The notes under the pieces: model-generated
Databases searched by the model: none
Seen by the model: the letters and a program-made list of their open reading frames with translations, nothing else
What the model was told of the DNA's origin: nothing
Program-made: the position numbers and the translations under genes
DNA from: Candidatus Hydrogenedentota bacterium
Lineage (GTDB): Bacteria; Hydrogenedentota; Hydrogenedentia; Hydrogenedentales; SLHB01
DNA: 64,000 nucleotides
Reading direction: 5' to 3'
Assembly: GCA_963668025.2 (NCBI GenBank)
Contig: CAXXTH010000018.1
Location: 513,763-577,762 of the forward strand
Shown here: positions 1 through 64,000 of the stretch, piece after piece
Layout of the letters: each line of letters begins with the position of its first letter
Numbering within the stretch: the stretch's first letter is position 1

Positions 1-233
1 ATCAGTTCAGCGCCATCAGAAGTGGCGTCCACCTCCGCGACGGTGACCACGGTCACGCCCGCGAAATCCGTGGAAGTTTGGCTGTAAAGCTCATTAGTTA
101 GATCGTTGCCATCCAGCGTGCGGAAGGTGCCCCCATTTTCGCTGGAAGCCACAAACACCGCGGGAGCGGCCATACTGGAACCGGCGGCCAAAACCATAAC
201 AAACATTACTATTAGTACCGGCATGTTCCTCAT
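1..233 (-). CDS. Secreted protein, N-terminal part only (runs off the window edge)
   Basis: Not in the ORF track. Manual translation from ATG 233: MRNMPVLIVMFVMVLAAGSSMAAPAVFVASSENGGTFRTLDGNDLTNELYSQ... open to position 1. Signal-peptide-like start; upstream RBS AAGGAG. Confidence 0.7.
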   Translation of the reverse strand, partial: MRNMPVLIVMFVMVLAAGSSMAAPAVFVASSENGGTFRTLDGNDLTNELYSQTSTDFAGVTVVTVAEVDATSDGAEL

Positions 234-334
234 ATCCTCTTCTCCTTTCTGGAACCCCTCGTTCCTCCAACTAATTACACATAACACTCCTCAGCACCAA
301 ACAATTGCATCATCGTTTCACGCGCGCTCTAGAA

Positions 335-1354
335 TTAAGCGCGCGTTGAAACCATGTCCCAAGAAGCGAACGTTTGCCGGACGTTTTCCGGCCTCGCACC
401 CACTCCGAATTCACATTGGGCAATACATCCGCCGTTTTTCCAGAGCTTTTGGTAAATGTCTTTCACCGCACGGTCCACATCATCGAGCGAGCCTTCGGGC
501 AAGATATGCTGGCGGTCGATCTCTCCCCAGAAGGTGATATGCCCGGCGAAAGGAGCCACTGTGTCCAGGCCCATGCAAAAGATTTGCGAGTTAATCGCAT
601 CCAGGCCCAGCTCGATGAGATCGGGGAAAACATCCGCCGTATACCCATCCGAATGCATGAAGATCTTTTTACCCGCCCCATGGGCGATCTGGATATAGTC
701 GCGGTATAACGGCTTGAAGAAGGATTTCCACGTTTCTGGATTGATGAGCAAGCTTTGCTGCGAGCCCCAGTCATCCATGAACATGAGCGCATCCACATCC
801 GTCGCCGCCCAGGCTTCGAGCAATTCACAGTAGAAGGCATGCATTTCGCGCACGAACCGCTCCATGGCTTCTGGCGGAGCCATCAAGTCCATGTATAGAT
901 TCACCGTGCCGCGTAGAAATTGAAGCTGTTCGAAGGGGCGCGGGCAGCAGCCCGCCAGCATAAAACGCTCCGACTGGCCGCAAAACCGGTTGATCTGCTC
1001 CGGGTCGATGGTCAGCCATTCACGTGGGATATGCACCTTGCCGGTGTCTGCATCCCAATCCCCGATAAGCGGTTCTTTCACCTCGCCGATGACGCCGTCT
1101 TGGAGGTTTATAAATTCGCAGCCCCAGTCATCCACGAATTTGCCTATGGCATACGGATCCCCGGAAGTGGCCGGAATCTCCCGGAGGTATCCTGGCACAT
1201 GGATGATGTCATCCGGAAACTCCTGCTGTATCTTTTCTACAGCGGGTCCGTGGTAGCGGGTCGCCCATGGCAGCAGCCATAATTGGCGCGGAGCACGCGC
1301 CGGATTGTTGAATTCAAGAGTCTGCAACACCAATTCACGTGAGGTAGCGCTCAT
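335..1354 (-). CDS. Uroporphyrinogen decarboxylase / MtaA-CmuA methyltransferase family protein
   Basis: Motifs DDWG...GVIGEVKEP, FMDDWGSQQSLLINP, MHSDG, FWGEIDRQHILP. Probable start MSATSRE at 1354 after AAGGA. Confidence 0.85.
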   Translation of the reverse strand: MSATSRELVLQTLEFNNPARAPRQLWLLPWATRYHGPAVEKIQQEFPDDIIHVPGYLREIPATSGDPYAIGKFVDDWGCEFINLQDGVIGEVKEPLIGDWDADTGKVHIPREWLTIDPEQINRFCGQSERFMLAGCCPRPFEQLQFLRGTVNLYMDLMAPPEAMERFVREMHAFYCELLEAWAATDVDALMFMDDWGSQQSLLINPETWKSFFKPLYRDYIQIAHGAGKKIFMHSDGYTADVFPDLIELGLDAINSQIFCMGLDTVAPFAGHITFWGEIDRQHILPEGSLDDVDRAVKDIYQKLWKNGGCIAQCEFGVGARPENVRQTFASWDMVSTRA

Positions 1355-1392
1355 TCCTTGCGTTCCTTCTCGTTCAGCCCACAATCGTGATA

Positions 1393-2541
1393 TCAAGACA
1401 CTCCTGAAGTGCGTGGCGCGCCAGCAAGCCCATTGCACTTCAAAGAACCATTATATTTATCTATCATCTCATTCACTCGAAGCACGCGCTCAATCTCGCC
1501 CGTGGAAGAAAGCTCATCGGATATGCCCAACACCAGCTTCGGTGCAAACAGCTCTAGCAAACGCTCCACGCATGCATCCAGCGTTTCCACGGAATAGGTG
1601 TCGTCGAAATAAACGGCGGGGATGCCATCGAGTAGAAAGAGTTCATCCCCCAAGGCGTCCTTAATCTCTTCCAGTGTGACATCGCCTTGGGGCCAAGGAG
1701 TGATGGCCTCGATGCCATCCAGGCCTGTGTCTTTGGCGTAGGGGAGCAATGGGCGGCAATTGCCATCCCAATGGCTTAACACGAACTTGCCCGCCGCATG
1801 CAGCCGTTCGCACCGGCGCTGGCAGGCAGGTAAATGATATCGTTTGAACAACTCGGGAGAGAGCGTGCCCGAATGGACGTTTTCACCAAAATTGATGACC
1901 TCGATGGGGCAGGCATTGATGACCTCGATGAGCTGCTCATGACTCTGTTCCAGTGCATCAAAAAAGGCCTCGACGGCGTCCGTCCATTCAAATAGGGCCA
2001 TGACGCCCTGTTCAACGCCCATTTTTTCGAGATATAAGCTCTGCACATTCATGCGCGGCATGAACATGGTGGGTGCGCCCAGATCGCCCATTTCCGCCAG
2101 ATGGTGTTCATACACCGCCTGGTCCCACGCCCACTGCGCATGTTCTTCGCGCCATGCCGCCACGCGAAGCTCTTCAACCGTAGAAACTTCCCATTTCACG
2201 TGCCGTGGAAACGGACTCGATGGATACGATTGCAGCACTTCCAACTGGCGGCCCACCGGCGTATCGATGATGTGCTCGACACGCCCATCGCCCACGTCAT
2301 GTAATTGATGAAGCACCCGCGCATCTTCGACGCGCCTGAAGCAGTCCGTGAATTCGTATAATCTTGCGGAACAGCCTAAAGCCCTGTAGAGTTCAAATAA
2401 GGTGAGGCCTGTATAGGGTTCCGGGAGCGGCTGCCCGGCGAAGACTTTATCGGTATGCCAGCACCCAATACGAGGCTGCCAAATGACTTGGCCGCCAGCC
2501 AGCCCACGAAGGACATCGAGATGCATCCGCGCCAGATCCAT
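1393..2541 (-). CDS. URO-D/MtaA-like TIM-barrel protein (divergent)
   Basis: INFGENVH...LSPELF, SHWDG, GLDGIEAITPWPQGDVTL, LDGIP. Start uncertain (2541 or 2550). Confidence 0.7.
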   Translation of the reverse strand: MDLARMHLDVLRGLAGGQVIWQPRIGCWHTDKVFAGQPLPEPYTGLTLFELYRALGCSARLYEFTDCFRRVEDARVLHQLHDVGDGRVEHIIDTPVGRQLEVLQSYPSSPFPRHVKWEVSTVEELRVAAWREEHAQWAWDQAVYEHHLAEMGDLGAPTMFMPRMNVQSLYLEKMGVEQGVMALFEWTDAVEAFFDALEQSHEQLIEVINACPIEVINFGENVHSGTLSPELFKRYHLPACQRRCERLHAAGKFVLSHWDGNCRPLLPYAKDTGLDGIEAITPWPQGDVTLEEIKDALGDELFLLDGIPAVYFDDTYSVETLDACVERLLELFAPKLVLGISDELSSTGEIERVLRVNEMIDKYNGSLKCNGLAGAPRTSGVS

Positions 2542-2629
2542 TTTCACGTGTTTCACAGGCTCCGCATAGGTACAATTACATACTTGGCAATAGAAATTGG
2601 TAGTATGCAGCGAGTTCTCCGTTTTGGTA

Positions 2630-2725
2630 GCAACATGGTAACATGTTAGCAGACAAAACGTCAAGGTATTTTTTAAGTTGACATGTAGCGGCTAACTTGG
2701 TACCATATTTATACCAAGAACACAC
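2630..2725. promoter_or_regulatory. Divergent sigma70-type promoters with candidate GntR operators
   Basis: Plus strand: TTGACA (2678-2683), 17 nt, TACCAT (2701-2706). Minus strand: TTGACG, 18 nt, TACCAT. Imperfect palindrome AACATGGTAACATGTT (2632-2647) and repeated TGGTAnCA. Confidence 0.55.
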
Positions 2726-2756
2726 CGGCTTGTAAGCTAGAGAGGCGCACACATCC

Positions 2757-3869
2757 ATGAAAGAAGATGCCGGCTATGAACTCATCAAGGCGTGGCTGCG
2801 GGAGCAAATTGATGGGGGGAAATATGCCGAAGGGGCATTGCTGCCATCCGAGAATGAGCTTGCGGAACAATTTGGCGTCAACCGCAATCATAGCCGCCGC
2901 GCATTGCGCGAGCTCGCCGTCGAGGGATATGTCACGCGCTCCCAAGGCAGGCGTTCCTGTGTCGCACCATCCAGCAGCCGAGTCCGCCCGCTTCCCCTTT
3001 TCACGTCGGACATCGTTTCCATCGTGTTTCCCGTATTTCAGACGCTATTCTCCCGGACGATAGTCGAAGGATTCATGCGTTATGTGTCTGAACGAGGAAT
3101 TCAATGCATCGCCTACAATATACAGATGGAGCCCGAGGCCGAATTGGCCTTTTTGCGCCAAGCGCCTGATCTCGGCGTGAAAGGGCTGGCGATATGGCTG
3201 CAACATGATACGCCAGAAACCCGCGAAGTGCTGCAAGGATTGCATGAACGCCAATTCCCCGTCGTACTTTTCGATCGGTATCTCGAAGGAATTGATCTCG
3301 ATCATGTAGTGACAAACAATGAAGAATTGGGCTACCGTCTGACCAAAGAACTCATACAAAGAGGGCACAAACGTATCGGCTTCATGACGGACTTGGAGTG
3401 CGTGTCCAGCATTATGAATCGGACAAAAGGGTATAAGCGCGCACTCGAGGAATCGGAACTCGAGTATCGCCAGGAATTCACCGCGCGCGTCGAGCCATTG
3501 AACGATGAAGCCGTCCGCCTCGAAATAAATGCCGTCATGGGATACCGGAATCCGCCCACTGCATTCTTCTGCATCCATGATTACTTGGCGAAAAGCCTTG
3601 CAGACACCTTGCTTCAACTGGATTACCGGATTCCGGAAGATGTGGAAATCGCCGCCGTGGATGACGAGCACTACCCGGAAGAATTGGGAATTCCCATGCT
3701 CACGGCGGCCCAGCCTGGCTACGAGATGGGACGGCAAACGGCTGAAGTCTTGCTGGCCCGCATTGAATCTCCCGGCCGGCCCGTGGAACAGCGCTCGCTT
3801 ATGCCGAGTTTTGATAACGAACTTACAACCTATTCCAGCCAGCGTGTAGTGAAGCATATAACCAATTAG
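2757..3869 (+). CDS. GntR (wHTH) / LacI-type sugar-binding regulator (AraR-like)
   Basis: LPSENELAEQFGVNR...RRAL...EGYVTRSQG; C-terminal periplasmic-binding fold (FPVVLFDR, GHKRIGF, RIPEDVEIAAVDD). Confidence 0.9.
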   Translation: MKEDAGYELIKAWLREQIDGGKYAEGALLPSENELAEQFGVNRNHSRRALRELAVEGYVTRSQGRRSCVAPSSSRVRPLPLFTSDIVSIVFPVFQTLFSRTIVEGFMRYVSERGIQCIAYNIQMEPEAELAFLRQAPDLGVKGLAIWLQHDTPETREVLQGLHERQFPVVLFDRYLEGIDLDHVVTNNEELGYRLTKELIQRGHKRIGFMTDLECVSSIMNRTKGYKRALEESELEYRQEFTARVEPLNDEAVRLEINAVMGYRNPPTAFFCIHDYLAKSLADTLLQLDYRIPEDVEIAAVDDEHYPEELGIPMLTAAQPGYEMGRQTAEVLLARIESPGRPVEQRSLMPSFDNELTTYSSQRVVKHITN

Positions 3870-3910
3870 CTTTCCGCCTTTCGAAAAGCTGAATCGAAAA
3901 GAGGTCTTCC

Positions 3911-6751
3911 ATGTCCAAAAAATACACTATGCATGTCATATCCGGCGGGCACTGGGATCGGGAGTGGCGGCTCACCGCCACGCAGTCCAAATTGCGCTTG
4001 GCCCAGTTGGTGGACAATGTACTGGATATCCTCGAGCGGGAGCCTTCTTATAAATGCTTCTGTTTGGATGGCGGCGCGGTGGTGCTTGAAGACTATTTTT
4101 CGGTCCGCCCTGAAAACCAGGAACGCTTGAAGCGGCTCGTCGAGCAGAAACGCATCGATATCGTGCCGTGGTACACCCTGCCCGAGACCTTCACAGTAGC
4201 GCCCGAGTGCCTTATTCGCAATCTCCTGCTCGGTAAAAAAATGGCGGCGCAGTATGGCGGGGCGATGAAAGCCGGGTATACGGCCACTTCCTACGGCCAG
4301 ACCTCGCAATTGCCACAGATCTATCGCGGATTCGGCATCGAAACGGCCATCTTCTACCGGGGCATGAATAAATTCCAGCTTCCTTCCTTCTTCCAATGGG
4401 AAGGCAAAGACGGCTCGACGCTCTACGTGAAGCGCTGCACGGATGAGTCCACGCGGGCCAATTGGCTGTTCTTCGTGTTTTATCCCGTCGTCATCGGCAA
4501 ACGCGAAATCAATTTCGATTACACATTCAATCCCGCGCATGAGCCGGTGCATATGTGCGACGAAGGACTGTACGAACGGCCGTTTTTGTTGGCAAAAGAA
4601 GATTATTCGTATAGCACCGACCACGATACCCTCGAATTCGCCGTGCAAAACATCATGAAGCAGGCCGTGCCCGACGCCGTGGGGCGCCATCTCACCGGCA
4701 TGCATTTCGATGATAACGGCGAGCCATATGAATTCACGGCCCCGATGCTCGAGGCCCTGAACGCCGTCTCGCCGGATATGGAGATCATCCAGGACCGGTG
4801 GGATGAGTACATGGACACGCTGATCGCCGAGGCGAAAGACCTCTTCGTCCACAAAGGCGAGCTACGGTATCCCGCGGTGATTCACGGGTTCAACGGACTG
4901 CTCGGCGCAACACATTCTTCCCGCGTGAAACTCAAGCTTTTGAATGAACAAGCGGAATCGCTGCTCACCCATCACGCGGAGCCGCTGGCCTCGATGGCCG
5001 CCATGCTGGGCTGGCGCTATCCCGAACTGCTGTTGGCGCAAGCCTGGCAGTCGCTGTTGCAGAATCATGCCCACGACAGCATCTGCGGCGCGGCGGTGGA
5101 CCAAGCCCATGAAGACATGCTGTACCGCTTTTCGCAAGCCCGCTGCGTCGCGGAAGAAGTGGCGGCGGGCGGCTCCGTCGAGTTGTACAAGCACATCGAC
5201 CTTTCGTGCTTCCAGCCCGGCGATTACACCATTACCGTGTTCAATACGCTGAACCAGCCGCGAAAGGCCATCCTGCCGGTATTCATCGACCTGCCCCGCC
5301 AAGTCACGGCAGGCGGCGGAGGCGATCCCTGCACCGGCCTGGGCGGCGGCGCGGCGCAGAACATCCATTATTACGACATCCTGGATGAACAGGGGCGGCA
5401 ATGCACGTTTCACACCTTAAGCAAGGACGATGTCGTGGTGGGCGTCGAACGCGTGCTGGATACGCCGGCCCTGCAAATGCCCGCCAAGCGGCACCGCATC
5501 CTGCTTGAAGTGGATGCGCCGCCCATGGGATATGCATCCTATGCCCTGCGCCCGCGCGGACCGCGCTACATCGAGAAACCAGAAACACGTGGCGACCGCC
5601 CCCTCCTGGCGCGCGAGAATGGCGTTCTCGAAAACCAGTTCATGAAGGTAACGCTCAATCCAAACGGTACATTCGATATCGAGTCGAAAGTGACGGGGCG
5701 GCATTTCAAGAATTTGCACTACTTCACCGACAACGGGGAAGTGGGCAACGCCCATTTCTGCATTCCCCCCCAGCGCGACCGCGTGGTGTCGAGCATCGGC
5801 CTTTCCGCGCATATCCACATGCTCGAGGGCAACGAGCTCCGGGGCGTCATCGAGGTTTCGCTCAAGCTGCCCATTCCGAAGGCCGCTGCGCTCGATCAGG
5901 GAGATCGTCTTTCGGAACTGGTGGAGTTGCCAATCACCTACCGCCTCACGCTGGAAAAAGACTGCAAGTATCTAAAAATCCGCACACGCCTCAACAATCA
6001 AGCACGCGACCACAAGTTGAAAGTGAATTTCCCCACGGGCGTCGCCACGGATGAGGTTTCCGTGGAGAGTGCGTTCGCTGTCGAACAGCGCTGTATCCAA
6101 TACACGGAATCGGGCGATAATTTCGAGAAATTCTTCCCGTACCAGCCGATGCAGAATTTCGTTGACCTGAGCGATGGGGAATCGGGTTTTGCTTTCCTGA
6201 ATAAAGGCATGCGTGAGTATGAGATGAAAGACGACGCCGAACGCACGCTGGCTGTCACGCTGCTCCGGACCCATCGCGCGTACATGACCGCGAACAGCCA
6301 GATGACTCCAGACGAATTCGCCAAATATACCGGCCTCCACAGCATCGGTGAACACGAATACCGGTACGCGCTTTATCCGCACGTTGGCGGCTGGGAACAA
6401 GGCGAAGTGCTGCAGGCCGCCTATGCGCATAAAGCGGAACTGCGTGCGGTGCAAGGCGCGCCCAAGCCGGGCACACTGCCGCCAACGTTGTCCTTCATTG
6501 ACGTGCAGCCCGCGGATGCGCTCATGGTGTCGGCGTTCAAACAATCGGAAGACGGCACAGGATTTATCTTGCGCATATGGAATACAGGCGGCAAGCTGGT
6601 GAACGCCACGCTCCAATTCGCACTGCCGGTGCGCACGGTGGAGCGGGTGATGCTGGATGAATCACCGGGAACGGATTTGCCCCTATGCGATGGGAAAGTC
6701 CGTTTTGACGCCACTCCGCACCAGATCGTGACACTCAAATTGAGTGTTTAA
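3911..6751 (+). CDS. Glycoside hydrolase family 38 (alpha-mannosidase / mannosylglycerate hydrolase-like)
   Basis: HVISGGHWDREW, LDGG, SYGQTSQLPQI, QNHAHDSICG, TLLR, FKQSEDG; 946 aa. Confidence 0.9.
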   Translation: MSKKYTMHVISGGHWDREWRLTATQSKLRLAQLVDNVLDILEREPSYKCFCLDGGAVVLEDYFSVRPENQERLKRLVEQKRIDIVPWYTLPETFTVAPECLIRNLLLGKKMAAQYGGAMKAGYTATSYGQTSQLPQIYRGFGIETAIFYRGMNKFQLPSFFQWEGKDGSTLYVKRCTDESTRANWLFFVFYPVVIGKREINFDYTFNPAHEPVHMCDEGLYERPFLLAKEDYSYSTDHDTLEFAVQNIMKQAVPDAVGRHLTGMHFDDNGEPYEFTAPMLEALNAVSPDMEIIQDRWDEYMDTLIAEAKDLFVHKGELRYPAVIHGFNGLLGATHSSRVKLKLLNEQAESLLTHHAEPLASMAAMLGWRYPELLLAQAWQSLLQNHAHDSICGAAVDQAHEDMLYRFSQARCVAEEVAAGGSVELYKHIDLSCFQPGDYTITVFNTLNQPRKAILPVFIDLPRQVTAGGGGDPCTGLGGGAAQNIHYYDILDEQGRQCTFHTLSKDDVVVGVERVLDTPALQMPAKRHRILLEVDAPPMGYASYALRPRGPRYIEKPETRGDRPLLARENGVLENQFMKVTLNPNGTFDIESKVTGRHFKNLHYFTDNGEVGNAHFCIPPQRDRVVSSIGLSAHIHMLEGNELRGVIEVSLKLPIPKAAALDQGDRLSELVELPITYRLTLEKDCKYLKIRTRLNNQARDHKLKVNFPTGVATDEVSVESAFAVEQRCIQYTESGDNFEKFFPYQPMQNFVDLSDGESGFAFLNKGMREYEMKDDAERTLAVTLLRTHRAYMTANSQMTPDEFAKYTGLHSIGEHEYRYALYPHVGGWEQGEVLQAAYAHKAELRAVQGAPKPGTLPPTLSFIDVQPADALMVSAFKQSEDGTGFILRIWNTGGKLVNATLQFALPVRTVERVMLDESPGTDLPLCDGKVRFDATPHQIVTLKLSV

Positions 6752-6776
6752 GTTTTCATACTATTTGTGCCCGAAC

Positions 6777-6891
6777 GTAGCATGGGCGTCTAGCCCATGA
6801 AGTAGTGGTTATCAGCATATGCCTCATGGGCGAGACGCCGATGAAGCAGTAGTTATCAGCGCACGCCTCATGGGCGAGACGCCCATGCTAC
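6777..6891. repeat. GTAG-type REP cluster (three palindromes, 44-bp tandem unit) between convergent genes
   Basis: GTAGCATGGGCGTCTAGCCCATG ... CATGGGCGAGACGCCGATG ... CATGGGCGAGACGCCCATGCTAC. Related copies at 44507 and 54131. Confidence 0.8.
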
Positions 6892-6899
6892 GAATTAGG

Positions 6900-7850
6900 T
6901 TACGACTCCATATTTGCAGGATATAACGCTGTAATAAAATCGAGCAGGGCTTGGTTCACGGCATCACGCTCATAATCAAAAAACAGATGATGATTGGAGC
7001 GCGAAAACACCTGGCATTCTTTGTGGGAACTGGGCATCGCGTCCACGGCGCTTCGGGCGGCTTCCGGTGAAGCGGCGGCGTCACCTGCAGCCAGCAGCAA
7101 CAAGACGGGGCAATCGATTTTCGCAAGCGTTTCACGCGAACCCGCACGCCGCCCCAGCTCGGTAAGGACACATGCGGCGCGTGTGGGAACCCAAACGTAG
7201 CTCACGATGCTGTTTTTCGCTTCGCGCCGGTTCACCTGCAAAAACAGCTTGCCTTTATATAGCCACCGGATGAATGGCGCGCTGATATCGAGCCAGGTTT
7301 CCGGCGGCAGCACGTAATACCACCGTTTGGTGACGCCGAAATAGGGCGCAGCCAATACCAGTCCATCCACGTGCGATTCCGAAGCAGCCAGTGCCGCCAG
7401 CGCGCCCCCCATGGAATGGCCCGCCAGTACAACGGTTCCGTATCGGGCGCGCAACGCCGCCAGTTCCACACGCACCGCATCCAGAAAGGCATCCGCGGAG
7501 ACCTGTTCGAGGTCGCGCGGGCTTGTGCCGTGGCCCGGCAACAGCATAACGCGCACCCGCCAGCCTTGCTCCGCCAGCAAGCGCGGCGCATCGCCAAAAT
7601 TCTGGCCGCATCCCACGAAGCCATGAATGAAGAGGGCGGCGCATGGCGCATCTTCCGGCCCCAACTCCTGGGGCGCGGCTCCAACAAGCAAACCCGACGC
7701 CGCATCGCGCGCGGCGGCCTGGTCCGCCTTTTCCACCAAATGCTCCGCCATCATGGCGCATCCCGCATACCCGCTCGCGGCCAGGATGCATATCCATGCC
7801 GCATGCTTGAAGAAGCGTAGACGCCGCCCCGGCGCGGCGTTAGTCTCCAT
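6900..7850 (-). CDS. Alpha/beta hydrolase (carboxylesterase/lysophospholipase-like) with N-terminal membrane anchor
   Basis: IHGF, LPGHGT, GHSMGG nucleophile elbow, SNHHLF. Overlaps the end of aas. Confidence 0.85.
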   Translation of the reverse strand: METNAAPGRRLRFFKHAAWICILAASGYAGCAMMAEHLVEKADQAAARDAASGLLVGAAPQELGPEDAPCAALFIHGFVGCGQNFGDAPRLLAEQGWRVRVMLLPGHGTSPRDLEQVSADAFLDAVRVELAALRARYGTVVLAGHSMGGALAALAASESHVDGLVLAAPYFGVTKRWYYVLPPETWLDISAPFIRWLYKGKLFLQVNRREAKNSIVSYVWVPTRAACVLTELGRRAGSRETLAKIDCPVLLLLAAGDAAASPEAARSAVDAMPSSHKECQVFSRSNHHLFFDYERDAVNQALLDFITALYPANMES

Positions 7851-10800
7851 TGATATCCAACATGCGCGCCAAATCTTTAATCGCACGCAGATTCATCTTG
7901 CCTGTGCCGAGAACAGGGATCTCCGCCACCCGGTAGAACGAACTCGAACGCGGCACCCACAACCGGGGCAAATCGCACGTATCAAGCTTGGTGAAAAGCA
8001 CTTCGAGCTGTTCTTCATCAAGCGTATGAATGACCACCAAGTGTTCGCCCTTTATCGCATCGGGCACGCCAGTGACCGCCATCGACATATCGGAGAGGCC
8101 AAGCAACTGGTGCATGGTTTCCTCGATTTTCGCATGAGGCGCCATCTCGCCGCCGATCTTCGAAAAGCGGGACAACCGGTCCGTGATGGTGATGAATCCT
8201 TCCTCATCCACTTTGGCGATATCGCCTGTCCGATACCAGCCATCCTTCATCACTTCCGCCGTTTTCTCGGGGAGGCCCAGGTATCCTTTCATGACATTTG
8301 GCCCGCGCACCAGCAGCATACCTGGTTCGTTCGGAGGAAGGAGCTTGCCCGTATCCGGGTCCACCACGCGCACGCTGACACCCGGGATGGGCTGGCCAAT
8401 GGTTCCGTTTTTTACGCCTACTTGAAAGAAACCGGGCGCGCGGTAATCGGGCAAATTGACCGACACTACCGGGGAGCATTCCGTTGTCCCGTATCCTTCC
8501 AAAGGCTCGATGCCGAATTTAGCACGGAAAGCCTCGCGCAAGCGGGGCGATAGCTTCTCTGCGCCTGTCAAGGCATGGCGGATGCTGCTCAGTTCTTCCG
8601 GCAAACAGCGCCGGACGAAATTTTGCAGGAACGTGGGAGCAGCCACGAGAAAGGTGGCGTGGTATTTATAAATCAATTGCCCCACCGCTTTCGCTTCGAG
8701 TGGTGAAGGATGGTAAACCGCACTCCAGCCGCTGCACATGGTCAGCCATAAACTCACCGTCAGGCCGAAAGAATGAAAGAAAGGTAAAATGCCCACCATG
8801 CATTCATCTTTGTCATGGGGAAATACCTGTAAAATCGATTCAATATTGGAGGACATGTTAAATTGCGTCAGCGGAACTCCCTTGGGTTCGCCTTCACTGC
8901 CGCTCGAGAAAATAATCGCGGCGACATCATCCGGCAAAGGCCGTTTCTTTCTTCCCACGGCCTTTTCAAGCAATCGCACCGGCAGCAGAAAAGCCATGAG
9001 CATGGCGAGCAGCTTATCATTTATCCGAACGGACGCCTTTATATCCTCAAGAAATAGCGTCTCCCCCGGCACTTCGAGCTGCGTCAATTTTTCGAGGACG
9101 CGCTTGGATGTAATGACTTGACGGATGCCACACTGGCGCACTGCGGAAGCAATTGCCGAATTCGCGGCGGTATAGTTCAAGTTTACCGGCACTTTTCCCA
9201 TGAGCTGAAGTGCAATATTGGTGATGACGCCGCCCACCGAAGGTGGAACAAGCACGCCCACCGCGGATTCATCACCCAGCAACACATTCAGTTTCCGGGC
9301 GAAAATAACCGATGCGATAAGCGCCTTGCCATACGACAAGACCGGCGTCGTCGCGTCGGCCATGCAGCGGCGGCTCAAGTGTAGGCGGGCGTTGCGCACA
9401 AAGGCGCGGTGGAGGATAGGCTGGTGGAGTTTTCGCTCCAGCCAAGTGTCCGTGCCAATCTCCCGAATGCGGTTGCGCACTTCGACGGCGGGCGAATCGG
9501 GCGGCATGGCCTCCCCATACGAAACCGAGACCGGAAACGGAATCTGGCGCGGCATTTTCCATAAGACGCGCCCCTCGGAAAAACTGAATAGGCTGCCCCA
9601 CAAGCGGTCGAGGCAAATGGGAATGATCGGGGCGTTCACGCCCTTCATGATCTTCTCGAAACCCTTCTGGAACGGCAGCATTTGGCCGGTGCGCGTGATC
9701 TGCCCCTCGGCGAATACGCATACGACATGGCCTTCTTGGATGGCTTTTCGGGCCGCACGCAGGGCTTCCACTAGATTCTTGGGGCTGTCGTGCGGCGACA
9801 CGGTGATCGCCTCGCCGATGCGCGCCAAGGGGCGCATCCAGGGATGGCTCTCAAGTAATTCCGATGACATGAGGAAGCGGACTTGCCGGTCCGTCGAGGC
9901 GGCGATGAACGGCGCATCAATGTAGCTCATGTGGTTCGCCACGAACAGCGCGCCGCCCTCTTCGGGCACATTCGCCCGGCCCCGGACATGAATGCGATAC
10001 ACTGTATTGAAAATAAGCCAGAAAAGAGAGCGTAAAAAGAAATAGGGATACGCGTAAAACAAATACACTGCAACGGCAATGGTCATCAAGCCGACAAAGA
10101 AGAATACGGCATATGTGCTCAGATGCGCCTTGCCGAACGCCAAACCCAGGCCGCCGCCCAGCAGAATGCCGACATTTGTCGCCACATTAAGCGTTGCGAT
10201 AATCCCGCCACGCATACCTGCGGGCGTGCGGTGCTGGATATATGCCATGACCGGCACATCAAAAAATCCACCGAAGAAGCCCAGGACGCCCAACAGCGCC
10301 ATGGCGGACCGGAAGCCGAATCCGGGCCAGCCTAGCAGGAGGCCAGCCGCCGCCATGCCAAGCAGGCCTATCGGGATCAGCCCCAGTTCGATCTTCCCTC
10401 TCGATATGAATCCTGCTGCGGCGCTTCCGAGCGCTATGCCCGCCAATAACGACACTAGATGCAGCGATACGCCCATCTCCCCCGCCTGCAACGTGTCTTT
10501 CGCATGTGAGATCAACCCCACCTGTAGGATGGCTCCAGACATCCAGAAAAACGTGGCGCCCAGCATCATGAGCCATAACACCCGATTGGAATAGTACATG
10601 CGGAAATGGCGTCCCAATCCCGCCCAAGGATTAAATGGAATACGCTGGGCAGGATTAGCGGCAGGGGTCTTCGTGATAAAAAAGGAAGCAGCGAGGCCCA
10701 TGCCGGACAAGACGATCAACCCGATGGAAAGCATGGCCATCGAGAAGCCTCCTGGAGGAATTTGGGCATATAATGGGCCCGCTAGAAATTGGCCCGCGAT

Positions 10801-11277
10801 GATGGCGACAAACGTGGTTCCATTCAGGATGCCATTTCCCCAAGACAGGCGGCTTTCGGGCAGGATCTCGGGCAAAATGCCATATTTCGCCGGGCTAAAG
10901 AAAGCGCTCTGTAAAAACATGAGCGCCAGCATGCCATAGATAAAGTAGGGATCTTCCGATAAAAAGGCCATCAGCCCTAAAATCATCACCCCCACTTCCC
11001 AAACTTTGGTGCCAATACAGACGCCGCGCTTGCTGAAGCGATCCGAAAAAGCCCCTGCTATCCCGGGAACCACAAGATAGGCCAATGCGATTAACACCAC
11101 CGTAAAACTAGTGACGAGCATCGTGGTGTGCTCGTCGCCGCCCAGTTTTCCACATATGAAAAAGACAATCAGAAACCGGTATAGATTGTCATTGAACGCG
11201 CCTTGAAACTGGGTGGCGATTAGCGCCCAAAATCCCTTCTGGCGCTCCCTGCCCATCGTTTCTCCGGTAATTTCCAT
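7840..11277 (-). CDS. aas: MFS + acyltransferase + acyl-ACP synthetase fusion (Aas/LplT type)
   Basis: TQFQGAFNDN, SPAKYGILPE, ANHMSYID, FAEGQITRTG, IIFSSGSEGEPKG, YGTTE, DRLSRFSKIGGEM. Start after AGGAG. Confidence 0.9.
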   Translation of the reverse strand: MEITGETMGRERQKGFWALIATQFQGAFNDNLYRFLIVFFICGKLGGDEHTTMLVTSFTVVLIALAYLVVPGIAGAFSDRFSKRGVCIGTKVWEVGVMILGLMAFLSEDPYFIYGMLALMFLQSAFFSPAKYGILPEILPESRLSWGNGILNGTTFVAIIAGQFLAGPLYAQIPPGGFSMAMLSIGLIVLSGMGLAASFFITKTPAANPAQRIPFNPWAGLGRHFRMYYSNRVLWLMMLGATFFWMSGAILQVGLISHAKDTLQAGEMGVSLHLVSLLAGIALGSAAAGFISRGKIELGLIPIGLLGMAAAGLLLGWPGFGFRSAMALLGVLGFFGGFFDVPVMAYIQHRTPAGMRGGIIATLNVATNVGILLGGGLGLAFGKAHLSTYAVFFFVGLMTIAVAVYLFYAYPYFFLRSLFWLIFNTVYRIHVRGRANVPEEGGALFVANHMSYIDAPFIAASTDRQVRFLMSSELLESHPWMRPLARIGEAITVSPHDSPKNLVEALRAARKAIQEGHVVCVFAEGQITRTGQMLPFQKGFEKIMKGVNAPIIPICLDRLWGSLFSFSEGRVLWKMPRQIPFPVSVSYGEAMPPDSPAVEVRNRIREIGTDTWLERKLHQPILHRAFVRNARLHLSRRCMADATTPVLSYGKALIASVIFARKLNVLLGDESAVGVLVPPSVGGVITNIALQLMGKVPVNLNYTAANSAIASAVRQCGIRQVITSKRVLEKLTQLEVPGETLFLEDIKASVRINDKLLAMLMAFLLPVRLLEKAVGRKKRPLPDDVAAIIFSSGSEGEPKGVPLTQFNMSSNIESILQVFPHDKDECMVGILPFFHSFGLTVSLWLTMCSGWSAVYHPSPLEAKAVGQLIYKYHATFLVAAPTFLQNFVRRCLPEELSSIRHALTGAEKLSPRLREAFRAKFGIEPLEGYGTTECSPVVSVNLPDYRAPGFFQVGVKNGTIGQPIPGVSVRVVDPDTGKLLPPNEPGMLLVRGPNVMKGYLGLPEKTAEVMKDGWYRTGDIAKVDEEGFITITDRLSRFSKIGGEMAPHAKIEETMHQLLGLSDMSMAVTGVPDAIKGEHLVVIHTLDEEQLEVLFTKLDTCDLPRLWVPRSSSFYRVAEIPVLGTGKMNLRAIKDLARMLDINGD

Positions 11278-11363
11278 TGCTGCTTCTCCTAAATTGCCTA
11301 TCCCCTGACAGTAAGCGAAAACACCGGCATGGCCCCTCAGCCCAGCCGACGGCGTCTTATGCT

Positions 11364-11834
11364 CTACACTTCCATCATTTGTTCGCGCACCTTTTCCATA
11401 ACACGAATCAATTGGCGGCATTCCGCCTCGCCCACGGCTTCCATGATCCGGTGAATTGCGGCGCGGTATTCCGGCTCCACTTCCGCGATGAGCACTTCAC
11501 CGGCTGGCGTTAGGCAAACATGGTTGACCCGCCGGTTTCCCACTACAGCTTTGCGCTCGATAAATCCTTTCCCTTCAAGGCGATCCAGGACCGAAGTCAC
11601 GGTCGCGCGGGTCACTACTAAACACCGGCTCAAATCGGATTGCGTCAATTCATGGCTGCGGTATTTAAGCGACAGCAGCACATTAAATTGCGCCAGTGTA
11701 AGGTCGAAATGCCGGAACAGGCCCGCACCTATGGTTTCTAGCGACGACGCCGTGCGCATGATATTCAGCACCGCCTCATGATAAAGATCCTGAAACGGAA
11801 GATCGATACCCAATTCCTGATTAAGCCTCACCAT
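11364..11834 (-). CDS. MarR family transcriptional regulator
   Basis: LTLAQFNVL, TQSDLS, VTSVLDRLEGKGFIER, RRV..V.LTPAG. Confidence 0.9.
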   Translation of the reverse strand: MVRLNQELGIDLPFQDLYHEAVLNIMRTASSLETIGAGLFRHFDLTLAQFNVLLSLKYRSHELTQSDLSRCLVVTRATVTSVLDRLEGKGFIERKAVVGNRRVNHVCLTPAGEVLIAEVEPEYRAAIHRIMEAVGEAECRQLIRVMEKVREQMMEV

Positions 11835-11950
11835 ATCCACATCCTTCTTTAGAGAAAGCACAGCCCTCGCCCCAAAGGAAACCATCACGTTACGAAGGCA
11901 AAGAATATCATATTTCCACCTATTTCCGTCTCGTTCCCTGGGGCCTCGCT

Positions 11951-11997
11951 GTTAGATTCTAACTATACCGTACACTAATAAACCTTTAGATGTCAAC
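11951..11997 (-). promoter_or_regulatory. marR promoter with palindromic operator
   Basis: Minus-strand TTGACA (11991-11996), 18 nt, TACGGT. Palindrome GTTAGATTCTAAC (11951-11963) and a degenerate copy overlapping the -35. Confidence 0.55.
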
Positions 11998-12282
11998 CCT
12001 TCCTGCTCGTAACTCATCCTATGGTGCGTTCTATGTATGCGATCTTGGAAATCCATCGGTTTGCGTGGAGTAACCGGCTCAGTGAAGACCTTGAAGAGGC
12101 GGGTTTGCACGTCCAACCTCCCGTTGGATTGGATGAGCAAAAGATCGTTCACGAATAATCGCTTAGTTGCGCATGATGCTCGCAGCAGAGCTATTCGCCA
12201 GGCCCCTCATCAACCCGTGCCATTTTACGTGAAGTGGAAGGTGGGCTGCGCCGAGGCTGAAGCGCCATAGCAACGCATTGCC

Positions 12283-14348
12283 CTACCAGAGCCAGACATA
12301 AAGTGAAATAGTCACTAGCGCCAAGACCGCCCACTGCAATCTCCAGTCTTTCCAGCCTTCGAACGGTGCAAGCCGCTCCCAACAAACGGTGGTGCGGGCC
12401 AGTTTTTCTTCAGATGTCTTGCGCGTAACGAATGAAACCAGAAACAAGACCAATGTAATGAGAGCAGTTCCCCACAAGCCACGATAGGTGTAGTTTTCCG
12501 TCAGGGGCAGGTGTAGGCATGGCCATACACGCATGCCCCACTCACGTCCCATCAACTGATCGGTGACGAACACACCAGCCAGCATAACACCTATGGCGAA
12601 AGACCAGACTGCCCCGGTGAACGTAACACGCCGACTCATAATGCCAAAGAAGATTGCTGGCGTAAGCGGCATCACGAGGAAAAGCGAAACGGTCTGCAGA
12701 TATTTGTATAAGCCCTCTGGCGTCATCGCAATAGGATAGGTCGCCAATATGCCACAGGCGGTTCCAAGTACGATAGCCAGCCGGCCAATTCGCACTTGAG
12801 CGCGTTCGCTAGTGTGCGGGCGAAGCCGGACCACATAATCTTTCGTCACCAGTGTGGATATGGAGTTCATCATGGAGAGTAATGAGGAGATCATCGCCGC
12901 CAGCAGAGCAGCCAAGACAAGGCCACGCAGGCCCGTGGGAAGCAACTCGTTGAGTAATGTAACGAAAGTGATTTTGGCTTCATGCCCGGGAAACAACGCC
13001 AACGCGATTACGCCGGGAAGGGCGAAGATGAAGACCGGAGTCAACTTGAGTAGTACAGTAAAAAACCACGCCCAGAGGACGTGGCTTTGCTTTGGCCACT
13101 CAGAGAGTGGCTGAGTGCTTGCACCCAGAGGATGCAAGCGTGGGTTGTGTTCCGCAACGCCGCTTGGTTCAATACTTCATTTTTAGCTATTCATCGTGAC
13201 GTTCCGTTTCTTCCTGGAACTTCACGTACTTGCTGCCCACATAACGTTTGGATACAGGTGTAAACCTCCTTGCCCACCGGTCCCGTCAAAACCCGGTAGC
13301 AATATTTGGGAGCCCATACCATGTGATATTGGCAATACCATATCGCATATGATGATTTGCGGAAACGACTCATTGGCATCTCCTTTTCGGTGTTGCGGAA
13401 CAACACGAGTGTAGGAGATGCCGATGGGCTTAAACAGGCTGAGCCAAAGGCCCTATGACCACGTCCAAAGGACGTGGGTTTTTAGGTCGCACTAAACATT
13501 GCGCCCCAGCGGGCCTCTCGCAGATTGGGTGCTCCCAGCATTCGTTGCACGTTGACCTGGTCCATTCCCCAGTAGAAGATTCCGCCATAAATAGAACCAG
13601 CAATAATGCCCCAGAAGGGGTAATTGGGATCATCATAGGCTTTGGCGATGTGGACCGCTTGAGGAACTTGCGTCACGAGTCCTTGCCAGCCGCCTACTCT
13701 CTCTAGCCCTATCCACAACATGCCGCCACAGCCGACTAACATTATTAGGGTTTGGATGGCGTCGGTAAAAGCCACGGTGGCAAAGCCTCCGATGATGGTC
13801 ACAGCGGAAGCAAGCAGGCCGATCAGGGTGACTGTCACCATGATAAGGCACAGAACATGAGGGTCGGTCAAACTGCCATCTACTCCACTCAGGCCGATTA
13901 GCACCAAGGCGCCAGCATACAAAGTAAATGCCATCTTTGTAACGACGCAAATGAATAGCATTAGTGTGGTAAAGAAAAAGCGCGCAACACAATTATAACG
14001 CAGTTCCAGAAACTCAGGGATGGTAAACACCTTGTTACGGATATATGCTGGCAGAAGCACCGCGCAAGCCACGCCAAGACAGATGGCAGTGGTCAGCTCG
14101 ACCGTTCCCGCTGAAAGCCCATAGCGGTAGGCATCGCCGGACAAACCGACCAAGTGTTCGGCGCCGATGTTCGTGGCAAACAACGAGGCGCCCACAATCG
14201 GCCAGGAAAGACGGCGTCCGGCGAGAAAAAAGCTCTCGCTGTCTGCGGCGCCCCCCATCCTACGGGACAGAATCAAACCGCTGAGCAGGCTTGCGAAGAT
14301 AGCCAACGTACAAACAACCCAATCCAACGCGGTCATTGAAATAGCCAT
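12283..14348 (-). pseudogene. Sodium:solute symporter (SSS) interrupted by an IS200-derived element
   Basis: FFLAGR, SLFATNIGAEHLVGL, TIPEFLELRY, DQVNVQRML in the 5' part; LLKLTPVFIFALPG in the 3' part. Removing 13058-13491 restores one 543-aa frame (...GAMFS VLLK...). Confidence 0.9.
13058..13491 (-). mobile_element. Non-autonomous IS200/IS605-family element (434 bp, internally deleted tnpA)
   Basis: Subterminal hairpins CCACGTCCTTTGGACGTGG and CCACGTCCTCTGGGCGTGG. TnpA N-terminus (YHMVWAPKY.YRVL) joined out of frame to the C-terminus (KYVKFQEE). No target-site duplication. Confidence 0.88.
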
Positions 14349-14584
14349 GGTACGGACTCCATTGTGCGGTTTCATAGGCGTTAGCACTCGCCGCAGATAC
14401 TCAGCCACAGCAACTCCCCAGTATGGCGAATTGCTTTAAAAAAGCACTTTACGGTTTGTATCGCTCATATTGGCACTTAATGGAAGATAATTCAAGTTTT
14501 TATGATTGAATATGGTCAGTATACTTGCTAAACTAAGGGGAGAATGATGAACATGCAGAACATCAGAGAAGGAGTTAATACATC

Positions 14585-15385
14585 GTGGAGCTTGGCAAAA
14601 GCATTAGACTCGAGCGGCTGTTCTCTCACCCCTCCAAACGGCTCTGCTCGGTGGCAATTGATCATTTCATCGGATATGAAAAAGGATTACCATGTGGACT
14701 AACGCATCTGGGCCGCACATTGGAACAAATCATGGCAGGTGCGCCTGATGCGGTAACAATGAGCAAAGGGGTCGCAAAAAGCCTGTGGGGCCCCTATGCG
14801 GGGTGCGTACCGCTCATTATCAGCGCCGTCCAGTTTCGGGTTGACGACAGCTACCTCGAGTGCGTCGCCACTCCAGAGGAAGTGCTATGCTTGGGAGGCG
14901 ATGCTATTGCAATCGCCATCGGCGTGCGCGGCCCGCGGGAAGGCAGCTATATCAAGCTCCTCTCCGATGCAGTGGAACAAGCCAGTAGGATCAGCTTACC
15001 CGTAATGGCTCACATCTACCCACGTGACTACACCGGTTCCACTCCGTGTATCGTGCATGATCCGGAAAACATCATGTGGGCCGTACGTTGCGGCATCGAG
15101 TCCGGCGCCGATGTCATTAAAGTGCCTTACACTGGCGACGTCGCGTCTTTTCGCGATATTGTAGCTTCCTCGCCGGTGCCCGTCGTGGCAGCCGGCGGCC
15201 CAAAGGCTCAATCATTAGAGGAAGCCATCGCGATGATGAGACAGGTGGTGGAAGCCGGCGCACGCGGTGCCACCATCGGACGCAACATCTGGGGATGGCC
15301 TAATATCACCCAGAATCTGTTGGCCTTCAAGGCAGCAATTCATGATGTAAAGGACACCGTGGAATACGACTCGACGTCAACCTGA
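14585..15385 (+). CDS. Class I aldolase, DhnA/FbaB/LsrF family
   Basis: VAIDH, GADVIKVPYTG (Schiff-base Lys), PVVAAGGPK, GATIGRNIW. Confidence 0.88.
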   Translation: MELGKSIRLERLFSHPSKRLCSVAIDHFIGYEKGLPCGLTHLGRTLEQIMAGAPDAVTMSKGVAKSLWGPYAGCVPLIISAVQFRVDDSYLECVATPEEVLCLGGDAIAIAIGVRGPREGSYIKLLSDAVEQASRISLPVMAHIYPRDYTGSTPCIVHDPENIMWAVRCGIESGADVIKVPYTGDVASFRDIVASSPVPVVAAGGPKAQSLEEAIAMMRQVVEAGARGATIGRNIWGWPNITQNLLAFKAAIHDVKDTVEYDSTST

Positions 15386-15406
15386 AGGAGCAATTGGATA
15401 CATATC

Positions 15407-16186
15407 ATGCGAGTCAAAGATGTAAAACGCCTTAACGAAATGCTGGAATGGATCAACCAAGAAGGCTACGCGAGTGTCGAGCAGTTGAGCCAACATTTTG
15501 GCGTTTCGCTGGCTACGGTTCGGCGTGACTTGCTCGATCTGGAAAAGAGCGACGGCGTTTATCGCACCCATGGCGGCGTCTACGCGCAGACCCTCAAGCT
15601 ACTAAATTCGGTCACGCGTGATCAGATCAACCACGCCGAAAAATCGGCCATTGCACGCAAGGCAGTCGAATCGCTCAAGCCCGGCGATACCATCTTTCTG
15701 GATCCCGGTAGTTCGATCGAGCAATTGGCGCTCCAGATCCGCGAGACCTTTAATCACGAGCCATTGACCGTTATCACTTCTGGACATAGAGCCTTTCTGC
15801 ACCTATTTGAATTGCCCGAGATCCACCTGATTCTCCTCGGCGGCCACTACTATCCCGAAACGCAATCATTCGCTGGACCGATCACCATGCGGGCGGTGTC
15901 CGAACTCATGATCGACAAGTATTTTATGGCTACCATAGGCATTGTTCCCCGTTTCGGCCTCACCGATTCTTCGGAGGCGGATTGCGAGGTCAAGCGCCAG
16001 GTGCTCGAACGCGCCCAGGAGGTTATCCTGCTGGCCGACTCCTCCAAGTTTCATACGCGTGGCCTGTTTCTGACCTGTCCGCTGGGCAAAGTTCATCAAT
16101 TGATCACCGACGAGGGCCTATCCGCTAAAGATAAAACGATGGTCCGAGAAGCAGGTTTAGTTTTGACGATTGCTTCACTGGAGTGA
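15407..16186 (+). CDS. DeoR/GlpR family regulator
   Basis: FGVSLATVRRDL..LE, RTHGG, EKSAIA, IFLDPGS, LADSSKF. Confidence 0.93.
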   Translation: MRVKDVKRLNEMLEWINQEGYASVEQLSQHFGVSLATVRRDLLDLEKSDGVYRTHGGVYAQTLKLLNSVTRDQINHAEKSAIARKAVESLKPGDTIFLDPGSSIEQLALQIRETFNHEPLTVITSGHRAFLHLFELPEIHLILLGGHYYPETQSFAGPITMRAVSELMIDKYFMATIGIVPRFGLTDSSEADCEVKRQVLERAQEVILLADSSKFHTRGLFLTCPLGKVHQLITDEGLSAKDKTMVREAGLVLTIASLE

Positions 16187-16257
16187 TTTTGAAACGCCCG
16201 TCGTAATGATTAATGTCTCTGGCGGTGTGTATGGCCAAGATGGATGGCTCAGAAGCG

Positions 16258-17175
16258 ATGTGTGATCTGTTAAGTTTTGGCATTGCAGCAGTGGACGAGT
16301 TGATCACGCTCGAAACCTTTCCCTCTCCGGGCAGCAAAATAAGGATACAGCCGCCGGTGCGGCAGGGGGGAGGCCTGGCGGCAACCGCCTTGGTCACTGC
16401 CGCTCGATTGGGCTGCCGCTGTGTATATGCGGGCAAACTTGGTATAAACGAACCTTCCGAATATATCCGCCGTATTCTGCTCCAAGAGGGGATCGAAATC
16501 CACTCTCCTCAAGGATATCCGGAAGCCCGCCCGTATCAGTCGTACATCTGGGTGGAGGCCTCAACCGGTGAGCGTACGATTTTATACAGCGCGCCAGGAG
16601 TGCATGGAGTGGAACCGGAGGATGTGGATGAGACGCTTGTGGCGGGAGCGCGGATGGTATTGGTGGATCAATCAGGCCCGCGAGGAACGTTGGAGATCTG
16701 CCGCTTGGCCAAAGCGCATGGCATTCCGATTGTCGCGGATCTTGATCGAGTAGATCACGAAGACTTGCGGCAGATCATCCACTATACGGATCATCTGATC
16801 CTTTCTGCGCACATCGCGCGAGAACTGTCTGAGATTGAGGATTTGGTTCAAGCGGTCTGCTATTTGGCTTATCCCAAACGTGCCTGCACCGCAGTGACCG
16901 ATGGCGCCCGAGGATGCTGGTTTATCACGGAAGGCGATGTTGAGCGCGTTCAGCACCAGTCGGCGTTCGAGGTGAAGGTGTGTGATACAACCGGCTGCGG
17001 CGATGTGTTTCATGGCGCTTATTGCGCCGCTCTACTATCGGGTGAAAATGTGGCGAATGCCATGCGTTTTGCGGCGGCTGTCGCGGCGCTTAAAGCGACA
17101 TCTTTCGGAGGACAGGCGGGGATTCCTGACCGGCGGACCGTCGAAGGGTTTCTGGCGGGAGCGATAGAGGCATGA
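16258..17175 (+). CDS. PfkB family carbohydrate kinase
   Basis: GGGLAATALVTAARLG, TDGARG, DTTGCGDVFHGAY. Alternative start at 16213. Confidence 0.9.
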   Translation: MCDLLSFGIAAVDELITLETFPSPGSKIRIQPPVRQGGGLAATALVTAARLGCRCVYAGKLGINEPSEYIRRILLQEGIEIHSPQGYPEARPYQSYIWVEASTGERTILYSAPGVHGVEPEDVDETLVAGARMVLVDQSGPRGTLEICRLAKAHGIPIVADLDRVDHEDLRQIIHYTDHLILSAHIARELSEIEDLVQAVCYLAYPKRACTAVTDGARGCWFITEGDVERVQHQSAFEVKVCDTTGCGDVFHGAYCAALLSGENVANAMRFAAAVAALKATSFGGQAGIPDRRTVEGFLAGAIEA

Positions 17176-17236
17176 CGCTTATAGACCGGAAGGCGTTTAA
17201 ATCATCCATCACAATAGCGGCTATGGATCAAAGGGA

Positions 17237-18595
17237 ATGTGTATGATGCAAATGGATGAATTGGCCTCCACGCTCGAGGCAAGGTTACATGAATTCCCTT
17301 GGCTGGATGCGCATACCCATCTGGTGGGAGGCAAACTGGGCGCCCGGGGCTTACATGATATCGTCCTTTATCATATGGCGGTGAGTGAACTCTATAGCGC
17401 GGGCTGTCCCTCCGGGGCCAGACTCACGCAATTTCCCGGCTGGCCCGATCAGGAGGAATGTCATGGGCGTATCTGCGAAGCGTTACCCTACTTCGCTCGC
17501 GTCAGGGGAACTTCAATTTCATGGGGTGTCCGCATTATCCTAAAAGACTTATATGGGTGGGATGCCCCTATATCCGCTGAAAACTGGCGTAAGCTGGATG
17601 AAACCATTCGTGAAAGGGCCGATAACGGTAAATGGCATCGTGAGATTTTACGCCGGGCGGGCGTTCAACGCTGCTGCACCGAACTCGCGCGTTCCGGGGG
17701 CGGCGTAGATGCTGATATCCTAGGATACGCCCTGGAATGGGGCTTTTTTACCCGGTGTCAATGGGGAGAATTCGACACCTCCTTGTATGAGCTGGAGCGT
17801 TGTTGGGGCAAGATGCCTGAGTCGTCTGCTCCTATTGGTGGTAAAGCCCGTCCTGCGACAGAAAGAACCATCCGAAATCTCGATGATGTGCGTGAAGCCA
17901 TCCAGTGGTATGTCGAACATATCCCTGCAGAGCGGGTTTCCGCGGTGGCGACGCACCTTTCTACGGATATTCAATATCGGGAGATACAAGACGAGGAAAT
18001 GGCGTCAGCGCTTCTGAACCGTGACTACGCGGGATTGGCTGAACGAGACATATATGCGTCGTATATACAAGAAGCTTATCTAGCGGCGCTGGAGCGTAGA
18101 CACGGTGAAGACATTGTGTTTCAGTTTAGTTTTGGCGCAGAACCGTTGCCGTATGAGACAGGAAGCCGTATTAATCAAGAGACACTGACGCAGCTCGCGG
18201 AAATGCTGGGCCGCCATCCCGGCTTATCGTTCCAATGCTTCTTGTCGAGTACACATGCCAACCAATCCATGTGTACTTTGTGCCGGGAGTTCCAAAATCT
18301 GTCGCTGGCCGGATACTGGTGGCACAACTTTTTCCCTTCCATCATGGAGCATGTCATGTCGGAACGGCTTGACATGCTTCCATTAAATCGCCAAATTGGA
18401 TTTTTCTCAGACGCCTATTGCGTAGAATGGGTGTATGCCAAGGCGGCAATGGTGCGCAAAACTCTTGCCCGGATACTCGCTTCTAAAATCGAATTGGGGC
18501 AATATGATGTAGAATTGGCTCTGTCTGTTGCTCGGGAAATCCTTTGTGAATCCGCCCTGCCTCTGTTTCGCCCGATGGATGCCAAACCGCATTGA
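17237..18595 (+). CDS. Amidohydrolase-fold protein, uronate isomerase-like
   Basis: DAHTH metal motif, ILKDLYG, GYWWHNFFP, FFSDAY..EW.YAK. Confidence 0.7.
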   Translation: MCMMQMDELASTLEARLHEFPWLDAHTHLVGGKLGARGLHDIVLYHMAVSELYSAGCPSGARLTQFPGWPDQEECHGRICEALPYFARVRGTSISWGVRIILKDLYGWDAPISAENWRKLDETIRERADNGKWHREILRRAGVQRCCTELARSGGGVDADILGYALEWGFFTRCQWGEFDTSLYELERCWGKMPESSAPIGGKARPATERTIRNLDDVREAIQWYVEHIPAERVSAVATHLSTDIQYREIQDEEMASALLNRDYAGLAERDIYASYIQEAYLAALERRHGEDIVFQFSFGAEPLPYETGSRINQETLTQLAEMLGRHPGLSFQCFLSSTHANQSMCTLCREFQNLSLAGYWWHNFFPSIMEHVMSERLDMLPLNRQIGFFSDAYCVEWVYAKAAMVRKTLARILASKIELGQYDVELALSVAREILCESALPLFRPMDAKPH

Positions 18596-19008
18596 ATCAG
18601 AGCAACTTATACCTAGTCTTGATCAATCTCTCCAGTGATAGCCTTTTGCTCTCTCCAAATGAGGCGCCTCTCCCTGTTTTTCGGAGTCATTTGGCGCTTG
18701 ATGGTAGCGTTTCGCTTCAATTTATCCATATTGCGCGAGCGGATCGTGTTAATGATTTATAAAAAAGGTTTAGATTTATATAGAGCACTTTTAATGAGGT
18801 TTAATTTTTTATTTTGATTGAATTTCGCTTTTATTGATGTTATTCTTTCATTATAAAGTTGGGTGAACGTTCCAGGGATTGGCATCGATGGAGATATAGG
18901 TTCCCTGTTTTTAGCAAACGTTTTCCGTGGCCTCCAAAGCGCTCAAATCGATGACTGTAAGGAGTGTTCATATCAATGGTGGGTAATCAAGAACGGAGGA
19001 ATACTCTG

Positions 19009-20106
19009 ATGAGAGGGTATTGGCGGGAAAAGGGATTCACACTCATAGAACTCCTCGTCGTTATTGCAATCATCGCGATTCTGGCAGCCATTCTACTACC
19101 CGCATTGGCGCGGGCGCGGGAGGCGGCTCGCCGGGCCTCGTGTTCGAGCAATCTCAAGCAGTGGGGCTTGATTCACACGATGTACGCGAACGAAGCAAAG
19201 GGTAATTATCTGCCTCCGATGGGGCCGTTTGTATATAAAATGGACGAATCGCCCAATTCTGGCACGTATTACTCCATGTCTATTAATGGTTCAACGATCT
19301 ACCCGGATTATTGGAATGATACCAGCATCGCCATATGCCCTTCGGATTCCCGCGCGGGAATGAGTTATGTGGGAGTAGAGGAGGATTTCCCTGCCCAGAT
19401 CACCAAGGCGGCGCGTGCGTATTCGGAAAATTCGACTGCATATAACAAAGGTTGCCGCGACCTCCTGCTGTCGCTGCCGGTCTCCTATCTGTATTTCGGG
19501 TATATGGCCTCCAGCCTTGGGGAATGGGCGGTATTTGGGCAGTTACGGTGTAATTATTTGAATTATCACCTGAACTATGCCTCGCCAAGGGAAGTGGCCA
19601 ATTATTCTGGCATTCCGGGAGACATATGTAAAACGATATGGGCGGAAACCACATCCGATTTCCAGAATGAGGATCTCACACGAGGCGAAATCTTCCCCAA
19701 AAACACCTGCTGGGATGGTTATTCCTGGTGTCGGGATGAATATGGAAACAGCATCGATAGAGACGTTTGGCCAACCATTCATCGCCTTCGACAGGGGATT
19801 GAACGCTTCACAATTACCGATATCAATAATCCCGCAGCGAGTTCCACCGGCCAAAGCGGCATCGTGGTCATGTTTGATGCCTGGGGAGGAGCCAATACGA
19901 TACACAATTGGAATGGTTTTGTGCATGACAAAGCCATTCATAACTTCAACCATATACCCGGCGGCTCGAATGTGCTGTATATGGACGGCCATGTAAGCTT
20001 TCAAAGGTACAGCGACGATAAATTCCCCTGCGGAAAAGGCACGGATGAAAACAGCAATTCAAACGTGCCAGCAGTGGTGGGCCACTTGTACGGCGGCGTC
20101 GGCTGA
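19009..20106 (+). CDS. DUF1559 prepilin-type N-terminal cleavage protein with H-X9-DG C-terminal motif
   Basis: [38 protein letters not shown]; [16 protein letters not shown]; RBS GGAGG. Confidence 0.92.
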
Positions 20107-20211
20107 GTGGCTGTTCTGTAGAGGATTTTGAAGCAACACGTGTTTATTAGTGCTCTGGCAAAATGGATCTCACAACTTTTTGTGCGATGAACGATGAAAG
20201 GGGGCGTTATC

Positions 20212-21528
20212 ATGAAGAAAACAAGAGTTATGTGGATGGCCTTAGCGTCTGTGTTCGCGGTGGCTTGGGCTCAAGCGGCGACGGTCTATGTGTCGAAGTC
20301 TTACCCACAGAACGCGGCGCGGGGCGGTGATGTATTTGAAACTCCCTATATGGGTTTCGCCAGATACATCGCCGATTCCTATTCTACGGATCTGAATGTA
20401 ACCGATGAGATCATCATCGAAGATAGTTCGCTTTACCATGCGGATGAGCCCGACGGTAATTTCCACATGGGTAATGGGCCTGTTTACCTGCATGCCGTGG
20501 AAGGGCAACGACCGGTTTTGCAGGCGAGCGCGGATGCGACAGCGGACTCCACCTACGGGAACTGTTGTGTCATTAATTTTTCGTATCCAACAGGAACCGT
20601 GGTTGAGGGAATTACGTTTGTTTCTCATCAGGTTTTTAATCCAGATGCGTATAACAACGCCATGTTGATATTTGGCAATTGGAGCAGTTCGTTTGAAGCG
20701 CCTATTGTGCGAGACTGCATCTTCATTAGTACGGAGGGAATGAATTGCATCACATACGCCAGCGGCGGCATTGCGGGGATTGACGCCGTAGAGATTGATC
20801 ATTGCGCGTTTTACATTTCCTACGATGTAGATAAATCCGCCATGCCGTTGCGCTATAACGGCACAGGGACAGATGTTTGGGACGCCGATCACTGTTCATT
20901 TGTCATGAGTAATGGCGTGTATGTCGGAGTGGATTTCCCATTTCTGAATATCACGAACAGCATTGTCACGAATGCACAGGAATGGGGCGCATTCACCAGT
21001 CCGCAGAACAATCTGATTGATCGTTGCTTTATCTCCAATATTGGGAGCTGGAGCGGTGTGTTTCCTAATCCTGACACGAATATCCCAGCAGAGCATAATG
21101 GCAATGTCTTCGCTGATCCCAAATGGGCGGGAGATCCATCGACAGGTGATTTTTTGATGCAAGCGGATTCGCCTTGTGTTTTCAATGGGGCCAATAATAT
21201 CGGTTACGACATTTGGACTGGCGCTTCCAGCCTTGTGGAAGTGCCGGATGTGTCGGCCATGTCAGAATCCGCGGCCGTCACCGCGCTGGAAGAAGCTGGA
21301 TTTATCGTGACAGTCCAGTATGAATCCAATGATTCGATCCCGGCGGGCAGCGCCGTCCGTACGGAACCCGGGGCCGGTGAGGAACTGGATTCGGGTTCGG
21401 CTGTTACGCTGGTTGTTTCCACAGGGGCTTCGGGCTCGAATTTGCCCTTGTCAACCCTATTGGGCTTAACGCTATTAGGGGGGGCGATATGCCTGGGCGG
21501 TATTGCATGCGCCTATCGCCGCGGCTGA
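20212..21528 (+). CDS. Secreted beta-helix-like protein with PASTA domain and C-terminal membrane anchor
   Basis: Signal peptide; DP...GDF.MQADSPC; PASTA VEVPDV..MSESAA...LEEAGF...V.LVVSTG; tail LPLSTLLGLTLLGGAICLGG...RRG. Confidence 0.8.
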   Translation: MKKTRVMWMALASVFAVAWAQAATVYVSKSYPQNAARGGDVFETPYMGFARYIADSYSTDLNVTDEIIIEDSSLYHADEPDGNFHMGNGPVYLHAVEGQRPVLQASADATADSTYGNCCVINFSYPTGTVVEGITFVSHQVFNPDAYNNAMLIFGNWSSSFEAPIVRDCIFISTEGMNCITYASGGIAGIDAVEIDHCAFYISYDVDKSAMPLRYNGTGTDVWDADHCSFVMSNGVYVGVDFPFLNITNSIVTNAQEWGAFTSPQNNLIDRCFISNIGSWSGVFPNPDTNIPAEHNGNVFADPKWAGDPSTGDFLMQADSPCVFNGANNIGYDIWTGASSLVEVPDVSAMSESAAVTALEEAGFIVTVQYESNDSIPAGSAVRTEPGAGEELDSGSAVTLVVSTGASGSNLPLSTLLGLTLLGGAICLGGIACAYRRG

Positions 21529-21690
21529 TTGCATATCCGTCCTGCCACAAGATGGCCGTCGTTTTCCTCTGCCGGCGGCCATCAGTGCTATATAATGACA
21601 TGGCCAAAGTTTTCCATGCTCGATTCATAGATTGCTTTCATTCCATGTATCAATATAGACAACAGTAACCGTAACATAAGGAAGAGCAAG

Positions 21691-24663
21691 ATGCACCGTA
21701 TTCTATGTTTGTTGATGATCCTCCCGGGCCTGGCCGGATGGGCGCAAGAAATAATTCCCGTGGGAGATTCCACTCCGGCGGCTGTCCGTTTTCAAGTGCT
21801 TTCGCCCACTTTAGTGCGCATGGAGTATGCACCCAGCGGCGCATTTACAGATGCGCCCAGCGTCGTGGTGATGCGACGCGAATGGCCTTCTGTTTCTTAT
21901 ACAAAATCCACGGAAGATGGATGGTTTAGGTTGGACACCGGTTCCATGGTGTTGCATTATCAACTGGGGAGTGGCGCATTTACCGCAGATACGTTGCACA
22001 TCACCTGGAAAGATGCGAATGGCGAGCACATATGGCATGCAGGTGATGCCGATACTGAAAATCTGGGCGGCATAGGATTAGACGCCGATATGTGGAAGCG
22101 TAACCGCACCGGACAGGCGTCTGAATTCCCGGGCTTAATCAGCCGGAAGGGCTGTACATTGTTTGATGACAGCCAAACGGCTATATGGGATGCGGATGCC
22201 CAATGGGTGAAGGATCGGCCGGATACGCAAGGTGTTGATTGGTTCTTTTTCTTGTATGGCAATGACTACAAGCGCATGTTTCAGGAATATATCCAACTGA
22301 CTGGCCCATCACCGATGGTGCCTCGTTATATCATGGGAACGACTATTGCCTCCCGGCACGGCTATTCAGGCCATGAATGGAAATTAATTATCGACCAATT
22401 CCGTGAAAAGAACATCCCGCTGGATGTTTTGATGATGGATTCGGTCTCTTCAGCGAAAAAAGTTTGGAGCGGAGGCGACTGGGACTTAGAGCAGATACCA
22501 GATCCCGTAGGATTCATGCGTGACATGAAGGAGCGCGGCATTCATGTCTCCAAGATCATGCACTATGGCATTTTCTCTGACTGGGTGGCGGATAAATTGA
22601 TCAGTAGCGACGATAGCCAATTTGAAAACATTCGCAAAGCAGTTGGATTCCCTGAGGGGATCACCGGACTGGATCTGGATGTCTCCAATAAACAACAAGC
22701 CCAGGCATTCATTGATTACATGGTCAAGCCATCCCTGGATATGGGGATGGCGTTCTGGTGGATGGATGGATGCCCCATCGTGACAATGCAAGGATTGCGG
22801 CAGCACGATGGACTTGGTTCATTAATGTGGGCGCGGCATCTGCAATATACAGCCTCTGAACAAATCACGGGGCGCCGGACTTTTGTGTTATGCCGGCATG
22901 GAGGACCGGGTTCACATCGCTATCCAGGCCATTTCACCGGTGACGTCTCTCCCCAATGGTCCACCCTTGAATATCTGGTTCCTCATACCGTGCGTGCAGG
23001 AAATTCCATGGAGCCATTTATATCGAATGAATGGTTCATGTATCCCAATCTCGATCCTGAAATGTATGCCCGTGTCGTGCAGTTTTTGAGCTTCACTCCC
23101 GTGACGCACCTGCTTGGCATTCTAGGGATGCGGATGCCATGGGAATATGGCCCGCAAGGTGAAGAGCAATGCAAGACCTTCTTCGGATTGAGGTATAAAC
23201 TCCTGCCTTATCTCTATACGCTTACGCGCGAAACCCATGAAACGGGCCTGCCGATCGTGCGAGGAATGTATTTAAACTACCCAGAGCAAAATGAGTCGTA
23301 TACATACATGGGACAATATATGATGGGTGAGCATTTACTATTGGCTCCTGTCACCCGCCCCGGCTACGGCGAACCGGTGTTACAAACGCTCTATTTGCCT
23401 CAAGGCGCACGCTGGTATGATTATTTCACTGGTGCTATCTACGAAGGCGGCCAGGTGTTGGATTACGATTGCCCGCTGGAACGCATGCCCTTGTTTGTGC
23501 GTGCGGGCGCCATTATACCTATGGCTCCTCCGATGAACTGGAGCGATGAACGTCCACTGGATCCCTTGATTCTGGATGTATATGCATCGGATAACGGCGC
23601 GGTAGGCCAATTATACGAAGATGATGGCATATCTCTGGAGTATCGTAACAACCAATTCGCGTGGACTCGAGTTGAAATGCGGCCCATGGATGGCCAAGTA
23701 GGCGATTACTCGTTGGTGATTCATCCAACGGAAGGCCAGTTTCCGGGGCAGCCTGCGGAACGGCGGTATCTGATTCAGATACATGGCCTTCTCAAACCTT
23801 CCGAAATCACACAAGACGGACAGCCGTTGCCACAAATCAGCACAGCCTTTGATGGCAAAGGCTGGATGTGGGATTCTATGCGGAAGGTGCTTGCCATCCA
23901 ATTGACTAATGCTATGCCCATCGCTCAGGAAGTGCGTCTTCAGCTCACAGGAGCGGGCACATCCGCGGATGTTATGCAGGCTCAGCAATTGGGTGAATTC
24001 CTTGAGCGGATCCGTAGGACCAAGCATGAGTTTAATTTGAAGTATGTGATGCTGAGTGAATTATGGGAACACGCCAAACCGCCACGGTTTTTCCGGGAAT
24101 CGGAAGCTATCGAGGAGGAAATCAGTAATTATCTTGCGCGGCCGCAAGATTGGAAGGGGCAGCCTCTCGATCACCGCGCAATGGCCAATCATATACTGGC
24201 GGCTATGGAAAACCAGCCATTTGAATCCAACCGGATACTTCCACATCCTTCCCAACAAAGCCAGGAAGTGTCGAAAAAACTCGAGTTTGCCGAGTGCAGT
24301 CCTTTGGAGCTGGAACGAGCCAAATCTTTGCTTCTTGGATTGAATGTGCGAGCATTAGTGATTGAGGATCATCCTGAGGTGTTCACCACGGGGCCATATC
24401 TGCACATCAAGGCCAAACTAGATTATGATGCGGCGGCAGTGCCCGAAGATGCGAAGGTCATTTTGGAATTGCAATGCCCAGAAGAAGGCATGCCGGGTTA
24501 TGCCATTCATCTCCCGGTGCTCGAACCGGATGGTTGGACGCGTTTTGATGTCCGCTACCCTAATGAACCTGCTCCTGGCTCCCATATTTTCAAAGTCCGC
24601 GCTACATTGACATGGCAAAACCAACATATTGAAACATGGAAAGATGTTCGCTGGATGCATTGA
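21691..24663 (+). CDS. Secreted glycoside hydrolase family 31 (DUF5110-type C-terminal part)
   Basis: LVRMEY, IPLDVLMMD, FWWMDG (nucleophile), HRYPGHFTGD, LRYKLLPYLYT, LYEDDG. Confidence 0.9.
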   Translation: MHRILCLLMILPGLAGWAQEIIPVGDSTPAAVRFQVLSPTLVRMEYAPSGAFTDAPSVVVMRREWPSVSYTKSTEDGWFRLDTGSMVLHYQLGSGAFTADTLHITWKDANGEHIWHAGDADTENLGGIGLDADMWKRNRTGQASEFPGLISRKGCTLFDDSQTAIWDADAQWVKDRPDTQGVDWFFFLYGNDYKRMFQEYIQLTGPSPMVPRYIMGTTIASRHGYSGHEWKLIIDQFREKNIPLDVLMMDSVSSAKKVWSGGDWDLEQIPDPVGFMRDMKERGIHVSKIMHYGIFSDWVADKLISSDDSQFENIRKAVGFPEGITGLDLDVSNKQQAQAFIDYMVKPSLDMGMAFWWMDGCPIVTMQGLRQHDGLGSLMWARHLQYTASEQITGRRTFVLCRHGGPGSHRYPGHFTGDVSPQWSTLEYLVPHTVRAGNSMEPFISNEWFMYPNLDPEMYARVVQFLSFTPVTHLLGILGMRMPWEYGPQGEEQCKTFFGLRYKLLPYLYTLTRETHETGLPIVRGMYLNYPEQNESYTYMGQYMMGEHLLLAPVTRPGYGEPVLQTLYLPQGARWYDYFTGAIYEGGQVLDYDCPLERMPLFVRAGAIIPMAPPMNWSDERPLDPLILDVYASDNGAVGQLYEDDGISLEYRNNQFAWTRVEMRPMDGQVGDYSLVIHPTEGQFPGQPAERRYLIQIHGLLKPSEITQDGQPLPQISTAFDGKGWMWDSMRKVLAIQLTNAMPIAQEVRLQLTGAGTSADVMQAQQLGEFLERIRRTKHEFNLKYVMLSELWEHAKPPRFFRESEAIEEEISNYLARPQDWKGQPLDHRAMANHILAAMENQPFESNRILPHPSQQSQEVSKKLEFAECSPLELERAKSLLLGLNVRALVIEDHPEVFTTGPYLHIKAKLDYDAAAVPEDAKVILELQCPEEGMPGYAIHLPVLEPDGWTRFDVRYPNEPAPGSHIFKVRATLTWQNQHIETWKDVRWMH

Positions 24664-24770
24664 GTTTTTTGTTTCGGAAACAGTTCCATAAGATATAAAA
24701 ACCACACCTATGGCATTGAATGGATGGGAGAAGTCTTGCATTGTCGCGGCGGCAGTTCTCCTCCCACCCC

Positions 24771-26116
24771 CATAAGCGCTAACCTTATTTGATGTCTCCT
24801 GACGAATCTTCTATACTGGGTGCATGGAAGCAGCGTGGAATGAGAATTGGCAGTGTTTACAGCGTTTTCTCCCTGCTGGATGGGAGGACAAGGCTCGTGA
24901 ATTGGGCGCGTGGCACCGCAAGCCTCGTTCTATATCGTCGACGGAATCGCTCCTGCGCTTGCTGTTGATCCATTTGGCGGATGGGTGTTCTCTGCGTGAG
25001 GCTGTCGTTCGTGCTCGAGAAGGGAATGTGGCGTCCGTGTCGGATGTGACACTTCTTAAGCGGTTGCGTGCTTCGGGGGAATGGCTGCGGTGGATGGCCG
25101 TAGAGATACTTCAACGTCGCGCGGGACCGTGCGTTCGGCCTGCATGGCTGGAGTATTACCGTGTTCGCGTCGTGGATGCGAGCGTTGTCTGCGAACCGGG
25201 AAGCACGGGAACGGACTGGCGCGTTCACTACAGCCTATGTTTATACGGTCTTCAATGCGATGAGTTTCATATTACCGGCCCGAAGGTTGGAGAGAGTTTC
25301 GCGCGATTCCGAGTCTCGCCTGGCGACCTATTGCTCGGAGATCGTGCTTATGGGCATCTCAAAGGTTTTCGTTATGTGCTCGGCCATAACGGGAACTTTC
25401 TGACGCGTCTTAAGAATAAAGCCTTCAGTCTTCGGAATGGCGCAGGGAACACCTGTCCACTGGCTGGATTGGTGGCGTCTCTAGAGGTAGGGGAAGTGGG
25501 TGATTGGGCCCTGATTGGCCAGGCAAAGGGGCAGGAGGAGCTGGCGCTACGGATCTGTGCGCTGCGTTTGAGCGAGGAAGCCGCCGCGCAAAGCATCCGC
25601 CGGGCGAAGAAAGAGCTAAGCAAGAAGCAACGGAGTCTGGATCCCGAAACGCTTGTGCTGCATCGCTACGTCATACTGGCCACATCCTTGCCGGATTCAA
25701 TATCGCCGCACCAGGTTATCGAGTTGTACCGGGCGCGCTGGCAGGTGGAGTTGGCCTTCAAACGGATGAAGTCGATTATGGGATTGGGACACTTGCCAAA
25801 GGAAGACGAGGAGTCGGCCAAGGCTTGGCTCCACGGCAAAATGCTTGTCTCCTGCCTTGCCCAGGCCATTGTTGATGAGGGGCGCTTTTTTTCCCCCTGG
25901 GGATATCCACTGTGACGATATCTACCGCGAGGCCTCCTTGTGGCGCGAACTCTCTTTCGCCTTGCACCTCCTTCGCCAAGCGGTCAATCCGACGCTTGGA
26001 TTATCCGAATGCATCAGCCAGTGGCGGGAAATCGCGAGAGATCTGGCAGAGCCCCCAAGGAAGCGAATGCAACAGTTGCGTGGTTTGATGGAGGCAATAT
26101 AAGGTTAGCGCTTATG
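24771..26116 (+). mobile_element. IS4-family (IS186/IS421-like) insertion sequence
   Basis: 18-bp terminal inverted repeats CATAAGCGCTAACCTTAT. Flanking 11-bp direct repeats CCTCCCACCCC / CCTCCCATCCC (1 mismatch). Confidence 0.92.
24824..25915 (+). CDS. IS4 family DDE transposase
   Basis: VVDAS, GDRAY, YRARWQVELAFKRMKS (YREK motif). Confidence 0.93.
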   Translation: MEAAWNENWQCLQRFLPAGWEDKARELGAWHRKPRSISSTESLLRLLLIHLADGCSLREAVVRAREGNVASVSDVTLLKRLRASGEWLRWMAVEILQRRAGPCVRPAWLEYYRVRVVDASVVCEPGSTGTDWRVHYSLCLYGLQCDEFHITGPKVGESFARFRVSPGDLLLGDRAYGHLKGFRYVLGHNGNFLTRLKNKAFSLRNGAGNTCPLAGLVASLEVGEVGDWALIGQAKGQEELALRICALRLSEEAAAQSIRRAKKELSKKQRSLDPETLVLHRYVILATSLPDSISPHQVIELYRARWQVELAFKRMKSIMGLGHLPKEDEESAKAWLHGKMLVSCLAQAIVDEGRFFSPWGYPL

Positions 26117-26373
26117 CCTCCCATCCCTGTTTAAATTGAAGCGACAAGGTGTTTGCAGGCAGTGTCTCATAGACTAATATACTGTCAATGAAGCGGCCTC
26201 GATTGCGAGTGAATTGCTTAAAAACTGGACGCGCGAATCGGTCCGGCTGGCATTCACGCCAGGCAGATTCCGTCCGCCACGTGCTCGAAATGTCCTCGCG
26301 CTGCATCAGGAGGGGGAACGCTCCCTAGCGAAACATACTAAGAAAGAGGCTTTAACTGAGAGGATGCCGGCCT

Positions 26374-27423
26374 GTGAAACCCATGAGTTCTGTTGAGCGT
26401 GTTACTACTGTGCTCGATGGTGGAATCCCTGATCGCGTGCCTGTTGGCCTTCACAATTTTCTGATGGCTTGCCATATGGTGTCTTTGCCTTTTGATGAGA
26501 TGACTCAGAATGGCGAGGCGCTGGCGGAGGCTCAATTGCTCGCGTGGCGTGAGTTTAGGCATGACGTTATCATGCACGAAAATGGCGTCTGTGCTGAGGC
26601 GGAAGCGTTTGGCGCAAAGGTACACTATCAGCCAGACCAGCCGCCTTACATCGCAGAACCTTTGATCAAGTCACTGAGTGATATCGACACGTTGCGCGTT
26701 CCTGATCCTGAAACCACCTATCCCCTCAACGAGCTTATTCGAGGGACACGCATCATCGCCCGGGAAACAAATGGCAGGGCCTTCATCAACGGGCGATCAG
26801 ATCAAGGGCCTATTGCTCTGGCTTGTGCGCTTTGTGGACCCGAACAATTTCTCATCCGACTAACCAATCCGGATCTCGGCCCTTGGGTAAACCATCTGCT
26901 TGACCTTTGCAGCCAGATGAATATTTCTCTCGGCAAGGCGCAATGCCGTGCAGGCGCGCATTGCTCAACTATTGGGCTGGCGGGAACTAGCCTTATATCA
27001 CCTCTCCTCTTTGATCAGTTTGAAGCGCCACGCGCTGCCGCTTTCTGCACTGCTTTGAATGCGATGGGCTGTTATGGGTTTACACACACTTGTGGCAAAG
27101 AAACACATCTCATTGAGAGTCTTATAAGCACTGGCGCTGATGCTCTCGAACTCGATCCAGGCACCGATCCTGTGTTATGCAAGGCGGCCATACAAGGCCG
27201 CGCCACCATTTTTGGAATGCTGGATCCTGCACACATTCTCGCTTCCGGTTTAACAGATAAGGTGCGGCAGCACGTGCTTGATACGCTGGATATCATGGCG
27301 CCGCGTGGATGCTTTATTATCGGCCCAGGTTGTGCGCTACCCGCTGACACGAAGGCCGAAAACATTCATGTTCTCATGGAAACCGTACGCGAAAACGGTA
27401 ACTACTACAATAATGACATATAA
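26374..27423 (+). CDS. URO-D/MtaA family protein
   Basis: PDRVPV, EAEAFG, QGPIALA, LISP, HTCG, IIGPGCALP..T..EN. Confidence 0.85.
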   Translation: MKPMSSVERVTTVLDGGIPDRVPVGLHNFLMACHMVSLPFDEMTQNGEALAEAQLLAWREFRHDVIMHENGVCAEAEAFGAKVHYQPDQPPYIAEPLIKSLSDIDTLRVPDPETTYPLNELIRGTRIIARETNGRAFINGRSDQGPIALACALCGPEQFLIRLTNPDLGPWVNHLLDLCSQMNISLGKAQCRAGAHCSTIGLAGTSLISPLLFDQFEAPRAAAFCTALNAMGCYGFTHTCGKETHLIESLISTGADALELDPGTDPVLCKAAIQGRATIFGMLDPAHILASGLTDKVRQHVLDTLDIMAPRGCFIIGPGCALPADTKAENIHVLMETVRENGNYYNNDI

Positions 27424-27655
27424 ATTTAATGGCTATATAAAGATAGTTAATAAATTTTTGGCAAACGATCAAACAACTGCATTGGGTTGCGCCATTTCAT
27501 CAATTCTGGACGCGGCAAACAAAAAGGGTAACGATCGCTGTGGAACAATAAGCTCTACGGCACAACACTCCATCGCGATTGGTCTTATGCACCAAGTATG
27601 CCAACAACGTAAGAATGAGTGATTTACGTGCTCTAGCCGTTTATGAGGATAGACC

Positions 27656-29590
27656 TCACCGAATATCGGTTTGCTCCACTTTACCTGCATATGGATTTTT
27701 GAGGTAATACAAAAAACCGTCTTCCGCGCCAATCAGCAGATCCGGAATGCCATTTTTATCCCAATCGACAATGGCCGGGCATGTGGAATGGCCCGCCAGC
27801 ACGCGCGAATCAAGCGCTTCGGGGCCGGCAAACATGTAGTCTCCCGGAACGCCTAGATTGAGGAGCAGATCGATATTCTTCCCATTCACCAACAGATCGA
27901 GATCTCCATCCCGATCCCAATCCGCGAACGCTATTTTGCGGCGGCCGCTTTTGCCTGCGATTCCATTATTAAGCTGCAACGGAGCGCCTTTGGAATCCTT
28001 AAAAATGCGCTGGGGCGGCAAAAGCGCCAGATGTCCATCCTGGGGCTTGCGCTCGAAATACGCCAGATATCCTTCTTGATCCAGCATGGCCAAATCGTTG
28101 AGCCCATCGCGATTCAAATCAATGATACAGGGTGTGGTGCGCCATTGCGTGACAAGCTGCTTGCCTTTAGGCGTCCACCATACCCATGCAGGCTTTGGGG
28201 TATTGCCTTCCCACTCGACGGTGATGGGCTGTGCGGCGGCCAATACAGGCGATGTGGATGCGCCGGTATTGCGAAACCATAGCACCTCGCCCCAAATGCT
28301 ATTGATCACGATATCCAGCTTGCCGTCATGATCCCAATCCGCCACATTCGTAACTGTATACCCCCATTTGGCTTCACAAGGCCCCTGAATGGAGCCGTTA
28401 GGACCGGCCTGAATCCGAATCGTTTTCCCATCCGCTTCGAGCCGCACGGGGGCCGCCCATTTTGGGGGATCACCGCCATCCAAATTCTTTACAAAACTGA
28501 TGAAACCTGCTGTATCTCCTACAATCAGATCTTCCAGGCCGTCTCCGTCCCAATCGCACCCAAACGGCGTGGCAAGCGCGCCGATCTTCACCATGTCCGC
28601 TTGCTGCTGGAAAAATCGCGGAGCCAAGAACTGGGGCATGCCTTCTTTACACACGCCTGTGTTCTCCACCAGCGCCACCCGCCCATCTTCCTGCCCCACC
28701 ACTAAGTCCACATCCCCATCGGCATCCCAATCCACCGAAGCAACTTGCAGCATCTCCAGCTCCATTTGAATATTTTCGCCATTGGACTGGAGATAGCGGC
28801 CCGCCGCATAAACAGGCTCGCGCCGCGTGCCGGTATTTTCGAAATAGGACAGCTTATCCATAAACTCGCCGCATACCAGGTCTAAATCGCCATCCCCATC
28901 CCAATCCGCGAAATTCGGTGAAGGCGTGCCGTATACATCCAACAATTTCCCCCCAGCGGAAATCCGCACTGCTTCGCCATATTGCGGCTTGTCATTCGAG
29001 CCTGTGTTTTTCACCCAATACACATAGCCGTGCAAGGGCCCATTGGTCCATCGACCCTCGGCATCAAACGCATTGTCCCAGCCATACTCCGTCCAGTCGT
29101 CCATGCCGATGAGGAGATCCAACAGGCCATCGCCATCATAATCGGCAAGGCTCCATTGATTGGCGCGCTGAGCCTCAAGTGTTTGCTTATAAGGAATAGG
29201 CTCCGGTTCCCCGAAGCCGCCCGCGCCGAAACGCGGATACCGGCTCCCTGGGGAGAGCACATGCGGGATTCCATTTGTGTACGATAGAGTCACATTGGCC
29301 ATCCCTGGCCCGATTTTCCGGCCAGGCCGGAATAGCGGATGTTTCGCATCCACACCGATGTTCTCAAAATAATACGCGCCATTCGAAGGAACATCATTCG
29401 TAACCACTACTAGGTCACAATCGCCATCCTGGTCAGCGTCGATGGGGAGTGGTTGCGGCCAAAGGCCCACACCCAGATCCACCACCAGTTCCGGATTCTG
29501 GTACGCAAGTTGAGCCAGCCTGCTCCCTTCATCGGCTAAGGTTGAGACATGCAACAGAATAGCCGCTACCGCTAAAACCATTGGTTTCAT
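27656..29590 (-). CDS. Secreted FG-GAP/VCBS repeat protein
   Basis: Signal peptide and many DWDGDGDLDL-type repeats. Confidence 0.88.
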   Translation of the reverse strand: MKPMVLAVAAILLHVSTLADEGSRLAQLAYQNPELVVDLGVGLWPQPLPIDADQDGDCDLVVVTNDVPSNGAYYFENIGVDAKHPLFRPGRKIGPGMANVTLSYTNGIPHVLSPGSRYPRFGAGGFGEPEPIPYKQTLEAQRANQWSLADYDGDGLLDLLIGMDDWTEYGWDNAFDAEGRWTNGPLHGYVYWVKNTGSNDKPQYGEAVRISAGGKLLDVYGTPSPNFADWDGDGDLDLVCGEFMDKLSYFENTGTRREPVYAAGRYLQSNGENIQMELEMLQVASVDWDADGDVDLVVGQEDGRVALVENTGVCKEGMPQFLAPRFFQQQADMVKIGALATPFGCDWDGDGLEDLIVGDTAGFISFVKNLDGGDPPKWAAPVRLEADGKTIRIQAGPNGSIQGPCEAKWGYTVTNVADWDHDGKLDIVINSIWGEVLWFRNTGASTSPVLAAAQPITVEWEGNTPKPAWVWWTPKGKQLVTQWRTTPCIIDLNRDGLNDLAMLDQEGYLAYFERKPQDGHLALLPPQRIFKDSKGAPLQLNNGIAGKSGRRKIAFADWDRDGDLDLLVNGKNIDLLLNLGVPGDYMFAGPEALDSRVLAGHSTCPAIVDWDKNGIPDLLIGAEDGFLYYLKNPYAGKVEQTDIR

Positions 29591-29632
29591 CCTTCCATAT
29601 GCGTGGCCATCACTTATACAAAACCGCGTCCG

Positions 29633-32600
29633 TTACTCATCACCGTACTCCTCCAGCGCCTTCAGCAAGCGTTCCGCCTCCAGCTCGAGCCGCGGCAAGG
29701 AGTCACGTACTTGAGAGATGCCGCCCTGTATGGCCATCTGCTCCATCTCCGCCGCTATGGCTTGCAAGCGCGCACCGCCGGCGGTTCCGGCGGCGCCTTT
29801 GATGGCATGAGCCTGAAACTCGGCCTGGCGGGTATTTCCATCCATGATCGCTTGCCGCAATAAGGATAACAGCCGGGGCAAATCCGCACGGAACCGTTTG
29901 GCGACAAGCGTCATAAACTGGGGATCGCCTAGCATCCGCTTTTTAAAATCATCGCGATCAAATACTAGCGCCTCCCCTTGTGTTTCCGTTTCGCATCCAG
30001 TTTGGATTTCCATCGCAGGCTTTTCGGAAAAGCCGCGTTTGTGAATCCATCGATCAAGCACTACCGCAAGCTCATCCGGCCGGACCGGTTTGGAAATATA
30101 GTCATTCATGCCGGCTTGGATGCATTTTTCCCGATCCCCTTTCATGGCATGCGCAGTCATGGCGATGATAGGAATATCCGGATTTGCGCCTTTCGCAAGC
30201 CCTTGGCGAATGCACCGAGTCGCTTCAAAACCATCCATGATGGGCATTTGCACATCCATCAGCACGATATCATATGGCATTTCTTGCAACGCATTTAGCG
30301 CTTCTTGGCCATTTCCGGCGCAACCCGCATGGAATCCCATTTTTTCGAGGAACTTGAGGGCGACATTTTGATTGATCACATTGTCTTCCGCGAGCAATAT
30401 GCGATAGCGGGCGCGCTGCTCCTCCCCCAGGATTTGGCGGGCCTTGAGCGGTTGTTCCACTTGCGCCTCCAACTGAACTTCCGCCGCCCCAAGAATGGAA
30501 GCCAAGCAAGTGTAAAGCTCGGCTTGTTTTACGGGCTTAACCAAATAGGCGGAAAAACCGCTCCGTTTCATGCGGGCGGCCTCTCCCCGGTCTCCGAAAG
30601 AACTCATCAGGACGAGAATGGTCGTTTTTATCTCCGGCTCGGAAAGAATAGCCCGGGCCAAACTCTCGCCATCCATGACGGGCATTTGCATATCAAGTAT
30701 CGCCATATGGAAGGGATCTCCCGACCGGGCGGAATCGCGAAGCCTTCTGAGCGCCATTTCACCCGAATCCGCTTCGGCCAGCCTCACTCCCCAGGATTCG
30801 AGCGTGCGCCGGAGCAACAGGCGATTCGTGGCGTTGTCATCCACGATCAGCATATGCTGGCCATGCAAGGCGGCAATCTTTCCAGGCGCTTTCAAGCGCT
30901 CATTTTCACTGCTTTTTTTATATGTAATCATAAACCAGAATATGGAACCTTTTCCCTCGCCGCTCGTAACGCCTATCTCGCCGCCCATCATTTCCACGAG
31001 CCGTTTCGAAATCGCCAATCCAAGGCCAGTGCCGCCGAACTTCCGGGTCATGGACGCATCCACTTGCTGGAATGCCGAAAACAACAGTTCCATTTTATCG
31101 GCGGAGATGCCAATACCTGTATCACATACCTCAAAACGCAACGTCACTTCACGTTCCGTTTCAGCCAGGGCGGAAACCTGAACCGACACTTCTCCTTGCG
31201 AAGTAAACTTAACCGCATTTCCGGCAAGATTGATGAGCACTTGGCGCAAGCGCCCTGGATCTCCCTTGAGCAAGGTGGGCGCTTCGGGATCTATGCCGCA
31301 AACGAACTCGAGATTCTTTTCCATAGCCCGTAGTGCAAGCAGTTCGGCGAGTTCATCCATAACCGCTCGCAGATCAAAATCCAGTATTTCCAACTCCAGG
31401 CGGCCTGCTTCGATCTTCGAGAAATCCAGGATATCATTGATTAATTCCAACAAATTATCCCCACTCGAGCGGATGACTTCTGCGAAATGCCGCTGTTCCG
31501 CATCGAGTTTCGTATCCAGCAGCAACCCCGTCATGCCGATGATTCCATTCATCGGCGTCCGGATCTCGTGGCTCATATTGGCCAGGAATTGGCTTTTCGC
31601 CACATTCGCCACTTCCGCCTTCGTCGCCAGTTCATTCGCCCGGGCTATCGCCGCCTCCAGGCTTCGGTTGGTCTCCAAAAGCCTCTCTTCAAAGCCCTTG
31701 CGCTGGAAGGCATTCGATAACAAATCCGCGAACACGCACAGCAGATGGATCTCCTCCTCGCGCCATATGTGGTCTCGCTGGGCCGATTCGAATCCGACAA
31801 ATCCGAGCAACTGGCGCTCGGACTCCATAGGCATCGCCACTATGGAGTGAACGTTAAACTGCCGCAAAAGCTCCCGTTCCGCCCGCCAAGTGTCTGGCAG
31901 TTCATCCACATCTGGTATGTATATGGTTTCAAGAGCGTTCATCCTTTCCATCCAGGCTGGAAACGCGTTGAGAGGCAAATTCTGATAATGCGCCTTATGA
32001 GGCGCCACCCCGGGAGCACACCATTCATGCGTAATGCTCGCTGTATTTTCTTTTTTGTCTATTATAAATACATAGCTACTTATTGAATTACAGAATACGC
32101 CTATTTGTTCAAGGGCCTTCATGAAAGCGGCGTCCATATCCGAAGCATTTATACTCACGAACTCACCAGAAAGCTCCATGAGCATGCGTTCGAAGGCCTC
32201 CCGCCTCGCCATCCGCTCCTCGGACTGCTTGCGCTCCGTGATGTTCGTATGCGAGCCCGCCATCCGATATGGAACGCCGTTCGCGTCACGCAACACCTTT
32301 CCGCGCGCTTGGAACCAGAGGTACTCCCCATTCCTGTGCTGAAATCGAAATTCGATGCTAAATACTTCGATATTACCCTTAACGTATTCATCTATATACA
32401 ACTTGAACCGTTCAAAATCATCTGGATGCATGCGGTCCGTGAACGTGGCGAGTTCATTGGGAAGCTCGTGGTCTTCATATCCAATCATTTCCTTCCATTT
32501 TGGCGAAAGGAACAGGTTGTTATCTTTTATATCCCAGTCCCAAATGCCATCATTCGAGCCATTTACGGCAAGCATATACTGCTCACGGCTTTTGGCCAGC

Positions 32601-35170
32601 GACTCCTCTACTTTTTTGCGGTCCGTTATGTCGCGGCTGATCCCCAGCACGCCAACCGTTTCCCCTGAAGCATCCACGAGAGGGGCTTTCAATGTATCCA
32701 ACAGCACTTCGGATTCATCAGGATACTTGACCCATTCATCATTGTGGCGGGGCTTCTTATATTGAATCATAAGCTGGTCTTGTTCACGGAAAAACGCCGC
32801 CGTTTCCGCCGGAAACAATTCATAATCCGTTCTCCCCACGATCTCCTCACGCGGGCGGCCCACGAAACGCACGAACTCGGGATTGCACCCCAAATACACG
32901 CCCGCTTCATCTTTGTAGAAAATGAGATCTGGTATGGAATTCAAGAGATTCTCGAGAAGCGCGGTTTTCTTGTGCAGCTCATCCTCCAGCACTTTACGCT
33001 CCGTAATGTCCAATATGGCAATCAATGCATATGGATTCCCGCTTAATTCCAGGAACGAGGCGTTTATTGCAAAACAAAACATGCGGGCGGTTCCATTGAC
33101 AAGCAGCATATGATTGGCTTCAACGCCACGGATGCTCTCATGTGTTCCAAACACCTGCGTAATCGTATTCCGAATCGGACAGTTCACACAGGCAGCGTAC
33201 TGGCCGCATCTATGGGAGGTATCAGTTGTCTGCAGGCAATGCAAGCTTTCCCCTGGCGGCTGATCCAAAAGCTGGGCGACATTTTCCCCTGTCATCTGCG
33301 CCACCACTTGGTTCACCCGGACCACATTGCCATCCTCATTCACTAAAAGCATGCCGACTTGGGCGGCGTCAAAGATGGCCTGTAGATTCTGCTGCTCTTC
33401 CTCGATTTGCTGTTTTTGCTCGAACAGCTCACGCGTACGCGTTTCCACCAATTGCGCCAGCACCGTCTTTCGCTTGGTAATGAGATGTACAAATAAGCTT
33501 CCGCTTATTGTCAATATGATACCCAGACAAAACGAGATAAATCCCCCATGGATGGCTAAGAAACCACCCAGCGGCTCCATTGCATGAACAGTAATGCAAT
33601 ACGCGCGACCAAATACAAAAATAGGAAAAAAACAATTTGCATCGCCTGCTACATACCCCATGGATTCCGTATATTCAGCATCCCGAATAGGCCCACTGTA
33701 GGGCCAAGAAGCCAGTATTATTGGTTTTCTATCTGTAAAGAACTGCTCCAGCCCGACCTGGATATGAGAGCCACGCGGATTTTTTTGTGTGAGCACATGT
33801 TCGAGCATATATTGAGGCTCCAACACACATGCCGCGAATCCCAGTAACTCCGATTTTCCTTTCAAGGTGTCCGAAGGTTCTTCCGACCCATCGCCGCCAT
33901 ATACCGGAATCAGCATCAAGATACTGTCCACCGGATTCGAACCTTGTAAATACGAAATAGGCAGCGTAGTCACCGGCAGCGCCGTTTCGAGCGCTTCCTT
34001 CACCACTTCCTGGCGGATCGGAACGGAATTGATGTCAAAACCTACCGCTTTCGTAATGCTCTCAGCAGGCACTGTGTATAATACGGCGTAATAATCAGAG
34101 CGCGGTTTGACCGGTTGTTTTTGGCCTGCTTCATCCCTTTCCCAAATAACAACATCGAATCCATGTTCCGCACTCGCCCACGTTTCGAATTGCTCCTTTT
34201 CCTCCGCGGACACATGGGGTATCCATCCGAATACCTGCACGGCGGAATCTTGCGCAATCGGAGTGGCGAATTGCTTGAACTCGAGAGCGCTCACCTTCGT
34301 CCCATATTCAAACAGGCGGGCGATGCTGTCCACCCGCTCATACACCATGTTGATTGTTTCTTTGACTTGAGCCGCATAGGAACGCGCCATGTCATCCAAC
34401 AAAAGGCGGGTATACCGGGCTTGTGACGCTTGCACATAAAAGGCAATAGCTATGGTGACTACCGTACCCAATGCGGCAGCTAAAATGGTTTCAATATTCC
34501 GTAGAAAAAAGCCATACTGCTGTGCGGATTTACGTTCGCGTTTTTCGATGCCAATCCATGCAAGCGCCACAAATAATACCGCGAAAATCGCAAACACCCA
34601 TGTCGCCCTATCGAGCCCATGAATACTCTTCATGAACTCATCGGCCTCGGTGTCCACCCCCACCACCATCAACACTTCCCCGGTCCGTGCATCCAGTATA
34701 GGCGCTATTCCGCTGACAAACGTGCCATACTCATCGGTGTGTGGGCCCGCCGAGACAGGCTGCTTGTTGCGAAAGACATCCGCCACAACCTCTGGCGGAT
34801 TCTGATACACCGTTCCGGGAGGAGAGGCATATGGGTCATTGGGCTCCAAGCTTTCGGGACCAAATACCATTTGGCCATCTTTGACGGCGATTGTGTAAAT
34901 GCTGCGACAGCCGATTGTTTTGCCAAAAGCCTGCATTTGAAAGCATAAACGCTTATATACCGGATTGGCGTGATCGACTTCGGTGAACAATAGTTTTTTT
35001 ACTTGTTCAGGTTGAATGGCGTCGGCTACACGGACAGCAAGCATCACGAGTTCGTTGCGCTTATCCGCCTCCGAGACGCTTTGAATATAGTGGGACATGC
35101 CCCAGCCTGCTATGAGAAGCAAGGCCATAATCATGCCTACATAGATTCGCTGCATGGTTTTTCTGGACAT
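29633..35170 (-). CDS. Hybrid sensor histidine kinase (CHASE, PAS x3, GAF, HisKA/HATPase, 2 REC, Hpt)
   Basis: FLANMSHEIRTPMNG, GGTGLGL, LIVDDN, LLAEDN, AHAIKGAAG, DGIWDW. Confidence 0.93.
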   Translation of the reverse strand: MSRKTMQRIYVGMIMALLLIAGWGMSHYIQSVSEADKRNELVMLAVRVADAIQPEQVKKLLFTEVDHANPVYKRLCFQMQAFGKTIGCRSIYTIAVKDGQMVFGPESLEPNDPYASPPGTVYQNPPEVVADVFRNKQPVSAGPHTDEYGTFVSGIAPILDARTGEVLMVVGVDTEADEFMKSIHGLDRATWVFAIFAVLFVALAWIGIEKRERKSAQQYGFFLRNIETILAAALGTVVTIAIAFYVQASQARYTRLLLDDMARSYAAQVKETINMVYERVDSIARLFEYGTKVSALEFKQFATPIAQDSAVQVFGWIPHVSAEEKEQFETWASAEHGFDVVIWERDEAGQKQPVKPRSDYYAVLYTVPAESITKAVGFDINSVPIRQEVVKEALETALPVTTLPISYLQGSNPVDSILMLIPVYGGDGSEEPSDTLKGKSELLGFAACVLEPQYMLEHVLTQKNPRGSHIQVGLEQFFTDRKPIILASWPYSGPIRDAEYTESMGYVAGDANCFFPIFVFGRAYCITVHAMEPLGGFLAIHGGFISFCLGIILTISGSLFVHLITKRKTVLAQLVETRTRELFEQKQQIEEEQQNLQAIFDAAQVGMLLVNEDGNVVRVNQVVAQMTGENVAQLLDQPPGESLHCLQTTDTSHRCGQYAACVNCPIRNTITQVFGTHESIRGVEANHMLLVNGTARMFCFAINASFLELSGNPYALIAILDITERKVLEDELHKKTALLENLLNSIPDLIFYKDEAGVYLGCNPEFVRFVGRPREEIVGRTDYELFPAETAAFFREQDQLMIQYKKPRHNDEWVKYPDESEVLLDTLKAPLVDASGETVGVLGISRDITDRKKVEESLAKSREQYMLAVNGSNDGIWDWDIKDNNLFLSPKWKEMIGYEDHELPNELATFTDRMHPDDFERFKLYIDEYVKGNIEVFSIEFRFQHRNGEYLWFQARGKVLRDANGVPYRMAGSHTNITERKQSEERMARREAFERMLMELSGEFVSINASDMDAAFMKALEQIGVFCNSISSYVFIIDKKENTASITHEWCAPGVAPHKAHYQNLPLNAFPAWMERMNALETIYIPDVDELPDTWRAERELLRQFNVHSIVAMPMESERQLLGFVGFESAQRDHIWREEEIHLLCVFADLLSNAFQRKGFEERLLETNRSLEAAIARANELATKAEVANVAKSQFLANMSHEIRTPMNGIIGMTGLLLDTKLDAEQRHFAEVIRSSGDNLLELINDILDFSKIEAGRLELEILDFDLRAVMDELAELLALRAMEKNLEFVCGIDPEAPTLLKGDPGRLRQVLINLAGNAVKFTSQGEVSVQVSALAETEREVTLRFEVCDTGIGISADKMELLFSAFQQVDASMTRKFGGTGLGLAISKRLVEMMGGEIGVTSGEGKGSIFWFMITYKKSSENERLKAPGKIAALHGQHMLIVDDNATNRLLLRRTLESWGVRLAEADSGEMALRRLRDSARSGDPFHMAILDMQMPVMDGESLARAILSEPEIKTTILVLMSSFGDRGEAARMKRSGFSAYLVKPVKQAELYTCLASILGAAEVQLEAQVEQPLKARQILGEEQRARYRILLAEDNVINQNVALKFLEKMGFHAGCAGNGQEALNALQEMPYDIVLMDVQMPIMDGFEATRCIRQGLAKGANPDIPIIAMTAHAMKGDREKCIQAGMNDYISKPVRPDELAVVLDRWIHKRGFSEKPAMEIQTGCETETQGEALVFDRDDFKKRMLGDPQFMTLVAKRFRADLPRLLSLLRQAIMDGNTRQAEFQAHAIKGAAGTAGGARLQAIAAEMEQMAIQGGISQVRDSLPRLELEAERLLKALEEYGDE

Positions 35171-35583
35171 CGCAACCCATCCTATCGCTGCGAGAGCTAT
35201 TCTTGCTTTAGCTTAATACTCTTAGCTAATGGCTCAGATGGCCTGTCCACTTGAAATAAACAGAGAAACGGCCTCCGTTACCTGGCGCGCTGAACACCTT
35301 CAAGTTCCTTCATGCCAGACACTTGCCGTTTTTTTCTCACGGGATTCGCCTCGGCAGTCAAGCAGGAATCCCGCGCTCACCACACTTTACCCGGTATGCT
35401 TTACATGATAACCTAATTTTTTAATATACTTATATTATACTCTGGGAAGGTAAAAAACTCCGCATAGTTGTAAAACAAAAAATTAGGTGAACTCTATTAA
35501 AAATGTCAAGCAAACGCGGCGGTGTTTATTGCCTTGAAAGCATGCGAACCATGGCCATTTCTTCCACTGCGATATAGCCCATT

Positions 35584-35621
35584 CATGAAACAGGCGGCTT
35601 TTCCAAGCCGCCTGTTTCATG
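35584..35621. terminator. Strong hairpin downstream of pyrF
   Basis: 17-bp perfect stem CATGAAACAGGCGGCTT-TTCC-AAGCCGCCTGTTTCATG; no clear U-tract. Confidence 0.55.
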
Positions 35622-35652
35622 CGAGATATATGTTGATGCAACTGGTGTTGGA

Positions 35653-36345
35653 TTATCCGCCGAGTTCATCGAGTATCATGCGCACGGCTTGCGCCGGATC
35701 ATTGTGGGCAAAGATGGGCCTGCCTACTACGATAAAATTCGCACCAGCGGCGGAAGCTTCCGCAGGCGTCAGCACACGCGCTTGATCATCTTTACCCGCC
35801 CAAGCAGGGCGCACGCCGGGCGTCACGACAATGGGGCTGAGACCAATAGCATTGCGCACCAGCTCAATTTCTTTGGGGGAGCACACCACGCCATGGGCCC
35901 CGGACTCGATGGCGAGTTTGGCGTAACGCGGCACGGCTTGAGCGGCGGTTTCATGCAGGCCCACTTCATCGCGCAGCATTTCATCGGACAGGCTGGTCAG
36001 CACGGTCACGGCCAGGATCTGGGTGTCGGTGCCTTCAACGCCATTGCGTGCGGCCTCGATCATCCTCCGGCCTCCCGAGGCGTGAATGGTGATCAGGGAA
36101 GCGCCCAGCGAAGCGGCGGCGCGGGCCGCCCGGCCGACTGTATTCGGGATATCGTGATATTTGAGGTCTAGAAAGACCTTCTTGCCAAGCCCCAGGATCT
36201 CCTCGACGATAGCGGGGCCGCATCGTGTGAACAACTGCTTGCCGATCTTCACCCAGCGGCAATCGCCAATCACTTTCACGCGTTCCAGCGCTTCATCCCG
36301 CATATCCGCGTCAATCGCTGCAATCAGTTCGGTATAGTTTTCCAT
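35653..36345 (-). CDS. pyrF: Orotidine-5'-phosphate decarboxylase
   Basis: FLDLKYHDIPNTV, AVTVLTS, VTPGVRP, VVGRPI. Confidence 0.96.
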   Translation of the reverse strand: MENYTELIAAIDADMRDEALERVKVIGDCRWVKIGKQLFTRCGPAIVEEILGLGKKVFLDLKYHDIPNTVGRAARAAASLGASLITIHASGGRRMIEAARNGVEGTDTQILAVTVLTSLSDEMLRDEVGLHETAAQAVPRYAKLAIESGAHGVVCSPKEIELVRNAIGLSPIVVTPGVRPAWAGKDDQARVLTPAEASAAGANFIVVGRPIFAHNDPAQAVRMILDELGG

Positions 36346-36439
36346 TTTTCTTCCTTTCATTCATTCGACAGGCGCACCGCATGTGTTTCAACGGCGATGC
36401 GCGATATGTTTGGCGCGTATACCGCAGCCGGCCGCCAGA

Positions 36440-37378
36440 TTAGGCTTCGAGCGCACCCACCAGGCTGGACACGGATGCAAACCCATGGCGGCGGAGATAA
36501 TCGGAAATGCCATCCACGACGCGCAGGGCCGCATCCGGCTGGCGAAACGTCATGGAACCTACCGACACCGCGGTGGCGCCAGCAAGCAAGAACTCGATGG
36601 CGTCACAGGAGCGGCATATGCCGCCCGTGCCAATGATGGGGATGGACAAGACCCTCGCCACGTCCCATACCATTTTCACCGCCACAGGCCGTATGGCTGG
36701 CCCACTCAGCCCGCCAACGATGTTCGCCAATCGAGGGCGTCGTTTCTCGGGATCAATCGCCATGCCCAGCAAGGTATTGATCAAGCATACGGCATCCGCA
36801 CCTGCCTCTTGGGCCGCCAGCGCGGGCTCGCGGATATCCATGACATTAGGCGATAGCTTGATGAATAACGGGAGGCGCGTGGCGGCGCGAATCGTGCGCG
36901 TATACTCGGCCACGGCCTCGCAGTTCTGAGACACCAGCACCGGCCCGCGCGCGCCCTTGGCGTCATGTACATTCGGGCATGACAAATTGGCTTCGATGGC
37001 ATCCGCGGCGCCCGCCTCTTCTAGGCGGCGGGCCAATTCCGCATATTCCTCCGGCCCATTGCCATATATATTCGCGATGATGGTGGCGTTTTGTTCGCGC
37101 AAAAACGGCGCTTTCGATTCGAGATAGGCATCCAAGCCGACATTCTGCAGGCCGATGGCGTTCAGCATGCCCGCAGGCGTTTCCACAAGCCGGGGAGGCT
37201 TATTGCCGGGACGGGGCTTTAACGTGATGCTTTTGGTTGTGACCGCGCCCAAACGGGACAGCTCGAAATAACGGGCATACTCCTGCCCATACCCGAAGGT
37301 GCCCGAAGCGACAGTCACCGGGTTTTTCATGGGCAGTCCGCCCAGATTTATGACTAGATTTGGGCTGTCAGACATCAT
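36440..37378 (-). CDS. pyrD: Dihydroorotate dehydrogenase B, catalytic subunit
   Basis: KNPVTVASGTFGYG, MLNAIGLQN, NLSCPNV, KLSPNV, GGLSGPAIRP. Confidence 0.95.
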   Translation of the reverse strand: MMSDSPNLVINLGGLPMKNPVTVASGTFGYGQEYARYFELSRLGAVTTKSITLKPRPGNKPPRLVETPAGMLNAIGLQNVGLDAYLESKAPFLREQNATIIANIYGNGPEEYAELARRLEEAGAADAIEANLSCPNVHDAKGARGPVLVSQNCEAVAEYTRTIRAATRLPLFIKLSPNVMDIREPALAAQEAGADAVCLINTLLGMAIDPEKRRPRLANIVGGLSGPAIRPVAVKMVWDVARVLSIPIIGTGGICRSCDAIEFLLAGATAVSVGSMTFRQPDAALRVVDGISDYLRRHGFASVSSLVGALEA

Positions 37379-38210
37379 AGGCGTGATTATGCGCCTCCCA
37401 ATCGATCATATTCGCCTCAAACACCGGGCCGTCGCAACACACCCGCACCATCTTTTCCGCTTCTTGTTCTTGGCGCGCCTCGACGACACAGCCCAGGCAG
37501 GCCCCATCGCCGCAGGCCATTTGAGCCTCGAGCGATACGAGGCACGAAGCGCCTCCCGCCAAGGCCACGGCGGCGGTGGTCTGCATCATCATCATAGGGC
37601 CGCAAGCGTATACCCGCGTCCCAGGGCCAGGCTCCAGGCGTTCGAGCATTTGGGATGCATACGCCTGCACTCCCGCCGAGCCATCATCCGTCGCGACTTG
37701 CACCTCGCAGCCAAGGGCGCGGAACTCTTCGCCGCACAACACGAGATGGCGCGTACGCGCCGCAAGGATCACTGTTGGCGGGGCCGCGCCCGCATCCAGC
37801 AGCGCATCCGCCAGCGCCGGGAATGGGGCCACTCCAACGCCTCCCGCCACAATGATATGGCGGCCAAAGGCCGTATCGACCGGGAATCCATTGCCCAATG
37901 GGCCTTGTACGCTGATCACTTGGCCCGCCACCGTGCGCGCCAGAAACGCCGTACCCTCGCCCTCCACCTTATACAGCACTTGAAATCCTTGCGCCTGGAT
38001 ACGCTCGAAGCACATGGGCCGCCGCAGGAAGGGATACAATCCGGGGGCCGTTTGAATCATGCAAAATTGGCCAGCGGCCGCGAGGCGGGCCATCTGAGGC
38101 GCTTGCAGCCGCATGCGGTATTGCCCCGGCGCGACTTCTTCATTCGATAGGATTAAGCAATCCTCGAGGAGGCGCTCATCCCGATTGTTCATAGAGTCAA
38201 ACGCAGCCAT
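37368..38210 (-). CDS. pyrK: Dihydroorotate dehydrogenase electron transfer subunit
   Basis: LRRP, GPLGNGF, AGGVGVAP, ACGP, MACGDGACLGC...VCCDGPVF. Confidence 0.93.
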   Translation of the reverse strand: MAAFDSMNNRDERLLEDCLILSNEEVAPGQYRMRLQAPQMARLAAAGQFCMIQTAPGLYPFLRRPMCFERIQAQGFQVLYKVEGEGTAFLARTVAGQVISVQGPLGNGFPVDTAFGRHIIVAGGVGVAPFPALADALLDAGAAPPTVILAARTRHLVLCGEEFRALGCEVQVATDDGSAGVQAYASQMLERLEPGPGTRVYACGPMMMMQTTAAVALAGGASCLVSLEAQMACGDGACLGCVVEARQEQEAEKMVRVCCDGPVFEANMIDWEAHNHAYDV

Positions 38211-39296
38211 TTAACGCCGCCCCCGATCAAAGGCGAGCTGGTTGCGCAAGCTGTTCAGGCTCAGCTTGATGCGCTCGGCAAGCACCTCGCCCACACCTTC
38301 CACTTCGACCAGTTCCTCCTTGGATGAGCGCATGATTTGCTGCAATGAACCAAACCGGGCCACCAAGTTCTCGATGATCTGTGGCGTAAGCCTGCGCGTC
38401 TCTTTGAGAAGACGGAAGCCCCGGGGCGAAAGATACGTATCGATGTTCTTCAAGTTGCCGCCGTATCCCATCGCTTGGCTGATATTGCTCAAGATTAGGA
38501 TCTCTTGCTGGGATATTTCCGAGATGCGCTCCTTGATCACCTCGAAGGGCACGCCCTCTCTTGCCCGGTAATAGTCCTTAATCACCAACTCCGCATCCAC
38601 CAGGGGGATAACCAGCTCCGCGAGCTGCATGGCGATCAAGCGCCCTTCGGTGCCCAGCTCAAGAATATAGGGTTCGATCTCGTTGGCGATTCGGACCACC
38701 ATTTCGTATCGCTGCACCGTGCTGCACACATCGAAAATGGTGACCATGTCCTCGAACTCGCGGGCGCTTAGCTCGGTGGTGGCCTGTTTCAAGGCGGCAA
38801 GATATTTCTCGAGGGTTTGAATGGCCTGCGTCGCTTTATTGAGCAAGGTCGGGATGCTGTCCAGTACATGCTTCACATCATGTACATACAGCGTCACGCT
38901 GGCCCGCCGCTCCGATACCGCCACGACCATGCATTTAGCCTTCTTGGCCACCCGTTCCGCCGCGCGGTGGCGCGTTCCGGTCTCATCCGTGGCGATGCTC
39001 ACATCCGGCTTCAGAAAACGGTTCGCATATAAAATCCGGGTGGCGTCTTCGTTTAGAATGATCGCGCCATCCATTTTGCATAATTCATACATCAATTGCG
39101 GAGTGGCCTGGGCGTTGAGTTCCACGCCGCCCTCCGAGATATCGGCAAGCGCCTTCGGATCGCCGATACAAATCAATGCGCCATTGCGGCTTTGTAGAAT
39201 AGCGAAAATTGCTTCCCGAATATCCGTGCCTGGCGATACCATCAACAGGGCGTCCCGGTAGGCAATCCTGCCGCTCTTGCGTTTAGCTCGCGTCAT
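38211..39296 (-). CDS. disA: DNA integrity scanning diadenylate cyclase
   Basis: DAC motifs KMDGAIIL and ETGTRHRAAER; linker; C-terminal HhH (VEGVGE). Confidence 0.93.
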   Translation of the reverse strand: MTRAKRKSGRIAYRDALLMVSPGTDIREAIFAILQSRNGALICIGDPKALADISEGGVELNAQATPQLMYELCKMDGAIILNEDATRILYANRFLKPDVSIATDETGTRHRAAERVAKKAKCMVVAVSERRASVTLYVHDVKHVLDSIPTLLNKATQAIQTLEKYLAALKQATTELSAREFEDMVTIFDVCSTVQRYEMVVRIANEIEPYILELGTEGRLIAMQLAELVIPLVDAELVIKDYYRAREGVPFEVIKERISEISQQEILILSNISQAMGYGGNLKNIDTYLSPRGFRLLKETRRLTPQIIENLVARFGSLQQIMRSSKEELVEVEGVGEVLAERIKLSLNSLRNQLAFDRGRR

Positions 39297-39474
39297 TCGT
39301 TCTTCCCATACCCATCGCTAACCGGCCAAAAAGTAAACCTGTCCCCTTTGATTCATTTATCCTTCAGCATGCCTACTTTGCCATCTTCATTGCCCCTGGT
39401 TCAACCTTTTAGTACTATATATGTGATACGCTTGGCGGCCTTGATGGCGCAGCCGTCCGCACCGAGCGTTTTCT

Positions 39475-40254
39475 TCACCGCGTTTCCAGCACCCAGATCA
39501 TCTCGGTGCTGTATTCCGTGAACGGGGCGCACTCGAAATCGCCAAATAAGGCCGCGACGCGGAATCCGCAAGCGCGCACCAAGTTATCCATTTCACGCAT
39601 TGTAAGCCAAGCCCTGGTCAGTGTGAGGTGCTGGGACGATTTGACGACGCCTTGGCCGTCCACGATGTGGACCACATGATCCTCAGCAAGCTGCTGGGTG
39701 AATTCGTTATATCGCGGACCGCAGAAATGCAGCAACTGCAAATCGGAATCGGGCAGCGGATATCGCCCCGCGAGCCGCTGTACGCCCGCGCCCGCTCCCA
39801 GGTACGGCGCAATCTGCGAGGGCCGCGCCGCCCATACATTGAGCATGAACACGCCGCCATCCGCCAAGTGCTCCCGCACGCACGCCAGGCAATCCCACTG
39901 TTCTTCTTGGGTGAGGCAATGCATGAACGTACGGTAGGGCATGGCGATATAATCGAATTGCTGTTCCAGATGGAAAGCCCGCATATCGGCCACGAGCAAG
40001 CGCAGGCTTCCTGGCACCGGCCCAACCATCTCCAGTTTTTCCACACACACATCGAGCATGGGTTTCGATACGTCCAAACCGATGACATGCGCGCCGGACA
40101 TGGCCATGGGAATAGCGATGCGGCCCGTGCCGCATCCGATCTCGAGCGTCTTGCCGCGCAGGCGGGCTGCTTGGCCTACATAAAACTCCGCTTCGCCGGG
40201 CAAGCCTTGGTGGATCAGATCATAATATTCCGCCCATGCATCGTATTCGGCCAC
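39475..40254 (-). CDS. Class I SAM-dependent methyltransferase
   Basis: LEIGCGTGR, GLDVS..ML, ADMR. GTG start at 40254 after AGGAG. Confidence 0.88.
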   Translation of the reverse strand: MAEYDAWAEYYDLIHQGLPGEAEFYVGQAARLRGKTLEIGCGTGRIAIPMAMSGAHVIGLDVSKPMLDVCVEKLEMVGPVPGSLRLLVADMRAFHLEQQFDYIAMPYRTFMHCLTQEEQWDCLACVREHLADGGVFMLNVWAARPSQIAPYLGAGAGVQRLAGRYPLPDSDLQLLHFCGPRYNEFTQQLAEDHVVHIVDGQGVVKSSQHLTLTRAWLTMREMDNLVRACGFRVAALFGDFECAPFTEYSTEMIWVLETR

Positions 40255-40255
40255 G

Positions 40256-41146
40256 TTATTGCTCCTGTGTTTGCACTGAGTTGGCTTCCGCAAGATGGGT
40301 ATTAAAAAAACCGAGCGCTTCCTCGAACACTTTTGCCCGATTATGCGGGCGGAAATAGTCGAACGCATGCCCCCATCCTGGAAACGACACTAGGCGTGCG
40401 GGAACGCCATTGGCGCATGCGCTTTTGTAGAACTGCTCTGACTGCGTATAGGCCACGAGCGGGTCTTTGGTGCCATGAAGAAGCAACACGGGGCACATGC
40501 CCGGATGGACATACCGAATAGGCGACAGGGCTTCAAATGCATCCCGTCCTTCCAACTGCTCCTCCCCGGCCATCTTTCTCCATACTTTAGCAGGTTTGCG
40601 TTTTCCCGGTTTCTCGAACAAGCTAAAATCGGCCACTCCATAAATGCTTACGGCGGCCTGCACGGCGCTGCTCGCGCCGGGATTGGTGGAGCCTTCCAGG
40701 CCATCTTCCGGCTGCGTCGCCGCCAGCATTAATGCAAGATGCCCGCCCGCTGAATCGCCCATCACGCCAATCCGGTCCGGATCGATGCCGTATTTCTCCG
40801 CGTTCAAGCGCAAATACCGCACGGCGGCCTTACTGTCATGGACGCAATCCACAATGGTATGCACCGGCAGCATGCGATAATTAATTGACATGGCAACGTA
40901 GCCCTGGCGCGCGAGCTGTTTGGCATACCATACCTTCATGAACCGGTTGCCGAACGTCCATCCGCCCCCGTGGATCAGCACCACCGCCGGATAGGGTTTC
41001 GCGCCGCCTTCTGGAAGGCACAACGTCATGCGCAGTTTATGGCCGCCTGCGACGCCGTACACCCCATGCTCCACTCGAATATCAGCGGCGTTGCCCCAAG
41101 TGGCGAGCCCGATTCCCAGCAAAGCTCCTATAAGACTTCGCATCAT
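40256..41146 (-). CDS. Secreted alpha/beta hydrolase (HSL-like / BD-FAE esterase)
   Basis: IHGGGW, GDSAGGHLA, HGTKDPLV, GHAF. Confidence 0.9.
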   Translation of the reverse strand: MMRSLIGALLGIGLATWGNAADIRVEHGVYGVAGGHKLRMTLCLPEGGAKPYPAVVLIHGGGWTFGNRFMKVWYAKQLARQGYVAMSINYRMLPVHTIVDCVHDSKAAVRYLRLNAEKYGIDPDRIGVMGDSAGGHLALMLAATQPEDGLEGSTNPGASSAVQAAVSIYGVADFSLFEKPGKRKPAKVWRKMAGEEQLEGRDAFEALSPIRYVHPGMCPVLLLHGTKDPLVAYTQSEQFYKSACANGVPARLVSFPGWGHAFDYFRPHNRAKVFEEALGFFNTHLAEANSVQTQEQ

Positions 41147-41210
41147 TCAACACCTCGTTACCCATGAAACACCCGCAGGCATGGCATGCGCCTGCACACA
41201 GCACCATATC

Positions 41211-41237
41211 GAAAGAAAGCCCGCCGCGCAAGGCGGG
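41211..41237 (-). terminator. Rho-independent terminator-like hairpin just 3' of the intron
   Basis: Minus strand CCCGCC-TTGCGC-GGCGGG-CTTTCTTTC. Confidence 0.45.
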
Positions 41238-41250
41238 AATACAAACGAGG

Positions 41251-41851
<601 letters not shown>

Positions 41852-41979
41852 CAAAGAAAGGAACGTTGCGCTTTCATAAACCAACGTTTCGAAGCCTACA
41901 GGGTTGCGGAATTTACTTGGATTTAGTTAGGTATACCAAATATACTCACCTACAAGATGATACCGGTTCTGTTTAATCC

Positions 41980-43194
41980 ATGGAGGATTCTATCGTGGTA
42001 CGAAGATTTCTTTTCATCACGTTCTTCCTATTATCTGCTATTGCATTCGCAGCGGACACGCCGAAAATCACCGTTCGTGAAACGGTAGTGTTCGACGGAC
42101 ACAAGGGATGGGAACATGACGGTGTGACGTACCGCCTGGCGTGCGCGGCTTTTATTGCGCAAATGCCGAATGGCGACCTGCTCACCTGGTGGCTGTCGGG
42201 AAGCGACAATGAGCCTTCGACGGACAACAACGTGCTGGCGTCGCGCTCGACAGACAAGGGGAAGACTTGGAGCGAGCCATACATACTGCTTCCTGCAGGG
42301 AAAAATGCGGCTTGGTTCGGTCCGGTTTGGGTGAAAGGCGATAAGGTCATAGCATTTTGCGCGGAATGGCCTTCTGAATCCAAGTACACGACCTGGTATT
42401 ATTATCGCATGGAATCCGCCGACAACGGACATACCTGGAGCGAGCGGGAGCCAATATCGTTGCGTCCCACCAATAACATCATGATGCATCGCATGATTCT
42501 CCTTCAAAACGGCGAGTACCTGGCGCCCTCGGTCTTTTACGACAAACGTCCTGTTCCACTGACGGCCAGTATCGAGGCGCTGGCGTACGCTAAAACGGAA
42601 GAAGAGGCCCTCGCACTGCCGCCCGATCCGGCGATTCAGGCGAACACCCCCATTTTTCTCTCGCACCAGCATGGCTGTTCTGTGCTGATCACCGCCGATC
42701 CGGAGCTGCGGGGATTTAAGGAATACGGCAATATCCGCAACCGCCCCTTGGGCCTGCTCGCGAATATGGTGGTTCAATTGAAGGATGGCCGCATCGTGAT
42801 GCTGATGCGCGCGGAATGGGGCGGCTACCTCTGGCGGGCGGAGAGTTCGGACAATGGCCGCACATGGACGGACGCCTGGCAGACGGATATTCCGAATCCG
42901 ACGACCCTGGTGTCGATGATACGCTTGCCTGACGACCGTATCGCGCTGGTGCATAACGCCACCGGCGCTGAACCTGGCCATGCGGGCATACGCGATCCGC
43001 TGTCCATCTGGCTGAGCAATGACGAGATGGAGACGTGGTACATCAAGGAGGACGTCATCACTGCCAATAAACAGGCGCAACTTTCGTATCCCTGCCCGAT
43101 TGCCGTGGACGGCAAGCTGGTGTTTACATATGATCGCGACCGCAGGGAAACCCGCTTTGTGGAGGCGGCATTGCCGCCATGGCCGGAGAAATAG
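41980..43194 (+). CDS. Secreted BNR/Asp-box sialidase-like protein (paralog 1)
   Basis: Asp boxes STDKGKTW, SADNGHTW, SSDNGRTW, SNDEMETW; RDPL; SYP. Confidence 0.88.
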   Translation: MEDSIVVRRFLFITFFLLSAIAFAADTPKITVRETVVFDGHKGWEHDGVTYRLACAAFIAQMPNGDLLTWWLSGSDNEPSTDNNVLASRSTDKGKTWSEPYILLPAGKNAAWFGPVWVKGDKVIAFCAEWPSESKYTTWYYYRMESADNGHTWSEREPISLRPTNNIMMHRMILLQNGEYLAPSVFYDKRPVPLTASIEALAYAKTEEEALALPPDPAIQANTPIFLSHQHGCSVLITADPELRGFKEYGNIRNRPLGLLANMVVQLKDGRIVMLMRAEWGGYLWRAESSDNGRTWTDAWQTDIPNPTTLVSMIRLPDDRIALVHNATGAEPGHAGIRDPLSIWLSNDEMETWYIKEDVITANKQAQLSYPCPIAVDGKLVFTYDRDRRETRFVEAALPPWPEK

Positions 43195-43253
43195 ATGGGC
43201 AAGGCCGAGTGCAGGATTGTCCTGTTTTCCATAAATATACGGAGAGCGTCGTG

Positions 43254-44450
43254 ATGCGGGTATCGGTTCTCATTCTTTTAGCCGCGTGGTTCACAATCGT
43301 TTTTACAGCGAATGCAGAGCCGATCACGGTTCATGAGACAGTCGTGTTCGACGGACACAAGGGATGGGAGCACGACGGCGTGACGTACCGCTTAGCATGC
43401 GCGGCGTATATCGCGGAAATGCCGAATGGCGACCTGCTTACCTGGTGGCTGTCGGGAAGCGACAATGAGCCTTCGACGGACAACAACGTGCTGGCGTCGC
43501 GCTCGACAGACAAGGGGAAGACTTGGAGCGAACCGTATGTGCTCCTCGCGGCGGGCAAACACGCGGTCTGGTTTGGGCCGGTATGGGTGGAGGACGGCAA
43601 GGTGATTGCGTTCTGCGCGGAGTGGCCTGCGGAATTCCAATATACCATCTGGTATTACTATCGCATGGAATCCATCGATAACGGGCACACCTGGAGCGAG
43701 CGGGAGCCCGTATCGTTACGCCCCACCAACAACATCATGATGCATCGCATCACTCGGCTACAAAACGGCGAGTACCTGGTTCCTGCGTGTTTTTATGACA
43801 AGCGTACGGTTCCGTTGACGGCCAGCCTCGAAGCACTGGCCCACACGAAGACAGAAAAGGAGGCCCTCGCACTGCCACCCGATCCGGCCATTGCAGCGAA
43901 TCCGCCTATATTCCTCACACACCAGCATGGCACCTCGGCGTTGATAACTGCCGATCCAGAACTGCGGGGATTAAAGGAGTATGGCAGCATCCGCAACCGT
44001 CCACTGGGCCTGCTGGAAGGCACAGCGGTGCAACTAAACGACGGACGTATCGTGATGCTGATGCGCGCGGAATGGGGCGGCTACCTCTGGCGGGCGGAGA
44101 GTGCGGACAATGGCCGCACATGGACCGACGCCTGGCAGACGGATATTCCCAATCCGACCACGCTCGCCTATCTGCTCCGCTTGCCCGACGGCCGCATCGC
44201 GCTGGTGCATAATGCCACCGGCGCTGAACCTGGCCATGCGGGCATACGTGATCCGCTGTCCATCTGGCTGAGCAATGACGAGATGGAGACATGGTACATC
44301 AAGGAAGACGTCATCATCGCCCATAAACAGGCGCAACTGTCGTATCCCTGCCCGATTGCCGTGGACGGCAAGCTGGTGTTTACCTACGACCGTGACCGGC
44401 GGGAAACCCGTTTCGTGGAAGTGACGCTCCCGCCCCTGCCGAAACCGTAA
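43254..44450 (+). CDS. Secreted BNR/Asp-box sialidase-like protein (paralog 2)
   Basis: Tandem duplicate of the upstream gene with the same Asp boxes. Confidence 0.88.
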   Translation: MRVSVLILLAAWFTIVFTANAEPITVHETVVFDGHKGWEHDGVTYRLACAAYIAEMPNGDLLTWWLSGSDNEPSTDNNVLASRSTDKGKTWSEPYVLLAAGKHAVWFGPVWVEDGKVIAFCAEWPAEFQYTIWYYYRMESIDNGHTWSEREPVSLRPTNNIMMHRITRLQNGEYLVPACFYDKRTVPLTASLEALAHTKTEKEALALPPDPAIAANPPIFLTHQHGTSALITADPELRGLKEYGSIRNRPLGLLEGTAVQLNDGRIVMLMRAEWGGYLWRAESADNGRTWTDAWQTDIPNPTTLAYLLRLPDGRIALVHNATGAEPGHAGIRDPLSIWLSNDEMETWYIKEDVIIAHKQAQLSYPCPIAVDGKLVFTYDRDRRETRFVEVTLPPLPKP

Positions 44451-44506
44451 TCTTGTTGTGCCAACTGGCCGGAATGATCAAGAAACAGCACATAAAACAA
44501 AAAAAC

Positions 44507-44531
44507 GCATGGGCAGAACGCCCATGCCACG
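44507..44531 (-). repeat. REP-like palindrome
   Basis: GTGGCATGGGCGTTCTGCCCATGC, related to the 6777 cluster. Confidence 0.65.
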
Positions 44532-44569
44532 AAAAATCACTACGTGATGGCCAGTTCGCTCTATTTGGC

Positions 44570-45040
44570 TTAGTGGCCTGGAAATTCCGCCGCATACCGG
44601 GCGATCCACTCGAGGGCGGCGTCTTGCGCGCTTAACTCGCGTCCTTCCAGTGCCCGGACATTGCGCCTGTAATGCTCGATTTGGCAGATCTGCTCGATCA
44701 TACGAGCGCGGAATACCTGCTCTTTGTCGGCAAACTCCATCCCCACGTCGAAGTGGTCCGATTCCCGGCAACACCACGCCACTTTGCCATCGAGTTCGAA
44801 GGGCGGCTTTACCACTGGTATCTGCACATGCACGAGAGTGCCTGTGGGAAACACCGCATCAGACATAAAACAAAGCCCACCGCCGCTCACATTTATGGTA
44901 TTGCCCATGTTTTCGACCAAGCCAAAGGCGTCTTTCGCACCCACTCGAATAGGCACATCGGCGGGATGGCGCAAAAACATGCGGGGGTCTTCGGGATGGT
45001 TTCCTACTGAAGCGCTTGCAGCTAAATAACCGTTTGCCAT
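44570..45040 (-). CDS. PilZ domain protein
   Basis: RMFLRHP (RxxxR), NVSGGG ((D/N)xSxxG), VAWC, VGMEF. Confidence 0.88.
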   Translation of the reverse strand: MANGYLAASASVGNHPEDPRMFLRHPADVPIRVGAKDAFGLVENMGNTINVSGGGLCFMSDAVFPTGTLVHVQIPVVKPPFELDGKVAWCCRESDHFDVGMEFADKEQVFRARMIEQICQIEHYRRNVRALEGRELSAQDAALEWIARYAAEFPGH

Positions 45041-45255
45041 GGCATTACCTCGCAATCTGGGCGTTACGCTCCGAAAGCGGTGAATAAGCTATATCTATTA
45101 TAACACAACACGTATCCAAACAGCGGGCGGGCGTAAAAGATTCCCTCTCTTTCTCTATCCCAGAATTCGTTTTTCAGTAGGAAAATTAGATGCACTATGA
45201 TACAGTGCTGAACGGGTTCATAGGGTAGTCGTCTGAACTGGGAAGGGCGTTGTAC

Positions 45256-47265
45256 GTGGCTCATCTTCAGGGTTGGTGTATCTGCTCGCTTCTTATCCTC
45301 TCTCTTTTTCCTGCGCAAGCTCAGGAAGCTGCACCCGTTAACAGAGCTGCATATACGGCCCGGCTGGCGCAAGACCTTTCTGCGGGTTATCTGCATATGA
45401 ATGATAAAGAGGGCGCACTTTCCTTCAAAGCACTTCCTCCCGATTATCCCTCGGATGCCGCAACCGGCGCGATTTCCATCGGCGAAGCCAAAAACGATTT
45501 CATCGGTTACGCTTGTGACAAGAATACCCAGCACGTATGGATTGACATCAATCGCAACCTGGACCTCACTGATGATCCATCCGTTCACGTTTGCCCAGTG
45601 GAAACGGAATATATAAACCATCACTATGCAGACGTTGAGTTTGATATGCCCGGCGAACCTGCCCGGCGATACAGGATGGATATTCGATTAAATTCATTGG
45701 CTAAAACCAGTTTTACGGTCATATCTGGCTGGGAGGGTTTCGTCGAGCTGCCGACAGGGAAGTATCCCATCAGCATAACCGATAATCTGAATGGAAACAT
45801 TGATTCTGGTGACGCCGTGATGATCGGGTATCGAGGGGCCGAAACAGTAGAGAGTTATAGGCCAGGAGGCATCTGCGCGGCAGGCAATCCCAGCCACTTA
45901 TTCATTGACGGGAAAAACTACGCAATAACCTACCGGTTTGAACCGGGTGCTGCCGGTGTAGACTTGCTGGCGGAATTCCATGAAACCTCTTCTCCCATGC
46001 TGGAAGCCATCGTGGCGGGCCGACATATCGACCGGATGGTGTTGGTTGGAAATCAAGGAACGTTATTTCTCGACTATCCCAGCGCAACCATAGCGGTTCC
46101 CGCAGGTTCATATACGCTCACGAGAATCATCTTGAATGCAGGCAAGGAAGATTGGAAATTCGAAAGCGCTCCCGGCCATCGGTATGTCTTTGAAGCGGGC
46201 AAGCCCGTTATCATCGAAGAAGGCGCGCCGCTCAGCAACTCGCTGGACTTGCATAAAGGTGTATTCGTTGTTTCCACCAGCTACAAGCTCCGCGACAAGA
46301 CGGGTGCAACGTATGAGCCCGTTTCGCCATTTGATCTACCGCGTCCCCAGTTACTTGTGCTCAAAGGCGGCAAGCAGATTTTATCCACCAATTTTGAGTA
46401 TGGGTGAGGGGGCACATGTTCGTACTCATGGCGAGTACCTCTGGCCGCATACGGCGAATATGAATTCGCATCGGAGTGTGATATTGGTTGTCTGGGCGAC
46501 AAAGAAGGCCTTCGCCAAACCTTGCACATAACGCCGGTAGGAACGATGATTCATATATTGCCAGTCCTGCTACTGCTCATGTTGTTTCTATTGCCCCGTA
46601 ACCGGAACCGGCATGTGTTGTGGGTGTTAGCATCATGTTTGGTGTCTGGTTTTATTATATATGCGTTTTACTCTATTACAGCCGACCCGGCGAATGGCAT
46701 AAAGAGTATTGCCATTGGTTTCTTGTTTTATATGTATGGCCTGTGCGCTGCATGGTTATTGTCTGGCAAAGATCGCATAAAAGCACGCGCGGTAAATTTA
46801 CTTTTTACCATGGCGAAACTATATGTATCTAGCGGTATTGCTGTGTTTGCATTCTGGGGTTTTTCTATGAATTTCTTTCTCTACCTAGTAGCGGAAGGGA
46901 TCGTGGCAGGGAGCATGTTTGTCGCATTGCTTCTTACGGGTGCCTGTAACTCAAAAGCATGTATAGCTAGACGTGTTATATACTGGCTGGCATTTTGGAT
47001 CATAATATTATCTTTGTTTTTAGGCATATTCTTTGGCACTATGGAAGCAAGATCGCCGTCAGAGGAGAGCGATATTTTCTTGAAGGTGCTTGCTTCGTAT
47101 ACGCTTATGGGAGTGGTCTTGTACATCCAGACGTTCCCGTTCATCGCCTTGGCCTTATGGGAGCCGCATTTCAAACAGCGTTTCAGCAGCGTATATCCCT
47201 TCCCGCCAGAACCGGAGGATACACCGCTGGAAGTAGAGCCACCTGCTCCTACCGTAAACAGATAA
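45256..47265 (+). CDS. Predicted selenoprotein A1: exported domain, FEYG-U-GGTC, C-terminal multi-pass membrane domain (~669 aa)
   Basis: ORFs 45250-46407 and 46522-47265 are in one frame, separated only by TGA 46405-46407. Readthrough gives GGTCSYSWRVPLAAYGEYEFASECDIGCLG. SECIS-like hairpin follows. Confidence 0.82.
46422..46438 (+). promoter_or_regulatory. Candidate bacterial SECIS
   Basis: GTACTC-ATGGC-GAGTAC beginning 15 nt after the TGA. Confidence 0.75.
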
Positions 47266-47331
47266 GGTGTTTTGCAAACCAAAAGGCATCAAAACAGGCG
47301 AAAGAAAACAAGGAATCCGTTTCGCTTGTAT

Positions 47332-48099
47332 TCACTTCGCCGCGATGCGCGCCGCGCCGAGTGCGCCCGTGTATTGCGGATACATGGCCACTTGAATCGG
47401 CAGGGCCAGGGCGCGTTCGAGGGCTTTCGCCATACCCGGCACGAGCGCGCCGCCGCCGGTGAACGCTACGGGAGCAACAGGATCGCGGCCCGCCATGGCC
47501 TTGATGCGTGCGGCGATGCTGTGTTGCACACCCGCGCAAATATCCTCACGCGGCACGCCCGACGCCAGCAGGCCGATGATCTCTGTTTCGGCGAATACGA
47601 CGCACATGCTGCTGATGGCGGCGGGCTGTGCGCCACGGCTGGCGAGTTCGCCCAGCGCATCGAGCCGGACGCCCATGCGGGTGGCCACCACTTCGAGAAA
47701 ACGGCCCGTGCCCGCCGCGCAGCGGTCGTTCATCACAAAATCGTTCACCGTTCCTCCGCCGTTCAATCGAATGATTTTGCTGTCCTGTCCGCCCAAATCG
47801 ATGACCGTGCGGGCCTCGGGCATGAGCCAATACACCCCGGCGGCGTGGCAAGTGATCTCCGTCACCGTGGCGTCCGCGAAGCCGATCAACTGGCGGCCGT
47901 AACCGGTCGCCACGATACGGTGGACCGCTTCCCGTGTTAAGCCCGCTTCTTTCAACAGGCGCTCGAACAGGGAATCGGCAAGCGCCTCCTGCTCGACGCC
48001 TTGGTCCACCATGCCGAAGCGCAATAGGGACTGTTGTGTCGCGTCATATAGCGCCACTTTAATCGCCCGCGACCCGGCGTCAATTCCCGCAGTAATCAT
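47332..48099 (-). CDS. ATP-dependent activase (HgdC / BcrAD / BadFG ASKHA family)
   Basis: GIDAGS, ATGYGR, TEITCH, IDLGGQDSK, MNDRCAAGTGRFLE, SMCVVFAETE, FTGGGA. Confidence 0.93.
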   Translation of the reverse strand: MITAGIDAGSRAIKVALYDATQQSLLRFGMVDQGVEQEALADSLFERLLKEAGLTREAVHRIVATGYGRQLIGFADATVTEITCHAAGVYWLMPEARTVIDLGGQDSKIIRLNGGGTVNDFVMNDRCAAGTGRFLEVVATRMGVRLDALGELASRGAQPAAISSMCVVFAETEIIGLLASGVPREDICAGVQHSIAARIKAMAGRDPVAPVAFTGGGALVPGMAKALERALALPIQVAMYPQYTGALGAARIAAK

Positions 48100-49480
48100 G
48101 TTGGACTCCTTTGTTCTCCCGGCGCATATAGATGGCCTCCACCAATGCCTGCAATCGGGTGCGTAGCGACGGCCCCATGGCGTCGCTCACCGGCGGCGCT
48201 TCCAGTTCCACTACAGGCAATCCCAGCCGCTCCCGGACCTGCTGGGCGATGGCTTCGCCCTCGAAAGCGCAGTGGCTGGCTCCGGGAATGCGGGAAACCA
48301 CCACCCCTTCCGCGCGAAACCGGACGCAATCGGCGCATACGCGCACGGCGCGGTCTTCAGCGGAACCGGCCATCGGGTCCGCCAAGGCCGCACGCGTCAA
48401 GGCTTCCATGGGCGGAATATCCTCGGGCAGCGGGTCCAAGGCGTGGCTGAACATGAAATCCGTCCCAGCCAGCCGTGCGCCGCAGTCCTCGAATAGGTTC
48501 ATCATGCGCAGATCCGCCACGGGATTCACCCAGAACACGCGCGCGGCATCACTCGGCGCGACTCCCTCCTTATTCTCGACGCGGGTACACGCCAATGCCA
48601 GCATATCTTCCAAAACCGCCAGGCTCTCGGTGCGGTCGGAACAAAAATGAATCGCCAGCATCTCAGCGATGAGCATTTCCAGCGCCGGTATGGGGGCGGA
48701 AGACGTGGAATATGCGAGCTGGCGGAGTTCGCGCAGGGCCGCTCGCACCCGGTTGGCCTGCCGGACGCCGTCGCACAACGCTTCATCCGTTAGTGTGTGG
48801 CCCGCCAGCTCTTCGAAGGCGGCCCGCAACCGCTCCAGTTCTCCACGCACAAAGGCCACTTGCGCCGCTGGCGCGATGCATCCACCGGGCAATTCCACCG
48901 CCGGTTCGCCTGGCTCGGGAGTGCGGCGGTGGGGCATTTCCCACCACAGGATGGGGTAGCCAAGGCCGTTCAGCCGCTGGGCAATGGCGGAGAAGTCGTC
49001 GCATGTGGCCCCTACGCTGCACGTGAGCAGATCGGGGATCGGGAAATGGGCTTCGGTCAAAAATGCGCCCAGCATGGCGCGCACGGGACAGAAGGATTCG
49101 CCGACGCCCAGCGAATCGGCGATGGCCAGCAGGCCGGTATTCAACTCCATCACGCAGGGGATCCACCACGCCCCATCGGGATAAAACGCCACCAGTTCAG
49201 GAAAAGCATACGCCAGCACGGGAACCGTGCCCAGATCTTTCATGGTTCCTACGATTTTTTTACCGGATGCCCGGGCCGCGTGGAGTCGGTCTTCCTCCGT
49301 GAGCAGGAAATTCCACAGCCGGAACGCGGCGGGGCTGTCATCGTAGAGCAAGCGTTCAAGGCGGAGATCGCCATCTTCGTCGACATGGCGGCGGAGCGGG
49401 CCATGGTAAGACACGCGGCTTTCGCTTGCCGCATAATGTGCGTCCATGGCATCAAGAGATATTTTCGGCACGATGGTCAT
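48080..49480 (-). CDS. 2-hydroxyacyl-CoA dehydratase (HAD) family subunit, divergent
   Basis: FCPVRAMLG, GATCDDF, GASHCAFE, LRTRLQAL.E. Start MTIVPK overlaps the upstream stop (ATGA). Confidence 0.78.
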   Translation of the reverse strand: MTIVPKISLDAMDAHYAASESRVSYHGPLRRHVDEDGDLRLERLLYDDSPAAFRLWNFLLTEEDRLHAARASGKKIVGTMKDLGTVPVLAYAFPELVAFYPDGAWWIPCVMELNTGLLAIADSLGVGESFCPVRAMLGAFLTEAHFPIPDLLTCSVGATCDDFSAIAQRLNGLGYPILWWEMPHRRTPEPGEPAVELPGGCIAPAAQVAFVRGELERLRAAFEELAGHTLTDEALCDGVRQANRVRAALRELRQLAYSTSSAPIPALEMLIAEMLAIHFCSDRTESLAVLEDMLALACTRVENKEGVAPSDAARVFWVNPVADLRMMNLFEDCGARLAGTDFMFSHALDPLPEDIPPMEALTRAALADPMAGSAEDRAVRVCADCVRFRAEGVVVSRIPGASHCAFEGEAIAQQVRERLGLPVVELEAPPVSDAMGPSLRTRLQALVEAIYMRRENKGVQHDYCGN

Positions 49481-50460
49481 CGCAAGGCCTCTAGGAATGA
49501 CTCGAGCCGCGTGGCGGTGCGCGGTGTGACGCCCTCGTCGTCGGCATCCACCGCCACCACCGGCAGCGTGGTCCATTCCCGCAAGCGGGCTTCTTCCGCC
49601 GCCCACGTGTCGCACCACAAACGCCGGATGAACACGACGCCCCGCACGCCGCGCGCGGCGAACTCCCGTTGCAGCCATTGATAGAGCAGCGTGTTGGGCC
49701 GCCGAAATGCATCGGGAATGCCGCTGAAGTAGGCTCCGGCCAGTTCACCAAAAGGATCGTCGTGTAGCGCCCGCCGGTCAAACGGGGCAGGCCAAGTACG
49801 TTCGCCGTTACCTGTTGCGTCGAGTACGAGGCGTCCGCCCCGCGCCTCGATGAAGTCAAATAAGTCCCAAAACCGTTCCGGCAATTCGGGGCCTACGACA
49901 GCCACCGGTATGCCTTGGCCACAATCAGGGATTCCTGGAAAGGCGGGCAGCGCCGTGTTCGGATCTGACTGGCATTTGCGGAGCGCCGACGCGAATACAC
50001 GGGCGGGCATCCAGGGGCGTGCATCGCGCAGACGCCGCCGGACGGTGTCATAGGCGTTCATCACTTCCGCGAGACTGGCGTTGCTGGGCCTTTCACCACC
50101 CAGCCGACACAGGAATCCTCCTAGACGCGCCAGTTCGCTTGCATACAACCGGTGCGCACTGGACGTCTGCCATGTGGCGGGCGCGTGCAGCAGGAAAACC
50201 GGATACGAGCACTCCCGCGCGGCCATCTCTGCGGCGCGGCGCATCTGGTCGCATGCCGTAGTGAAGACAGCGCCTTGGACGGGCGCTTCGCGCAAGGCAT
50301 GGACATACGCGCCCGCGTAGGCGCATACGCCCATGGGCATGGGCGCGGGAGGCTGCAAAATCGGCAGCCGCACGGAGCACACGCCATGGGCGCACAGCCA
50401 TTCCGGCGGCACGAATGGGCTGTCGCATGCCACGGCCAGCTTGGGTTCAAGGAGCGTCAT
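49477..50460 (-). CDS. HAD family subunit (short)
   Basis: SPFVPPEW, GVCAYA, TTACDQMRR, WCDTW, TRLESFLE. Confidence 0.78.
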   Translation of the reverse strand: MTLLEPKLAVACDSPFVPPEWLCAHGVCSVRLPILQPPAPMPMGVCAYAGAYVHALREAPVQGAVFTTACDQMRRAAEMAARECSYPVFLLHAPATWQTSSAHRLYASELARLGGFLCRLGGERPSNASLAEVMNAYDTVRRRLRDARPWMPARVFASALRKCQSDPNTALPAFPGIPDCGQGIPVAVVGPELPERFWDLFDFIEARGGRLVLDATGNGERTWPAPFDRRALHDDPFGELAGAYFSGIPDAFRRPNTLLYQWLQREFAARGVRGVVFIRRLWCDTWAAEEARLREWTTLPVVAVDADDEGVTPRTATRLESFLEALR

Positions 50461-50466
50461 GCCAGG

Positions 50467-51702
50467 CTACGCCCTCGCCTTGGCCGTCTCGAACAGCGCC
50501 TCGACGCGCACGGCGATGCGGGCGGAATCGGACGGCGAATAATCGGTTTCGAGACGCAGATAGGGCAGCCCCAGTTCCTCGATGGCGAACCGCCGCACGT
50601 GGAACGACTCGACATCGTAAGTGAGGCAGGCCTGCCAGACCAGTTCGATGATGCAATCGGGTCGGTATTCCGCCGCCAGCCGCCGCAGGCTCTCGATGCG
50701 GTCCGTGTTGGGCGTCATGACCGAGCAGGGCAGGTGGTAGTATTTAGCGGCCAGGGCGCGCAGCGGGTCGGGCGCGTATTCGTCTACATCCTCAATGATG
50801 GGCTTCACTCCGGTGCAGTTTTCCATGCAGACCACCAGCCCGCCGCTGGCTTCGATGATATCCAGGACGCGCTCCGCGCCATGGGGCATGGGCACGCCAG
50901 TCAAGAGCACGCGCGTGCGCTGGCCTGGATCAGACGGATCGGACAGATCGGACGGATCATGGTAATATGCGATGGCGCGCTCGTATTGGGCGAAGTCGGC
51001 TTCGAGGCCGGAGATGCTGCTCTTGAAAGCCAGCAATTCGTGGCTCGTGAACGGTGGTTCAGCGCGTTGCATCAGGGCGGCAAGTTCGCGGCGCAAGGCG
51101 CGTTCGCGGTTCATCACGCAGATAGCCGCGCGCAACGCATCGTCGGTGATGGCGCGGCCATAGCGCGCCTCGAGAAACGCCAGGAACGCGCGCAACTGGT
51201 TTTCCCAATAATCGAGGGCCTCGGGCCGCCCTTGTTTCTGGGGCAACTCGAGGATGTACATCTCCTTGCGGGCGGCCATCAGTTCATACATTTTCTTCTT
51301 CGCGTCGCAGGTCGTTTCCGCCACCACCAGGTCCGCCATTTCGAGGAACGGATTCGACTGCCGCGCGAAATAGCCATAGGTGGATTTCACCAGCGGGCAC
51401 AGGTTGGCGGGCAGGTGTTCCTCCGCCGCCGGGATGGTGGCCGCCGAACCGCCGCACAGGCAGACGGGCACGGCCCCCGCCGCCATAAGTAATTCGCGCG
51501 GGGTGTATTCACACATAATGCCCACGATGGGACGTCCCGCCGCCTGCTGTTCCCGCGCATACGCCAGGCAGTTCTCGATCATGCGCCCGAAATGGGCCTG
51601 GAACGCATGGGCGGCTGGCGCGGCCTTGCCACACGCCGGGGCCGCTGACACACAGGGATCCCCCGGCGTGATATGCACATCGCCTCCATAACACTTGCTC
51701 AT
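50467..51702 (-). CDS. Double-cubane-cluster anaerobic reductase-like protein (HAD family)
   Basis: GIMCEYTPREL, VCLCG, LPANLCPLVKSTYG, ETTCDAKKKMYE, ENCTG, LPCSVM, QACLTY, ETDYS. Confidence 0.85.
   Translation of the reverse strand: MSKCYGGDVHITPGDPCVSAAPACGKAAPAAHAFQAHFGRMIENCLAYAREQQAAGRPIVGIMCEYTPRELLMAAGAVPVCLCGGSAATIPAAEEHLPANLCPLVKSTYGYFARQSNPFLEMADLVVAETTCDAKKKMYELMAARKEMYILELPQKQGRPEALDYWENQLRAFLAFLEARYGRAITDDALRAAICVMNRERALRRELAALMQRAEPPFTSHELLAFKSSISGLEADFAQYERAIAYYHDPSDLSDPSDPGQRTRVLLTGVPMPHGAERVLDIIEASGGLVVCMENCTGVKPIIEDVDEYAPDPLRALAAKYYHLPCSVMTPNTDRIESLRRLAAEYRPDCIIELVWQACLTYDVESFHVRRFAIEELGLPYLRLETDYSPSDSARIAVRVEALFETAKARA
50927..50958 (-). repeat. In-frame 9-bp tandem repeat (DPSDLSDPSDP)
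   Basis: GATCCGTCC GATCTGTCC GATCCGTCT GATCC inside the reductase CDS. Confidence 0.7.
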
Positions 51703-51710
51703 GATACCCC

Positions 51711-52508
51711 CTATGATTTTTGGGCGACAATAAGCCCTTGAATAATTTTGCCTTGTTCCGCCAACTCACGCATGAACACCATCTCACCGCCCATGGCCTG
51801 CATCAGTTCCAGGTCGAATCCGATGCATCTGAGTGCGTCATAAGTAAGCTGCCGGGTAAGCATGTCGATATACAACGCCACACAAGGAGCAAAGCGGCCT
51901 GTATCTGCTGCATGCTTCACCGTACAGCCTGCCCCTTCGAGCAGCGCCGCATACCTGTCCAGCGTGAACACATTGGGGAATTTCATGAAGGCGCGGAATC
52001 GGGCGTCTTCCTCGGGCGTGAGGCCAGCCGGCCCCGCCAGCCAGTCCGTGAACGCAACAATCCCGCCAGGCTTCACCAAACGCACGGCCTCGGCGATGAG
52101 CTGGGGCTTGTCCTCGACATAACACCAGGCATCTTCACCCCACACGAAATCGGCCTCGCTCGATGGCAGGCCGCTGGCGCATACATCCGCCAGCGTGAAG
52201 GTGATGCGGTCCGCCAGCCCCTCGGCATTGCACCGGCCACGCCCGAGCTCGACTACATGCTCGGTGGCGTCTACGCCCTGCATGGCCGCGATGTCGCGAA
52301 AACGCACGAGGAAACGCATGCCAGCGCCGGTGCAACAGCATAAATCGATGCCGCGCATCCCGGGTTTAAAACCCGCCTTATCCGCAAGGTCCATGGACGA
52401 TTGGAAACCCCCAATATGGACCTGCTCCCCCATGACCAATTCCCATAAATCGCCCTCGGGGCCGCCATACACGGCCTGGACATCTTCGAGATGATATTCT
52501 TTCATCAT
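51711..52508 (-). CDS. Class I SAM-dependent methyltransferase
   Basis: HIGG, IDLCCCTGAG motif I, GVDAT, FVWGEDAWCYV, LVKPGG. Confidence 0.88.
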   Translation of the reverse strand: MMKEYHLEDVQAVYGGPEGDLWELVMGEQVHIGGFQSSMDLADKAGFKPGMRGIDLCCCTGAGMRFLVRFRDIAAMQGVDATEHVVELGRGRCNAEGLADRITFTLADVCASGLPSSEADFVWGEDAWCYVEDKPQLIAEAVRLVKPGGIVAFTDWLAGPAGLTPEEDARFRAFMKFPNVFTLDRYAALLEGAGCTVKHAADTGRFAPCVALYIDMLTRQLTYDALRCIGFDLELMQAMGGEMVFMRELAEQGKIIQGLIVAQKS

Positions 52509-52634
52509 ATACTACCTCCCAAATCATCTGCTTTTTGAGTCTCTTGAGCTTTTTGTGGCAAAAGAAAACCCTTCGCCAGTTCTTCAGAACCGGCGAAGGG
52601 CAAATCGCGTTTGGGCATGGAACGCCCGTATGCG

Positions 52635-54098
52635 CTAGAAGCTGATCGTCTGGACCTCCATCTTGCTATCCCAGGGGCCAGGTGTAAATGTACATAAGAC
52701 TTTATAGCTCTTGCCTTTCTGAGGGCCACTCCATGTGGCCGAGCAACTGAAGCCTCACCCATACTCGAATTGGCCTTGGGCCACGACCTCGCCGTCATCC
52801 GTCACAATCTTGTACGTGGGCTCTTTGGGCCGTGAATTATTCGTCGCGGACATAGGGATCGCATCGCCCGAACCTGCCACACGATCCAGCCTGTTCACGG
52901 CTTCTTTGCCTTTACCCATCATCGTGAAATTGAGCCGCACTCCATCCGAATGGCCTGAAGCAAAATTCTCTTTATCCCATTGATACACAAATACCGCAGG
53001 CGAATAGGGCTCACCGAAAACGGTTTTGACCGTTTCACCCGCCTTCGCCGTCCATATCGGTGTTTCATTCGTAGCCATCGCACCCATGCGCCAGGTATCG
53101 CCCTTCTTATCTTTCTTCACGGACTGGTACATGGCCACCATGTAGTCGCCGGGGGGAACGAGCACTTTGCTGGTAACGCCATACGCCATAACACCGTCCT
53201 TGGTGGCGTTCGCGGCAGCAAGCTGGACCATCGTGGCTTCCTGCCCGAGCTTCACCGTAGCCAGCGGCTCCGGCGTAGGTTCGAGGGTCATTTTCTTCGC
53301 GGGAATATCAACCGCCACCGTATACAGCGCGCCATCCAGGTACAAGTATTTGCCCATGGGGCACGTATCGTAATAATCAAGCTGTTCCTTGTCACTTAAT
53401 ACAAACAAATCGGCTCGTATATACAGAGGCTGATACGGCATATCCCGGTTCATTTCCGACATCTTCGCCTTATCCATAGGCTCCGCTAAATCCGAGAAAT
53501 TACCGTTCCCATTGCCGTCGCCCAGCATAATGCGATACGTCTTGGCATTCAGCTCGAATGTCCCCTTGTAAGCGCATGCTGTCCGGCAGATAAGCTGGAC
53601 CCTTTGAATAACGAGCTTTCCATTCTCGTCCTGTATTTGCATGGGATACGCCTGGAAAGCGAGCCTATACGGCGTATTGTTCCCACCTACGGGAATGGTT
53701 AGATCAAAAGGCTCCCAGTTCGAATAGTCGGTGCTGAACTCACTTGCCGTTGCCCACGCCTCTTCGGCCAGATCGCCATCGCCGTCCATATCGAAGAGCA
53801 GCTTGTCGTAGAAGCCATCCTCTTTCGACGGTTCAAGCACGACCAAGCGTTTTACACCGCCTAGCTCGATAATGGTATAGAGCTGCTTAGCGCCTGTGAA
53901 CTCCGGCAGTTTCCACTCGCCGGGCGGGATTTCCGGCTTGGCTTCGTCGCCCCTTCCACCACCAGGGATGAATGTCCTGTTGTCGTTCGATTGGGTGACA
54001 TACTCGAGGGGAACCTCGATAGCCGCCGCCATGGCCGCCATCGAAAAAATCCACGCGCATGCCATAAATATTGTGATGCCTCGTATTCTCACCATCAT
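52635..54098 (-). CDS. Predicted selenoprotein B: secreted, C-terminal FEYG-U-GFSC
   Basis: Apparent stop TGA 52755-52757. Readthrough adds U+GFSCSATWSGPQKGKSYKVLCTFTPGPWDSKMEVQTISF up to TAG 52635. Signal peptide; DxDGDGD motifs. Confidence 0.8.
52724..52740 (-). promoter_or_regulatory. Candidate bacterial SECIS
   Basis: GGCCAC-ATGGA-GTGGCC beginning 15 nt after the TGA. Confidence 0.75.
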
Positions 54099-54130
54099 TT
54101 AGATCCTCCTGCAAGTTAACCTCCATACGC

Positions 54131-54155
54131 GCATGGGCGGGACGCCCATGCTACG
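54131..54155 (-). repeat. GTAG-type REP palindrome
   Basis: GTAGCATGGGCGTCCCGCCCATGC. Confidence 0.75.
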
Positions 54156-54162
54156 TGCGTAT

Positions 54163-56175
54163 TTACTCCAGTGTAGCCTCCAGGGGTGGAGGGGTAGTTT
54201 CTATTGCCGGTGCATGCTCCGGCTCCAGCGGGAAGGGAAACACGCTGTAGAATCGCTGCTTGAAGTGGGAATCCCAAAGCGCCATGGCGATGAATGGCAG
54301 CGCCAGGACGTACAAAATCACCCCTATAAATGTGCATACACCAAGCACCATCAGGAAAATATCGCTCTCCCCTGATGTTATCGCAGCCACAGCGCCAAAC
54401 AGTATGCCCACCAACAAAACCGTTGCTATGCTCCAAAAGGCCAGCCAGCATACGACTCGTGTAGCGGTGCATGTTTTTAAGCAACAGACGCCGGTAAGAA
54501 GCAACGCAATGAATAAAATCCCTACGGCGATCCCTTCCATCACAAGGTATATAAAGAAATAGGAGGCGCCGCCTCCGTAAGCAAACAGGGCGATGCAGCC
54601 AAACACATATGCTTTCGCCATGGTGAAAAACAGGTTCACCGCGCGCGCCTTTATACGGTCTTTGCCAGATAATAACCACGCAGCGCATAAGCCATACATA
54701 TGGGAAAGCAAAAACACAACGGACAGTGTCACGGCAATATTCGCCCGTTCGGGCGAAATAGAGCAACATGCATATCCGGCCAAAGCCGCCACTACCGCTA
54801 TCGCTAGAATCCTCAACACATGGCGGTTGCGGTTGCGCGGCAGTAGAAACAGCACAAGCAATAGCAGGAACGGCAATAAACGAATCACGGCTCCTGTAGG
54901 TGCAATGTAATAGGTTTGGCGCGGGCCTTCTTTGTCGCCCAAACAGCCAATATCACACGCGCAAGCGAATTCGTATTTACCAAATGCGGCCAGAGGTACT
55001 CGCCATGAGTACGAACAGGTGCCCCCTCACCCATACTCGAAATTGGCGGAAGAAATCTGCTTGCCGCCTTTGTACACCACAAAAGATGGACGCGAACGCT
55101 TTGTGGATGAAGCAGGTTCATATTCCGCGCCGGTCTTGTCACAGAGTTTGTATCCGGCAGTAACCGCGAACACGCCTTTACACAGTTCAAGCGTGTTGTT
55201 CAGTGGCGCGCCTTCCGCGATGGCGACAGGCTTGCCCGCTTCAAAAACATACGAGCGAGAAGGAGAACTCTCGAACATCAATTCTTCTTTGCCGGCATTC
55301 AAGAGTATTTTCGTGAACGTAAATGAACCTGCGGGAACGGCCACGGTTCCACTGGGATGATCGAGAAACACCGTTCCTTGCTCTCCAACGAACACCATTC
55401 GTTCAATATACTGTCCCTCCACGGCGGCTTCCGCCATGGTCACGGGCGCTTCACGAAATTCCACTATCAAATCCGCGCCGGTAGCGCCCGGCTCGAAGCG
55501 GTAGGCAATCGTGTAATGCTTCCCGTCAACGAACAACTGGCTGGGATCGCCTGCCGCGCAGATGCCTTGTTGCTCATGATTCGCCAGTTTCTCCGCACCG
55601 CGAAACCCGAGCAGCACGGCGTCGCTGGAACCAATGGTTCCATTCAAATCATCGGTTACGCCAAGGGGATAGCGCCCGGTCGGCAGGTCGACAAAACCGG
55701 TCCAACCGGAGGTAATCGTCATTCGGGTCATGCCAACAGGATATATTTGAATATCCATCTTGTAATGCCGGGCGGGCTCACCCGGCATATCGAATGCTAC
55801 ACCTCGATAGGTGATGCCATAGTCGTTTTCCATATTGTCTATAAGGACCGGCGGATCATCGGCGAGATCCAGGTTGCGGTTCGCATCAATCCATATGCGC
55901 TGGGAGTTCTTGTCATAGGCGAAACCGATGAAATCGCCTTTGGCTTCGCCGATGGAAATCGCGCCGGTTGCGGCATTCGCGGGATAATCGGGGGGCAGTG
56001 TTTTAAAAGTGACCGTACCCCCTTTCTCTCCCATAGAAAGATTGCCTGCGGACATGTCTTGCGACAGCCGAGCCGTATAGACGGCTCCATCAACGGGAAC
56101 AGCTTCCTGGGCCTGCGCAGGAAAAAGAGAGAGGAAAAGAAATGAGCAGACACACCAATTCTGAAGACGAGCCAT
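54163..56175 (-). CDS. Predicted selenoprotein A2 (paralog of A1, ~670 aa)
   Basis: ORFs 55027-56175 and 54163-54942 are in frame across TGA 55027-55029: FEYG-U-GGTCSYSWRVPLAAFGKYEFACACDIGCLG. Confidence 0.82.
54996..55012 (-). promoter_or_regulatory. Candidate bacterial SECIS
   Basis: GTACTC-ATGGC-GAGTAC beginning 15 nt after the TGA, identical to the A1 hairpin. Confidence 0.75.
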
Positions 56176-56378
56176 CTACAACGCCCTCCCCAGTTAGGAG
56201 AATTACCCTGTGAACCCACTCGCTACTGTATCATAGTGCGATTAATTTTCCAAGAAGCTGGCGGCTCAAAAAATATTGCGTATTCTGTTGCAGCCGTCTA
56301 GAGTTAATCGTGATGGCGGCCAGATGGATGATCTCTAAAGCGCCACACGGAATGAAATAGGCTGGGGAGAAAATAGAC

Positions 56379-57854
56379 ATGACACGAAAAGCGGCCGTTA
56401 TTGCGATTGCGGTATTTTTTACACTCGGATTTCCTTGTTACGCGGAATTAGCGCCCATTGCCATCGAGTCTGGCATACAGGCGTATCAAGTCATTCAATG
56501 CGATGCGCATGGCCTGGCTGAGGTGAACTGTGCGGGCAGGGTGGATGCTGTTGCATCCGGCACTGTCGAGACCCGAGTCCTTTCCAAAAAACACAAGGTG
56601 AAACCCTGGTCGGCCGTCGGCACGGTGTCCGATTCAAAGTGGAATGCACACATCGCTGGTCTGCCCGTGGGCGGACCCTATGCCATCGAATTTCGCGCCA
56701 AGGACGACACCGGTAAAACGCGCGCGGAAACTGTCGTTCAGGAAGTATTGGTGGGGGATCTATGGATACTGGCCGGGCAGTCCAATATGGAAGGATATGC
56801 AGATCTGGTTCATACCGCGGAACCTTCTCGACAGGTGCATGCGTTCTATATGAACGATACCTGGCAAATCGCCAAAGAGCCGCTTCATGACTTATGGTCT
56901 TCCTGCGATCACGTCCATAATAGCGTAAGCGGTGAAAAGTCACCGGCAAAGGGGGCGGGATTGGGGCTGCCCTTCGCCTTGGAGATGGCCCGCCGCACGG
57001 GCCGCCCGGTGGGGCTTATCCCCTGTGCGCATGGCAATACTTCCATGACGCAGTGGAATCCGGAATTGAAGGAGCCATATGGCGACTCGTTATACGGTTC
57101 GATGTATCGGCGGTTTCTGGCAGTGGGCGGGCATATTCGCGGCGTCTTGTGGCATCAGGGCGAATCGGAAACGTTGTCCGATGAAGATGTCGCCGCATAC
57201 CCCCAACGGTTGAGCAGCCTTGTTCGAGCGATACGCACGGATTTCGCGTCGCCCGATTTGCCCTTCTACTATGTGCAGATTGGGCGCACGGTGCATTTTG
57301 CACCGATAGAACCACGGCGCTGGAACGCCATTCAGCAGGCCCAACTGGATGCGGAAAAGCTCATCCCCCATGTTGGAATGACTGCCAGTATAGATTTGCC
57401 GCTAGATGACTTTGTGCATGTGAGCACGGATGGGCACAAAGTGCTTGGGCAGCGATTGGCTGCGCTTGTTTGCCGGGATTTATTTGGCGAGGCATCCATC
57501 CAGGGAGGCCCGCGTTTCTCCCAGATGGAGATGGTCAAGACGCCTTATGCTCTCGAGCTTCACGTCCGGCTTCAAGGAGTCAACGGCAAACTGCAAGCGG
57601 CGGGGCGCGTGTCAGGCTTCAGCCTGAGCGATGCGGAAGGGCGTGACCTCCCCATGATCGTCGAGCAGAGCCTATCAGATGAGGAGCCAGCGACTGTGAT
57701 CCTGCGCCTCACGACGCCGCTGGGAGGCTGCCCGGAGCAGGTGTACCTGTGGTATGGGCACGGGCTGAATCCGTACTGCAATGTAGTGGATAGCCAGAAT
57801 CTAGCATTGCCGGTATTTGGGCCTGTGCCGGTGCTGGAACGCATTCCGTTCTAG
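56379..57854 (+). CDS. Sialate O-acetylesterase (SASA / SGNH) family, secreted
   Basis: GDLWILAGQSNMEG, PVGLIPCAHG, WHQGESE, DFVH. Confidence 0.88.
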   Translation: MTRKAAVIAIAVFFTLGFPCYAELAPIAIESGIQAYQVIQCDAHGLAEVNCAGRVDAVASGTVETRVLSKKHKVKPWSAVGTVSDSKWNAHIAGLPVGGPYAIEFRAKDDTGKTRAETVVQEVLVGDLWILAGQSNMEGYADLVHTAEPSRQVHAFYMNDTWQIAKEPLHDLWSSCDHVHNSVSGEKSPAKGAGLGLPFALEMARRTGRPVGLIPCAHGNTSMTQWNPELKEPYGDSLYGSMYRRFLAVGGHIRGVLWHQGESETLSDEDVAAYPQRLSSLVRAIRTDFASPDLPFYYVQIGRTVHFAPIEPRRWNAIQQAQLDAEKLIPHVGMTASIDLPLDDFVHVSTDGHKVLGQRLAALVCRDLFGEASIQGGPRFSQMEMVKTPYALELHVRLQGVNGKLQAAGRVSGFSLSDAEGRDLPMIVEQSLSDEEPATVILRLTTPLGGCPEQVYLWYGHGLNPYCNVVDSQNLALPVFGPVPVLERIPF

Positions 57855-57885
57855 TGAGAAGCAATGGCCATGCTCCTTGGCTATT

Positions 57886-58671
57886 TTAGCCAGTGGCGTT
57901 CTCCGAATCCTTATGGGGGCATGCCTTTTGGCAATCGTGGCAGACGATGCATTCGAGAGCGCGGCTCGGGGGCACGCCTTGGGCCATGTGTTTCGACGGG
58001 ATCCCATTGGCGGGGCAATACTTGTCGCAACGGTGGCATTCCTGGCATTTCGCGATAGGCTTCACGGTCCAGAAACTCACCAGATTGAGCGGGCCGAGAA
58101 TGGCCCCTATCGGGCAAAACACTTTGCAGAAGGAGCGGCTGCTGGCCATGGCCAGCAGCAATACGACGGCGAGCACGCCCAGTTTGATCCAGGAGCCCGC
58201 GTCCAGTCCAGCGATTCCCGCGCTGGCAACGTTCGGCAGGGTGACTTCGATGGCGGACGCGGGGCAATAACGGCAGAACGAGAAAACGGTGGATTCGCCA
58301 AAGAGTGCAGGGAGCAGGAGCACAAATAGGACCAGCACGGCGTACTTAATGTATCCCGTCCAATTCGGCAAAATGTATTTGCGTCCTGGGATCTTATAGA
58401 GCAAATCCTGTATGAATCCAAATGGGCACACCCACCCGCATAGCAGCCGTCCGAAAACTACTCCGAGCGCCAGCACAGTTCCTACGGCCAGAAAGGGAAA
58501 AGCCCAATAGGCCGCATAATGGACAAATACGCCGATGGGACAGGCGAACCAAGACAGCGGACAGGAATGGCAAGTAAGCACGGGATTACACAGCCATTTC
58601 GCGTCCAATCCCCACGAACAATGGAGCATCACCAGCGCCGAAATCTGAACCCACCACCGCCGCAACATCAC
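57886..58671 (-). CDS. Membrane 4Fe-4S binding protein (NapH/YccM-like polyferredoxin)
   Basis: CHSCP...CPIG, GRLLCGWVCPFG, FCRYCP, FCKVFCPIG, CxxCxxCxxxCP twice. Confidence 0.9.
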   Translation of the reverse strand: MMLRRWWVQISALVMLHCSWGLDAKWLCNPVLTCHSCPLSWFACPIGVFVHYAAYWAFPFLAVGTVLALGVVFGRLLCGWVCPFGFIQDLLYKIPGRKYILPNWTGYIKYAVLVLFVLLLPALFGESTVFSFCRYCPASAIEVTLPNVASAGIAGLDAGSWIKLGVLAVVLLLAMASSRSFCKVFCPIGAILGPLNLVSFWTVKPIAKCQECHRCDKYCPANGIPSKHMAQGVPPSRALECIVCHDCQKACPHKDSENATG

Positions 58672-58715
58672 CAGCCCCTAAACCCTAGCCCCTAAACCCT
58701 AAACCCTATCTCCTA
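58672..58715 (-). repeat. Heptameric (TTTAGGG)-like tandem repeat, potential G-quadruplex
   Basis: TAGGAGATAGGGTTTAGGGTTTAGGGGCTAGGGTTTAGGGGCTG directly before the start codon. Confidence 0.75.
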
Positions 58716-58732
58716 GCGGCTCCCATGGCCGC
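58716..58732 (-). promoter_or_regulatory. Candidate bacterial SECIS (in the 3' UTR)
   Basis: GCGGC-CATGGGA-GCCGC beginning 14 nt after TGA 58746-58748. Confidence 0.6.
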
Positions 58733-58739
58733 GAATGCC

Positions 58740-59009
58740 TCACTTTCAAGTGGGGCAGGAGCGCTTGCCCCTCGGGGCTGAGCGGTCGTAGGTGGAATAC
58801 AGTTTGCCGTCTTTTCTCACTACCCCGGTGAATGTGGCGTCGATGGTGAGCTGCCAATCCGGGATGCGCTCGAAAGTGATGAGGCCGAATTCCTGGCCCA
58901 TTTCGTCCTGTTCGTAGACCTTGCGCGAATAGACCGCGCCCGTGGCGATGCAGGCAACTGCTATCGCGAGCAACACGCCCGCCACCGTTTTCTGAATCAT
59001 GCCATGCAT
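58740..59009 (-). CDS. Small membrane-anchored protein, predicted C-terminal CxxU (SCPT-U-K)
   Basis: N-terminal TM helix; ends TGC CCC ACT TGA AAG TGA; lies between selB and the polyferredoxin. Confidence 0.68.
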
Positions 59010-59012
59010 GGC

Positions 59013-60998
59013 CTAAAGCAGGTTCCTTTCATATTGGTACGCCAGCATGCGAAGGTTCTCCCGCCGTATGGTGACGCGCCGTTTGTCCAGATAATCCAGA
59101 ATCGCGATGGCGTATTTCCGCGTGGACTCTATCCTATACTTAAAATCCGCCGAATCCAGTTTTCCGTCCCGCTGGATGGCTTCCACGGCGATAGTCTGCG
59201 CACGTTGCATGGCAGAATAGCTCAGCACCACGTTTTTAGCAAGCCGGATCAGCAGCCCCTCGGCGCAGGCGAGCTGCAACAGCTTTTCGATGTGAGCCTC
59301 CGACGCACCGAGTAGTTCTGGCAATTCATCCGGGCGGGGCGATTGGAAGGCGTTTTCTTCATACACCGTCAAAATACGTTCGAGCAGCGCGCGGTCGTCC
59401 TCGGGCAATCGTTCCAATGCGCCGCGCAGCACCATACGCCCCGTGCGCGACGCCGTTGCTCCTTGCTGTTTGAGCCCTGCTTGGGCCTTGCGCCAGAAGG
59501 GCGCGGGCCATCCTAATTCCTGCTGCAACGCCGCAGTGTTAAGCTCGATGGCCCCGCCTTGTTCAAGGCGTTCCTTGAGCAACGCCACGCCTTCCTGGAA
59601 ACGGCCCGCATCCGCGTAGTGGCCGTCCTCGAGTGCGAGGAGTTCGCCGGACGCCGCCAAGATATCGAGCCGGGCGCGCGCCGTTTCAATGGGCAGATAA
59701 GCGGCTCGCGCGGCGGTTTCGAGGGATGCGCTAGGCGCATCCGCCGTGTGAAAGAAATGGCGCAGGCGTCGGCGCTGTCCCTCTTCCGAGAACGGCTCCG
59801 CATCGCCAAGGGCCTCCGCACACGCCACCAGTTCATCCAACGCTTGTTTCTTGCGAGGGCGGTTCGCGCCCGCGTAAATGGCCCATATATCGCCCCCAGC
59901 CACTGTAGTCGCAGGCGATATGCGCCGCAGGATGAAGCGGTCATGCGGAACCACTGCTATAGGTTCGCTCAAGGCCAGCACCGCCCAGCACGGCTCGCTT
60001 TCGCGCGCCTGTTCTTGGTCGAGGAGATACACCTTGCCCGGCTGCTCGCTCGTGCCGGTATGCAGCCGGACTTGCTCGGCGTTCCGCAGCGGCGTATCGA
60101 TTCCCGCCGCCGCACGCAAGCGCACGCCAAAAAAGGAGGCCGCCTGCAAATAGCCCGGTGCGGCGATGGACTGCCCACGCTCGGGGGGCGTCTTGCCGAA
60201 CTCGGGTACGTTGAGGGCGAGGCATTGTCCGCTGGCCCCCTCTTCCGCTTGCCGCAAGAAACACTGGATGCCCCGGATATGCCCCCGCTGGCCGCCGGGG
60301 GCCAATTCGACTTCATCGCCCACGCGCACCTGGCCGGATAACGGAATGCCGGTGGCGACGGCCCCGAATCCTTTGCGCAGAAAGACGCGCTCGATAGGCA
60401 TGCGGAAGATCCCCGCGCGGCGGGTTTGTTCGGCGGCGCGGATGGCGGACACGAGGGTTTCGTAGAAAGGCCAGAATCCTTCACCCGTCTCGGAAGACAC
60501 GGGGCAAATGGGCGCGCCGTCGAGGAACGTGCCCGCGGTGAAGACACGCAGATCCTCGATCACCTCGGCCACCCGTTCCGGCGTCACGAGGTCGATCTTC
60601 GTAAGCGCGATGATGCCGCGCCGCACGCCGAGAAGATCCATTATCTGGAAATGCTCGATGGTCTGCGGCATGATGCCGTCATCGGCGGCGACCACGAGGA
60701 TCGTAAGATCGATGCCCGAAACGCCCGCCACCATGTTGCGGATGAATTTTTCGTGGCCGGGCACGTCGACGATGCCTACGCATAGTTTGCCGCCCAGACA
60801 ACAGGGCGCGAAACCGAGTTCGATGGTCAGCCCGCGCTCCTGCTCGATCTTAAGGCGATCCGTGTTACAGCCCGTAAGCATCTTCACGAGCCGGGTCTTG
60901 CCATGGTCCACGTGCCCCGCCGTGCATACCATCATGAGCACGTCGGGCTCGACCTCGCGCCGGAGGAGTCCCGGCGGCGATGCGGCATGGGTGGCCAC
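59013..60998 (-). CDS. selB: Selenocysteine-specific elongation factor
   Basis: TAGHVDHGKT, EQERGLTIELGF, DVPGHEKF, LTKID, C-terminal STRKYAIAILDYLD winged helix. Confidence 0.95.
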   Translation of the reverse strand: MATHAASPPGLLRREVEPDVLMMVCTAGHVDHGKTRLVKMLTGCNTDRLKIEQERGLTIELGFAPCCLGGKLCVGIVDVPGHEKFIRNMVAGVSGIDLTILVVAADDGIMPQTIEHFQIMDLLGVRRGIIALTKIDLVTPERVAEVIEDLRVFTAGTFLDGAPICPVSSETGEGFWPFYETLVSAIRAAEQTRRAGIFRMPIERVFLRKGFGAVATGIPLSGQVRVGDEVELAPGGQRGHIRGIQCFLRQAEEGASGQCLALNVPEFGKTPPERGQSIAAPGYLQAASFFGVRLRAAAGIDTPLRNAEQVRLHTGTSEQPGKVYLLDQEQARESEPCWAVLALSEPIAVVPHDRFILRRISPATTVAGGDIWAIYAGANRPRKKQALDELVACAEALGDAEPFSEEGQRRRLRHFFHTADAPSASLETAARAAYLPIETARARLDILAASGELLALEDGHYADAGRFQEGVALLKERLEQGGAIELNTAALQQELGWPAPFWRKAQAGLKQQGATASRTGRMVLRGALERLPEDDRALLERILTVYEENAFQSPRPDELPELLGASEAHIEKLLQLACAEGLLIRLAKNVVLSYSAMQRAQTIAVEAIQRDGKLDSADFKYRIESTRKYAIAILDYLDKRRVTIRRENLRMLAYQYERNLL

Positions 60999-61001
60999 GG
61001 G

Positions 61002-61386
61002 CTAGAGCCCCACTTCCTGGCAAACTTCCTTATAGAACATCATGGCGGTGCAGCCGCCGAAGGCCACGGCCAGCCGCGCCGTTTCGTCGATTTCGTCTTT
61101 CGATATGCCCATCTGAACGGCCCCTTGCAGATGGATCTTCAGGCAAGGGTGGCAGTGATGCGCAATGGATAGCAGAATGGCCATCAGCTTCTTGTGTTTC
61201 GCATCAATCAGCCCCGGCGCGTTGGCTTCTTTCATGAAAGCTTTGAATGATTCAAACGGGTCCATATTCGGATCTCCTTGTATGGGCGGGGTCTTCACCG
61301 GCGTGATGTCCGGCGGTTCACAGCAACAGGCCGCGTCTTCAACGGGCGCTGCTATCTCAATCGGCTTGTCTTTCAGGCGGTTCATA
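61002..61386 (-). CDS. Carboxymuconolactone decarboxylase / AhpD-like domain (possibly the C-terminus of SelD)
   Basis: KHKKLMAILLSIAHHCHPCLKIH..GA...G...DEI.E, FGGC; preceded by a CCC linker. Confidence 0.75.
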
Positions 61387-62632
61387 TCCACCGTCGCTGG
61401 CTCGCCCACGAACCGGCCCAGGGGCGGCGTTGGTAACGATGACCCGGCCTTCAGTCTGCCCGGGCGCTTTCTCCACAATCCGCCCGATAGCCGCCGCCGC
61501 AGTATGCCCGCGCATCTTCATATCATCCAGAAACGCTTCCGCTTGCGCGGGCGGCAAGGCGATGAGCAATCCGCCGGAAGTTTGCGGATCAAACAGCACC
61601 GGCAAACCGCCCTGGCCCGCGCCTTCGGTGATGTCGATCCAGCTCATGGCGTACGCCTGGTTGCGGTCCACCGCCCCGCCGAACACCTCGTGCGCAAGGC
61701 AGGCCGATGCGGATGCGAGCACGGGAATGGCGGACATATCGATTTCGGCGTTGACGCCGCTGCCGCGCACCATGGACACAAGATGGCCCGCCAAGCCGAA
61801 TCCGGTCACATCGGTGCAGGCATGCGCGCCGTGGCGCAGCATCAGTTCGGATGCGTCGCGATTGAGGGCCGCCATCCACTCTCCCGCTTCATTCAGCGCC
61901 GCCTCGTCTATCACGCCCAATTGGGCCGCGAAGGACACGATGCCCGTGCCCAGCGGCTTGGTGAGGACAAGGACATCGCCGGGCTGGGCGCAGTCGCGCG
62001 CGATGGGCTGGCGGGGGGTCGATGACGCCCGTGACCGCGAAACCACATTTGATCTCTTCGTCGTTGATGCTGTGGCCGCCGATGAGGGCGCAGTTGGCTT
62101 CTTCGAGGGTTTCCATGCCGCCCAGCAGCATCTCGCGCAGAATACCTCCATCCAGCGTCTCGATGGGGAATCCCACGATCGACAGCGCCGTGATGGGCCG
62201 CCCACCCATGGCGTAGACATCGCTTACGGAATTGGCGGCGGCGATGCGCCCGAACAGGCGGGCGTCATTGACGCATGGTGTGAACACATCGACCGTCTGC
62301 ACCAGCGCCGTCCGCTCATCCAACCGGTAGACGCCCGCATCGTCGCCCGCCGCTGCGCCCAGCAGCACATTCGGGTCCGTGGGCAGCGGAAGGCCGCTGA
62401 GCAATTGTTGCAAGTCGGCCTGCCCGATCTTGGACGCGCACCCGGCCTTGCGGACATATTGGGTCAACGCGGCGCGGCCAGTCTTCACGGAAATACGTTC
62501 ACCCGCACACGGGCATACATTCTGTTCGATGAGCGGCGGGCACGGGCACGGATGCTTAGGATTGCAGATGCAATGCCCCAGCTTGCGCGAACGCTCCATC
62601 ACCGCCCGGCGTCGTTCGAGATCAATGGCCAA
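61357..62632 (-). CDS. selD: Selenide, water dikinase with Cys-rich N-terminal extension (frameshift near 62015)
   Basis: KAGCASK, GDDAGVY, QTVDVFTP, AANSVSDVYAMGG, GGHS, LTKPLGTG, TDVTGFGLAGH, DPQTSGGLL. One extra C in a homopolymer. Confidence 0.9.
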
Positions 62633-62669
62633 ACAACGTTCCTTTCAAGGCAAAGCACTTTGCTACCAG

Positions 62670-62963
62670 TTATGACGCTTCCACAAGCTCTATGCGAATA
62701 CGTTTGCCGACCGCCATGGCGGCCTTCTGCAGTGTGTGCAGCGTCACGGATGAGTTCTGTGTGTCGAGGAGGCGCTCAAGGGCGGGACGGCTGGTGTTCA
62801 TTCTACGGGCCATCTCAGCCTTTGAGATGTTTTCCGTCTTCATGGTGGCGACTATTTGCATGGCGATAATCTCTTTAATAGCGTGCTCCTCACACTCATC
62901 TAGAATGCCTCCTTCTTGCAGAAAGTTGTCGAATAAGGAACCAATATGTCCTTTCTCTTTCAT
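62670..62963 (-). CDS. XRE/HigA-like antitoxin (HTH)
   Basis: HIGSLFDNFL.E.G, ISKAEMARRMNTSRPALERLLD..N.SVTL.TL.KAA. Confidence 0.85.
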   Translation of the reverse strand: MKEKGHIGSLFDNFLQEGGILDECEEHAIKEIIAMQIVATMKTENISKAEMARRMNTSRPALERLLDTQNSSVTLHTLQKAAMAVGKRIRIELVEAS

Positions 62964-62975
62964 GAAATGCCTCCT

Positions 62976-63060
62976 CTAATCACTTAGCGCTTTGAAACGT
63001 TTGAGCGCAAGGTCTTTATCACGTGCCGGCGTTTTGGCGTTTTTTTTAAAGTATTCAGCT
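62976..63060 (-). pseudogene. C-terminal remnant of a RelE/Gp49-like toxin
   Basis: FKKNAKTPARDKDLALKRFKAL* with no start codon, directly upstream of the antitoxin. Confidence 0.6.
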
Positions 63061-63090
63061 TCTCGCACTATGATTTCTTTGTTGAAGCAG

Positions 63091-63165
63091 TTCTCTGTGT
63101 TCCTCTGTGTCTCTGTGGTGCAATTCTTTATTATTCACCACAGAGGCACAGAGAATCACAGAGAA
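63091..63165. repeat. Inverted repeat built from CACAGAG units
   Basis: TTCTCTGTGTTCCTCTGTGTCTCTGTGGTG ... CACCACAGAGGCACAGAGAATCACAGAGAA. Confidence 0.75.
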
Positions 63166-63187
63166 TCAATCATACACATTAAGTGCT

Positions 63188-64000
63188 TCACGATTCATAC
63201 AATCCGATGCGGCGCAAGGCGTCCGTCACATCGTTCTCTTCGCCTTCCAGCAGCGTGCGGGCGTCCAACCATACCGCGTCCTCCTGCACGCGTGCGATGA
63301 TCGGCGGCTCGTTGTAGCGCAACGCTTGCGCCAAGGCATCCGCGCTCCATCCCGGACGCGCCACGCGAAGGCCCCAGGAAGGGATATCCACGGCAGGCAG
63401 TGAACCGCCGCCGGTAGCGCTCGCCATGGCCACAATGGCCACATCGAGCGGGAATGCCGGCCAGCGCCGCGCCCATCGCCTCGGCACGCGCGCGGACGCT
63501 TTCCACCGGCTCGGCGAGCATCCGCAGCGTGGATGACGTTCGAGCAGTTTCTCCGGTTCGAGAAACAGCCGCAGTGTGTGTTCCAAGGCCATGTCGGTGA
63601 GCTTGCCCACGCGCAGCATGCGCGTGAGGGGATGCTTGCGGATGCGGTCCACTAACGGCTTTTTGCCTACAATGATGCCCGCTTGCGAGCCGCCGATGAG
63701 CTTGTCGCCACTGAAACAGCACAAAGTCCGCTCCGGCGGCGATGCTGTCGGGCACGGTAGGCTCGTGTGGGAGGCCATACGCGCGCAGGTCCATTAATGC
63801 GCCACAGCCCAGGTCGTCGATGAGTAGGAGGTTGTGCTTCCTCGCCAACGGCGCGAGTTCAGCGGTCTCGACTTGTTTCGTGAAACCGACGATGCGGTAA
63901 TTGCTGGCGTTGACCCGCAAGATAGCTCCAGTATGCTCCGTGATGGCGGATTCGTAATCCCGCAAATGTGTCTTGTTGGTCGTGCCCACCTCGATGAGCC
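63188..64000 (-). CDS. selA: L-seryl-tRNA(Sec) selenium transferase, 3' part (three apparent frameshifts)
   Basis: EVGTTNKTHL.DY, SNYRIVGFT, DDLGCG, FSGDKLIGGSQAGII, HPL.R.LRVGK, GGGSLP, LDARTL, spread over shifting frames. Confidence 0.92.

What the first reader, a model, noticed from the sequence alone, without database searches (positions are those of the whole stretch)
45256..56175. Three-member exported selenoprotein family hidden behind apparent stops: FEYG-U-G-x-x-C
Seen: three ORFs all 'end' in FEYG-TGA (46405, 55027, 52755). The frame stays open after each TGA and starts with a conserved G-[GF]-[TS]-C-S-x-x-W-x-x-P. In A1 and A2 the readthrough joins the next annotated ORF in frame. 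Protein B is otherwise very different from A1/A2 (beyond DxDxDxD-type motifs) yet keeps this exact site. selA, selB and selD lie within about 18 kb. Established: UGA encodes Sec when a SECIS and SelABD are present, and Sec usually sits near a Cys in a redox motif. Inference: this is a U-x-x-x-C extracytoplasmic selenoprotein family that I do not recognise as named, and standard gene callers would split or truncate it.
Basis: partly seen in the sequence, partly recalled or inferred. Interest (0 to 1): 0.92.

Follow-up and report, generated by a model that had tools for sequence, protein, structure and literature searches.

The report
Unnamed exported selenoprotein family, confirmed
Three genes that seem to stop early almost certainly read a UGA codon as selenocysteine, and they belong to a widespread, so far unnamed family of exported bacterial selenoproteins that often sits right next to the selenocysteine-making genes.

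Summary
A1 (45250-47265 +), A2 (54163-56175 -) and B (52635-54098 -) each carry FEYG-TGA-G, and the frame stays open after the TGA.

Evidence that the UGA is read as selenocysteine (Sec):
- Relatives were found in MAGs labelled with about eight phyla. All 47 distinct sites have TGA, never Cys, TAA or TAG.
- All 34 database proteins inspected end exactly at FEYG or a close variant, so gene callers truncated them.
- A 6-bp hairpin with an AUGGN loop starts 17 nt after the UGA. It pairs in 98.6% of cells, and 4 of its 6 pairs show compensatory changes.
- The sequence after the UGA is under purifying selection (dN/dS 0.29) and folds into the last beta-sandwich in AlphaFold models.
- UGA is an ordinary stop elsewhere in the window, and at the real end of 24 of 31 A-type genes.

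The family sits in a recurring cassette: tRNA-Sec, selA, selD, selB, a NapH-like Fe-S membrane protein, A, B, a double-cubane reductase and its activase.

No Pfam or NCBIfam model matches A1, A2 or B. No family in a 2026 inventory of 119 selenoprotein families corresponds to them. No Cys homolog was found.

The function is inferred only: a periplasmic selenol centre wired to the Fe-S protein.

The parts
45250..47265 (+). A1: A-type selenoprotein gene of 671 aa. It has a signal peptide, a beta-sandwich ectodomain, Sec386 and about 7 TM helices.
46405..46407 (+). A1 Sec codon (TGA)
46422..46438 (+). A1 SECIS hairpin: GUACUC, loop AUGGC, GAGUAC
54163..56175 (-). A2: A-type selenoprotein gene of 670 aa with Sec383. 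It is the first gene of the client operon.
55027..55029 (-). A2 Sec codon (TGA)
54996..55012 (-). A2 SECIS hairpin, identical to that of A1
52635..54098 (-). B: soluble exported paralog of the A ectodomain, 487 aa, with Sec448 and a 39-aa tail after it
52755..52757 (-). B Sec codon (TGA)
52724..52740 (-). B SECIS hairpin: GGCCAC, loop AUGGA, GUGGCC. Three stem pairs differ from A1/A2 by compensatory changes.
57886..58671 (-). NapH-like polytopic Fe-S protein (Pfam Fer4_5 plus a 2x[4Fe-4S] ferredoxin domain). It is the commonest neighbour of the family.
59013..60998 (-). selB, the Sec-specific elongation factor
61002..62599 (-). selD (Cys type) followed by an AhpD-like CxxC domain. The window sequence has single-base indels here that contigs of public runs lack.
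63179..63998 (-). selA, cut off by the end of the contig. One apparent frameshift is absent from run X3.
51711..52508 (-). SAM-dependent methyltransferase. The best match is the DVU_1556 family, below its cut-off.
50467..51702 (-). Double-cubane-cluster anaerobic reductase (NF040772, 406 bits against a cut-off of 350)
49477..50460 (-). HGD-D family paralog
48080..49480 (-). HGD-D family paralog. The start at MTIVPK is inferred from an ATGA overlap with the gene upstream.
47332..48099 (-). Acyl-CoA dehydratase-type activase ATPase (TIGR00241, 261 bits against a cut-off of 125)

Best explanation
A1, A2 and B are genuine selenoprotein genes. They belong to a protein family that has no name in Pfam or NCBIfam and that appears to use selenocysteine (Sec) obligatorily.

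How it works: a ribosome that reaches the UGA after F-E-Y-G meets a 6-bp hairpin with an AUGGN loop that starts 17 nt further on. SelB carrying Sec-tRNA(Sec) reads this hairpin as a SECIS, Sec is inserted, and translation goes on.
- In A-type proteins it continues through three more beta strands and about seven membrane helices.
- In B-type proteins it continues through 39 residues that finish the last beta-sandwich.

The proteins are exported. They have a signal peptide and tandem beta-sandwich domains with an invariant D-x-N-x-N-x-D-L-T-D-D loop. The Sec, usually with a Cys four residues later, faces the periplasm close to the membrane.

The family is the client of a cassette that tends to travel together: tRNA-Sec, selA, selD, selB, a NapH-like Fe-S membrane protein, A, B, a double-cubane reductase and its activase.

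Inferred, not shown: the NapH-like protein feeds electrons to the selenol (or selenenylsulfide) centre of A. A and its soluble paralog B then act as a periplasmic selenol-based reductase or carrier for a chalcophilic substrate (a metal, metalloid, organometallic or chalcogen species). That substrate is further reduced in the cytoplasm by the ATP-activated double-cubane enzyme.

My odds: Sec decoding about 0.93, an undescribed family about 0.85, this particular function about 0.35.
For: TGA is conserved.
- All 47 distinct 48-nt sites begin with TGA.
- 25 of 25 matches spanning the site in 17 of the 135 genomes searched in the window's phylum contain one TGA.
- 12 of 12 A-type and 22 of 22 B-type proteins from the 5.8-billion-protein collection end at FEYG or a close variant.

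The SECIS is supported by covariation.
- 98.6% of 282 cells pair. 4 of 6 pairs change on both sides, in 52 cells. 0 of 500 shuffles reach this, and slid controls pair in 25-56% of cells.
- In a separate listing of 48 sites, 44 form 6 of 6 pairs and 4 form 5 of 6.
- A1 and A2 are 73% identical in DNA overall but 98% identical in the 15 codons starting at the UGA.

The region after the UGA is coding.
- dN/dS is 0.29 after the SECIS and 0.34 before the UGA.
- Residues after the U are invariant in the alignments.
- In the B model (pLDDT 89.1), residues 440-487 score 91-94 and form strands. The A2 model has pLDDT 82.7.

UGA is otherwise a stop: 7 of 20 other genes in the window end in TGA, as do 24 of 31 A-type genes at their real end.

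The Sec machinery is present.
- selB, selD and selA lie in the window.
- Their apparent frameshifts are absent from contigs of runs X1 and X3.
- Among 34 neighbourhoods, selB is adjacent in 11, selA in 9, selD in 8, the Fer4_5 protein in 15, an HGD-D protein in 8 and the activase in 6.
- tRNA-Sec is found in 6 of 17 loci scanned.
- 12 of 17 family-bearing genomes have selB over its cut-off, against 13 of 118 genomes without the family. Four of the other five have selA or a SelB wing domain.
- No FdhA was found in this genome, which is 93.75% complete.

For the functional part:
- The Fer4_5 neighbour is 54-62% identical across phyla and has four C-x(2-3)-C...P motifs plus two ferredoxin motifs.
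- 7 of 8 HGD-D neighbours in other loci, and the window's own, score over the cut-off of NF040772.
- Passages of Haft and Gwadz (10.1101/2022.07.06.499078) report that double-cubane proteins track SelD-bearing genomes and sit next to another selenoprotein cassette.
Against: There is no direct evidence that selenium is incorporated.

No Cys-containing homolog was found. That removes the usual Sec/Cys-pair criterion, although the searches are limited in sensitivity.

The hairpin loop has its G's at positions 3-4, not within the first two positions as the published bacterial SECIS model asks. The A-type hairpin alone is only -6.0 kcal/mol.

Single-sequence folds of A1 and A2 were no better than shuffles, with z between -0.78 and +0.71.

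tRNA-Sec was not found in this assembly. The contig ends inside selA, where selC lies in four of the six loci that hold it.

One family-bearing genome (G052, 84% complete) showed no sel marker.

Two family members lack the neighbouring Cys, so a Sec/Cys redox pair cannot be essential everywhere.

The function rests on gene neighbourhood alone. Foldseek found only generic Ig/FN3-like sandwiches, with query-normalised TM-scores of 0.15 or less. The NapH match is far below its cut-off (57.5 against 213 bits).
Confidence: 0.8

Rival explanations
1. The TGAs are real stops. The downstream frames are separate genes (A) or non-coding (B), and the conserved hairpin is a regulatory or translational-coupling element.
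For: Gene callers treat them this way: 34 of 34 database proteins inspected end at the stop. Single-sequence folding of A1 and A2 is unremarkable.
Against: The downstream frame is in phase and open in every homolog. dN/dS is 0.29 in that frame. The 39-residue tail of B has invariant residues beyond the hairpin and completes a beta-sandwich at pLDDT above 90. TGA is the only stop ever seen at the site. The sel genes and tRNA-Sec sit next door.
Confidence: 0.03
2. UGA is read through without selenium, either by a reassigned code (UGA as Trp or Gly) or by near-cognate suppression that inserts Cys or Trp.
For: Readthrough as such fits the open frames. tRNA-Sec was not found in this assembly.
Against: UGA ends 7 of 20 other genes in the window and 24 of 31 A-type genes themselves. 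The family spans MAGs labelled with many phyla. The covarying hairpin lies at the spacing expected of a SECIS. The family is closely linked to selA, selB, selD and tRNA-Sec.
Confidence: 0.04
3. Functional rival: the cassette is a selenium acquisition system. Periplasmic A and B capture selenium on the selenol as a Se-Se or Se-S adduct. The membrane domain and the NapH-like protein bring it in reduced form to the SelD-AhpD protein encoded beside them.
For: The family is adjacent to selA, selD and selB in 8-11 of 34 neighbourhoods. selD is longer (533-557 aa) in three clusters, and in the window it runs into an AhpD-like domain. Sec is never replaced by Cys. The review PMC13188914 states that the in vivo selenium donor to SelD is unresolved (section 7).
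Against: Adjacency is equally explained by co-inheritance of a trait with its only clients. Many loci have the family without adjacent sel genes. The membrane domain has no conserved polar residues within its helices. The double-cubane reductase and methyltransferase have no obvious role in this scheme.
Confidence: 0.15
4. Functional rival: A and B are structural or adhesive surface proteins, and the Sec only forms a stabilising selenenylsulfide cross-link.
For: The ectodomains are tandem Ig/FN3-like sandwiches with a calcium-loop-like motif, and the fold matches are adhesins and receptors.
Against: Sec is costly and is kept without exception. Two members lack the partner Cys. The conserved neighbours are redox proteins, not secretion or adhesion genes.
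Confidence: 0.05

Closest known systems
SAO (selenocysteine-assisted organometallic) cassette of Clostridia and others (Haft and Gwadz; preprint 10.1101/2022.07.06.499078, passages read)
   Same: Both have several selenoprotein genes in one neighbourhood, and the genes are truncated in databases at the Sec codon. Both have extracytoplasmic and membrane components. Both are recurrently adjacent to a double-cubane (NF040772) reductase with its activase.
   Different: No SAO model (NF0407xx) or any other NCBIfam model hits A1, A2 or B. Here there is no ABC transporter or MerB-like enzyme in the operon. The Sec proteins are beta-sandwich ectodomains. The Sec machinery itself is part of the cassette.
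Tso 'three selenoprotein operon' and the other neighbourhoods of Haft and Tolstoy 2025. I saw these only as listed in Table 1 and section 9 of review PMC13188914; the paper itself is not held.
   Same: Both are operons with several unrelated-looking selenoproteins, found by noticing truncated gene models.
   Different: The listed motifs (LULAxC, UxxxxU, NEPxGxxU, HSGNPxU, UxxV) and their NCBIfam models do not match FEYG-U-GxxC.
Periplasmic thiol-disulfide selenoproteins (the DsbA-, DsbG- and TlpA-like UxxC/UGC families in Table 1 of PMC13188914)
   Same: Both are exported proteins with a Sec close to a Cys that faces the periplasm.
   Different: Those are thioredoxin folds and have abundant Cys homologs. 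Here the fold is a beta-sandwich, the spacing is U-x-x-x-C, and no Cys form was found.
NapH/MauN/NosR-type membrane ferredoxins, which relay electrons to periplasmic enzymes (role recalled from general knowledge)
   Same: The conserved neighbour has the Fer4_5 domain, CxxxCP-type motifs and two ferredoxin cluster motifs.
   Different: It scores 57.5 bits against a cut-off of 213 for TIGR02163, so it is a distinct subfamily. Its partner here is a selenoprotein, not a nitrate or nitrous-oxide reductase.
Glycine reductase selenoprotein A, long cited as the one selenoprotein without Cys homologs (deep-Sep paper PMC12013277, discussion passage)
   Same: Both appear to use Sec obligatorily.
   Different: [quoted passage not shown] The present family would be an exception if deeper searches agree.

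Membership tests
Bacterial Sec-decoded gene (selenoprotein) | An in-frame UGA is conserved at the same position in homologs | tested here: met
   All 47 distinct sites begin with TGA. 25 of 25 matches spanning the site in the phylum contain one TGA.
Bacterial Sec-decoded gene (selenoprotein) | A stem-loop (SECIS) lies directly downstream of the UGA and is supported by covariation | tested here: met
   98.6% of 282 cells pair, 4 of 6 pairs have changes on both sides, and 0 of 500 shuffles reach this.
Bacterial Sec-decoded gene (selenoprotein) | Protein-level conservation continues after the UGA | tested here: met
   dN/dS is 0.29 downstream. Residues after the U are invariant. The downstream parts are confident in the AlphaFold models.
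Bacterial Sec-decoded gene (selenoprotein) | selA, selB, selD and tRNA-Sec are in the same genome | tested here: inconclusive
   selB, selD and selA are in the window. The frameshifts in selD and selA are absent from run contigs. tRNA-Sec was not found in this assembly, and the contig ends inside selA. In other genomes, 16 of 17 have a sel marker, and tRNA-Sec is in 6 of 17 loci.
Bacterial Sec-decoded gene (selenoprotein) | Cys-containing homologs align with the U (the usual computational criterion) | tested here: not met
   None was found among 12 A-type and 22 B-type database proteins, the 47 genomic sites, or the 25 phylum matches.
Bacterial Sec-decoded gene (selenoprotein) | Selenium is in the protein (75Se label or mass spectrometry) | not testable with these tools
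   This needs an experiment.
Consensus bacterial SECIS model (as given in PMC13188914, Fig. 2 legend) | Apical loop of 3-9 nt and upper stem of 4-16 bp | tested here: met
   The loop is 5 nt (AUGGN) and the stem is 6 bp.
Consensus bacterial SECIS model (as given in PMC13188914, Fig. 2 legend) | [quoted passage not shown] | tested here: not met
   The loop reads A-U-G-G-N, so the G's are at positions 3 and 4.
Consensus bacterial SECIS model (as given in PMC13188914, Fig. 2 legend) | 16-37 nt between the UGA and the apical loop | tested here: met
   The spacing is 20 nt, and 23 nt in the two sites that carry a one-codon insertion.
Consensus bacterial SECIS model (as given in PMC13188914, Fig. 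2 legend) | Minimum free energy of -7.5 kcal/mol or lower | tested here: inconclusive
   The bare hairpin is -6.0 kcal/mol (A-type median) and -10.1 (B). 13 of 47 hairpins reach -7.5. The 48-nt stretch reaches it in 47 of 47.
Any selenoprotein family with a Pfam or NCBIfam model (the 119-family inventory of PMC13188914) | A match to the family model | tested here: not met
   There were no hits better than E 0.13 for A1, A2 or B in Pfam-A or NCBIfam 20.0. No listed motif corresponds.
NapH/MauN ferredoxin-type protein (TIGR02163), for the neighbour at 57886-58671 | A score over the curated cut-off | tested here: not met
   It scores 57.5 bits against 213. The Pfam Fer4_5 domain is met (58.2 against 22).
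Double-cubane-cluster anaerobic reductase (NF040772), for the gene at 50467-51702 | A score over the curated equivalog cut-off | tested here: met
   It scores 406 bits against 350. 7 of 8 counterparts in other loci score 392-414 bits.

The most novel reading that the evidence does not exclude
The cassette is a self-contained, horizontally mobile 'selenocysteine island'. It carries tRNA-Sec, selA, selD(-AhpD) and selB together with their own obligate clients. Those clients, with a NapH-like Fe-S protein and an ATP-driven double-cubane reductase, form a previously unknown selenium-dependent periplasm-to-cytoplasm pathway for a chalcophilic substrate. In lineages without formate dehydrogenase, this family would be the reason the Sec trait is kept. 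It would also be the first selenoprotein family with no cysteine counterpart at all.
Probability: 0.35. Interest if true: 0.85.

Novelty: new variant of a known kind. Interest (0 to 1): 0.72.

Why it matters
The family is invisible to standard annotation: every database entry I inspected is truncated at the Sec codon. It would also escape the main discovery methods, which require Cys homologs. The deep-Sep authors say that their method may miss such families.

The family adds an exported, membrane-anchored beta-sandwich selenoprotein that is spread over MAGs labelled with many phyla. It offers a natural test of why Sec is sometimes irreplaceable.

It ties the whole Sec toolkit physically to its clients, which bears on how the trait spreads and persists.

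It also gives a second, independent genomic link between selenoproteins and the enigmatic double-cubane reductases, whose physiological substrates are unknown.

Tried and rejected
Folding and annotation searches that gave nothing useful:
- Single-sequence RNA folding of 71-nt and 42-nt stretches after each UGA gave z-scores from -1.46 to +0.71 and did not recover the hairpin for A1 or A2. I replaced this with comparative analysis.
- Pfam and NCBIfam scans of the three proteins gave nothing.
- Foldseek against the PDB with both models gave only generic Ig/FN3-like matches, with query-normalised TM-scores of 0.15 or less.
- A PDB sequence search with the Fer4_5 profile matched only PsaC-type ferredoxin domains.
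- The search for homologous proteins with the 28-row A-type alignment returned only 2 proteins.
- tRNA-Sec was sought in the window, in the genome with ARAGORN and with RF01852 (best score 44.3 bits, below the gathering score of 47). It was not found.
- Expression: no RNA holder was listed for the stretch.

Frameshifts in selD and selA: I first read them as possible pseudogenes. I rejected that reading because contigs of runs X1 and X3 lack the extra bases. These runs may be the sample the assembly came from, so they are not independent of the organism, only of the assembly.

L038 holds one more member (FKFG-stop-GGVCTYSWRVP) with an upstream frameshift. I did not check which stop codon it has, so it is not counted.

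One search lists 50 readthrough ORFs. At least one gene is present twice (L008 and L036 are the same contig), so I count the 47 distinct 48-nt sites instead.

Papers:
- Haft and Tolstoy 2025 (PMC12013261) is not held. I know its families only from the review's table.
- Supplementary tables of the deep-Sep and Haft papers were not opened, because supplements are closed. They could list families that I could not see.
- The claim that the family is not in print rests on searches and on Table 1 of PMC13188914.

Full report
**What is in the window.**

Three ORFs end in FEYG-TGA. When TGA is read as a residue, each frame continues:
- A1 (45250-47265, +) gives 671 aa.
- A2 (54163-56175, -) gives 670 aa.
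- B (52635-54098, -) gives 487 aa.

A1 and A2 are 63% identical paralogs. In sequence B resembles them only around the Sec site (E 0.002). Profile comparison, however, aligns B with the whole ectodomain of A (hhalign 99.9%, E 8e-36, 377 columns). Pfam and NCBIfam have no model for any of the three.

**Relatives elsewhere.**

- The window's genome has only these three copies.
- Among 40 related genomes, 3 have homologs, and each match across the site has one TGA.
- A scan of one genome per GTDB species with the motif NLDLTDDP returned 33 loci. The MAGs are labelled Verrucomicrobiota, Hydrogenedentota, Kiritimatiellia, Opitutia, Riflebacteria, Aminicenantes, Nitrospiraceae, Sumerlaeota and 'Eubacteriales', plus one weak Bacteroidota hit.
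- A scan for the motif followed by U, C or a stop found 45 places. 43 are family members, all with TGA. The two with Cys are unrelated sequences.
- Listing the readthrough ORFs gave 50 entries, corresponding to 47 distinct 48-nt sites. At least one gene was fetched twice.

There are three subtypes:
- A: about 400 aa, then U, then 268-332 aa of membrane helices. The text after the Sec is UGGTCSYSWRVP.
- B: soluble, with U followed by 39 aa in most. The text is UGFSCSATW.
- C: TFEFGUGGVCSLSWREP, which sits next to a 900-1150-aa protein made of CarboxypepD_reg repeats.

In the window's phylum, 17 of the 135 genomes searched have the family. All 25 matches that span the site contain one TGA. The 3 matches without a stop cover only N-terminal parts.

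In the 5.8-billion-protein collection, 12 of 12 A-type hits and 22 of 22 B-type hits (one of them the window's own) end exactly at FEYG or a near variant. Those that carry a name are called 'hypothetical protein'.

**The RNA signal.**

Seventeen nucleotides after the UGA, every site has a 6-bp stem closed by a 5-nt loop AUGGN. Two sites carry one extra codon before it, so there the gap is 20 nt.

On the 47-sequence alignment, 98.6% of 282 cells pair. Four of six pairs carry changes on both sides (52 cells). No shuffle out of 500 reaches this, and slid registers pair in only 25-56% of cells.

The stems seen are GUACUC/GAGUAC, GGCCAC/GUGGCC, AGCCAC/GUGGCU, GAACUC/GAGUUC, GUACCC/GGGUAC, GCUCUC/GAGAGC and GCACUC/GAGUGC.

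The amino acids change with the stem (SYSWRV, SATWSG, SLSWRE, SNSWRV), while the Trp codon stays in the loop. Much of the peptide 'motif' after the Sec is therefore an RNA constraint.

Between A1 and A2, DNA identity is 73% overall but 98% over the 15 codons from the UGA.

Against the published bacterial SECIS model (PMC13188914, section 5 and Fig. 2 legend):
- Loop size, stem length and spacing (20 nt) fit.
- The G's are at loop positions 3-4 rather than 1-2.
- The bare A-type hairpin is -6.0 kcal/mol, although the 48-nt stretch is at or below -7.5 in 47 of 47 sites.

**Is the downstream part protein?**

- dN/dS between A1 and A2 is 0.34 before the UGA and 0.29 after the SECIS.
- The alignments show invariant residues after the U: W, R, V, P and later N-R in A; Y465, G474 and P475 in B.
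- AlphaFold2 gives B a mean pLDDT of 89.1 and pTM of 0.86. The 39 post-Sec residues form three strands at pLDDT 91-94.
- A2 gets pLDDT 82.7 and pTM 0.70. It has beta domains to residue 424, seven helices from 426 to 634 and a short C-terminal helix.
- Both models were built with Cys in place of Sec.

**Not a changed code.**

TGA ends 7 of 20 other Pfam-supported genes in the window. It is also the real stop of 24 of 31 A-type genes, about 270-330 codons after the TGA that is read through.

**Sec machinery.**

selB, selD and selA lie 4-9 kb upstream of A2 on the same strand.

selD and selA each show a frameshift at a short homopolymer. Contigs of public runs lack exactly those bases: 62013 in X1 and X3, and 63723 in X3. 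They also differ by single-base indels at 61421, 63450 and 63530. The frameshifts are therefore most likely assembly errors.

With the change at 61421, SelD probably continues into the AhpD-like CxxC domain. That agrees with the 533-557-aa SelD ORFs in three other clusters.

The contig ends inside selA. tRNA-Sec was not found in the assembly. In other loci it was found in 6 of 17 scanned: at the locus edge ahead of selA or selD in four, and right after the A gene in L021.

Clustering the neighbours of 34 loci (33 plus the window) gave:
- the Fer4_5 protein in 15
- selB in 11
- selA in 9
- selD in 8
- an HGD-D protein in 8
- the activase in 6

The usual order is selA-selD-selB-Fer4_5-A-(B)-(methyltransferase)-HGD-activase.

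In the phylum, selB over its cut-off is in 12 of 17 family-bearing genomes and in 13 of 118 others. In 8 of the 12 it is on the same contig within a few kb. Of the five without selB, three have selA, and two (one of them also with selA) have a SelB wing domain. One genome (G052, 84% complete, 720 contigs) has neither. Related genomes are not independent, so I give no statistic.

Of five further genomes whose locus lacks selB, four have selB over its cut-off elsewhere. No FdhA-type formate dehydrogenase was found in this genome, which is 93.75% complete.

**The rest of the operon.**

After B come:
- a SAM methyltransferase, whose best match is the DVU_1556 family, below its cut-off
- a double-cubane-cluster reductase (NF040772, 406 bits against 350)
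- two HGD-D paralogs
- an activase ATPase

In other loci, 7 of 8 HGD-D neighbours are also NF040772 over the cut-off.

The Fer4_5 protein is 54-62% identical across phyla. It has four C-x(2-3)-C...P motifs and two ferredoxin motifs. Only the ferredoxin part has solved relatives. It scores well below the NapH/MauN cut-off.

**What it most likely does.**

Shown: Sec-type recoding signals, export signals (signal-peptide-like N-termini read from the sequence, and a positive loop after the first membrane helix), and a conserved neighbourhood of redox proteins.

Inferred: the selenol, usually with a Cys at +4, is a periplasmic redox or soft-ligand centre. It is kept reduced through the NapH-like protein. 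The pathway continues in the cytoplasm at the double-cubane reductase.

This parallels the model that Haft and Gwadz proposed for the SAO cassette. They also reported that 955 of 970 high-scoring double-cubane proteins lie in SelD-bearing assemblies (passages).

Two members lack the Cys, so the selenol alone may be the essential group. I put this function at about 0.35. A selenium-acquisition role is the main functional rival.

**Known or new?**

The 2026 review PMC13188914 compiles 119 prokaryotic selenoprotein families. I read Table 1 in section 7 (parts 1 and 2) and section 9. None has this motif, and those with models do not hit.

The deep-Sep paper says that all known selenoproteins now seem to have Cys homologs, and that its method may miss families without them (discussion passage).

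Searches found no paper on this family. I could not read Haft and Tolstoy 2025 or any supplements.

**Verdict.**

This is a real, undescribed family of exported selenoproteins that apparently uses Sec obligatorily. The recoding mechanism is standard. The protein family, its cassette and its lack of Cys forms are new.

Noticed in passing
window 61002-63998: The assembly has single-base indels at 61421, 62013, 63450, 63530 and 63723 relative to contigs of public runs X1-X3. They break selD and selA in the window sequence and are probably assembly errors at short homopolymers.
   Followed up: partly
window 61002-62599 (-); L019, L022, L035: SelD appears to be fused to a C-terminal AhpD-like CxxC domain. 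That domain resembles the AhpD parts of the MduS and ArsM/AhpD selenoprotein models but has Cys here. SelD ORFs of 533-557 aa occur in three other cassettes.
   Followed up: partly
window 56379-57854 (+): A sialate O-acetylesterase (SASA) gene on the opposite strand sits between the Fer4_5 gene and A2. These two genes are directly adjacent in other genomes, so this looks like an insertion into the cassette.
   Followed up: no
L026, L039, L041, L042, L043: A third subtype (TFEFG-U-GGVCSLSWREP) is followed by a 840-1160-aa protein of CarboxypepD_reg repeats. In L026 that protein has a weak AhpC/TSA-like C-terminal match. In L026 and L043 the frame after the Sec runs on for 516 and 376 codons.
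   Followed up: partly
L021 3733-3829; L030-L033 left edges; L039 11839-11935: tRNA-Sec genes lie inside the cassette. In L021 the gene is about 170 nt after the stop of the A gene.
   Followed up: partly
window 46421-46434 and 54988-55013: Short-read contigs of runs X1 and X2 break at the near-identical SECIS stretch shared by A1 and A2. This repeat will fragment assemblies of this locus.
   Followed up: no
window 41980-44450 (+) and 44570-45055 (-): Two tandem BNR/sialidase-like paralogs and a PilZ-domain gene lie just upstream of A1.
   Followed up: no
window 24824-25915 (+) and 27656-35170 (-): There is a DDE transposase gene, then an FG-GAP repeat protein (644 aa) next to an 1845-aa ORF. 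I did not examine these further.
   Followed up: no
L006 (G032:C71): The A-type gene is split between two frames upstream of the Sec. This is either a frameshift or an assembly error. The adjacent B gene is intact.
   Followed up: no

Follow-up and report, generated by a model that had tools for sequence, protein, structure and literature searches.

Predicted selenocysteine insertion hairpins with an A-N-G-G-N loop in a bacterial selenoprotein gene island

Described bacterial SECIS elements and the hairpins in the window

The selenocysteine (Sec) insertion sequence (SECIS) of E. coli fdhF has a loop with an essential G and U, and a bulged U in its stem. In the window, by which we mean the whole stretch of 64,000 nucleotides analysed here, four in-frame TGA codons are each followed by a hairpin which, like the fdhF element, is small, stands at a fixed short distance after the UGA and is presumably read by the C-terminal winged-helix domain of SelB. 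Unlike the fdhF element as generally described, these hairpins have no bulged U, carry GG instead of GU in the loop, and place the loop a few nucleotides further from the UGA.

The general bSECIS model (Zhang and Gladyshev 2005, as summarised in PMC13188914) allows an upper stem of 4-16 bp, a loop of 3-9 nt and a distance of 16-37 nt from UGA to apical loop, and it calls for a minimum free energy of -7.5 kcal/mol or lower and for a G in loop position 1 or 2, mostly a G followed by G or U. According to the same summary, some bSECIS elements fail the model. In agreement with it, the hairpins reported here directly follow an in-frame UGA predicted to encode Sec and have conserved Gs in a small apical loop; the loop (5 nt, or 7) and the stem (5-7 bp) are both within range, and the spacing from UGA to loop is 20 nt in families A and B and 19-22 nt in family C. 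By contrast with the model, the invariant Gs occupy positions 3 and 4 of the 5-nt loop. Loop position 1 or 2 is a G at 3 of 40 sites (GUGGC once and AGGGC twice), the other 37 having AUGGN, ACGGC or CUGGC. The A-type stem alone (-6.0 kcal/mol, or -7.1 with flanks) is also weaker than -7.5 kcal/mol; hairpin-alone energies are -10.1 kcal/mol for B and -7.8 to -11.6 kcal/mol for C.

Table 1 of PMC13188914 gives the names and motifs of two families with Sec near the C terminus, 'UXX-star' and 'KCU-star'. Gene C of the window resembles them in that its SECIS has to be downstream of the stop codon, because the gene ends CPT-U-x-stop, and differs from them in its motif, CxxU-x-stop. The same source describes selenoprotein operons, in which Sec machinery genes stand next to selenoprotein genes. 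Similarly, selC, selA, selD and selB share a stretch of DNA with the selenoprotein genes that they are predicted to serve but, unlike in those operons, the linked SelB forms a clade of its own across phyla.

Based on these comparisons and on the sequence evidence below, the four hairpins are very probably bSECIS elements that are used via the adjacent SelB and are borne by a gene island instead of being bound to a lineage. Each element would consist of a stem of 5-7 bp, closed mostly by C-G, and a loop A-N-G-G-N or CAUGGGN beginning 20-23 nt after the UGA. The adjacent SelB, carrying Sec-tRNA(Sec), is predicted to bind the hairpin through its C-terminal winged-helix domains and to deliver Sec at the UGA, which would yield full-length A1, A2 and B, and a C protein ending CPT-U-K.

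Four UGA sites in three candidate selenoprotein families

Gene A1 (45250..47265, + strand; translated with TGA as U, U386) encodes a signal peptide, an all-beta region with the predicted Sec motif FEYG-U-GGTCSYSWRVP and a C-terminal multi-pass membrane region. Its TGA (46405-46407), read directly from the DNA, is followed after a 14-nt spacer by GTACTC (46422-46427), ATGGC (46428-46432) and GAGTAC (46433-46438), codon and hairpin together spanning 46405..46438. Gene A2 (54163..56175, - strand; U383) is a paralogue of A1 with 63% identity and homology running in frame across the UGA, and the two are therefore not independent. Its TGA (55029-55027) precedes a hairpin with the same letters as that of A1 (GTACTC-ATGGC-GAGTAC, 55012-54996; whole element 54996..55029, - strand).

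Gene B (52635..54098, - strand) encodes a signal peptide and an all-beta protein, for which an AlphaFold model has a pLDDT of 89.7, with the predicted Sec motif FEYG-U-GFSCSATW; U448 lies 39 residues from the C terminus. The TGA (52757-52755) is followed by GGCCAC (52740-52735), ATGGA (52734-52730) and GTGGCC (52729-52724), the whole element being 52724..52757. Gene C (58740..59009, - strand) encodes a small membrane-anchored protein ending KRSCPT-U-K-stop: the TGA after CPT (58748-58746) is followed by AAG and then by a second TGA (58742-58740) as the stop. Here the hairpin, GCGGC (58732-58728), CATGGGA (58727-58721) and GCCGC (58720-58716), lies in the 3' untranslated region; an alternative drawing, which includes a bulge, is GCGGCC-AUGG-G(A)GCCGC. 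Direct reading of the DNA bore out the stems, loops and distances that the first-pass annotation had given for all four UGA codons. Counted from the TGA, ATGG stands at +20 in C; in A1, A2 and B it stands at +21 and the stem starts at +15.

No homologue that extends to the site has lost the UGA. Within the window's class, 22 of 26 matched stretches of the A family have one in-frame TGA and the other 4 stop short of the site; in the B family, 28 of 36 have one TGA and the remaining 8 do not extend that far. A further 28 of 28 homologues in five genomes of other phyla also keep the UGA. C homologues have TGA, TAG or TAA directly after U-x. For these genes we thus found a conserved in-frame UGA, homology on both sides of it and Sec machinery in the genome. 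No Cys was seen at the UGA position in any genomic homologue, all of which have TGA, and a protein-database search with B gave 6 hits and no Cys homologue; these public B-family records are 442-447 aa long and all end at the UGA. The absence of Cys-containing homologues is unusual for a selenoprotein.

Searches of A1, A2, B and C against NCBIfam release 20 and Pfam-A gave no family match at E up to 0.01. When 30 Sec-domain pieces were searched at E up to 0.1, there was no Pfam match, and NCBIfam yielded two chance matches, each involving a single member. NF049953 (motif GUxG) has no match to these loci. Neither YG-U-GxxC nor CPT-U-x-stop occurs among the 119 entries of Table 1 of PMC13188914. 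A, B and C are thus three unannotated families of predicted selenoproteins.

Pairing, covariation and synonymous sites

In 47 A and B sites of the window's class, 96.7% of stem cells are paired, compared with 68.8% after shuffling (0 of 500 shuffles reach the observed value), and 4 of 6 pairs covary; slid partners pair in 27-51%. RNAalifold independently predicted the inner 5-bp helix. Across 40 sites from the three families, including C and other phyla, 95.8% of stem cells are paired versus 57.6% after shuffling, and 5 of 6 pairs covary. The outer pair varies among G-C, A-U and C-G. Several compensatory changes alter amino acids, namely YS..RV to AT..SG, YP..CGG, LS..RE (CTC/GAG), VS..GG and V..D (GTC/GAC), and the earlier observation that the stem differences between A and B change YS..RV to AT..SG while keeping the pairing holds. 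Independent covariation events are fewer than the cell counts suggest, because most of the double changes between A and B trace to the single A-versus-B split. The C-family stem hardly varies (94.4% paired versus 93.5% after shuffling; 69 of 500 shuffles reach the observed value).

The A-type stem also constrains codon choice. Among 38 unique A-type sites found by protein search, stem codons are fixed: Tyr is TAC in 38/38, Ser is TCA in 36/38, Arg is CGA or AGA in 38/38, Val is GTA in 36/38 (GTG in the other 2), and a G ends the codon before Tyr in 38/38. Flanking codons are free, with Pro as CCT (18), CCC (14), CCA (4) or CCG (2) and Cys as TGT (12) or TGC (24). Genome-wide usage is 0.41 for TAC, 0.08 for TCA, 0.11 for CGA and AGA together, and 0.13 for GTA. 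The synonymous sites in the stem are under selection.

The first-pass annotation had read the hairpins as SECIS-type elements with a CAUGG loop, and comparative pairing, covariation and synonymous-site evidence support a SECIS-type hairpin. CAUGG as an invariant loop did not stand, since ACGGC, AGGGC, CUGGC and GUGGC loops also occur. Only the two loop Gs and, mostly, the C-G closing pair hold across sites, and the loop consensus is A-N-G-G-N closed by C-G, with CAUGGGN as an alternative form. For the suggested lower stem of GAGG with CCUC, the letters are indeed present in A1, A2 and B, but pairing is found in 51% of cells and there is no covariation.

Folding of single sequences, a check proposed earlier, placed the hairpin in the 60-nt minimum-energy fold of B and not in those of A1, A2 and C. 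Folding z-scores over the four sites (-1.33, +0.87, -1.10 and +0.04) are a weak single-sequence signal. The 42-nt stretches after the UGA reach -9.4 to -13.5 kcal/mol, in A1 and A2 via folds other than the hairpin. The proposed scan of the full 6.1-Mb genome, made with a covariance model (R1), returned exactly these four sites as its best four matches (A1 41.3 bits, A2 43.1, B 46.4 and C 22.5, the last with E 0.12). Rfam gave no match above gathering score at the four sites; its matches in the window were three group II intron models at 41251-41766.

The stem might be a by-product of the conserved peptide C-S-Y-S-W-R-V-P, with no RNA function. The A family does keep this peptide almost unchanged, A and B share an invariant Trp, and the hairpin is not the lowest-energy structure in A1 and A2. 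We nevertheless regard this as very improbable: at its synonymous positions the stem keeps to codons seldom used in the genome while flanking ones vary, both arms change together where the peptide changes, and the same hairpin follows gene C in non-coding RNA. The C-family hairpin lies outside coding sequence in 15 of 15 homologues of the class and 2 of 2 from other phyla (loop A at +20 to +23), and the loop is therefore not merely a Trp codon, as had been argued from the window alone. A near-perfect palindrome with a fixed centre could also act as DNA, as a protein-binding palindrome or recombination site, or as antisense RNA. This is extremely unlikely given the five outer pairs of the 40 sites: their 200 cells include 0 unpaired, 11 G.U wobble and no A.C cells, and G.U cells, which would be mismatches in DNA or on the other strand, therefore fit only sense-strand RNA. 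The distance from the UGA is moreover held within 4 nt even in non-coding sequence. That the UGA is read without Sec, by leaky read-through or under an altered genetic code, or is a true stop splitting two genes, could be argued from selD and selA, which look frameshifted in the window, and from this assembly, in which no tRNA-Sec (selC) was found. However, the islands of 3 of 3 relatives have tRNA-Sec next to selA, and the frameshifts look like assembly errors, because the extra bases at 62013 and 63723 are missing from contigs of other runs. About one in three well-scoring reading frames of this genome terminates at TGA (2517 coding-context TGA ends versus 2660 TAA and 2053 TAG), which also terminates gene C two codons after its predicted Sec codon, and homology goes on in frame past the UGA. 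A reading without Sec is thus highly improbable, and predicted Sec insertion directed by a bSECIS hairpin is the reading that we prefer.

The Sec gene island and its distribution

A selB gene is adjacent, as noted in the first-pass annotation (59013..60998, - strand). Its product scores 294.8 bits with TIGR00475, above the curated cut-off of 242.25, and has at residues 607-652 the Pfam domain SelB-wing_3, a C-terminal winged-helix domain named by Pfam for SelB. Next to it, selD (61002..62632, - strand) is of the Cys type (KAGCASK) and continues into an AhpD/CMD-like domain, a fusion also present in one relative. Single-base indels split selD into separate frames in this assembly; at 62013 and again at 61421, contigs of independent runs are one base shorter. 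The selA gene (63188..64000, - strand) is cut off by the end of the contig and carries a single frameshift in this assembly, and a contig of run X2 is one base shorter at 63723.

The hairpin belongs to a gene island, selC-selA-selD(-CMD)-selB-C-Fer4-A/B(-methyltransferase), and not to the host lineage, and the island is patchily distributed over many phyla. Within the window's class, A, B and C genes were seen only in island-carrying genomes. Island-linked SelBs, including that of the window, form their own clade across phyla, apart from the SelB of same-class relatives without the island, and an AU test rejected a single clade for all SelBs of the window's class (p = 4e-12), which points to the whole set moving together. 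The island SelB may be tuned to this loop.

In the earlier reading, the hairpin was a SECIS consensus of this bacterial lineage, which would be found in all its selenoprotein genes and would differ from that of other bacteria. Three protein families of this genome do share the hairpin, and no other selenoprotein gene was identified in this genome for contrast, nor was a molybdopterin enzyme found in it. Against this, the exact A-type hairpin with a UGA occurs at at least 122 loci, labelled Verrucomicrobiota, Planctomycetota/Phycisphaerae, Kiritimatiellia, Hydrogenedentota, Sumerlaeota/BRC1, Omnitrophota, Riflebacteria and others, and it is therefore not peculiar to one lineage; at 120 of these loci the frame is open and reads G-U....YSWRVP, the 120 peptides all being different, and a further locus clearly belongs to the family. 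Within the window's class, SelB is above the cut-off in 24 of 133 genomes, ten of them in one family (f7), yet A, B or C genes occur in 0 of 14 genomes of f7, and five f7 genomes, which have another SelB type, gave only chance-level matches to the hairpin model, outside coding frames. The claim of lineage specificity is thus very unlikely to be correct, and a bSECIS borne by the island better describes these elements.

More tentatively, the island may be self-contained and spread horizontally, with a SelB clade and an A-N-G-G-N SECIS that are co-specialised, and the Sec trait of many PVC-group and candidate-phylum bacteria may mainly serve one extracytoplasmic redox system; we regard this as possible, at somewhat less than even odds. 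If so, the island would combine selC-selA-selD(-CMD)-selB with a Fer4 membrane protein, a methyltransferase and three families of exported or membrane selenoproteins that are undescribed. Standard pipelines based on SECIS or on Cys/Sec pairs would then miss it, since its loop departs from the rule used for searching and Cys forms are absent. The Fer4_5 / 4Fe-4S dicluster membrane protein is encoded directly after gene C (57886..58671, - strand), a position kept in two relatives' islands. The gene for the SAM-dependent methyltransferase directly follows gene B (51711..52508, - strand), and one relative's island also ends with such a gene.

Selenocysteine genes of the window and their hairpins

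Translating TGA as selenocysteine (U) opened four reading frames in the window. Two of these, A1 (45250-47265, +) and A2 (54163-56175, -), are 63% identical in a pairwise alignment that spans their full length, including the UGA. The third gene, B (52635-54098, -), has the C-terminal module FEYG-U-G..C...W in common with A1 and A2, and C (58740-59009, -) is a small gene ending ...CPT-U-K-stop. Directly upstream of C lies selB (59013-60998, -), followed farther upstream on the same strand by a CMD/AhpD-like gene, selD, and selA, inside which the contig ends. This gene order is that of the selenocysteine islands of relatives.

The site geometry described in the first-pass annotation agrees exactly with the sequence at all four genes. 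The stem in each of A1, A2, and B has 6 bp and begins at +15 after the TGA, with ATGG at +21; in C the corresponding positions are +14 and +20, both 3' of the stop codon. Because A1 and A2 are paralogs and thus not independent, we counted them as one observation. When sites were folded singly, the 60-nt minimum-energy fold contained the hairpin only for B, and z-scores were unremarkable. The energies of the hairpin alone were -6.0 (A), -10.1 (B), and -7.8 (C) kcal/mol.

As to the proteins, the N-terminal halves of A and B carry in alignment the conserved motifs D-x-N-x-N-x-D-L-T-D-D-P and G-D-x-N-x-N-G-R-F-D-D, which look like calcium-binding or FG-GAP-like loops. The predicted structure of B is confident and all-beta, and a Foldseek search of this model against the PDB returned generic Ig-like or adhesin-like matches only (TM ~0.1), which do not indicate a function.

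Comparative evidence for an RNA structure

We searched for homologs in 133 genomes of the window organism's class. Family A was present in 17 of them, with one TGA in 22 of 26 matched stretches and the other 4 stopping short of the site; B was likewise present in 17, with one TGA in 28 of 36 stretches and the other 8 ending before the site. All 15 strong matches to C ended in CPT-U-x followed by TGA, TAG, or TAA. Five genomes of other phyla, searched with a profile, kept the TGA in 28/28 matches.

Across 47 A and B sites, 96.7% of stem cells were paired. Shuffling gave 68.8%, with none of 500 shuffles reaching the observed value, and sliding the partners gave 27-51%. RNAalifold recovered the same helix unaided. 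Both sides had changed in four of the six pairs, although the split between A and B alone accounts for much of this covariation. Further events include an outer pair that appears as G-C, A-U, G-U, or C-G, and changes from GCC/GGC to GUC/GAC and from A-U to G-U; the genomes of other phyla contributed the compensated variants UACCC/GGGUA, CUCUC/GAGAG, and GUCUC/GAGGC. When C was included (40 joint sites), 95.8% of cells were paired compared with 57.6% after shuffling, and five of six pairs covaried. Among the five outer pairs of these 40 sites there were 11 G.U cells and none unpaired, which assigns the structure to the sense-strand RNA. The C stem by itself is nearly invariant, and shuffling is therefore no test of C; its support comes from a non-coding hairpin that stays constant while its flanks have diverged.

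The hairpin of A (GUACUC-AUGGC-GAGUAC in the window) lies within coding sequence, and its codons were examined at 38 unique A-type sites found by protein search. The codons were TAC in 38/38, TCA in 36/38 (8% of its codon family genome-wide), CGA or AGA in 38/38 (together 11%), and GTA in 36/38 (13%) with GTG in the other 2. The codon before Tyr ended in G in 38/38 while encoding seven different residues, and synonyms were used freely in the flanking Pro, Cys, and Gly codons. The stem is not explained by the peptide alone. Pairing, covariation, and this fixation of synonymous sites bear out the earlier proposal of a SECIS. The hairpin is a genuine element of the known bacterial type, in variant form, and it marks an unannotated and widespread selenoprotein island.

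Two details of that proposal fared differently. A lower stem pairing (U)GAGG with CCUC was paired in only 51.1% of cells and did not covary, and we reject it. The loop had been given as CAUGG; AUGGN is indeed the commonest form, but ACGGC, AGGGC, CUGGC, and GUGGC were also seen, so that the loop is better written A-N-G-G-N. It is closed by C-G at 29/40 sites. Where this closing pair is lost the loop becomes CAUGGGN; examples are the C gene of the window and those B variants in which Trp is followed by Asp, Ala, or Val. A divergent family member, L223, lacks the Trp and has a hairpin with a bulged stem and a CGUGC loop, nearer the classical GU-type loop.

Relation to known bacterial SECIS elements and selenoproteins

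In the bacterial SECIS model as summarized in the text of PMC13188914, a 3-9-nt loop with a G among its first two nucleotides tops a 4-16-bp stem, the distance from the UGA is 16-37 nt, and the minimum free energy is at most -7.5 kcal/mol; according to the same text (2026), some bacterial elements fail the model. Against these rules as given there, window-type hairpins agree in size and distance, and the A type lies close to the energy limit, but the loop rule failed at 37/40 sites. The conserved loop Gs lie one position later than the SECIS-finder rule, which would explain why finders pass over the A, B, and C genes. Such a loop also widens the range of hairpins to be expected as targets of bacterial SelB.

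The genes of families A, B, and C are unannotated as selenoproteins. No family with their motifs appears in the table of 119 prokaryotic selenoprotein families in PMC13188914 (2026), no family in Pfam or NCBIfam matched them, and NF049953 had no match at their loci. A literature search that left supplementary files aside found no report on these families. In public records, homologs of B end at the UGA as "hypothetical proteins" of 442-447 aa; the hairpin marks many selenoprotein genes that public annotation cuts at this codon.

A covariance model of the hairpin gave B (46.4 bits), A2 (43.1), A1 (41.3), and C (22.5) as the best four matches in the genome, with nothing credible below. A hairpin with a loosely defined ATGG loop was no more frequent following TGA than following nine other triplets; in coding context, a stem of at least 5 bp at +20 or +21 occurred only at the known sites. 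An NNGGN-loop scan was positive at 7 of 2517 TGAs (0.28%); the rates for TAA and TAG were 0.86% and 0.24%, respectively. The seven included A1, A2, and B, and one other, fully read, was an ordinary gene end. A genome screen for other selenoprotein genes by codon and hexamer scores did not separate the known sites from background, and the genome may have further selenoproteins with a different SECIS.

We found no molybdopterin enzyme in the window's genome, and none with an in-frame TGA in the five genomes of other phyla. For this reason, the selenocysteine trait in these organisms may rest on the A/B/C family and not on formate dehydrogenase. Five genomes of f7, a family of the class that has another SelB type, also yielded no molybdopterin enzyme with an in-frame TGA, and f7 selD matches had no in-frame stop.

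An island with its own SelB

Single-protein searches found no related loci; these came instead from searching whole genomes and from scanning for a DNA pattern. In at least 10 genomes of the class, selB, C, and A or B lie on one contig. Of three islands compared, two belong to the class and one does not; all run from tRNA-Sec through selA, selD, selB, and C to A or B; both class islands have a Fer4_5 gene after C, and one ends with a methyltransferase gene.

SelB scored above the cut-off in 24 of the 133 class genomes. Thirteen of these have A, B, or C, while the class search found none of the three in the other eleven, which comprise ten f7 genomes and one further genome, G109. In a quick tree of 25 SelB sequences (LG+G4 model), one branch (SH-aLRT 100) parts seven sampled f7 SelBs and that of G109 from all island-genome SelBs, four of which come from outside the class. 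Constraining the class SelBs to one clade cost 112.8 log-likelihood units (AU p = 4e-12). Among island SelBs, those of the class and two of the outside four have an N-terminal extension with a conserved PPGLL...PDV.MM.CTAGHVDHGKT signature (window 60900-60998, -; L285-L296, L276, and L277) that is absent from f7-type SelBs. The hairpin model found nothing credible in five f7 genomes, and matches of 15-21 bits there and in the window's genome fell in frames full of stops.

The hairpin had been taken for a consensus specific to the lineage. The scan TGA-N14-GTACTCATGGMGAGTACC, with one genome per species, gave at least 122 loci under many phylum labels; because the scan requires the hairpin, it measures spread and not variation. 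An open G-U....YSWRVP frame was present at 120 of these at least 122 loci, with 120 different peptides; one more clearly belongs to the same family, and one is a chance match. Labels among 80 titled matches included Verrucomicrobiota, Planctomycetota/Phycisphaerae, Kiritimatiellia, Hydrogenedentota, Sumerlaeota/BRC1, Omnitrophota, and Riflebacteria. Hydrogenedentota is the label of the class to which the window belongs; several titled loci repeat pieces of class genomes, and one B homolog is so named. Together, the results of the hairpin model, the split among SelBs, and the linkage within the island indicate that the hairpin goes with the island rather than with the host lineage. The lineage-specific interpretation does not hold, and the best supported in its place is an element specific to the island and accompanied by a SelB clade of its own; the island SelB would be tuned to the A-N-G-G-N loop. 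Two SelB types within one bacterial class offer a natural setting for studying SelB-SECIS co-evolution.

In the window, selD and selA are frameshifted. Contigs from other runs under the same organism label have one base fewer in a C run at 62013 (two runs) and at 63723 (one run, depth 39); other single-base differences are at 61421, 63450, and 63530. Two of these five indels account for the apparent selD and selA frameshifts, and the five look like assembly errors at a contig end that seems poorly polished. The indel at 61421 lies between the adjacent selD and CMD/AhpD-like ORFs (61002-62632, -), which may be one gene; in the island from outside the class (L315:7210-8811), a single fused gene encodes SelD and a CMD/AhpD-like domain with a CxxC motif. 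No tRNA-Sec was found in the assembly, and that of relatives lies just beyond selA, the point where the window contig stops.

Several other elements neighbor the island genes. Between A1 and the methyltransferase gene are a BcrAD/BadFG-type activase ATPase and three HGD-D (2-hydroxyacyl-CoA dehydratase-like) ORFs (47332-51702, -), two of which overlap by ~200 nt, which may reflect another assembly indel. Just 3' of the C hairpin are short GGGTTTA/GGGGCTA-like repeats (58670-58712, -); in one relative this position is occupied by a short repeat of another sequence. The island is both flanked and interrupted by genes for two BNR-repeat sialidase-like proteins and one sialate O-acetylesterase (SASA) (41980-44450, +; 56379-57854, +), and three Rfam models identify a group II intron at 41251-41766 (-).

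Follow-up and report, generated by a model that had tools for sequence, protein, structure and literature searches.

We propose that the interval from 47,332 to 56,175 of the window (the whole 64,000-nucleotide stretch of DNA analyzed here) makes up the enzymatic half of a "selenocysteine island" that is conserved, has a patchy distribution, and occurs in several bacterial phyla. To this reading as a whole we give a probability of roughly 40%: the island would combine an uncatalogued family of exported selenocysteine (Sec) proteins, the machinery that makes Sec, and a set of ATP-driven Fe-S reductases acting on selenium species.

The ORF coordinates (Table 1) bear out the gene order given in a first-pass annotation of this DNA (A2, B, MT, DCCP, HADshort, HADlong, and activase, on the minus strand) as well as its tight junctions: MT and DCCP are separated by 8 nt and DCCP and HADshort by 6 nt, HADshort and HADlong share an ATGA overlap, and HADlong overlaps the activase gene by 20 nt. 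The A2-B gap is 64 nt and the B-MT gap 126 nt; the A1 gene is convergent with the activase gene. The motifs named in that annotation (PDGAWWIPC, CCC, and FEYG-U-G) are all present in the translations. Contigs from public runs reproduce the locus, and one of them covers 46421-55013 with zero differences from the window.

Table 1. Features of the window and the evidence for each.
Feature	Position	Strand	Evidence
A1, membrane-anchored Sec protein, 671 aa	45250-47265	plus	TGA 46405-46407
SECIS hairpin of A1	46421-46439	plus	17-35 nt from U of UGA; alignment
Activase, HgdC/BcrAD-type, ATP-dependent, 255 aa	47332-48099	minus	PF01869, E 6.8e-56
HADlong, divergent HGD-D protein, 466 aa	48080-49480	minus	PF06050, E 2.2e-36
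HADshort, divergent HGD-D protein, 327 aa	49477-50460	minus	PF06050, E 1.1e-25
DCCP, double-cubane cluster protein, 411 aa	50467-51702	minus	NF040772, 406 bits (cut-off 350)
MT, Cys-rich class I SAM methyltransferase, 265 aa	51711-52508	minus	Methyltransf_11, E 5.6e-13
Terminator-like hairpin and T-run	52568-52601	minus	B-MT spacer; terminator scan and folding
B, exported Sec protein, 487 aa	52635-54098	minus	TGA 52755-52757
SECIS hairpin of B	52723-52741	minus	Alignment and pair counts
A2, membrane-anchored Sec protein, 670 aa	54163-56175	minus	TGA 55027-55029
SECIS hairpin of A2	54995-55013	minus	Alignment and pair counts
NapH-like membrane ferredoxin, last gene of sel operon	57886-58671	minus	Fer4_5, E 8.1e-16
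Putative SelB, Sec-specific elongation factor	59013-60998	minus	GTPase motifs in translation; synteny with selA, selD
SelD, N-terminal Cys-rich and C-terminal AhpD/CMD domains	61002-62632	minus	TIGR00476 in two pieces
SelA, runs off contig end	63195-64000	minus	TIGR00474, E 1.5e-38 over first part

The earlier view that all seven genes form one operon is doubtful because a conserved terminator-like hairpin splits B from MT. Its stem of 15 pairs (9 of them G-C) and loop of 4 nt are followed by TTTTCTTTT (52601-52568), and it is the strongest terminator-like site in a 15-kb scan; the 132-nt B-MT spacer folds at −48.5 kcal/mol (z = −3.65). Counting only loci in which a Sec-protein gene is adjacent to MT, and judging folds by eye, we found a like hairpin and T-run between the two genes in 10 of 12 related loci, the exceptions being L059 and L074; the L074 site is doubtful and was left out of the SECIS alignment. 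We therefore think it unlikely that all seven genes belong to a single operon; the conservation of the hairpin argues for separate or attenuated transcription.

A1, A2, and B belong to a large, previously uncatalogued family in which a G-U-x3-C loop is invariant, and Pfam and NCBIfam scans gave no match for them. A1 has a signal peptide, a beta-rich exported part, a G-U-GGTC loop, and a C-terminal anchor that crosses the membrane several times. Its identity to A2, the region past the UGA included, is 63%, and it is hit by Sec-domain profile A4, with one TGA. The C-terminal membrane part of A2 has no Cys or His conserved across eight A-type proteins, and no atlas relative of it was found. In B, the loop (G-U-GFSC) sits in a C-terminal Ig-like domain. 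The AlphaFold2 model of B (pLDDT 86.1, pTM 0.86) is all beta and has no whole-chain PDB match; at its C terminus lies a generic sandwich domain of the Ig/FN3-like type (best Z 7.0, rmsd 2.2, 70 aligned). Fusions to Redoxin/AhpC-TSA domains, seen in three Cys-form relatives, would speak for a redox role of the loop.

The first-pass annotation's view of the three FEYG-U proteins as genuine selenoprotein candidates is supported by SECIS covariation and by a TGA in every whole-genome homolog. The SECIS alignment has 93.4% of cells paired and both-side changes in six of eight pairs, and none of 500 shuffles scored as high; the B stem differs from the A-type stem by both-side changes at three pairs. 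SECIS support comes from this comparative pair count only and not from single-sequence folding, since folds of the stretches downstream of UGA were no better than shuffles (z = −0.54, 0.49, and −0.38). TGA was present in all whole-genome Sec-domain matches (54 of 54, 24 of 24, and all 150 listed of 358), and 96 of the best 150 database representatives end exactly one residue before the Sec position.

Two of the sel genes are broken in this assembly: SelD reads in frames −1, −2, and −3, and SelA in two frames, with a shift near 63720-63724. Public-run contigs lack one base at 62013 and one at 61421, the two break points in SelD, and at 63723, where SelA changes frame, a public-run contig is also one base shorter. 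An intact SelD homolog matches TIGR00476 at 364 bits (cut-off 125) together with AIRS, AIRS_C, and CMD. The putative SelB was named from GTPase motifs and from synteny with selA and selD; its tblastn relatives in related loci neighbor SelD and SelA. The NapH-like protein scores 57.5 bits on TIGR02163 (cut-off 213), and its gene is present in 15 of 52 related loci of at least 12 kb and in four of five loci from cassette-less genomes. A search for tRNA-Sec found none in this assembly, whose SelA runs off the contig end; selC adjoins selA in two relatives.

DCCP is closely similar to 7yyl_C and 6eno_A (E = 7.7e-58 and 1.3e-57), and its Cys 64, 83, 102, 132, 296, 326, and 359, each of which aligns to a Cys of the 7yyl_C/6eno_A chain, are retained in 59 of 59 relatives. 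HADlong and HADshort score 57 and 45.7 bits on the DCCP model NF040772 (cut-off 350). The best solved relative of HADlong is DCCP, at an E value of just 5.4e-6; no solved relative of HADshort was found below E 0.1. HADlong is 60-70% identical across 80 loci (mean column identity in the alignment, 74%) and has six near-invariant Cys (109, 131, 154, 160, 280, and 404; kept in 78-80 of 80 relatives), while HADshort has three (46, 70, and 283; kept in 68-69 of 69). Their predicted complex has an ipSAE of 0.90 (best control, 0.00) and passes a mark that was also reached in 58 of 80 solved complexes and in 2 of 110 mismatched pairs; contact agreement between runs was at least 96% and partner pLDDT at least 86. 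This pass may reflect likeness to the solved HadBC or BzdNO complexes. The predicted interface takes in HADlong C154, C160, and the stretch around C404, and HADshort C46, C70, and C283. The two proteins are thus predicted to form a BzdNO-like heterodimer with six plus three invariant Cys, in which we propose HADlong as the double-cubane-type electron-storage subunit and HADshort as the catalytic [4Fe-4S] subunit. The activase matches TIGR00241 at 260.9 bits (cut-off 125.4), and Cys127 and Cys166 are retained in 75 of 77 relatives. One activase had been said to serve three divergent Fe-S subunits: there is indeed one activase gene with three HGD-D proteins, but these are not three equivalent subunits, being a standard DCCP plus the predicted heterodimer.

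In MT, CCC takes the place of the motif-I glycines; C57-C59 and C129 are retained in 58 of 58 relatives and C195 in 57 of 58. Its best NCBIfam model is the DVU_1556 family, at 48.1 bits versus a cut-off of 155, and its closest solved relatives are phosphoethanolamine N-methyltransferases (E = 2e-17), with sarcosine N-methyltransferases also among the closest.

The five-gene cassette (MT, DCCP, HADshort, HADlong, and activase) is found in syntenic arrangement across 80 loci, which by record title represent at least six phyla; all five genes are present in 55 of the 80, and the remainder are mostly short contigs. Sec-domain and SelD genes recur beside the cassette. Directly downstream of the activase, the SelD-CMD fusion is found in 38 of the 62 loci that have 1.8 kb or more of sequence on that side; upstream, 27 of the 42 loci with 3 kb or more carry a Sec-domain gene on the same strand. 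Using a narrower Sec motif, we found a sel or Sec-domain gene in 44 of 52 loci of at least 12 kb and neither in the flanks of the other eight, one of which (L073) has a Sec site under a looser pattern. The position of SelD varies: most loci have it downstream and others upstream, and in the window it is ∼13 kb off.

Genome-wide counts, which were drawn from related genomes and overstate independence, also tie the cassette to selenium. Among 135 genomes of the window's phylum, DCCP occurs in 20, the Sec domain in 20 (both in 19), and HADlong in 13, 11 of which have SelD and 11 the Sec domain. In a second order (301 genomes sampled), HADlong occurs in 60, SelD in 77, the Sec domain in 84, and DCCP in 61; SelD is present in 56 of the 60 HADlong genomes (in 49 of these 56, the two genes are no more than 3 kb apart), and the Sec domain is present in 60 of 61 DCCP genomes. 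SelD, the Sec domain, or both accompany HADlong in 12 of its 13 genomes in the window's phylum and in 59 of 60 in the second order. Since the cassette almost never occurs without SelD or the Sec domain, it is not widespread apart from selenoproteins or sel genes. Haft and Gwadz (bioRxiv 10.1101/2022.07.06.499078) report that 955 of 970 high-scoring DCCPs are in SelD-containing assemblies.

Conversely, the Sec-domain family does not need the reductase, because 24 of the 84 Sec-domain genomes of the second order have no DCCP or HADlong; in the window's phylum, 1 of 20 Sec-domain genomes lacks DCCP and 9 of 20 lack HADlong. Sec-protein genes in HADlong-less genomes adjoin DCCP, next to selC-selA-selD-selB-napH-like. 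Because islands without MT and the HAD pair keep Sec proteins, DCCP, and sel genes, these form the core of the island, to which MT and the HAD pair are an add-on; the activase was seen in one of four such islands. MT and the reductase genes, earlier taken as parts of a single system, do form a syntenic string, but minimal islands lack MT and the HAD pair.

In the reading we prefer, the island is tripartite: beta-sandwich proteins that are exported or anchored in the membrane and whose C-terminal Ig-like domain would carry a Sec read via the SECIS hairpin; Sec machinery comprising selA, selB, a three-domain SelD, selC (in relatives), and the NapH-like membrane ferredoxin; and a reductase set that would be cytoplasmic, ATP-driven, and of low potential. 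An activase homodimer would hydrolyze ATP to send electrons into two acceptors: a DCCP homodimer with one [8Fe-9S] cluster per subunit, and the BzdNO-like heterodimer, in which HADlong would store electrons and HADshort would use a [4Fe-4S] cluster with an open site for substrate reduction. The Cys-rich MT would work on the same thiophilic small molecule as the reductases. DCCP, the activase, Sec proteins, and sel genes would be the core, and MT and the HAD pair the add-on. As substrate, our best guess is a selenium species. The Sec proteins, which the NapH-like protein might hold in reduced form, would take it up or process it at the cell surface; in the cytoplasm it would be converted to selenide for SelD, and any excess methylated. 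With the Sec proteins outside and the reductase inside the cell, any hand-over of substrate is conjecture. Against selenide supply, a SAM methyltransferase has no obvious place there, and its nearest solved relatives methylate nitrogen. The island gives a concrete route to test the reductase's relation to selenium.

In line with the metal(loid) or organometallic chemistry suggested by the first-pass annotation, the cassette might instead reduce and methylate another thiophilic metal(loid) or an organometallic (As, Sb, Te, or Hg), with the Sec proteins as high-affinity periplasmic binders. We consider this unlikely. Five near-invariant Cys make MT resemble thiol-dependent metalloid methyltransferases, MT weakly matches ArsM-type NCBIfam models, the AhpD domain of SelD best matches AhpD of ArsM/AhpD selenoproteins (E = 2.9e-12), soft metals could be chelated by the U-x3-C loop, and organometallic chemistry is what Haft and Gwadz suggest for a different selenoprotein locus linked to DCCP. 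However, the ArsM scores of MT fall far below the cut-offs (26.4 versus 263 bits), its nearest solved relatives are N-methyltransferases, conserved neighbor clusters include no ars, mer, or efflux gene, and minimal islands do without MT; this explanation also fails to account for the presence of SelD, beyond the Sec proteins, in the cassette's operon.

That location of SelD would fit a role for selenium as an enzyme building block, with selenophosphate from SelD serving a Se-bridged or Se-containing double cubane in DCCP or HADlong, a cluster that Haft and Gwadz call a "formal possibility." SelD's place next to the activase (38 of 62) and HADlong (49 of 56, at most 3 kb), the 955 of 970 DCCPs of Haft and Gwadz in SelD-positive assemblies, and the nesting of DCCP and cassette within the Sec trait all favor it; we nevertheless rate it as quite improbable, given that conserved neighbors include no SelU-like or YqeB/YqeC-like selenium transferase, that the same SelD fusion is the genome's only SelD and must serve Sec synthesis too, and that the solved DCCP and BzdN clusters were modeled with sulfur (PMC11971306). 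It is also improbable that the substrate is organic and Se-free, the cassette adjoining sel genes through block transfer of the island or because a partner step needs a selenoprotein. Patchy spread (13 of 135 and 60 of 301 genomes) with 60-70% HADlong identity across phyla fits block horizontal transfer, known heterodimeric family members act on CoA thioesters (PMC11971306), and the terminator-like hairpin parts the transcription units. Yet the SelD link persists through rearrangement (downstream, upstream, or ∼13 kb away), DCCP adjoins Sec-protein genes with or without MT and the HAD genes, and no CoA ligase, CoA transferase, or acyl-CoA dehydrogenase was found in conserved neighbor clusters or scanned window ORFs; the absence of the latter two had been noted before and holds in a Pfam scan of 20 ORFs (36440-62632).

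Among known systems, SelD fusion forms share with the island protein a core that is a full equivalog (364 bits versus 125), but the latter has an N-terminal Cys-rich segment without a Pfam match and a C-terminal AhpD/CMD domain with CxxC, and scores 142.7 bits on TIGR04369 (oxidoreductase/SelD-related fusion; cut-off 700). The 2-hydroxyacyl-CoA dehydratases (HgdAB/HgdC and HadBC/HadI) likewise pair HGD-D and BcrAD_BadFG proteins, with one ATPase and an alpha/beta heterodimer; in contrast, no equivalog model is reached, no CoA transferase or 2-hydroxyacid dehydrogenase is near the cassette, and six Cys remain in HADlong, while the double cubane is gone from the dehydratase subunits (PMC11971306). 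BzdNO (class I benzoyl-CoA reductase, 8S02) is also a heterodimer of two HGD-D proteins fed by an ATP-dependent module; BzdN holds [8Fe-9S] via six Cys and BzdO a catalytic [4Fe-4S]-OH2 via three (PMC11971306), which the six-plus-three invariant Cys and confident predicted dimer of HADlong/HADshort resemble. Sequence similarity is marginal, however (TIGR03190, 16 bits versus 453.8; BzdN to HADlong, E = 0.0058). The window has one ATPase gene rather than two, no aromatic-degradation or CoA-ester genes near the cassette, and an extra N-terminal region of ∼100 residues in HADlong.

The selenocysteine-assisted organometallic (SAO) locus described by Haft and Gwadz also joins several selenoprotein genes, some exported, to NF040772 DCCPs and an activase in anaerobes, and the statistical DCCP-SelD link was reported there. 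An NCBIfam scan of 20 window/locus proteins found no match to Sao families. The island Sec proteins are Ig-like beta-sandwiches with U-x3-C, whereas those of SAO are MerB-like enzymes or ABC-transporter parts with CU motifs, and the island's hosts (Hydrogenedentota, Planctomycetota, and neighbors) go unmentioned in the text of Haft and Gwadz. A further related system is DCCP/DCCP-R of Carboxydothermus hydrogenoformans (6ENO, 7YYL): the window DCCP passes NF040772, aligns over residues 54-407 with seven Cys, and has an HgdC-type ATPase within the same gene string, and for the reference enzyme, too, no physiological substrate is established (PMC11971306). Unlike it, the window DCCP lies among exported selenoprotein genes and, in most relatives, with a SelD gene, and its activase gene is common to DCCP, a second, heterodimeric HGD-D enzyme, and MT.

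The genes encoding the reductase, the selenocysteine (Sec) proteins, and the sel functions, in the last 64 kb of their contig, very probably (about 0.85) act as one functional unit, here called the island. Seven of them, encoding two exported or membrane-anchored candidate selenoproteins with a G-U-x3-C loop (A2 and B), a Cys-rich SAM methyltransferase (MT), a double-cubane cluster protein (DCCP), two HGD-D proteins (HADshort and HADlong), and an activase, follow one another in that order on the minus strand (47332-56175), just as the first-pass annotation had described. That annotation had also read the string as one operon, which we find doubtful. The five cassette genes, MT to activase, are tightly packed (8-nt gap, 6-nt gap, ATGA overlap, and 20-nt overlap), but the 126-nt spacer between B and MT holds a terminator-like hairpin of 15 pairs, 9 of them G-C, followed by TTTTCTTTT, by far the strongest such site in the 15 kb scanned. 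The predicted fold of this spacer has an energy of -48.5 kcal/mol (z -3.65), and a good ribosome-binding site lies 3' of the hairpin. A similar hairpin and T-run occupies the same position in 10 of 12 related loci with adjacent Sec-protein and MT genes, as judged by eye from the folds. We therefore predict from sequence that the string from A2 to the activase gene is probably no simple single operon.

Features of the island and its surroundings (window coordinates)
Feature	Coordinates	Strand	Remarks
A2	54163-56175	minus	in-frame TGA 55027-55029
B	52635-54098	minus	in-frame TGA 52755-52757
MT	51711-52508	minus	Methyltransf_11
DCCP	50467-51702	minus	NF040772
HADshort	49477-50460	minus	HGD-D
HADlong	48080-49480	minus	HGD-D
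Activase	47332-48099	minus	PF01869, TIGR00241
A1	45250-47265	plus	TGA 46405-46407; convergent with activase gene
SelD	61002-62632		read in three frames
SelA	63195-64000		read in two frames
87-residue ORF	58746-59009	minus	between selB and NapH-like gene
Palindromic element	63090-63165		just 3' of selA
Group II intron pieces	41251-41766	minus	three Rfam matches
ORF adjoining intron	40256-41146		esterase (BD-FAE)
BNR/sialidase-like genes	41980-44450		two in tandem, outside island
SASA-family gene	56379-57854		sialate O-acetylesterase; within island

At gathering thresholds, Rfam returned no RNA family in the locus; its sole matches were the three to group II intron RNA domains (144.2, 73.2, and 47 bits). 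The ORF adjoining them encodes an esterase and not a reverse transcriptase, so this intron may be without a protein of its own. The BNR/sialidase-like genes and the SASA-family gene, the latter on the opposite strand and flanked by A2 and the sel operon, belong to carbohydrate degradation and interrupt the island; tblastn detected none of them in the 80 related loci.

A1 and A2 are 63% identical, and their likeness runs on across 287 residues 3' of the UGA, which is hard to explain unless UGA is read as a codon. FEYG-U-G sites occur only in A1, A2, and B in the whole 6.1-Mb assembly. Among 80 related loci, 39 contain 61 sites with the Sec motif, all of them TGA and none Cys, and TGA is likewise found in every whole-genome match to the Sec domain, the C-terminal Ig-like domain of these proteins (54 of 54, 24 of 24, and all 150 listed of 358). 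The UGA is followed, 17 nt from its U, by the start of an eight-pair hairpin with the consensus GGUACUCG-UGG-CGAGUACC. In the alignment of 63 sequences, from which we excluded an apparently unrelated motif match in locus L074 (as we did from the domain alignment), 93.4% of cells were paired and six of the eight pairs showed compensatory changes on both sides. Such pairing was seen in 0 of 500 shuffles, and slid structures came nowhere near it. Folding each 61-nt stretch after the UGA as a single sequence gave no signal; only the comparative count gave one. A conserved in-frame UGA, coding beyond it, and a candidate SECIS hairpin mark A1, A2, and B as candidate bacterial selenoproteins.

No Pfam or NCBIfam model matched A1, A2, B, or three relatives from other loci. 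B is predicted to be an all-beta, multi-domain protein (pLDDT 86.1, pTM 0.86), and a Foldseek comparison of the whole model with the PDB gave no meaningful match (TM about 0.1). The G-U-x3-C loop lies in the C-terminal domain, a generic Ig/FN3-like sandwich (VIA-align, best Z 7.0, rmsd 2.2, 70 aligned), for which Foldseek returned nothing at E 0.001 or better; such matches are uninformative on function. By eye, the N termini of B and the A-type proteins read as putative signal peptides. A1 and A2 carry an additional multi-pass C-terminal part, which we take to be an anchor since no Cys or His is conserved in it (alignment of eight A-type proteins); the best score of the A2 membrane domain against the protein atlas was 0.77, with no usable neighbor.

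A profile of the Sec domain retrieved 1338 cluster representatives at E values up to 0.001. Among the best 150, 96 end at the residue before the Sec position, which is their own C terminus, as truncated gene calls would. Representatives that run through the site have Gly in some cases, Arg or nothing comparable in others, and Cys in still others. Gly stands at the Sec position in database proteins P0003, P0005, P0008, P0012, and P0038, probably because they were translated with another genetic code in which TGA is read as Gly; bins with Sec-domain genes may thus sometimes be wrongly assigned a recoded genetic code. Three Cys-form relatives carry fused Redoxin/AhpC-TSA domains, an arrangement indicative of thiol/selenol redox chemistry. 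Two relatives of the non-Sec kind (P0018 and P0011) are fusions to a Ser/Thr protein kinase and a staphylococcal-nuclease domain, so the fold also serves outside the cell as a module lacking the Sec/Cys pair.

In this assembly, the sel genes are broken in places: SelD and SelA change frame within their ORFs, one break falling at a run of six C. Independently assembled contigs from public runs have one base fewer at 62013, 61421, and 63723, which are the three break points, so we attribute the breaks to assembly error rather than to decay. The same contigs differ from the window by one base at 63450 and 63530 as well, and errors of this type, which look homopolymer-related, may affect other genes of the assembly. 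selB is intact. tRNA-Sec was not found in the assembly, which is 93.75% complete; SelA runs off the contig end, and selC adjoins selA in two relatives. The formate dehydrogenase model had no match in the genome. The ferredoxin encoded in the cluster resembles NapH but is not classed as NapH on sequence (TIGR02163, 57.5 bits versus a cutoff of 213), Fer4_5 and ferredoxin motifs being the only shared features. The 87-residue ORF next to its gene has no Pfam match. The palindromic, CACAGAGA-rich element near selA, with about 30 nt per arm, has 22 short blastn matches on five contigs of the assembly; it is present in public-run contigs at high depth with several alternative joints and looks like a REP- or MITE-like repeat.

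The activase is of the HgdC/BcrAD type (PF01869, E 6.8e-56; TIGR00241, 260.9 bits versus a cutoff of 125.4). Its Cys127 and Cys166, which from the HgdC literature we take to be the ligands bridging the [4Fe-4S] cluster of the dimer, are kept in 75 of 77 relatives. DCCP scores 406 bits against the curated double-cubane model NF040772 (cutoff, 350), a threshold reached by neither HADlong (57 bits) nor HADshort (45.7 bits). Among solved chains it matches 7yyl_C (E 7.7e-58) and 6eno_A (E 1.3e-57). Seven of its cysteines (64, 83, 102, 132, 296, 326, and 359) each have a Cys counterpart in 7yyl_C, and all seven recur in 59 of 59 relatives. The literal Cys spacing pattern quoted by Haft and Gwadz gave no match in DCCP.

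HADlong and HADshort are HGD-D proteins (E 2.2e-36 and 1.1e-25) whose best solved relatives are distant (E 5.4e-6 and 0.14, respectively). Six cysteines of HADlong (109, 131, 154, 160, 280, and 404) are kept in 78 to 80 of 80 relatives, and three of HADshort (46, 70, and 283) in 68 or 69 of 69. Structure prediction pairs them as a heterodimer with an ipSAE of 0.90 (best control, 0.00). By a calibration that holds only roughly because our own alignments were used, 58 of 80 solved complexes attain this value, as do 2 of 110 mismatched pairs. Runs agreed in at least 96% of contacts with a partner pLDDT of at least 86. HADlong contributes C154, C160, and residues around C404 to the predicted interface, and HADshort contributes C46, C70, and C283. 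Since relatives with solved complexes exist, this result may reflect likeness to them and so may not count as independent evidence. We rejected HADlong itself as a selenoprotein: the in-frame TGA apparent in many genome matches is the true stop codon, read through in the search.

MT is a class I SAM enzyme (Methyltransf_11, E 5.6e-13) whose best curated match is the DVU_1556 family, at 48.1 bits versus a cutoff of 155; we found no literature on DVU_1556 and its neighbors. Among solved structures, phosphoethanolamine N-methyltransferases come closest (E 2e-17), and five cysteines of MT are kept, including CCC in place of the motif I glycines.

HADlong has 301 confirmed relatives among contigs representing one genome per species, the best 80 sharing 60 to 70% identity. 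According to record titles, the hosts of these 80 are Planctomycetota (Phycisphaerae, Sedimentisphaerales, and Pirellulales), Verrucomicrobiota, Victivallales, Armatimonadota, Sumerlaeota, Hydrogenedentes, and a few others. The order MT, DCCP, HADshort, HADlong, activase is near-universal: all five genes are present in 55 of the 80 loci, and most of the remainder are short contigs. DCCP lies 5' of the MT gene in five loci (L019, L024, L032, L054, and L069), MT is absent from two (L048 and L049), and DCCP is absent beside the HAD pair in two (L058 and L059); the cassette is modular.

The first-pass annotation had proposed a neighborhood analysis of HADlong homologs; in the related loci, SelD and Sec-domain genes recur beside the cassette. 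SelD in these loci is a fusion protein of about 535 to 545 residues (TIGR00476, 364 bits), Cys-rich in its N-terminal segment and with an AhpD/CMD domain at its C terminus. Of the 62 loci whose DNA continues for 1.8 kb or more beyond the activase gene, 38 have the fusion gene immediately 3' of it. Of the 42 loci with 3 kb or more of DNA on the 5' side, 27 have a Sec-domain gene on that side and the same strand, no more than 6.5 kb away; in 21 the distance is 1.5 kb or less. Clustering of all ORFs of the related loci brought out further partners: in 21 loci a gene for a DUF3034 protein separates the MT gene from the Sec gene, and SelA, SelB, and the NapH-like ferredoxin are recurring neighbors. 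Clusters 13 and 16 were discarded as spurious overlaps with NapH-like and SelD on another frame or strand. tRNA-Sec was detected in 12 of 26 related loci scanned. The flanks of 8 of 52 loci of at least 12 kb have neither a sel gene nor a Sec-domain gene under the narrower motif, one of the eight having a Sec site under a looser pattern.

We extended the comparison to whole genomes, 135 from the window's phylum and 301 from a second order, sampled around a Phycisphaerales chromosome. In these two sets, respectively, HADlong was found in 13 and 60 genomes, SelD in 29 and 77, the Sec domain in 20 and 84, and DCCP in 20 and 61. In the window's phylum, DCCP and the Sec domain occurred together in 19 genomes, with one genome holding each alone; SelD was present in 11 of the 13 HADlong genomes, as was the Sec domain, and the lone HADlong genome without either holds only a gene fragment. 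In the second order, SelD was present in 56 of 60 genomes with HADlong versus 21 of 241 without it, lying no more than 3 kb from HADlong in 49 of the 56, and the Sec domain was present in 57 of 60 HADlong genomes, 60 of 61 DCCP genomes, and 73 of 77 SelD genomes. Conversely, the Sec domain was without DCCP in 24 of 84 genomes of the second order and without HADlong in 9 of 20 of the window's phylum. The distribution of the reductase is nested in that of the Sec proteins: it occurs almost only where they do, but not vice versa. These counts overstate independence because the genomes are related.

Four genomes of the window's phylum with the Sec domain and without HADlong have a DCCP 60 to 66% identical to that of the window, adjoining Sec-protein genes. 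Such islands have the order selC-selA-selD-selB-napH-like-(Sec proteins)-DCCP, followed in one case by the activase gene. We therefore regard DCCP, the Sec proteins, and the Sec machinery as the core of the island and MT with the HAD pair as an extension.

What the reductase acts on is a matter for tentative proposals. We offer selenium as a first guess, with more doubt than confidence, because SelD belongs to the gene string, the reductase is nested in the Sec trait, and DCCP and SelD were reported to co-occur (955 of 970, according to Haft and Gwadz). Under this reading, the Sec proteins would handle selenium species at the cell surface, with their U-x3-C loop kept reduced via the NapH-like protein; reduction in the cytoplasm would then yield selenide for SelD, with surplus selenium removed by the Cys-rich MT. 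The first-pass annotation had instead suggested a selenium-dependent, ATP-driven reduction or methylation of another metal(loid) or an organometallic compound. Selenium could alternatively be a constituent of the clusters rather than the substrate. An organic substrate is the remaining rival, with the linkage to sel genes arising from co-transfer.

A wider form of the selenium proposal, which we consider unlikely, is that double-cubane proteins are ATP-driven mobilizers of selenium for SelD, working in this island with a large, obligately Sec-containing cell-surface family that captures or processes it; DCCP might either convert refractory selenium species to selenide or carry selenium within its cluster. 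The physiological role of DCCP is described as "still unclear" in the available part of PMC11971306. If the proposal were true, a whole selenium-acquisition pathway would have been overlooked in Planctomycetota, Hydrogenedentota, Verrucomicrobiota, and neighboring phyla.

The link between DCCP and SelD, so far statistical (Haft and Gwadz), is here a physical gene linkage across phyla, SelD being encoded in one string with DCCP, the BzdNO-like enzyme, and the activase for both. The match between DCCP and the Sec-domain family is nearly one to one (19 of 20 genomes in one phylum, 60 of 61 genomes in the second order). The family is a large, uncatalogued set of selenoproteins, mostly cut at the Sec codon by gene callers (96 of the best 150), and appears to be the main reason for the Sec trait in these bacteria, given its presence in 73 of 77 SelD genomes of the second order. 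For anaerobic biochemistry, the island offers a defined gene set and a short list of candidate substrates. The enzyme families, the statistical link of DCCP to selenium, and a DCCP-associated selenoprotein locus, SAO, are already known (the last two from the accessible text of Haft and Gwadz). In the literature searched, we found no published account of the Sec-domain family or its near one-to-one pairing with DCCP, nor of a cassette in which SelD joins a BzdNO-like pair and a methyltransferase; Haft and Tolstoy 2025 (mSystems) may bear on this claim of novelty. The available portion of the BSepDB paper holds nothing on these phyla, the U-x3-C motif, or double-cubane proteins, and that of a 2026 selenoproteome review mentions no U-x3-C family, Planctomycetes, or double-cubane proteins.

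Compared with known systems, the island differs from SAO in that no Sao model (SaoL, SaoB, SaoP, SaoT, or related) was among the NCBIfam matches of the 20 proteins scanned, and MT differs from ArsM in falling under the cutoffs of NF008823 (26.4 versus 263 bits) and NF040539 (28.8 versus 240 bits). Unlike HgdAB/HadBC, neither HADlong nor HADshort matches the HadC model, which only DCCP does, at 53.3 versus 700 bits; CoA-transferase and 2-hydroxyacid genes, the neighbors typical of those systems, were absent from the scanned ORFs and conserved neighbor clusters. HADlong and HADshort resemble BzdNO/BcrBC in their pattern of six plus three cysteines and their predicted heterodimer. In class I benzoyl-CoA reductase, BzdN carries an [8Fe-9S] cluster for electron storage and BzdO the catalytic [4Fe-4S]-OH2 cluster, according to the accessible text of PMC11971306. 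HADlong nonetheless scores far below the cutoffs of TIGR03190 (16 versus 453.8 bits) and TIGR02263 (16.1 versus 421.15 bits), and there is a single activase gene here rather than genes for two different ATPase subunits. In DCCP/DCCP-R and in benzoyl-CoA reductase, ATP hydrolysis is an established means of sending electrons of very low potential into Fe-S clusters, and the activase, DCCP, and the predicted HAD heterodimer belong to these kinds of protein.
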